The position numbers were made by a program, and so were the translations under genes. Below the pieces are notes generated by a model, which was not told the origin of the DNA, did no database searches, and saw only the letters and a list, made by a program, of their open reading frames with translations. From Acidobacteriota bacterium (GTDB lineage: Bacteria; Acidobacteriota; Thermoanaerobaculia; Multivoradales; UBA5704), in the NCBI GenBank assembly GCA_040005235.1, contig JBDTZG010000093.1, positions 1 through 16,047 of the forward strand: a DNA stretch of 16,047 nucleotides. Reading direction: 5' to 3'. Positions 1 to 16,047 of the stretch are shown here, piece by piece (the first letter of the stretch is position 1; each line of letters opens with the position of its first letter).

Positions 1-244
1 TGAGCTGGCCCAGGCCAGTAGTGAGCTGGCCCAGCTCGGTAGTGAGCTGGCCCAGCCCAGTGGTGAGCTGGCCCAGCCCGGTGGTGAGCTGGCCCAGCCC
101 GGTGGTGAGCTGGCCCAGCCCGGTGGTGAGCTGGCCCAGCCCGGTAGTGAGCTGGCCCAGGCCGGTGGTGAGCTGGCGCAGCCCGGCAGTGAGCTGGCGC
201 AGGCCAGTTGTGAGCCGGCGCAGCCCAGGAGTGGGCTGGAGCTC
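1..244. repeat. 21-bp tandem repeat array, consensus GAGCTGGCCCAGCCCGGTGGT; 11 units plus a degenerate 12th; truncated at the left window edge
   Basis: Units start at 2, 23, 44, 65, 86, 107, 128, 149, 170, 191 and 212, with a remnant at 233. Units 4-6 equal the consensus and divergence rises toward the right. There are no unique spacers. Confidence 0.97.
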
Positions 245-300
245 GGAACGAACGACCTTTCGGGCCGCATTCCGCGACCCGTTTTCACAAGGAGAAGGCG

Positions 301-690
301 ATGAACGACACTTCGTATGCGGACAAGATCAACAACTGGCAGATCACGGCGCAGAACCTCTTGGAGCTTCAAGCCAGCATCCCTGGGTTCGACCCGCCCT
401 TCAGCGACTTCAAGCAGAAAGTCGAGGATCTGCGGGCGTCCCACGACAAGGTTCAGATGCTGCGCGGCGCCCTCCACGAGTCGGTGGTGCTCCGCCGCAA
501 GCTGGATCAGGAGACCCGCCGGTCGGCCCGCCGATTGGCGGCCGTCACGCGTGGACATCTGGGTTTCGACAATCCGAAGCTGGTGAGCTTCAACTTCCGG
601 TCGGAGGACTCCCTCCGCCGGGGGCGGAGGGCGAAAGGCTCGGCTCCGGCCGCATCTTCAACCGACGCGAAGCCGGCAGTGCAGTCGTAG
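301..690 (+). CDS. Small, predicted all-helical hypothetical protein (129 aa) with a basic, low-complexity C-terminal tail
   Basis: ATG at 301 with a strong RBS (AAGGAGAAG, 289-297). GC3-rich codon usage, amphipathic helical pattern, and C-terminal HLGFDNPKLVSFNF followed by an RRGRRAK tail. Confidence 0.85.
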   Translation: MNDTSYADKINNWQITAQNLLELQASIPGFDPPFSDFKQKVEDLRASHDKVQMLRGALHESVVLRRKLDQETRRSARRLAAVTRGHLGFDNPKLVSFNFRSEDSLRRGRRAKGSAPAASSTDAKPAVQS

Positions 691-749
691 GTTCGTAGGC
701 CCCGTCGTGCGGCTGAAGTTCCCCGGGGAAGCGTCCGGACGGTGAAGTC

Positions 750-800
750 TGAGGGGCAAGGAAGGTGGGGCGGCGCCGCCTCACCCCTTCCGCCGCCTCA
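750..800 (+). terminator. Long GC-rich stem-loop downstream of 301..690 (terminator or mRNA-stabilising hairpin; no U-tract)
   Basis: TGAGGGGC..GGAAGGTGGGGCGG pairs with CCGCCTCACCCCTTCC..GCCGCCTCA, with small bulges. Confidence 0.5.
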
Positions 801-828
801 AAGCGAAGAAGCCGGATCGTATCGCGTC

Positions 829-877
829 TTGACATAATGCCCATAGGTAGAGGAGTATCCGCAAGGTGGTACAAAAT
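829..877 (+). promoter_or_regulatory. Candidate sigma70-type promoter region for 959..1429
   Basis: Locally AT-rich. Perfect TTGACA at 829-834 and TGGTACAAAAT ending near 877, but the two elements are not at canonical spacing. Confidence 0.3.
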
Positions 878-958
878 AGCGTGATACGGACATAGCAGCC
901 GACCGATTTTCCCAAAGAATGCCGTCAAGGCCGGTGCGCCGCACCCAGGAGGGGTTTC

Positions 959-1429
959 GTGACGAAGACCTTCAAGGTTTCTCTCGGTGGCCCGTTGTTA
1001 GACCAGGTCGATGCAATGGCCGCCAACGACGGGGTGGAGATCGTGGAACTGATCCGCCGAATTCTTTGGCTTTGGTTTCTGGCCGGGTCGGAAAGGCTGG
1101 TCCCGTCCGGTAAGGAGTCTTTACCAGCCGACCTCGTGCTCCTTATGGCCGAAGCGCTTCGGAGCTATAGGCAGTCGCTTGACGCTTATGTGCGAATCCG
1201 GAGACTCCTGCTCGAGCATCCGGTCGTGGACGGAAGCGGACCCCTGGTCGTGACCGTTTTGTCCGATCTGGAGATCTTCGGTGATGCCGTTTCCCAGGTA
1301 CCGGGACTGGTCGAACAGGTCGAAGACGGCTGGCGGGTGGTCACGCAACTCCGCCAGACGGCGAAGCTTGGGATCCTCGTTCCCTACGATCCGGAAAGCT
1401 CGGCTCCCGGGGACGTGAGCGATCCTTAG
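959..1429 (+). CDS. Hypothetical protein with an N-terminal ribbon-helix-helix (CopG/MetJ/Arc-like) segment
   Basis: GTG start preceded by AGGAGGGG. The N-terminus KTFKVSL-GGPLLDQVDAMAANDG-VEIVELIRRIL fits the beta-strand/helix/Gly-turn/helix RHH pattern. The C-terminal part is unrecognised. Confidence 0.6.
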   Translation: MTKTFKVSLGGPLLDQVDAMAANDGVEIVELIRRILWLWFLAGSERLVPSGKESLPADLVLLMAEALRSYRQSLDAYVRIRRLLLEHPVVDGSGPLVVTVLSDLEIFGDAVSQVPGLVEQVEDGWRVVTQLRQTAKLGILVPYDPESSAPGDVSDP

Positions 1430-1449
1430 GTCCTGAACGGGGAAAGTGC

Positions 1450-2133
1450 TCAGGCGGCACGTGCGGCTGCGGCTTCGAAAACCCGGCGTGGGAGCGGGTC
1501 GCCCTCGGCCGGGTCGTCCCACTTGGCTACATCTGCGCCGATCGGAACGGCAGGCTCTTGAGGTTTCGGCTTCGAAAAGACCAGACCGAGATCCTGCAGG
1601 CCGGTTTCCATGGTCTGGGCGACTCTGATGGTTGTGAGCAAACCCTCTAGGGCTTTCCGTGCCGCGGCCAGGACGAGGGGCAAGTCTTCGTCAACCTCCA
1701 GGTCGCGCAAGCGCTTGATTTTCGGCAAGTCCTCTCGGGCCTGCTCTCGAACCTGGCGGACGCTGAAGTTGCGTACGTTCTGGGCGACCCTGGAGAAGTC
1801 CGACTCCGGCATTTCGACTTCGGGCGCTGCGGCCTGCTTCATTCGCTCGGCCTTGACCGCCGCCTTCAAATCCGAAAGGGCCACCCCGAACAGTTCCGCC
1901 ACATGCGCCTGGCTCCGGCAATGGCTCTCCAACGCCTGCCGGTTAGCTGTCGAAGGCCGGATCGCTTCGCAGCAGGCTCGGACTTCTTGGGGAGAGGGCT
2001 GCCAGAGCCCCTCCTGCCACTCGCCCTCCGGATGCGATTTCCGGGCGATCCGGGAAAAAAACTCGTCGAGCGCGAGGCGCAGGCGCGCTTCTGGCGCCTC
2101 GCCCTTTTCGGGATCTTTAGGCTTCGTACGCAT
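1450..2133 (-). CDS. Hypothetical protein (227 aa) with an N-terminal CC-x15-HC-x4-H putative metal-binding domain and a helical C-terminus
   Basis: ATG at 2133 (MRTKPK) has GAGGAAG upstream, so it is preferred over the track start at 2169. Motif: RKSHPEGEW...W.PS..E.RACCEAIRPS...LESHCRSQAHVAELFGV. Confidence 0.75.
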   Translation of the reverse strand: MRTKPKDPEKGEAPEARLRLALDEFFSRIARKSHPEGEWQEGLWQPSPQEVRACCEAIRPSTANRQALESHCRSQAHVAELFGVALSDLKAAVKAERMKQAAAPEVEMPESDFSRVAQNVRNFSVRQVREQAREDLPKIKRLRDLEVDEDLPLVLAAARKALEGLLTTIRVAQTMETGLQDLGLVFSKPKPQEPAVPIGADVAKWDDPAEGDPLPRRVFEAAAARAA

Positions 2134-2333
2134 CGTCTTCCTCGGATATTTCTTGAAGTCCCCCCACATACGAAGAGTGCGCGCCGGAGGCGAAAGAGGG
2201 ACGTAATATGACCTCCAAAGGAAACAAGTAGCCGCATTCTAGGACGAGTGGGCGAAAACCGGAACGCCTGGCGCGATGACCACGTTGATCCGGAGTAAAG
2301 ATCCCGCCGACGGCTGTTTCGAGCGCCGTTTTG

Positions 2334-2368
2334 TTGCGCTGGCCAGGATTCGGTGGGACAATCCCACC
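2334..2368 (+). promoter_or_regulatory. Promoter of the TA operon (TTGCGC-17bp-GACAAT, extended TG) with the overlapping inverted repeat GGTGGGA-CAA-TCCCACC
   Basis: -35 at 2334-2339 and -10 at 2357-2362. A perfect 7-bp inverted repeat at 2352-2368 covers the -10 and abuts ATG 2369. No SD sequence. Confidence 0.65.
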
Positions 2369-2602
2369 ATGGCAACAGCGACGGCAGACGCGAAGCGGCG
2401 CGTTGTACTTCCTGCGGTAAGCCCCGGGGACATCTTCGATATCCAGAGTCAGGGCGAAGGTCGCTTGCTTTTGGTGCGCCTTGAGCCTCCGAAGCCCGAA
2501 CCCAAGATGAGCCTGGAGCGGTGCGTCGAAGTGATCGCCGCGACCCCCCTTCGGCCGACGATGACCTGGGAAGCTCTGAAGGCCATCACCCGGGAGCCAT
2601 GA
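2369..2602 (+). CDS. vapB: Antitoxin, AbrB/MazE-like (VapB type), 77 aa
   Basis: MATATADAKRRVVLP...PGDIFDIQSQGEGRLLLVRL fits the swapped-hairpin AbrB pattern. ATGA overlap with the downstream PIN gene. The start is reassigned from 2276 to 2369. Confidence 0.8.
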   Translation: MATATADAKRRVVLPAVSPGDIFDIQSQGEGRLLLVRLEPPKPEPKMSLERCVEVIAATPLRPTMTWEALKAITREP

Positions 2603-3024
2603 TTCTCCTCGACACCAATGTCCTGATCTACGCGTCCACCGCTCGATCGCCTTTCTTCGAGTGGGCACGGCAAACCATCGCCGAAGGAGTTTCGGAGGGT
2701 GGAGCGGCCGTCAACACAGTGTGCCTCTCGGAGGTCTGCGTCGGCGATGCCGAACCGGAGCTCGTCGCCGACCGGCTCCGAAGTTGGGGGATTACCCTTC
2801 TCGATATCCCGGTTGCCGCCGCGGAGCCGTGCGCCAGTGCGTACTTTCGCTATCGAGAGCGTCGGCGCGCTGAATCCGGTCGCGACTCTCCCTCGATACC
2901 GTTGCCCGACTTTTTTATCGGCGCGCATGCCATGGTCATGGGCTGGCCCATCGCGACGGCTGACGAGGGACGTTTTCAAACGTATTTCCCTGCGGTCGCA
3001 CTCCGAACGCCTCTATTGGGCTGA
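2599..3024 (+). CDS. vapC: PIN-domain ribonuclease toxin (VapC family), 141 aa
   Basis: MILLDTNVLIY, CLSEV, LPDFFIGAHA and IATADEGRF supply the conserved PIN acidic residues. It is translationally coupled to the antitoxin (ATG at 2599). Confidence 0.93.
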   Translation: MILLDTNVLIYASTARSPFFEWARQTIAEGVSEGGAAVNTVCLSEVCVGDAEPELVADRLRSWGITLLDIPVAAAEPCASAYFRYRERRRAESGRDSPSIPLPDFFIGAHAMVMGWPIATADEGRFQTYFPAVALRTPLLG

Positions 3025-3047
3025 CCTGCCGACGACGAGCAGCCGGT

Positions 3048-4457
3048 CTACGACACCAGCCCCTGCAGCAGCGCCCACAACGCCGCCACATGCTCCCGCT
3101 CGGTCGCCTCGGCGCCGATCGAGACCCGGACCATCCACCGCCCTTGGAGCACCGCGGGCGTCAGGTAGGCCTTGCCAGAGGCGTTCGCCTTTTCGGCCCA
3201 ATCCAGTGTGTGGCGGTCGAGGTCCTCGGCTTCGAGGCCGTGGGGTTCATGGCGGATGCAGAGGGTTTGCAGCGCTACGGGGGCGAGCAGACGCCAGTTG
3301 GGGGTCGCCTGAACCTGCTCGGCGAGCCATTGGGCGTTGGCCAAATCGCGGCGCAGGCGGGTGCGGAGCCCTTCGAGGCCCTGTTCGCGGACCAGGAACC
3401 AGAGCTTGAGGGCGCGGAAGCGGCGGCCTAGGGGGAGGCCCCAGTCGCGGAGGTTTTTTACCTGGTCGTCCACCGCGGAGCGGAGGTAGCTGGGCCGGGT
3501 GGACATCACGCGGATCAGGTGGTCGGGGTCGCGCACGTAGTAGAGCGAGCAGTCGAAGGCGACGCCGAGCCATTTGTGGGCGTTCCAAACCAGCGAATCC
3601 GCTCCTTCGATGCCGTTCCACATCGGGCGGCATTCCGGCAGGATCATCGCCGAGCCGGCCATCGCCGCATCGACGTGGAGCCAGAGGCCGTGCGCTTGGG
3701 CGATCTCGGCGATTTCGGCCAGAGGATCGAAGGCGGTAGTGGTCGTGGTGCCGACCGTTGCGACGATCGCGCAGGGCACGTGGCCCGCGGCGAGATCGGC
3801 TTGGATTGCCGCCGCCAGCGCTTCGGGGCGCAGCGCGAAATTCTCGTCGGTTTCCACCGGGCGGACGTTGTCGCGGCCGAATCCGGCGAGCAGGGCGGCT
3901 TTTTCGACCGAGCTGTGGCTGTGCTCCGAGACGTAGACCCGTAGCGCCTTCGGCTCCGCTTGGAGACCCCCTCGCACGAGAGAGAAATCCGTCGTGCGCT
4001 CCCGGGCGCAGAGCAGCGCGAGCAGCGTGCTGGTGGACGCCGTGTCTTGGATCACGCCGCTCCAGGCATCGGAGAGGCCGACCGCCTGGCGCATCCAATC
4101 GGTCGTCACCTCTTCGAGCTCGGTGAGCGCGGGGCTCGATTGCCACGACAGGCCGAGCACGCCGAGGCCCGTGCTCAGTAGATCGCCGAGCACGCTCGCG
4201 AGCGAGGCGTTCGAGGGGAAATAGCCGTAGAAGCCGGGGTGCTGCCAGAGCGACAGGCCGGGCACGAGCAGACGGTCGACGTCTTTGAGGATGTCGGCGA
4301 ACGGCTCTGCCGTTTCCGGCGGAGCGGCGGGGAGGTTCGCCCTGATCTCGCCCGGGGCGCTCCGCGCCATCACCGGGCGGTCGCTCAAGCCCGCGCGATA
4401 GTCGGCGAGCCAATCGACCAGCTGGTGGCCGAAGCGGCGAAACTCTTCCGGGGTCAT
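3048..4457 (-). CDS. ddc: PLP-dependent aromatic L-amino acid (DOPA) decarboxylase, group II
   Basis: MTPEEFRRFGHQLVDWLADY, WQHPGFYGYFP, SPALTELE, HSSVEKA, LHVDAAMAG, NAHKWL (PLP lysine) and PLGRRFRALKLW. From recall, it closely resembles Pseudomonas putida DDC. Confidence 0.93.
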   Translation of the reverse strand: MTPEEFRRFGHQLVDWLADYRAGLSDRPVMARSAPGEIRANLPAAPPETAEPFADILKDVDRLLVPGLSLWQHPGFYGYFPSNASLASVLGDLLSTGLGVLGLSWQSSPALTELEEVTTDWMRQAVGLSDAWSGVIQDTASTSTLLALLCARERTTDFSLVRGGLQAEPKALRVYVSEHSHSSVEKAALLAGFGRDNVRPVETDENFALRPEALAAAIQADLAAGHVPCAIVATVGTTTTTAFDPLAEIAEIAQAHGLWLHVDAAMAGSAMILPECRPMWNGIEGADSLVWNAHKWLGVAFDCSLYYVRDPDHLIRVMSTRPSYLRSAVDDQVKNLRDWGLPLGRRFRALKLWFLVREQGLEGLRTRLRRDLANAQWLAEQVQATPNWRLLAPVALQTLCIRHEPHGLEAEDLDRHTLDWAEKANASGKAYLTPAVLQGRWMVRVSIGAEATEREHVAALWALLQGLVS

Positions 4458-4485
4458 GGCGCCGGCCTGTCCGCGAGCCTGTCCG

Positions 4486-5706
4486 CTATCGGCCGGGCGG
4501 GCTTTCCGGTGCCTGGGGCGCAGGCGGCGGCGTCGCCTCGGGAGAGGGGAGCGGCGCCAACGGGCTGGCCGGGCTCTCAGGAGTCGCGGCGGCGGCAGCC
4601 GCCGGAACCCGGGCCGGGGCGTCCGCGGCTTCCAGCGGATCTTCGGGCGGTACTCCGATCAAGTGCCGGTATTCGGCGGCCTCGGCCGGCGGCCGGGCGA
4701 CGATCAACGAGTCTTTCTCCAGCTCCTGCTCGTACTGCGCGAAGCGGTCCTTGAACAGCCGGTTGCGCTCGCGGGCTTCGATCTCGGCCTGCACCTCAGG
4801 GAAGGGGCGGACATAGGAGGGGCGCCGCTCCGCCATTTGCAGCAGGTGGGTGCCGCCGCGTCCTTCGGTGGGTTCGCTCGATGCGCCGGGCGCGAGATTC
4901 CAGGCGGCCTGCACGATCCCGGGATCGAGATCGCTCTGCGACAGCCAGCCGAGATCGACGACGGCGCTGCCGAGCCCCTTGTCCTCGAACGGTTTCGCGG
5001 CGTCGGTCAAGGACTGGCCCGCGGCGACCGACGCGCGGATCTGGCTCGCGATCTTCGCGCGTTCCGCGGCGCTCGACGTCTTCTCGGACAGGATGACGGC
5101 CTCGCGCAGGTGAACCTGCTCGGGCACGCGGAAGAGGTCGACGTTCTTCTGGTAGTAGCGCCGCAGGTCGTCTTCTTCCAGCTTGATCTTTCCTTGGACT
5201 TCGCGGCCGATCAGCTCGCGGACCCGCAGGTTCTTTCGCAGGTTTTCGCGCAAGTCTTTCTCGTTCATGCCGCTCTGCGCGAGCGCCCCCCGGAACTGCT
5301 CATCCGAGGTGATGTTGAACCCCTCGCGCATCTGTTGCACCGAGGCGTCGACTTCCTGCTCGGTGGCCGAGATGTTCAGCTGGTCGGCGCGCGATTGGAG
5401 CAGCAGATCCTCGTAGAGGTTTTTGAACACCACCTCGCCCGCGCTCGCAAGCGCCTGATCGCGCTCCTGCGGGTCGAGGTTCTTGCGGGCGATCTCGTGG
5501 CGCATGTCCTCGCGCGCGACGTCGTAATCGTGCTGCGTCGCGATGCGGTCGTTGATCCGCAGGACGATCTTGCCGACCACCTCGGCGGCGACCGGCCGCG
5601 CGGTAGCGAGGGGGGTGAGCCCGAGGAGCATCAGCACGGCGCCCGACGCGACGCGCTTCGGGAGGGAACGGAGCTTCAAGTCATCGGCTGGCGGTTTTGG
5701 GGTCAC
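4486..5706 (-). CDS. SurA-like periplasmic chaperone / parvulin (PpiC-type) peptidyl-prolyl isomerase
   Basis: Signal peptide, then AEVVGKIVLRINDRIAT (SurA N-domain), EQEVDASVQQMRE, LRRYYQKN..F..PEQVHL, a degenerate parvulin domain and a Pro/Ala-rich tail. GTG 5706 with GAGG upstream was chosen, but the start is uncertain. Confidence 0.85.
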   Translation of the reverse strand: MTPKPPADDLKLRSLPKRVASGAVLMLLGLTPLATARPVAAEVVGKIVLRINDRIATQHDYDVAREDMRHEIARKNLDPQERDQALASAGEVVFKNLYEDLLLQSRADQLNISATEQEVDASVQQMREGFNITSDEQFRGALAQSGMNEKDLRENLRKNLRVRELIGREVQGKIKLEEDDLRRYYQKNVDLFRVPEQVHLREAVILSEKTSSAAERAKIASQIRASVAAGQSLTDAAKPFEDKGLGSAVVDLGWLSQSDLDPGIVQAAWNLAPGASSEPTEGRGGTHLLQMAERRPSYVRPFPEVQAEIEARERNRLFKDRFAQYEQELEKDSLIVARPPAEAAEYRHLIGVPPEDPLEAADAPARVPAAAAAATPESPASPLAPLPSPEATPPPAPQAPESPPGR

Positions 5707-6571
5707 GGTAGACGCCTCGGTATTCGAAGGGGAGATTGCGCGCATAGATCTCGACATTGTAGCGATGCCGGGCCTCGCCCACCAGCTTACCGACCACCGA
5801 ATCCGCCAGCGCGCGCCGCAGGCGGCGGCGAATCTCGGGCCGGGCGCGTTCTAGGGGAATCGTCTCGGCCGGAAAATGCTCGGTGACCTGGAAGATGTGA
5901 AACCCGTAATCGGCCGATACCACCGGGCTCACCTCTCCCGGCTGGAGGCGAAAGATCACCTCGGCGAAAGTTGCGGGCAGATCGCTTGCGGCCAGCTCGC
6001 CCTGGTCGCCGCCGCGCTCGGCGCTCGGATCCCGCGAGTACTTGCGGGCGATCTGCGCGAAGTCGGCCCCGGCGGAGAGATCGCCCAGCGCGCGCTCCGC
6101 TTCGCTCCGCCGCTCGACCAGCACCTGGCGCAGCCGTACCCTCTCGGGCCGCGCGAACTCGGCCCCGTGATCCCGGTAATAGGCGGCCACCTCCGCATCG
6201 GTCGGCTCGGCGACCTCGGCGGCGAGCAGCGCGTCGATCCCGCGGCGCCCACGGCTCCCGGCCGATTCCGCCGTCGAGGTCGCCGGATCGGGCTCCGGGG
6301 GTGCGAGCTTGCGTGCGGCCGCCAGGTGTTCGAGCAGCCGCTCGTCGAGGAACTGATCGAACAGGGCGGACAGCACGTCGCTCGCGAGCAGCCCGGCGGA
6401 TTCGCCCACGACTTCCGACACGTAACCCCGGAACTGCGGATAGCGAAGCTCCTCCCGGTCGATCCGCGCTACGGCATCCGCGGCCGGCGGGAGCGGGCGT
6501 CGGCAGGCCGAAAGCTCCAGCAGGCCGAGGCAGGCGGCCAGGACGAGGATCGACGACGAGGCGCGGGTCAT
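5681..6571 (-). CDS. Lipoprotein foldase, parvulin (PpiC-type) peptidyl-prolyl isomerase, PrsA/SurA-like
   Basis: Lipobox LSAC. Parvulin motifs GADFAQIARKYSRDPSAERGGDQG and LQPGEVSPVVSADYGFHIFQV. It lies 9 bp downstream of mfd. Confidence 0.88.
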   Translation of the reverse strand: MTRASSSILVLAACLGLLELSACRRPLPPAADAVARIDREELRYPQFRGYVSEVVGESAGLLASDVLSALFDQFLDERLLEHLAAARKLAPPEPDPATSTAESAGSRGRRGIDALLAAEVAEPTDAEVAAYYRDHGAEFARPERVRLRQVLVERRSEAERALGDLSAGADFAQIARKYSRDPSAERGGDQGELAASDLPATFAEVIFRLQPGEVSPVVSADYGFHIFQVTEHFPAETIPLERARPEIRRRLRRALADSVVGKLVGEARHRYNVEIYARNLPFEYRGVYRDPKTASR

Positions 6572-6580
6572 TGGGCGAGC

Positions 6581-9500
6581 TCAGTGGGCGAGGCTTTCGA
6601 GCGTCGCGGTCGCGGTCGCCAGGGCGTCCGCGCCGGAGCTGACCGGAAGGGTCAGGACGCCGGTTGGGCTGAAGCTCGCGCCTTGCAAAGTCGACACCAG
6701 GTCGATCAGCCGGGCGACGTCCACCCGGGCGTCGCGGCGCAGGCGGATGGTCAGCTCGCGTCCGCGGCTGGCGATCGACTGGACCCGCAGCGCTTCGGCC
6801 GCCCGCTTGAGCGCCGCGACCTCGACCAGGGTCAGCACAGCGGCGGGCGGCGGGCCGAAGCGATCGGTCAGCTCGGCGAGCACCTCTTCGCGCGACTGCT
6901 CGGCGGCGGCGATCTTGCGGTAGATCTCCATGCGCAGGTTCGCGTCGGCCACGTACCCTTCCGGGATCGACATCGCGACAGGCAAATCGATCTGCGCCGA
7001 CGGCGCCTCCTCGATCGCCTCGCCGCGAAGCTCGCGGACGGCCTCTTCGAGCAGCTTCAAGTAGGTTTCAATGCCCACGGCGGCGATCTGGCCGCTCTGC
7101 TCGGAGCCGAGAAGGTTGCCGGCACCGCGGATTTCGAGGTCGCGCGCCGCGATACGGAACCCGGCGCCCAGGTCGGTGAATTCCCGAATCGCCGCCAGGC
7201 GCTTGCGCGCCGATTCGGACAGGACGCGATCGGACGGCACCAGGAGGTAGCAATAGGCGAGCTGGTTGCTCCGCCCGACTCGGCCCCTAAGCTGGTAGAG
7301 CTGGGCCAGGCCGAAGCGTTCGGCGCGGTGGACGATCATGGTGTTGACGTTCGGAATGTCGATGCCGTTTTCGATGATCGTGGTGGCGAGCAGGACGTCG
7401 AACTTGCCTTCGGTGAAGGCGTGCATTCGCTTGGACAGCTCCGCCTCTTCGAGCTGGCCGTGGCCGACGGTGACCCGCACCCCGGGCACCAGATCGCGCA
7501 GATAGGTGAGCATCTTCTCGATCGTCTCGACACGGTTGTAGACGTAATACACCTGGCCGCCGCGCTCGATCTCATGCTCGATCGCCTCGCGGATCACCTC
7601 CGGATTGAACGGCAGGATCGCGGTCTCGACCGCCATCCGGTCTTTGGGCGGCGTCTCGATCACCGACAGGTCGCGCACCCCGGCGAGCGACAGCTGGAGG
7701 GTACGGGGCACCGGAGTGGCCGACATCGCGAGAACGTGAACGTTCTTCTTCGCCTGTTTCAAGCGTTCCTTCTGGGCCACGCCGAAGCGCTGTTCCTCGT
7801 CGACGATCATCAAGCCCAGCTTCGGCATCTCGATGTCTTTCGACAGCAGCCGGTGGGTGCCGATCAAAATGTCGACCGTCCCCTCTTTCAGGCGTTTCTG
7901 GAGGATTTTGGTTTCCGGCCCCGAGCGGAAGCGGGAAATCATCTCGATCCCGACGGGGAAACCGGCGAAGCGTTTGCGGAAGGTTTCCAAGTGCTGGTCG
8001 GCGAGGATCGTGGTCGGCGCGAGCACCGCCACCTGGAATCCGGCGTCCACCGCCTGAAACGCCGCGCGCATGGCGACCTCCGTCTTGCCGTAGCCGACGT
8101 CGCCGCACAGCAGCCGGTCCATCGGCCGCTCGCTGCGAAGGTCCTGCCGGATCGCGCCGATCGCCTCGTGCTGGTCGGCGGTCTCTTCATAGGCGAACGC
8201 CGCGGCGAACTGGCGCACCCAATCGGAATCCTCCTCGCCGCCCATCGACGGAGCCTTCGCCAACTGGCGCTCGGCGTAGAGCTTGAGCAGCTCGTCCGCC
8301 ATGTCGCGCAGGCTCGACTTGACCTTGGCTTTAGCCTTGTTCCACGAGGTGCCGCCGAGCTGGTCGAGGCGCGGCGCCACCCCTTCGATGCCGCTGTATT
8401 TCTGCACCTGATCGAGGCGCGAAAGCGGCAGAAGCAGACGCCGGCCGCTCGTGTACTCGATCTCCATGACTTCGGATTCGATCGCCGCGGGTGCGCTCAT
8501 GTCGCGCAGCGCGGGCGGCAGGCGGGTGACGTCTTCGACCCCGCCGCGCACCGAGCGCAAGGCGATGAACCGGCCGATGCCGTGGTCGGAATGAACCACG
8601 TAGTCGCCCACCTTCAAATCGCGCAGGCCGGAGAGGAATGGGCCAAAGCGCGATTTGGAAGTCCGCCGCTGGAGCTTCGCCTGGGGCAGGATCTGCTGCT
8701 CGCCGTAGAGCGCCACTCCCGCCGCCGGCAGGCGGAAGCCGCGCGACAGCTCGCCCGCGATCAACTCCACCCCATCGCGCCCGATCTCGATCTCGCGCCC
8801 GGCGAGGAGGTCCTCCATCCGCGCGTGGTGGGCGGGTGGAGCGACGATCACGCAGCGCTCGCCGCGTGAGCGGGCGGTCGCCACCTCCTGCGGAAAGCGC
8901 GGCAGCTGGCCGTGGAAGAGATCCGTGGTGGAAGCGGCGAAATCGATCGCCTCCACTCGGGCGCCGTCGCGGATCTCCGACAGCACCAGGTCGCCCACCC
9001 GGACTTCGGCGCCCGAAAGCTGCGCCTCGACCGCCTCGGCCGGCCACTCTAGATCTTCCGGCGAGATCGCCAGCCGCCGATGGTCGCGCCGCGCGCTCCA
9101 ATCCGCGGCGAGCCGCCCGGCGTGGTGCTCCACCTCGGCCGCGAGAGCCGGGGGATCGACCGCCAGGATCAATGGGAGCAGGGGGCGCGGCGAGGAGCGC
9201 TCGGTGGACGCCAAGGTGTCGGCAAGCGTTGCCGTGCGTGCGCCCAGCAAAGGCAGGTAATTCTCCCAGCCGGGAAACCCGCCCGACTGCCGCAACGCGG
9301 CCAGTCGTTCTGCCGCCTCCGGACCGAGATCGGTGCCGCCGAGCGACCCGAGCAGATCGGCCAGTTTGCCCGCCGCCGCCGGCCCGCCGGGAAACAGAAG
9401 CAGCGGCAGGATACGGATCGAGTCGAGCGTGTCTTCCGAGCGTTGGCTCTGGGCATCGAACCAGCGAATCGCCTCGATCGTGTCGCCGAACAGGTCGAGC

Positions 9501-10072
9501 CGGATCGGCGCGTCCTCGCCCGGCGGAAAGAAATCGACCAAACCGCCGCGCACCGCGTACTCGCCGATCTCGTAGACCAGGTCGGTCCGGTGGTAGCCGA
9601 AGCGGTCGAGATGCCGCACCAACTCATCGATCGGCAGGTCGTCTCCCGGCTTGACGTCGAGCGCCGAGGCGGAAAAATCGGCGCGTGCCGGCAGCCGCCG
9701 GAAGAGAGCGCGCGGGGTCGCGACCACCGTCCGCGCGGACCCCGAAACGATCCGGTCGAGCGCCACCGACTCCTGCGCCCGGACAAGCAGCGAGGTCTCG
9801 GTCTCCTGATAAGGGGTGAGCGATGGGGCGGGAAAGTACACCGCCCGCCCCTCCCCGAACAGCTGCACCGCCTCCAGCCAGGCGAGCGCGTCCGCCTCGC
9901 GCGGCACGACCACCAAAAGCGGCCGGCCGAGATCCTCCGCAAGCAGCTCGCCCACCCACGCCGCGGCAGGGGCCGGCAGGCGTACGACATCGCCCAAACG
10001 CTGGACCAGCGCCCGGTAGGGGGCGCTCGCCCGAAGTTGCTGGGAGGCCGGAGCCCAAGATCGGTCGCTCAT
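6581..10072 (-). CDS. mfd: Transcription-repair coupling factor (about 1163 aa)
   Basis: UvrB-homology region (EYAVRGGLVDFF), RID (GDYVVHSDHGIGRF), PMDRLLCGDVGYGKTEVAMRAAF, DEEQRFGV, SATPVPRTL, QLRGRVGRS and TRG motif RDLEIRGAGNLLG. The true start is near 10072 (or 10087), not 10942. Confidence 0.98.
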   Translation of the reverse strand: MSDRSWAPASQQLRASAPYRALVQRLGDVVRLPAPAAAWVGELLAEDLGRPLLVVVPREADALAWLEAVQLFGEGRAVYFPAPSLTPYQETETSLLVRAQESVALDRIVSGSARTVVATPRALFRRLPARADFSASALDVKPGDDLPIDELVRHLDRFGYHRTDLVYEIGEYAVRGGLVDFFPPGEDAPIRLDLFGDTIEAIRWFDAQSQRSEDTLDSIRILPLLLFPGGPAAAGKLADLLGSLGGTDLGPEAAERLAALRQSGGFPGWENYLPLLGARTATLADTLASTERSSPRPLLPLILAVDPPALAAEVEHHAGRLAADWSARRDHRRLAISPEDLEWPAEAVEAQLSGAEVRVGDLVLSEIRDGARVEAIDFAASTTDLFHGQLPRFPQEVATARSRGERCVIVAPPAHHARMEDLLAGREIEIGRDGVELIAGELSRGFRLPAAGVALYGEQQILPQAKLQRRTSKSRFGPFLSGLRDLKVGDYVVHSDHGIGRFIALRSVRGGVEDVTRLPPALRDMSAPAAIESEVMEIEYTSGRRLLLPLSRLDQVQKYSGIEGVAPRLDQLGGTSWNKAKAKVKSSLRDMADELLKLYAERQLAKAPSMGGEEDSDWVRQFAAAFAYEETADQHEAIGAIRQDLRSERPMDRLLCGDVGYGKTEVAMRAAFQAVDAGFQVAVLAPTTILADQHLETFRKRFAGFPVGIEMISRFRSGPETKILQKRLKEGTVDILIGTHRLLSKDIEMPKLGLMIVDEEQRFGVAQKERLKQAKKNVHVLAMSATPVPRTLQLSLAGVRDLSVIETPPKDRMAVETAILPFNPEVIREAIEHEIERGGQVYYVYNRVETIEKMLTYLRDLVPGVRVTVGHGQLEEAELSKRMHAFTEGKFDVLLATTIIENGIDIPNVNTMIVHRAERFGLAQLYQLRGRVGRSNQLAYCYLLVPSDRVLSESARKRLAAIREFTDLGAGFRIAARDLEIRGAGNLLGSEQSGQIAAVGIETYLKLLEEAVRELRGEAIEEAPSAQIDLPVAMSIPEGYVADANLRMEIYRKIAAAEQSREEVLAELTDRFGPPPAAVLTLVEVAALKRAAEALRVQSIASRGRELTIRLRRDARVDVARLIDLVSTLQGASFSPTGVLTLPVSSGADALATATATLESLAH

Positions 10073-10192
10073 GCGGCCGGAAAGCATAGCGCGGGGGGGC
10101 GGGTTTCCGTGAACCCCAGATAGCCACCGTGCTATCGTTCGGTCGTAACCCCACCGCGTATTCACGAACCTTTGACCCGAGGGCTCGAAATC

Positions 10193-10954
10193 ATGACCGT
10201 CGCCTCGCCGCCGCCTCCGCCCCCGCAAAATCCGTATGCCCCGCAACCGCCGGTCGGACCGAAAAAGACCTCGCCTTGGGTTTGGGTGGGCGCCGGTTGT
10301 CTCGTGCTGCTCCTGTTGGGCTGCGCGACCTGCGTGTTCATCGGCTACAAGGCGAAGCATCTCGCCGAGAAATACAAGGACAACCCCGAGCTGTTGGCGG
10401 CCGAGCTGATGATCAAGGCGAACCCGGACCTCGAAGAGGTCAGCTCCGACAAGGACGCCAAGACGATTACCGTCCGCGACAAGAAGACCGGCAAAGAAAT
10501 GACCCTCAACTTCGAGGACATCAAGAACGGCAAGTTCTCGATGGAGGGCGAGGACGGCTCGAAGGTCGACATCGGCGACGGCCAGGTCCAGGTGACCGAC
10601 GAAAAGGGCCAGACAACCAACATCGCCGGGGGAGTCGGCACGTCGAACCTGCCGGATTGGCTGCCCATGTACCCTGGCGCCACGGCGCAGAGCTCGTTCT
10701 CTTCCACGGGAGCGGACAGCGGCGCAGTGACGATGCTTGAGTCGACCGATTCGGCCGATCAGGCGCTCGCGTTCTACGAAGGGAAGCTCAAGGACGCCGG
10801 CTTCACGGTCGAAAAGAACGCCTACCAGGTGAACGGCAAGACGGCAGGCGGCACGGTCACCGCGAAGAACGGCGGCGACAAGGGCGAGGTGAACGTGGCG
10901 GTCGCAGACCAAGGCGGCAAGACGTCGATCACCATCACCCACAGCAACAAGTAG
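10193..10954 (+). CDS. Single-pass membrane-anchored hypothetical protein with an extracytoplasmic domain
   Basis: Pro-rich N-terminus and KK followed by a hydrophobic helix (PWVWVGAGCLVLLLLGCATCVFIGY). Then a beta-rich region and LPDWLPMYPGA...ALAFYEGKLKDAGF. Strong codon bias; ATG 10193 with GAGG upstream. Confidence 0.85.
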   Translation: MTVASPPPPPPQNPYAPQPPVGPKKTSPWVWVGAGCLVLLLLGCATCVFIGYKAKHLAEKYKDNPELLAAELMIKANPDLEEVSSDKDAKTITVRDKKTGKEMTLNFEDIKNGKFSMEGEDGSKVDIGDGQVQVTDEKGQTTNIAGGVGTSNLPDWLPMYPGATAQSSFSSTGADSGAVTMLESTDSADQALAFYEGKLKDAGFTVEKNAYQVNGKTAGGTVTAKNGGDKGEVNVAVADQGGKTSITITHSNK

Positions 10955-10960
10955 TCGACC

Positions 10961-12994
10961 ATGGCGAGGGGGACCGCACGCGGCATCGCCCTCCCTCGCC
11001 TATTCGGTTCGTTTCTCGCGTTCGCGGGGATCGCTTTGGCCCCCGCTTTGGCTCTCGGGGCGACCCTGCCCTCACCGCCGAAACCCCCGTGGGAGGCGTG
11101 GCTCGACCCTCGCGAATTGCCCCGCCTGCCGCCGGGCGATCAAGTCCTCTTGCGCAGCAGCCACTGCCCTAGCGGTTGCCGGTTCGACCGGACGTCGGAC
11201 GGCGATCCTCGTTTCCTGCGGATCGAAAACGGCGAGGCGGTGATCTTCGAAGAGGCGGGCGCCGGGGCGGTCGTAAGAATCTGGATGACCCAGGGGCCGG
11301 GCGTTTCGGCGCCGCTCGATCCGGCGATCCGGTTGCTCGTGCGGGTGGACGGCGAGGTCAACCCACGGATCGACTTGCCGCTGCCGGCCCTGTTCGACGG
11401 CACGACGCCGGGGTTTACCGCGCCGCTCGCCTTCGATCGCGAGCCCTCGAGCGGCGGCAACGTCCTCTACCTGCCGATCCCCTATCGCAAAGGGTGCAAG
11501 ATCTCGCTGACCGGCGCGGAGCACGAACGGCTCTGGTTCCAGGTCACGTTCCATCGCCTCGCCCAGGCGGGGGCGATCTCGACCTACACCGGCGCCGAGG
11601 ACCTGTCGGCTTGGCGGGCGATCCTGGCGCGCGCGGGGAACGATCCTTGGCCCGACTCGCAAAACGCTCCGGGTGCGCGCACCGACTCGGGCAGCGCGAA
11701 CCTGATCCCCGGCGGAGTTGTCTCGATCCCCGCTCCCGCCGCCCCCGGGTACCTGCGCGCAGTCCGGCTGCGCACCAGCCCGAGGGGCGCCGAGCGGCTT
11801 CGCCTGCGCTTGACGTTCGACGGCGAGCGCCGGGCCGATCTGCCTCTCGCCGATTTCTTCGCCGTGCGCGGAGCGGTCGTGCCACCGCGCGGGTTGCTGT
11901 TCGGACTGGCGGACGACGGCTTTCTCTACGCCTACTTCCCCGCGCCGTTTTTCGCCAATGCCAAGGTCGAGGTCTTCGACGCCGGGGCGCCCGGCTCCCG
12001 CCCCGTCAAGGTCGAATGGCAGATCGGCTGGAACGCCGAGGTCCCGGCGGCCGACAGCGGCCGGTTCGCAGTGGCATTCTCGGTCGCCGGGGAATCGATG
12101 CCCGAGGGCGACCTGCGGCTTCTGGACGCTTCAGGGAGCGGCAAATGGGTGGGGCTTTTCGCCGAAATCGGCAGCGTGCGCACGCTTTCGCGCGAAGTGC
12201 TCGAAGGGGACGAGCGGGTTTACCTCGACGGCTCGCTCCACCCAGGCCTCTACGGCACCGGGGTGGAAGACCTGTTCAACGGCGGCTTCTATTTCGACCG
12301 GGGTCCGTTCGCGCTGCCGCTCCACGGCTCGCCCGCGCATCGCATGACGCCGGCGGGCGAGGACGTCACCTCGGCGTATCGCCTGTTCCTGTCGGATGCG
12401 ATCCCTTTCCGGAACGAAATTCGCGCCGGCCTCGAAACCGGACCGACCGGCAACTTGGCCGTCCGCGCCCGGACGGTCGCCTACTACTACTCCCGACCCC
12501 TTCCGGCGCTGGCGAAATTTGATCGGCTCGATCCTTCCGACGCCCTCTCGGCGCTGGCCCACTCCTATGGGGTGACGGCGCCCGACGCGGCCTGCGCGGC
12601 CTTCCTGTCCCGATGGGAGGGGGGACCGCTCGTGGCGCCCGAAGAGACCGCGACTTCTTGCACCTACGCGGCTCCCGGAGGGCGGGACCGCTTCATCCTC
12701 CGCAGGCTTGCGCCGAACGGTGCCCTTCGCCTTCGCCGCCGCTTGGACGTGGGCCGGCCGAATCCGGCGGCCGACGTCTTTGTAAACGGCGTCCGGGTCG
12801 GCGCGTTCCCGTTCCAAGAGGCGAACCCCTTTCGCCGCCTGCGCGAGGTGGATCTGGACATCCCCCCCGGCGTGGCGGCCGGGGCGACGGAGCTGCATTT
12901 CGAGGTCGTGCCGCGGTTTTCCGCCGCCGGAGGGGAGCAGCACTCCGAGGTGATCTATGAGCTCTGGGCGGGCGAGCGACGTTCTCCACAGTAG
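10961..12994 (+). CDS. Secreted DUF2961-domain protein (glycoside hydrolase family 172-like)
   Basis: Signal peptide, GAGAVVRIWMT, YLPIPYRKGCKI, and EGDERVYLDG...LYGTGVEDLFNGGFYF...SAYRLFLSDAIPF, all typical of DUF2961. It lies 6 bp after the upstream gene. Confidence 0.85.
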   Translation: MARGTARGIALPRLFGSFLAFAGIALAPALALGATLPSPPKPPWEAWLDPRELPRLPPGDQVLLRSSHCPSGCRFDRTSDGDPRFLRIENGEAVIFEEAGAGAVVRIWMTQGPGVSAPLDPAIRLLVRVDGEVNPRIDLPLPALFDGTTPGFTAPLAFDREPSSGGNVLYLPIPYRKGCKISLTGAEHERLWFQVTFHRLAQAGAISTYTGAEDLSAWRAILARAGNDPWPDSQNAPGARTDSGSANLIPGGVVSIPAPAAPGYLRAVRLRTSPRGAERLRLRLTFDGERRADLPLADFFAVRGAVVPPRGLLFGLADDGFLYAYFPAPFFANAKVEVFDAGAPGSRPVKVEWQIGWNAEVPAADSGRFAVAFSVAGESMPEGDLRLLDASGSGKWVGLFAEIGSVRTLSREVLEGDERVYLDGSLHPGLYGTGVEDLFNGGFYFDRGPFALPLHGSPAHRMTPAGEDVTSAYRLFLSDAIPFRNEIRAGLETGPTGNLAVRARTVAYYYSRPLPALAKFDRLDPSDALSALAHSYGVTAPDAACAAFLSRWEGGPLVAPEETATSCTYAAPGGRDRFILRRLAPNGALRLRRRLDVGRPNPAADVFVNGVRVGAFPFQEANPFRRLREVDLDIPPGVAAGATELHFEVVPRFSAAGGEQHSEVIYELWAGERRSPQ

Positions 12995-13062
12995 GCGGTA
13001 CTTGAGTACAGACCACCCCCGGTCTGAGCCAGCTCACCCTTGAATGGGTTCGCTAAGGTGAA

Positions 13063-13518
13063 TTAACGACTCGCATTCGCCGACGTCTCAGTGCAGCCAG
13101 CTCCCGGTGGCAAGCGACCGGAGGAAAGTTGCAGCCGCACGGTCACCTCGTTGAGCTCCGCTTCGACCTGACGGCGAACCCATTCGCCGAGAGCCACGGC
13201 TCGCGCCGAGGGGGCGCCGGGGCCGCGGCTTGGCCGCCGCTCAAAAAACCGGGCCGCTTCGGTCACCGCCTCTGGGGTGGAGCCTACCGCGGCGGCCAGC
13301 TTGGCGCGGGTGGCCGGGCGGGGACTCTTCATGCCCGTTTCGTACGCCGAGATCTGGGACGGATGCATTTCGGCAAGCTCTGCGAGCTGTTCTTGGGTCA
13401 GGCCGCGTGACGCGCGGAGCAGCTGAACCCAGACGGCGGGGTCATCGATCGCGCTGCGCTTCAACAGCTCCGTGCGCGAAGTGACGGGTCGTTCGGTGCG
13501 CTTCGGGTAGTGTGGCAT
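13063..13518 (-). CDS. XRE-family helix-turn-helix regulator (about 151 aa)
   Basis: LLRASRGLTQEQLAELAEMHPSQISAYETGMKSPRPATRAKLAAAVG is a canonical HTH_3/XRE. The start is placed at ATG 13518. The track's extension to 14313 overlaps two other genes and looks non-coding. Confidence 0.88.
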   Translation of the reverse strand: MPHYPKRTERPVTSRTELLKRSAIDDPAVWVQLLRASRGLTQEQLAELAEMHPSQISAYETGMKSPRPATRAKLAAAVGSTPEAVTEAARFFERRPSRGPGAPSARAVALGEWVRRQVEAELNEVTVRLQLSSGRLPPGAGCTETSANASR

Positions 13519-13619
13519 AACCTTTTCGCCTACTTTCTCCCGTGTCAACGGGAATCCCATTCCGCGCCCCCCGGGAACCGGACTCTTCCGGCCGCCCCGA
13601 CACCCCAAGGAGGAATGAC

Positions 13620-13934
13620 GTGAAACCCACCTTCCGTCGCCTTGCCGTCCCCGTGATCTTGGTCTTGACGTTGACTCTAACCGCTCCATCGCCCGGCTTC
13701 TGCGCCCCTGAAGGGGCGGGCCTGCGCTGGTACGATTGGCTCGGATTTCTTTCCAACCTCTGGGCACCCCAGGGTTGCAGTGTCGAGCCAGTCGGCGGGT
13801 GCGGCCGGGCAAGCGCCACAGCTCCACGGGAAAACGGCTGTAGTGTCGATCCCGTCGGCCGCTGCGTTGAAGCGGTCGCCCCCCAGCAGGACCACGGTTG
13901 CAGTCTGGATCCCGTCGGCCGCTGCACAGACTGA
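13620..13934 (+). CDS. Secreted 104-aa pro-peptide with three GCS[VL][DE]PVG[GR]C repeats
   Basis: AAGGAGG (13607-13613) lies 6 nt before GTG 13620. Sec-type signal MKPTFRRLAVPVILVLTLTLTAPSPG, then a Trp-rich segment and three Cys-bracketed repeats with synonymous codon variation. Confidence 0.85.
   Translation: MKPTFRRLAVPVILVLTLTLTAPSPGFCAPEGAGLRWYDWLGFLSNLWAPQGCSVEPVGGCGRASATAPRENGCSVDPVGRCVEAVAPQQDHGCSLDPVGRCTD
13773..13925 (+). repeat. Three 30-bp coding repeats (13773-13802, 13836-13865, 13896-13925) separated by divergent 33- and 30-bp linkers
   Basis: The repeats translate as GCSVEPVGGC, GCSVDPVGRC and GCSLDPVGRC. GATCCCGTCGGCCGCTGC is identical in copies 2 and 3. Confidence 0.95.
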
Positions 13935-13987
13935 CCGGGCGCAGCCTGCATCCGCAGCCGGTAGCTCGGGAGCGGGCACCGGCTGCT

Positions 13988-15481
13988 TCAACCCCGGGTC
14001 CCACCGCCGAAACGAGGAACCCCGTTGCCCGCCGGAGCACTCGCCGCGACCAGCGCACGGTGAGCTTGGCGCGCCAGCTCCGCGGTAGCCCGGTCTCGTT
14101 CGGCAGCATCCAAGAATAAGCGCACAGCTGCCAGCTCTTCCCTTTCGATTCTGAGGGATCGGAAGATTGCGAGGGTCTGGCGGGCCAGGATCTTCGTCTC
14201 CGCAGGGCGCCCGGTCGAAAGGTAGACCTCCGCCAGGTCGAGCGCTGCGAGCGCCGCATCGTACGAGATCTGAATTGCTGCAAAGTCGCGCCAGACCTGG
14301 TCGAGCGCGGCAATGGCGTTTTCGAACCGTCCGGTGGCTGCCGCGACCCTCCCTTCGAGCCAAAGCACTCGAATCAGATCGAGCGCCTCCCGCCGCGACT
14401 CAGCTAGAGCGCGAATCTGCGGCAGCAACGCCACAGCCTCCACACCCCGCCCCAATTCCACCAGATTGGCGGCGAGGTTGAACTGTGCCACCAGTCGGTC
14501 GCGCGGGTCGCTTCGCTCGTCGAACGTCGCACAGGCGTTCTGCAGCGCCCCGATAGCACCCTCTGAATCGTTGCTATGCTGGAGGAGAACGGCCCGGCTG
14601 AGCCAGAGGAATCCCAGCTCCCCCGGCTGAGCCGCTTCAAACGCCTGGTCCTGCAGCGCTAAAGCCCCGCCGAAACGGCGTTGATCTCGGTAAAGCTTGG
14701 CTTCGGCGTCGAGCATTCGGGCGCGGGAGAACGGAGAGGGGAATCCCACCGGCGGGGCGACATCCTTCGCCCGGACATATGCAATATTCGCCTGATCGAA
14801 GGCGCCTTCCGCTCGGCGGGCGTTTCCGAGATAGACCCAGGCATACTCGCGGGAGGCCGCCTGAAGCGCCTCTGGGGCGACGAGGCGTTCGGCGACCCAA
14901 ATGCCCAACTCAGCAAGGCAGATCGACTCTTCGAGATCCCGCACTGTGGCCCGGTCGCTTTCGTGAGCCAGCTTTTCGACCAGCGCCCAGGTGGGGGCTA
15001 CGGGCATCCGCTCGAGGGTGGAGCGGCGGGCGGCCGGTTGTTTCTGGAGCGAGCGAAGCTCTACCCACATTGCGGCAGCTTGGGCGCGGGCGAGGTCAAA
15101 CATCCGATCGCGCGCCCCGGCGAACAGCTCGCGCCGCACCTCTCGGCTGATTCTGGCGGCGGCCCGTTCGAGATCGACCCGAATCTCCGTCGGCAGATCG
15201 GCACCCAGGGTATGGACCACCTCGTCGGGGCGAATCGAGCGCACGGCGGTCAGCGCGCTCTCCGCCGCTCCAGGTGCCGCCTTCCAGTGGGCGGCGAACT
15301 GGTCGAGCTGTTCTCGCGCGAGCGGCTCCTTCGCCTTGCCCAGCTCCAGCTTGCCGAGCGCTCCGGGCGAGATCCCGGCAAGCTCGGCCGCCTGGCGCTG
15401 GTCCAAGCCCAGCACGTCTCGAATTACCTTGATCGCGGCGTTGGTCGCCGGCGCAAGGGGCGGTTCAGGCGTCTCTTCCAT
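13988..15481 (-). CDS. XRE-HTH plus tetratricopeptide-repeat transcriptional regulator (497 aa)
   Basis: N-terminal IRDVLGLDQRQAAELAGISPGALGKLELG (XRE HTH). C-terminal TPR-like helices include AWVYLGNARRAEGAFDQA, AQFNLAANLVELGRGVEA and LEGRVAAATGRFENAIAAL. GAGGT RBS upstream of ATG 15481. Confidence 0.88.
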   Translation of the reverse strand: MEETPEPPLAPATNAAIKVIRDVLGLDQRQAAELAGISPGALGKLELGKAKEPLAREQLDQFAAHWKAAPGAAESALTAVRSIRPDEVVHTLGADLPTEIRVDLERAAARISREVRRELFAGARDRMFDLARAQAAAMWVELRSLQKQPAARRSTLERMPVAPTWALVEKLAHESDRATVRDLEESICLAELGIWVAERLVAPEALQAASREYAWVYLGNARRAEGAFDQANIAYVRAKDVAPPVGFPSPFSRARMLDAEAKLYRDQRRFGGALALQDQAFEAAQPGELGFLWLSRAVLLQHSNDSEGAIGALQNACATFDERSDPRDRLVAQFNLAANLVELGRGVEAVALLPQIRALAESRREALDLIRVLWLEGRVAAATGRFENAIAALDQVWRDFAAIQISYDAALAALDLAEVYLSTGRPAETKILARQTLAIFRSLRIEREELAAVRLFLDAAERDRATAELARQAHRALVAASAPAGNGVPRFGGGTRG

Positions 15482-15690
15482 GCGACCTCGCGTTGGGTTT
15501 CATAGAGCAGAGTGAGGTTCAGCCCCTGAACGTGACAACAGAAGATAACGACCAACCCCAGGTACGAAAGCGCCACCGAACCGAGCGCTTCCTCGCAACC
15601 GAAGGCCTTTTAATATGCTGGTAGGTAGTCTGGCGCGACCTTCGGAAGTTTGCAAGCGCTTTCGGCGCAGATGCTTCTAGCCTCTGGCGC

Positions 15691-16047
15691 ATGGCTGATG
15701 CGCCCCCCTCGATCTCGAATCCCCAGCTCCCTGTGGACTCCCCTCTCGCGGCGCGCCCCCCTCGCCCGGCCGCCCACCCGGACTTCCGGTCGATCGTCGC
15801 CGAGTGCATGGCCCGCGGCGATCAGGCTCTCGCGCAGTCGGACCTTGCCGCCGCAGCACGCCATTACGCCACGGCCGGGGTGACCTACCGGTTCCTCGGC
15901 GCGGCCGATCTCGCGGCAACCGCCTTTCTCGAGCTGGCGGCGGCGCATCTGGCCCTCGGCCAGCGGGACCGTTTTGCTGCCGTCGCCGCAACCCTCCGCG
16001 GGCTCCGGCAGCCCGGCACCCCCGAGGGAATCCTGTTCGTCCGGGTC
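15691..16047 (+). CDS. Partial TPR-like helical protein, running off the right edge and absent from the ORF track
   Basis: ATG 15691 opens 119 stop-free codons: MADAPPSISNPQLPVDSPLAARPPRPAAHPDFRSIVAECMARGDQALAQSDLAAAARHYATAGVTYRFLGAADLAATAFLELAAAHLALGQRDRFAAVAATLRGLRQPGTPEGILFVRV. GC3-biased codons. TAGCCT 7 nt upstream may indicate a leaderless start. Confidence 0.7.
   Translation, partial: MADAPPSISNPQLPVDSPLAARPPRPAAHPDFRSIVAECMARGDQALAQSDLAAAARHYATAGVTYRFLGAADLAATAFLELAAAHLALGQRDRFAAVAATLRGLRQPGTPEGILFVRV

Follow-up and report, generated by a model that had tools for sequence, protein, structure and literature searches.

The window analysed here is a stretch of 16,047 nucleotides from an acidobacterial genome (GCA_040005235.1, JBDTZG010000093.1:1-16047). 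Its part from 13063 to 16047 carries four genes, coding for an XRE-type regulator, an exported peptide, an HTH-TPR protein and a small TPR-like protein (Table 1). The first-pass annotation had proposed a unit made of the first three of these genes. All its coordinates hold and the architecture of XRE gene, exported peptide and HTH-TPR gene is real, with the described 53-bp convergent gap between the peptide gene and the 497-aa HTH-TPR gene (13935-13987) and the 101-bp divergent gap between the peptide gene and the XRE gene (13519-13619), but the fourth gene at 15691-16047 is also part of the module. The region contains one copy of a regulatory module that is lineage-specific and made of four genes; the copy is complete except for the end of the fourth gene, which is cut off by the contig end. 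Neighbouring genes in the window code for Mfd, peptidyl-prolyl isomerases, a decarboxylase and a DUF2961 protein. The isomerases, at 4486-5757 and 5681-6571, are SurA/PrsA-like with matches below curated cut-offs, and they bear out the diderm context suggested earlier.

Table 1. Features of the module and their positions in the window.
Feature	Position	Strand	Basis
XRE-type regulator, 151 aa, b-position, divergent from peptide gene	13063..13518	-	Pfam HTH_3 1.6e-11, HTH_31 4.4e-11
XRE HTH domain, residues 33-83	13270..13422	-	Pfam HTH_3
Palindrome CCCGTGTCAACGGG, candidate operator, between XRE start codon and peptide ribosome-binding site	13539..13552	.	
Shine-Dalgarno AAGGAGG, GTG start 6 nt downstream	13607..13613	+	read from sequence
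Exported multi-core pro-peptide gene, 104 aa, GTG start	13620..13934	+	ORF
Signal-peptide-like N-terminus, ~residues 1-28	13620..13703	+	heuristic
Trp-rich conserved segment WYDWLGFLSNLW	13728..13763	+	paralogue alignment
Core 1, GCSVEPVGGC	13773..13802	+	
Core 2, GCSVDPVGRC	13836..13865	+	
Core 3, GCSLDPVGRC	13896..13925	+	
G+C-rich hairpin between convergent genes, possible terminator	13954..13986	.	inverted repeat
Cytoplasmic HTH-TPR regulator, 497 aa, a-position, candidate receptor, convergent with peptide gene	13988..15481	-	
TPR-like superhelix, residues 149-480	14042..15037	-	helix pairs in model
HTH domain of HTH-TPR protein, residues 12-65	15287..15448	-	model helices
Divergent intergenic region between HTH-TPR gene and small TPR-like gene	15482..15690	.	
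Small TPR-like protein, N-terminal part, gene cut by contig end	15691..16047	+	homology

The N-terminus of the exported peptide contains three K/R residues followed by a 10-aa window with a mean Kyte-Doolittle value of 2.8. All criteria of the signal-peptide heuristic were passed by 27 of the 29 paralogues in the genome, and the basic and hydrophobic parts were present in all 29. A GGAG/GAGG motif was found upstream of the chosen start in 28 of them, a count that is not independent as the motif helped to choose the starts. The cores of the window peptide are three copies of G-C-x2-[DE]-P-x-G-x-C, which at the DNA level appear as a direct repeat of 37 nt, its copies spaced by 63 and 60 nt. The conserved feature of the whole family is G-x3-D-P-x-G, present in 1-4 copies after the signal peptide and a W..L..LW segment; the 10-residue core takes the family form G-x3-[DE]-P-x-G-x-[C/P], with Pro/Ala-rich linkers between the copies. 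Repeated Cys-bracketed cores, as described in the first-pass annotation, are therefore a property of the window peptide, but the cysteine bracket is limited to a sub-clade and does not define the family. At least two such cores are found in 10 of the 29 paralogues, and most of the others in this genome have G-x3-D-P-x-G-x-P without cysteine.

An alignment of 21 paralogues showed W48 to be nearly invariant and G73 and G80 of core 2 to be invariant. Within the orthogroup of the window peptide (8 sequences), mean column conservation was 0.84-0.89 in the cores (0.89 in core 1), 0.89 in the Trp segment, 0.70 in the signal peptide and 0.57-0.71 in the linkers. Cores of the same gene resemble each other more than cores of different genes, both across 197 proteins (0.735 vs 0.573) and inside the genome of the window (0.698 vs 0.483). 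In one peptide subfamily, four orthologues have GIQIDGNG and a fifth has GILIDGNG in each of their three cores; with cores so uniform in each orthologue, the copies changed together. Judging from these comparisons, the cores appear to behave as the functional unit of the peptide. The core motif also occurs in dozens of tandem copies in three large secreted proteins of 669-783 aa (P0047, P0075 and P0133), which hints that the motif may have an extracellular structural or binding role.

The peptide could be the output of the module rather than its signal, i.e. an exported effector (for example an antimicrobial, adhesive, protease-inhibiting or metal-binding hairpin) controlled by the local XRE and HTH-TPR proteins, with the TPR domain sensing some other cue or protein. 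The presence of DPNG-type repeats in large secreted proteins fits this explanation, as do the 9-residue loops bracketed by cysteines, which are typical of stable extracellular peptides. We regard it as rather doubtful.

No signal peptide and no transmembrane-like segment were found in the HTH-TPR protein (highest 19-aa mean Kyte-Doolittle value of 1.13). Its TPR_12 match in Pfam is above the cut-off (3.1e-07) and its HTH_3 match on residues 18-50 is below it (2.6e-04); in its paralogues HTH_3 or HTH_31 is above the cut-off and TPR_MalT matches are sub-threshold. A profile search of PDB matched XRE repressors, and PlcR via the HTH only (E = 1e-3). The structure predicted by AlphaFold2 had a pLDDT of 87. 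Among the matches listed by VIA-align, the TPR domain resembled RapI (Z 20.4), RapJ with PhrC (19.9) and phi3T Rap with its pheromone (19.6), the Z scores ranging between 18.4 and 20.4 for Rap and between 17.7 and 18.1 for NprR (17.7 with NprX); these Rap/NprR alignments span ~290 residues of the domain. Rap receptors are the best bacterial structural matches among those listed, but the eukaryotic LGN protein reached 20.5-22, above any Rap or NprR, and APC/C subunits 18-19. PlcR, Rgg, PrgX and AimR were absent among the best 50 VIA-align rows. Because LGN scores higher and the best Foldseek matches to the TPR model were designed consensus TPRs, the similarity of the modelled domain to Rap and NprR appears not to be specific.

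The window comes from a 6.2-Mb genome of a soil acidobacterium, in which we identified about 29 paralogous cassettes and 42 ORFs paralogous to the HTH-TPR gene (E < 1e-50). From the names given to the nearest public MAGs, the host can be placed in the class Thermoanaerobaculia (Acidobacteriota), and the public loci nearest to the module come from Thermoanaerobaculia and Holophagales MAGs. The enrichment of peptide genes beside HTH-TPR homologues, which the first-pass annotation had put forward as a check of its proposal, was found: of the 29 peptide genes of this genome, 27 have a TPR paralogue at a distance of at most 700 bp (1.96 % of the genome is as near as this to a TPR-family ORF; binomial P = 3e-44), and the convergent peptide gene is kept at 5/5 related loci from other species (four Thermoanaerobaculia/Holophagales MAGs). 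Counted from the other side, 34 of the 42 TPR paralogues have a peptide gene within 700 bp and 8 do not. The XRE/TPR gene beyond the peptide gene is kept at four of the five MAG loci, and the fifth locus is cut by the contig end. The peptide-family profile matched all 18 other sampled genomes of the same bacterial family, with 3-41 matches each, and recovered 2109 cluster representatives from public data at E <= 1e-3. Given this linkage, the preserved layout, the Shine-Dalgarno motifs and signal peptides in nearly all paralogues and the size of the family, a mere chance adjacency of genes, or a small ORF that is not a gene, has a negligible probability.

Inside the genus, the picture is more dynamic. 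The cassette is missing from the syntenic site in five of seven genomes, and intact matches to the HTH-TPR protein of the window do not exceed 67 % identity, against 74-93 % for the neighbouring genes. In the relative G003, the syntenic locus has an intact XRE gene (90 % identity) and an intact peptide gene (74 %), with the HTH-TPR gene reduced to residues 254-413. The divergence of the HTH-TPR protein and the patchy presence of cassettes would suit fast-evolving accessory effectors, and the decay of the TPR gene in G003, where peptide and XRE persist, also speaks for a peptide that acts as an effector. What such an effector leaves unexplained is the private TPR paralogue standing beside nearly every peptide paralogue across species.

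When the ORFs up to 6 kb away from all 29 cassettes were clustered, only the four genes of the module recurred widely; the next recurrent family, an HTH protein, was found in 5 neighbourhoods. No maturase, tailoring enzyme, protease, exporter or immunity family is recurrent in this range. The lack of recurrent immunity, exporter and maturation genes beside the cassettes again counts against an effector. It also bears on the possibility that the peptide is an unmodified or distantly matured multi-core precursor of a RiPP or bacteriocin, with its cores released and possibly modified by enzymes encoded elsewhere and with regulators that are just pathway-specific. The layout, with a conserved, leader-like Trp segment followed by cores that are repeated and set between conserved linkers, does resemble that of multi-core RiPP precursors. 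Nevertheless, no enzyme, protease or ABC exporter family recurs around the cassettes within this range, RiPP precursors do not usually have a Sec-type signal peptide, and it would be without precedent for some 29 different precursors to lack linked tailoring genes. We therefore consider a RiPP precursor very unlikely.

Regarding the remaining two genes, the XRE protein shares 60 % identity with the gene in the same position of the C85 cassette, and it aligns with full-length HTH-TPR paralogues that occupy the b-position of other cassettes. The XRE-family regulator in the b-position can thus be of full length, of half length or, as in the window, of 151 aa. A homologue of the fourth gene, coding for ~125-220 aa and divergent from the a-position HTH-TPR gene, was found in the majority of 11 cassette neighbourhoods; one of the 11 has the small TPR-like gene beyond the b-position gene. 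The ORF of the window is 28-38 % identical to six full-length members, and all Pfam TPR matches of the small protein are sub-threshold.

The proteins of the module family fall into two classes. Class-A proteins, including the one in the window, combine the XRE HTH with the TPR region. Class-B proteins have the same TPR region and adjoin the same peptide family, but a Pfam HTH was absent from all ten class-B proteins examined and all ten start with an H-L-x3-C-x2-C motif. This N-terminus is reminiscent of zinc-binding anti-sigma factors (ZAS, zf-HC2) fused to TPR, and on contig C103 sigma-70 region-2 genes directly precede two class-B-type proteins, one of them among the ten. However, only one of the ten comes near the zf-HC2 threshold, with a match just below the cut-off, the canonical ZAS motif is H-x3-C-x2-C, so that the His-Cys spacing of class B is one residue longer, and the protein of the window is of class A, with an HTH. 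As far as can be read from the sequences, the same sensor and peptide seem to be combined with different output domains in the two classes. If the peptide were an effector, the retention of the TPR module beside an exchanged N-terminal output domain would be left unexplained.

The candidate operator in the XRE-peptide intergenic region has counterparts in related cassettes. A CCC-N8-GGG dyad is located at the equivalent place in 8/8 cassettes of the sub-clade, four of which have the perfect CCCGTTTAAACGGG, and other sub-clades display their own palindrome variants. CCCGT-N4-ACGGG has six sites in the 6.2-Mb genome, three of them in cassettes, within 81 nt of the peptide gene; the single match is not significant within the window alone. 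We found no output genes, and the palindrome was seen in cassettes only. The only visible regulon is therefore the cassette's own genes, as would be expected for a locally controlled effector. The region between the convergent genes (13932-13992) folds on the plus strand with -33.4 kcal/mol (z = -2.8; minus strand z = -1.1), but the hairpin at 13954-13986 has no T-run and a consensus terminator scan was negative. An alignment of five cassettes revealed conserved blocks in 15482-15690, at 15496-15507, 15528-15539 and 15624-15655. The last of them, 32 nt long, shows 0-1 differences among four cassettes whose receptors are just 64-67 % identical. A consensus scan of 15482-15690 found no sigma-70 promoter.

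The first-pass annotation saw in the locus a system analogous or distantly related to RRNPP. The HTH-TPR protein beside an exported multi-core peptide agrees with this, but no sequence relation to RRNPP was found. In common with the RRNPP(A) systems that have an HTH output (PlcR/PapR, NprR/NprX, Rgg/SHP, ComR/XIP, PrgX, AimR/AimP), the module has a cytoplasmic N-terminal XRE-type HTH followed by a C-terminal TPR-type superhelix, an exported pro-peptide encoded by a small adjoining gene, numerous diversified paralogues in each genome and a candidate operator beside the peptide gene. It differs from them in the lack of detectable sequence homology, in the convergent orientation of receptor and peptide genes, in having four genes, two of which code for a further XRE-family regulator and the small TPR-like protein, and in a peptide of ~100 aa whose 1-4 conserved G-x3-D-P-x-G cores are in some cases closed by a pair of cysteines. 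At E <= 0.01, the whole genome has no match to Pfam RNPP_C (PF18768) and no RRNPP-specific Pfam family was among the matches. Surveys have reported RRNPPA systems from Firmicutes only (PMC9765709; PMC10075063), whereas the host here is a diderm acidobacterium. The module can be taken as an RRNPP-type signal/receptor pair in function, a reading we infer from its layout, while membership by descent is not demonstrable.

The likeness to Rap-Phr is of a similar kind. Rap receptors lack an HTH and have another N-terminal output domain, in parallel to class B, and the two systems share large paralogue numbers and pro-peptides with several core copies; PMC11343458 reports tandemly duplicated pheromone cores in Rap-Phr propeptides of the phages phi3T and phi105. 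The output domain here is, however, an XRE HTH or the H-L-x3-C-x2-C motif and not the three-helix bundle of Rap, Phr cores have 5-6 residues and do not share the D-P-x-G turn, and no sequence homology to Rap-Phr was detected. Homologues of the HTH-TPR protein are publicly annotated as 'helix-turn-helix domain-containing protein', 'transcriptional regulator with XRE-family HTH domain' or 'TPR repeat protein', and like the sub-threshold TPR_MalT matches these names point to generic XRE-TPR or MalT-like regulators, but they are silent on the peptide gene as an obligatory partner, on the second, paired regulator and on the expansion to dozens of cassettes. A link to phages or arbitrium (AimR/AimP/AimX) was not supported: a scan of viral contigs gave no phage-borne relative, the neighbours are housekeeping genes and not lysis-lysogeny genes, and no phage or plasmid context was found. 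PADLOC returned only generic HTH/TPR matches to anti-phage defence (such as capH, RmrA and HTH_VI) and none for the peptide and the small protein. We found no curated family for the peptide in Pfam or NCBIfam, no paper on such a system and no literature joining 'RRNPP' with 'Acidobacteri*', in line with the earlier impression that it is not a described system.

We favour, at about even probability, the reading of the module as RRNPP-like: an independent family of peptide/receptor pairs in a diderm. The pro-peptide would be exported by a Sec-type route and cut into core peptides in the periplasm or outside the cell. A core peptide would then re-enter the cytoplasm, probably via the single Opp/Dpp-type permease of the genome; one SBP_bac_5 gene and two permease genes are located on contig C8, ~3.7 kb from a cassette, and their presence shows only that import is feasible. 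Inside the cell, the peptide may bind the concave face of the TPR domain of its own cassette and so alter the occupancy of the cassette-specific palindrome (13539-13552 in the window) by the HTH proteins. Since the peptide and XRE genes would have their promoters back to back at this palindrome, the loop would be closed and autoregulatory. The signal might tell of cell density, kin identity or the state of the envelope. We infer the binding of the peptide to the TPR domain, its processing, its re-import and any density dependence.

Several observations weigh against the RRNPP-like reading. In a diderm host, a 10-residue peptide must leave and re-enter via the outer membrane to pass between cells, and a core closed by a disulfide would not stay oxidised in the cytoplasm but be reduced there. 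The relative G003 retains the peptide without an intact receptor, the core motif is shared with large secreted proteins, the eight TPR paralogues without a peptide gene are orphans and output genes were not found by the palindrome scan. The TPR protein might instead bind the unexported precursor in the cytoplasm, so that the module would monitor the capacity of Sec or of periplasmic proteases and not serve as an intercellular signal. Such a monitor would suit a cytoplasmic receptor with the gene of its ligand adjacent, and in a diderm a private loop would be simpler than true cell-to-cell signalling. Yet a single housekeeping read-out would hardly call for some 29 copies that are diversified and apparently orthogonal, and the repeated cores with conserved linkers suggest the release of several identical small products, which makes the monitor improbable. 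Under the RRNPP-like reading, a module present throughout the bacterial family of this organism looks, by analogy, like peptide signalling of the kind previously known from Gram-positive bacteria only.

The cassette lies on contig C127, all 16,047 bp of which are covered by the window, in a genome of 6.22 Mb and 140 contigs. The first-pass annotation had read gaps of 53 bp between the convergent genes and 101 bp between the divergent ones, and both are exact. It had also likened the cassette to phage arbitrium systems; this link was abandoned, as the upstream genes show no phage-like content and viral contigs scanned with the three-row alignment A2 gave no match. Rfam searches of 12900-16047 returned two matches, both at chance level, a scan for consensus promoters and terminators found none, and PADLOC gave generic HTH matches only. 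The stretch is contained in five DNA runs from two studies (two possibly the source sample), with no RNA run listed.

Coordinates of the cassette, its surroundings and related loci (window numbering unless a contig is named)
Feature	Position	Strand	Remarks
Several ORFs without family	1-3400		
PLP-dependent decarboxylase	3048-4457	-	
SurA/PrsA-like isomerases, two	4486-5757 and 5681-6571	-	
Mfd/TRCF	6581-10942	-	
DUF2961 protein	10961-12994	+	
XRE gene	13063-13518	-	151 aa; Pfam HTH_3 1.6e-11
Palindrome CCCGTGTCAACGGG	13539-13552		
Peptide gene	13620-13934	+	104 aa; GTG start, 6 nt downstream of AAGGAGG
G+C-rich hairpin between the convergent genes	13954-13986		
HTH-TPR gene	13988-15481	-	497 aa; TPR_12 above Pfam cut-off, HTH_3 just below
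Conserved blocks upstream of the HTH-TPR gene	15496-15507, 15528-15539, 15624-15655		
Fourth ORF	15691-16047	+	extends past contig end
Locus in sister species G003 (L093)	G003:C15:53000-58100		syntenic with window 12995-15481
Sigma-70 region-2 gene	C103:11850-12032		before 12251-13675
Sigma-70 region-2 gene	C103:14971-15162		before 15195-16838
Sole SBP_bac_5 gene and two permease genes	C8:64197-67908		L068 10197-13908
Cassette near the SBP_bac_5 locus	C8:57982-60788		
Class-B peptide genes with double repeat	C20:14946-15269, C52:6076-6441, C126:66459-66743, C81:20308-20583, C139:21756-22016		

The HTH-TPR protein had 46 tblastn matches in its own genome and the peptide had 13 at E < 1e-3. Profile searches were run over 72,595 stop-to-stop ORFs, each of at least 45 aa. 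The iterated peptide profile recovered 29 peptide-family ORFs, and the profile of the candidate receptor (the HTH-TPR protein and its TPR paralogues) recovered 75 ORFs at E <= 1e-5, including 42 below 1e-50. The first-pass annotation had expected HTH-TPR homologues to be accompanied by peptide genes, and such an enrichment was found: a TPR ORF from the set of 42 is found no further than 700 bp from 27 of the 29 peptide genes, with a binomial P of 3e-44 because only 1.96 % of the genome is so near a TPR ORF. Conversely, 34 of the 42 TPR ORFs have a peptide gene within 700 bp. One of the two remaining peptide genes is 1.75 kb from a TPR ORF and the other, on C91, has no TPR ORF on its contig. 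Clustering of all ORFs within 6 kb of every cassette revealed one further recurrent gene, the fourth gene, in 11 neighbourhoods. It encodes a product of ~125-220 aa, is mostly divergent from the convergent HTH-TPR gene, and its members give Pfam TPR matches below threshold only; for the fourth ORF of the window, alignments with six full-length members show 28-38 % identity. Several cassettes are located at contig ends or on very short contigs (C137, 4.2 kb; C90, 6.2 kb; C124 and C127, 16 kb). The paralogous family may break the assembly, and the true copy number could exceed our count.

The N-terminus of the peptide product is basic; a hydrophobic stretch, the segment WYDWLGFLSNLW and three cores follow (GCSVEPVGGC, GCSVDPVGRC and GCSLDPVGRC). 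At the DNA level, a gapless direct-repeat search finds the cores as three 37-nt direct repeats at spacings of 63 and 60 nt; Tandem Repeats Finder detected none in the peptide gene. In the plan common to the paralogues, the signal peptide is followed by a Trp-rich W..L..LW(A) segment, where W48 is nearly invariant, and by 1-4 copies of G-x3-[DE]-P-x-G, where G73 and G80 are invariant. All 29 peptides have the basic and then hydrophobic N-terminus, and 27 pass the full signal-peptide heuristic. The motif GGAG or GAGG stands 5′ of the chosen start in 28 of the 29 genes, a count that is not independent because the script partly used that motif to choose starts. The repeated Cys-bracketed cores highlighted in the first-pass annotation are real in the window peptide and do not characterise the family, since at least two of them occur in only 10 of the 29 paralogues; the cysteine pair is a trait of the window's sub-clade, and most other paralogues read G-[LIMA]-x2-D-P-x-G-[RKQ]-P. 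At least two Cys-bracketed cores were also present in 138 of 197 scorable proteins with at least two cores, a biased set, since it consists of the best-scoring results of a search whose profile was rich in Cys forms.

In the window orthogroup (8 sequences), the cores reach a mean column conservation of 0.84-0.89 and the Trp segment one of 0.89; the linkers lie at 0.57-0.71 and the signal peptide at 0.70. Cores resemble each other more within a gene than between genes (0.735 vs 0.573; 0.698 vs 0.483 in this genome), and in one subfamily four orthologues have GIQIDGNG in triplicate and a fifth has GILIDGNG, likewise in triplicate. Judging from these alignments, the conserved and concertedly evolving cores look like multi-copy precursors of one small product. 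The nearest documented case is that of the Rap-Phr propeptides with tandem pheromone copies (PMC11343458). We consider a RiPP precursor very improbable; no enzyme, exporter or immunity-like family recurs within 6 kb of the cassettes. In public protein sets the peptide family counts 2109 cluster representatives at E <= 1e-3, a number that falls to 516 at E <= 1e-10. The named matches are all 'hypothetical' and without a Pfam domain, and the protein atlas leads to unnamed Acidobacteriota clusters. Three large public metagenome proteins (P0047, P0075 and P0133; 669-783 aa) are secreted and contain dozens of tandem nonamers G-I-L-I-D-P-N-G-[KR], flanked by N- and C-terminal domains. They match no Pfam family and are absent from the window's genome, and a search for DPNG-repeat proteins in 121 genomes of the order gave one match, which is repeat-only. 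These three proteins suggest that the DPNG motif may also play an extracellular role.

The receptors occur in two arrangements. Class A has an XRE HTH and is convergent with the peptide gene (a-position), and a second family member is divergent on the other side of the peptide gene (b-position). The b-position member is full length in C79, C8, C18, C118 and C137, ~230-260 aa long in C8, C10, C59 and C111, and 136-151 aa long in C85 and the window. The window XRE protein shares 60 % identity with its C85 counterpart and 35 % with a full-length b-position protein; its BLASTP comparison with the window HTH-TPR protein was not significant (E = 1.2), the two being related by profiles only. The hypothesis that a and b represent two ancient lineages was given up, as the tree of 17 class-A receptors splits the b-position genes, which require two changes; a single change is allowed by only 5 % of bootstrap trees. 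Class-B genes follow the peptide gene and share its strand. In all ten class-B proteins examined (loci L069-L078 on contigs C24, C63, C104, C20, C90, C139, C42, C103 and C81), the TPR region and the adjacent peptide gene are kept, the Pfam HTH is missing, and the N-terminus carries an H-L-x3-C-x2-C motif. This motif resembles that of zinc-binding anti-sigma factors, and one of the ten proteins has a zf-HC2 match just under the cut-off. On C103, sigma-70 region-2 genes are directly upstream of two class-B-type proteins, one of them among the ten.

Regarding regulatory DNA, the eight cassettes of the window's sub-clade, when aligned upstream of their peptide genes, all have a dyad in the same position, with the XRE start codon on one side and the peptide ribosome-binding site on the other. 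It reads CCCGTTTAAACGGG in four of the eight and CCCGTGTCAACGGG in the window, with one-mismatch versions in two and a weaker version in C85. The window palindrome was seen by alignment, since its 5 bp arms are below the 6-nt seed of the inverted-repeat search; a single palindrome match within the window alone is not significant. Genome-wide, CCCGT-N4-ACGGG has six occurrences, three of them adjoining peptide genes. In other sub-clades the corresponding site is taken by different palindromes (e.g. ACCCAAAATTTTGGGT and ACCGGAAAAGTCCGGT). We infer that the palindromes fit dimeric HTH proteins on cassette-specific operators, which would control the back-to-back peptide and XRE promoters.

Among the conserved blocks upstream of the HTH-TPR gene, the third is a non-coding element of 32 nt, TTGCAAACTTCCGAAGGTCGCGCCAGACTACC on the minus strand, located 35 nt before the small TPR-like gene. 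It displays 0-1 differences among four cassettes whose receptors are just 64-67 % identical, and may serve as a promoter or operator or represent an RNA. The second block contains a T-rich TTGTC[AC]C motif, which is found 55-65 nt upstream of most of 14 class-A receptor genes and is followed after 17 nt by GGCAAC in four; it may be a lineage-specific promoter. Five class-B peptide genes have in common a pair of neighbouring inverted repeats on their upstream side. The first consists of GCAACGC, a loop variable in length and sequence, and GCGTTGC; the second is CCCCGCGGGCGCGGGG. This double repeat may form an RNA leader or serve as a site for a protein.

The confident AlphaFold2 model of the HTH-TPR protein, built with 17 paralogues (pLDDT 87, pTM 0.72), places the HTH at residues 12-65, followed by a long helix (98-143) and by helix pairs that span 149-480. 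The top Foldseek matches were designed TPRs and LGN, with RapJ ranking 8th and phi3T Rap 10th. VIA-align Z scores were 20.5-21.9 for LGN, 20.4 for RapI, 19.9 for RapJ, 19.3-19.6 for phi3T Rap, and 18.1 (apo) and 17.7 (with NprX) for NprR. As modelled, the fold is of the peptide-binding TPR superhelix type and does not single out RRNPP. In sequence, no tie to RRNPP emerged: the PDB profile search led to generic TPRs and XRE repressors, reaching PlcR solely over the HTH (E = 1e-3), and Pfam RNPP_C had no match anywhere in the genome. Complex prediction for TPR residues 100-482 and the mature peptide (30-104) scored 0.01, the partner's own fold being uncertain, an outcome that counts neither for nor against binding. 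Receptor homologues in public data have generic names only. In PMC9765709 and PMC10075063, RRNPP(A) are described as Firmicutes systems and searched for only in Firmicutes, and according to a structural-phylogeny preprint an outgroup for the RRNPP family is still wanted (10.1101/2023.09.19.558401). We found no literature linking RRNPP with Acidobacteri*, the supplements of RRNPP surveys, which possibly list non-Firmicute candidates, being outside the scope of the search. Acidobacteria combined with quorum sensing, peptide and tetratricopeptide returned sponge-symbiosis work only.

A scan of one genome per species, also with alignment A2, recovered five loci; the four MAGs that contain them are named Holophagales or Thermoanaerobaculia. 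The convergent peptide gene is present in all five; an XRE or TPR gene follows beyond it in four, and the fifth ends at a contig end. The peptide profile matched all 18 other genomes of the same family (3-41 matches each) and 3 of 12 from the order's other families, and the receptor profile at E <= 1e-20 matched 18/18 and 9/12, respectively. When 401 genomes were sampled evenly across the phylum, only three gave matches at E <= 1e-6 (the genome of the window itself, one family member and one broken ORF in the class), at a sensitivity that was lower because only 12 candidates were scored per genome. In the 7 other genomes of the genus, intact matches to the window HTH-TPR protein reach at most 67 % identity. 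The window decarboxylase has 83-93 % in six of the seven (45 % in the seventh, whose genome is 85 %-complete) and the adjoining DUF2961 protein 74-85 %. At the syntenic site after DUF2961, the cassette is absent in five of six other genus genomes examined. The syntenic locus of G003 encodes the XRE protein (90 % identity) and the peptide (74 %), and of the HTH-TPR protein residues 254-413 alone remain. The low receptor identity and the missing syntenic cassettes therefore indicate that the cassettes are accessory and fast-changing.

Taken jointly, the tight one-to-one linkage kept across species, the conserved cores evolving in concert, and the TPR module kept while the N-terminal output domain is swapped argue that the TPR domain and the peptide belong together. 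That the two are signal and receptor is, on these sequence comparisons, an evenly balanced proposition. The simplest mechanism would be that of RRNPP systems, which rely on Opp-dependent import: the peptide would be exported, cleaved, re-imported and bound by the TPR domain. Import appears feasible because the genome has one Opp/Dpp-type binding protein with two permease genes; this sole SBP_bac_5 (OppA/DppA-type) locus is ~3.7 kb from a cassette on C8, with a histidine kinase gene in between. The signal/receptor reading is weakened by the diderm envelope, by a lack of target genes visible outside the cassette, by the G003 peptide that has lost its intact receptor, and by the three large secreted DPNG-nonamer proteins. 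With the latter two in view, the peptide might instead be a regulated secreted effector, which we regard as unlikely. A secretion or envelope monitor seems improbable to us. Developed in full, the signal/receptor reading becomes a tentative proposal, doubtful in our own estimate: the cassettes may represent the first diderm-phylum family of encoded peptide pheromones with cytoplasmic TPR receptors, independent of Firmicute RRNPP. It would comprise dozens of apparently orthogonal channels per genome, multi-copy G-x3-D-P-x-G hairpin cores, a sensor wired to an XRE HTH or an anti-sigma-like domain, and a fast turnover between species as for pherotype or kin-recognition loci.

Signalling by imported peptides via cytoplasmic TPR receptors is regarded as a hallmark of Firmicutes and their phages, and Acidobacteria rank with the most abundant soil phyla and with the least cultivated ones. 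If the cassettes are a convergent or very distant counterpart of RRNPP, this logic would be extended to diderm bacteria. A name would then be given to a large uncharacterised family that comprises 2109 cluster representatives of the peptide and, in each genome, 30-50 regulators, and synthesisable 10-residue ligands and 14-16-bp operators would become concrete test objects. Even if the peptide is a regulated secreted effector, ~29 private regulator/peptide pairs per genome would be a previously unreported feature.

Follow-up and report, generated by a model that had tools for sequence, protein, structure and literature searches.

What is made from a small gene that encodes one short cysteine-bracketed motif three times behind a putative export signal, and what does its position between two genes of HTH regulators say about its role? 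This question is raised by an open reading frame (ORF) of 104 aa in the window, which is the entire 16,047-bp contig (C127) of an Acidobacteriota genome of 6.22 Mb (66% G+C, 140 contigs). An initial annotation had described the motifs as C-x7-C cores and had considered disulfide-looped ligands, a RiPP precursor modified in trans and a metal-binding peptide. The regulator / peptide / regulator context was absent from that annotation and is the decisive context. Taking the analysis as a whole, the ORF may be the propeptide gene of an RRNPP-like three-gene signalling cassette, acting between cells or on the producing cell itself, and we consider the case for this about evenly balanced. The features of the cassette are listed in Table 1.

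Table 1. Features of the three-gene cassette and their positions in the window
Feature	Position	Strand	Remarks
R2 (P0003), short XRE-family HTH regulator	13063..13518	-	about 151 aa; HTH_3 E 1.6e-11, HTH_31 E 4.4e-11
16-bp imperfect palindrome TCCCGTGTCAACGGGA, candidate operator for the cassette HTH proteins	13538..13553	.	12 of 16 positions self-complementary
Shine-Dalgarno AAGGAGG	13607..13613	+	6 nt before GTG start
Pro-peptide gene	13620..13934	+	104 aa; signal sequence about 1-28, Trp/Leu-rich helix 34-48 (13719..13763), then three cores
Core 1 GCSVEPVGGC	13773..13802	+	residues 52-61
Core 2 GCSVDPVGRC	13836..13865	+	residues 73-82
Core 3 GCSLDPVGRC	13896..13925	+	residues 93-102; then only TD and stop codon
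Perfect 9-bp inverted repeat, 15-nt spacer	13954..13986	.	between convergent stop codons; no T tract
R1 (P0002), XRE-HTH + TPR regulator, candidate receptor	13988..15481	-	497 aa; Pfam TPR_12, HTH_3; AlphaFold model

The precursor and its family

The translation of the ORF is as the initial annotation had quoted it, and the DNA of the cores is a three-copy direct repeat (spacing 63 and 60 nt; 68–84% identity). The encoded peptide runs from a basic N-terminus through a hydrophobic run and the segment GLRWYDWLGFLSNLW to the three cores with their Ala/Pro-containing linkers and a two-residue tail. The synonymous core changes that had been pointed out (TGC/TGT, GGT/GGC, CCA/CCC) are present, and the linkers between the cores (GRASATAPREN and VEAVAPQQDH) have diverged. 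The earlier suggestion of selection on the cores agrees with the codon differences from the ortholog in genome G149, which are 12 synonymous and 4 non-synonymous in the cores (30 codons), while 5 synonymous and 15 non-synonymous differences are found in the linkers and tail (23 codons). Moreover, a GGAG-type motif is located at an equal distance from the start in all Cys-type paralogs (10 of 10). The codon pattern indicates that the ORF is a translated gene with purifying selection on its cores. The public sequencing runs listed as containing this stretch include no RNA run; all are DNA metagenomes, two of which may be its source, and they bear on expression neither way.

The signal sequence was judged by inspection (K2/R6/R7, hydrophobic run 8–22, AlphaFold helix 4–21), and this part of the initial description holds. 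Its other part, an amphipathic Trp-rich segment, is predicted to be a helix and is only modestly supported as amphipathic. The AlphaFold2 model, made from a 40-row alignment, has helices only at residues 4–21 (the signal) and 37–47, and the latter helix has a pLDDT of about 60 and a hydrophobic moment of 0.28. For residues 51–104 the pLDDT is below 50, and no compact domain is predicted. Comparison with the relatives gives no lipobox in the window peptide, as the Cys that closes its signal sequence (Cys28, GFC/AP) is not conserved and the closest relatives read GFA there. The modelled peptide is predicted to be exported and largely unstructured.

The genome-wide motif search that the initial annotation had proposed was fruitful. 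A six-frame scan of the 6.22-Mb genome with C-x2-[DE]-P-x-G-x-C gave 28 matches, 24 of which fall within ten paralogous small ORFs of the same build as the window ORF, and the other four are singletons elsewhere. A profile of these ten Cys-type paralogs retrieved 57 proteins from a collection of 5.8 billion proteins; none is annotated as anything but "hypothetical", and those with a named host belong to Thermoanaerobaculia MAGs. Searched with the same profile, a library of 1.84 billion representatives gave 1317 representative clusters when the cut-off was E<=1e-3 and 447 when it was E<=1e-10. Pfam and NCBIfam hold no model that matches the peptide family. Neighbours of the peptide in the ESM Atlas are nameless Acidobacteriota clusters at 0.88–0.89 and, falling short of the 0.9 level, serve only as leads. 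No description of the peptide family, or of an RRNPP-like system in Acidobacteriota, was found in the literature covered, most subscription journals being outside that coverage.

The cores are strongly patterned across the family. The 609 C-x7-C cores of 202 database homologues have Asp as their fourth residue in 565 cases, Pro as the fifth in 582 and Gly as the seventh in 594. Most often a protein carries three cores (107 of 202 homologues), and in 116 of 191 multi-core homologues the chain stops exactly two residues after the last Cys. In this Cys-bracketed subfamily (202 homologues), loss of the Cys pair is not random. These data fit the earlier idea that several related ligands could come from one multi-core precursor.

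In the clade of the window (window, C85, L012, P0006, P0010, P0011, P0014), each of the three cores has Val as its sixth residue. The view that selection keeps the cores of one precursor identical is true of this P-V-G clade and was rejected for the family as a whole, where the similarity at positions 2, 3, 6 and 8 is 0.42 for cores within a precursor vs 0.22 for cores between precursors. The similarity of linkers within a precursor (0.49) is about as high as that of the cores. As cores of one precursor are only moderately more alike than those of different precursors, ligands that differ slightly from one another are the norm, and the window lies towards the uniform end of the range.

Distant paralogs without cysteines also exist in the same genome (C18, C118, C137, C24, C126, C20 and others). 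They still have G-x-x-[hydrophobic]-D-P-x-G, in many cases with R/K/Q-P after it, and a paired regulator. The C-x6-8-C bracket is absent in 20 of the 51 genomic family members examined, and in 7 of these 51 the precursor ends exactly at [DE]-P-x-G (linear type). The initial annotation had raised a random loss of the Cys pair or the DPxG in homologues; no such randomness is seen for the Cys pair within its subfamily, and the Cys-less paralogs retain D-P-x-G. Judged from these comparisons, the conserved unit is hydrophobic-D-P-x-G, with the Cys bracket as a feature of the largest subfamily. The bracketed cores of the window suggest a disulfide ring, and linear Cys-less relatives stand beside them in the same family. 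The linear members that end at [DE]-P-x-G resemble pheromones that are released from the C-terminal end of their propeptide.

A match to the peptide was found in 13 of 301 sampled genomes of the class Thermoanaerobaculia, including all six other genomes of the family-level group of the window, and the richest genomes of the class carry at least 16 scored copies. A phylum-wide sample gave a match in 3 of 401 genomes, all three in the same class. The peptide family thus appears to be confined to one class among the genomes sampled.

The paired regulators and the promoter region

R1 is convergent with the peptide gene, with 53 nt between the stop codons, and R2 lies upstream of the peptide gene in divergent orientation. 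Pfam detects TPR_12 in R1 at E 3.1e-7. The HTH_3 match of R1 (E 2.6e-4, 21.4 bits) falls slightly short of the 23-bit cut-off. Paralogs of R1 pass the HTH_3 cut-off, and the family profile matches the HTHs of HipB, ClgR and DdrO. No signal or membrane segment was seen in the R1 sequence. The AlphaFold model of R1 (pLDDT 88.7) consists of HTH helices (residues 12–65), a long linker helix (98–143) and a TPR superhelix (about 150–481).

Structural comparison of R1 (Foldseek, VIA-align) gave matches to LGN (Z 21.8), RapI (20.0), RapJ (19.8), the Rap of phi3T (19.4), NprR (17.8/17.5) and the Rap of phi105 (16.5). The TPR domain of eukaryotic LGN scores as high as Rap and NprR, so the match shows the fold class only. 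These scores are ties within the repeat fold, which place the modelled R1 in the peptide-binding type of TPR and do not speak for RRNPP homology. Searches of Pfam and NCBIfam for membership in an RRNPP-specific family found none, and only generic TPR, HTH and antitoxin-HTH models were matched. Among PDB sequences, the Rap closest to R1 is RapH (E 2e-4), which appears amid a large number of generic TPR proteins. A complex prediction for the TPR part of R1 (residues 145–485) with the mature peptide (29–104), run without controls, scored 0.01 against a mark of 0.32 and bears on binding neither way.

R2 matches positions 11–99 of the R1-family profile (E 7.7e-17), and by this alignment it is a truncated paralog of the R1 family that consists of the HTH and the first linker only. 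A divergent HTH gene equivalent to R2 was found in most paralogous and orthologous cassettes.

An R1-family gene is located 3' of the peptide in all 20 profile-detected ORFs of this genome (15 convergent, 5 co-directional). Conversely, 26 of the 41 R1-family ORFs of the genome adjoin a profile-detected peptide ORF, and next to four of the 15 "orphan" regulators lies a small ORF that begins with a hydrophobic stretch and has at least two D-P-x-G-like motifs; these four ORFs are distant candidates. For 12 other genomes, a regulator lies within 1.5 kb of 24 of 27 peptide ORFs, and the three ORFs without one belong to two genomes of another order. The pair is convergent in the family-level group of the window and co-directional in more distant families. 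Co-duplication of neighbouring genes alone would keep regulator and peptide together for some time, a point against the signalling reading.

The surroundings of the cassettes were scanned at ten paralogous loci, covering 50 of 58 ORFs of at least 200 aa; the eight left out overlap the cassette genes. HTH_3/HTH_31 and TPR_12 are the only recurrent Pfam families. Other neighbours are unrelated to each other (SpoVG, YbjN-like, T2SSE ATPase, histidine kinase, DNA polymerase III tau, deaminase, RNase P). The unit is a regulator / peptide / regulator cassette inserted in varied surroundings.

Upstream of the peptide gene, the palindrome TCCCGTGTCAACGGGA sits in the 101-bp divergent intergenic region between R2 and the peptide gene. 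At the orthologous locus L012 (G149), ACCCGTTTAAACGGGA is found at the same place after a conserved CATAGCCTTTTC, and ACCC-N8-GGGT palindromes with A/T-rich centres lie upstream of peptide genes on C76, C107, C111 and C59. A first search pattern was rejected as too loose, with 403 sites in this GC-rich genome. A tightened pattern gave 33 sites, 5 of them in the 0.48% of the genome around peptide genes, an enrichment that is circular because the pattern was drawn from those sites. The positional conservation in the ortholog is the better evidence for the palindrome than the genome-wide count. Downstream, the inverted repeat between the convergent genes is possibly a shared transcription stop. 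Scans for consensus promoters and terminators over 13350..14100 gave no match.

Some loci depart from the common layout. At six loci from distant families of the order (L017, L019, L020, L021, L030 and L037, in G129, G189, G185 and G237), the peptide gene is upstream of the regulator on the same strand, and the profile match of the regulator starts only near position 100, so that its HTH may be absent or diverged beyond recognition. Another locus (L010; C107, about 4118–5400) looks like a decaying cassette. Its regulator ORF is truncated to about 300 aa and matches only residues 154–382 of P0002, and its peptide ORF has lost the second Cys bracket and runs on into unrelated sequence, with the upstream palindrome TCCCGTTTAAACGGGT intact.

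A proposed signalling model and competing explanations

According to the model that we propose, the precursor would be exported by the Sec pathway and cut at its linkers into two or three peptides of 9–12 residues, each of which, in the Cys subfamily, would be closed by a disulfide around the Asp-Pro-x-Gly turn. The peptides would accumulate outside the cell, be taken up again and bind the concave face of the R1 TPR superhelix inside the cell. Binding would then shift the occupancy of the palindromic operator by R1 and alter the transcription of the peptide gene, R2 and other targets, with R2, which has no sensor domain, as a competitor or partner. Each of the many diverged copies in a genome would be a channel of its own. 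The strongest form of this proposal is the first RRNPP-like system outside Bacillota, with two dozen private channels per genome that use disulfide-cyclised 9–12-mers cut from one exported precursor; this we put forward tentatively, as possible and somewhat short of an even chance.

The genome holds some of the functions that such a route would use. An Opp/Dpp-type binding protein with two permeases is present in this genome and in all five relatives tested (5 of 5). Two DsbA-like thioredoxin-fold genes are also present, and searches of the genome for DsbB and VKOR found neither, which counts against the model. Further points stand on that side. The outer membrane means that a returning signal needs two crossings. 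D, P and G hardly vary among the paralogs, so only about four variable core positions are left to separate more than 20 channels. The modest excess of likeness among cores of one precursor, matched by the linkers, also weighs against it.

The main rival, which we regard as unlikely and still as carrying real weight, is a secreted or periplasmic effector, such as a disulfide-loop antimicrobial or an adhesive, matrix or binding peptide. Here the XRE regulators would only control expression and would respond to another cue or to the unexported precursor in the cytoplasm. Such a product would suit the export signal and the conserved disulfide loops, as well as the regulators and palindrome at the peptide promoter, and a family found in one class among the genomes searched (13 of 301 in the class, 3 of 401 in the phylum) suits a niche-specific product. 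Moreover, the TPR domain is no more than a candidate partner of the peptide. However, a TPR sensor is needless for simple transcriptional control, and this one has been kept through divergence to about 30% identity and more than 20 duplications. The Cys-less paralogs keep the regulator pairing as well, no folded domain is predicted for the peptide, and the 50 of 58 ORFs scanned at the ten cassettes include no recurrent gene for immunity, transport or processing.

The same neighbourhood scan bears on the RiPP alternative, a multi-core precursor whose Cys, Asp or Pro would be modified by enzymes with genes at other places in the genome. The repetition of short cores, with residues that do not vary and linkers that do, speaks for such a precursor. 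A Sec signal sequence, however, is unusual in RiPP precursors, and the window peptide carries one of Sec type. The class Thermoanaerobaculia is known to make RiPPs, and in the available part of the source the enzymes are adjacent there (PMC13083261). In the window, Pfam gave no modifying enzyme, as the initial annotation had remarked, and no peptidase-transporter or RRE-type gene is seen; nor is such an enzyme among the 50 of 58 large ORFs around the ten paralogous cassettes. HTH and TPR genes being the sole recurrent neighbours argues against a RiPP modified in cis, and at least 20 precursor copies, each with its own regulator and no enzyme, are not a RiPP layout. We consider the RiPP reading improbable. 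A periplasmic peptide that binds metal or buffers redox state through its Cys pairs and Asp is very improbable, and this older alternative has lost ground. Six Cys and several Asp/Glu in about 55 residues of an exported peptide would fit it. However, the 20 of 51 members without the Cys bracket keep D-P-x-G and the regulator pairing, which argues against a metal-binding role, and no metal transporter or metal-responsive regulator recurs nearby. The C-x7-C spacing around a Pro-Gly turn would also favour an intramolecular disulfide.

A transport locus near one cassette was noted separately. The only detected family-5 (Opp/Dpp-type) binding protein of the genome, with its two permeases, lies about 3.4 kb from the cassette on C8 (C8:58003-60791). 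The three ORFs are at 4197-5888, 5806-6903 and 6913-7908 of L041 (C8:60000-74000). The cassette is separated from these genes by a histidine kinase and an uncharacterised ORF of 437 aa, and no ATPase genes were seen beside the transport genes. An Opp-type operon as a conserved partner of the cassette was rejected, as the single family-5 protein in G149 and in G209 is on a contig without a peptide among the matches listed.

Comparison with known systems and other features of the window

In the available parts of three sources, signalling by encoded peptides that act on cytoplasmic HTH-TPR receptors counts as a hallmark of Gram-positive Bacillota (PMC10075063, PMC9765709, PMC12998947). An RRNPP pair is operationally defined, in the accessible text of one of them, as an adjacent TPR receptor of 250–500 aa and a secreted propeptide of 10–100 aa (PMC10075063). 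R1 (497 aa) fits this definition, and the 104-aa propeptide is just above its upper bound. The cassette resembles RRNPP(A) systems (NprR-NprX and PlcR-PapR; more distantly AimR-AimP, Rgg-SHP and PrgX) in its cytoplasmic regulator with an N-terminal XRE-type HTH and a C-terminal TPR superhelix, its adjacent small gene for a Sec-exported propeptide, its palindrome in the promoter region and its many diverged paralogous pairs per genome; this likeness is known here from genes and predicted fold.

Several differences stand against these likenesses. The host is a diderm acidobacterium (Thermoanaerobaculia) and not one of the Bacillota, and the receptor is without sequence-level membership in RRNPP-specific families. 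Peptide and receptor genes are mostly convergent, a truncated HTH paralog forms a third gene, and the cores are Cys-bracketed with a near-invariant D-P-x-G. The cassette is probably best described as RRNPP-like and not as a member of RRNPP(A). Propeptides with multiple pheromones are a known RRNPPA feature, as far as the portions of the sources at hand go (PMC11343458; PMC9765709). The pheromones described in the available text of another source are short, linear and unmodified (PMC12998947), so a disulfide ring would be new.

The Rap-Phr systems of phi3T and phi105, as given in the part of the source available (PMC11343458), are similar in having several pheromone-like cores per exported propeptide and a similar TPR fold (Z 19.4 and 16.5). 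Unlike R1, Rap proteins are without an HTH and act on response regulators, and Phr peptides, unlike the cores of the cassette, are linear penta- to heptapeptides without cysteines. Another likeness concerns R1 and R2. SinR/SinI-type pairs consist of a full-length XRE regulator and a truncated paralog, and the cassette likewise places full-length and truncated members of one HTH family side by side. However, the truncated R2 keeps the HTH and loses the sensor domain, and a secreted-peptide gene lies between the two.

If the signalling model is true, the logic of HTH-TPR peptide signalling would have arisen or spread beyond Bacillota. In uncultured soil Acidobacteriota, which have an outer membrane, it would have undergone a large expansion and would use disulfide-ringed multi-core signals. 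These would be the first ring-closed ligands for a cytoplasmic HTH-TPR receptor. The system would also open a way to study social behaviour in a soil phylum that is dominant and little understood, and its compact peptide, regulator and operator parts would possibly be orthogonal.

Some further features of the window and genome were noted. An ORF of 1453 aa at 6581-10942 (-) encodes Mfd; the mfd model begins at residue 446, and the UvrB-interaction domain is at 428–514, so that either the true start codon lies downstream of the one called or the protein carries about 300 additional residues at its N-terminus. Long ORFs without a Pfam match are found at 4456-5886 (+, 476 aa), within 1-3400 and at 15691-16047 (+, 3'-open at the contig end), and some of them may be shadow frames in GC-rich DNA. 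Convergent with the R2 gene, a 677-aa protein with a signal-like N-terminus and a DUF2961 domain (E 7.6e-41) is encoded at 10961-12994 (+). This gene is not beside the orthologous cassette of G149, where a parvulin-like ORF is located instead. Elsewhere in the genome, the 16-mer CCCCCTGCGCGGGGGC recurs at a spacing of 65–69 bp, in about 20 copies on C68 (about 66763–68028) and 7 copies on C45 (about 9–476), forming CRISPR-like arrays.
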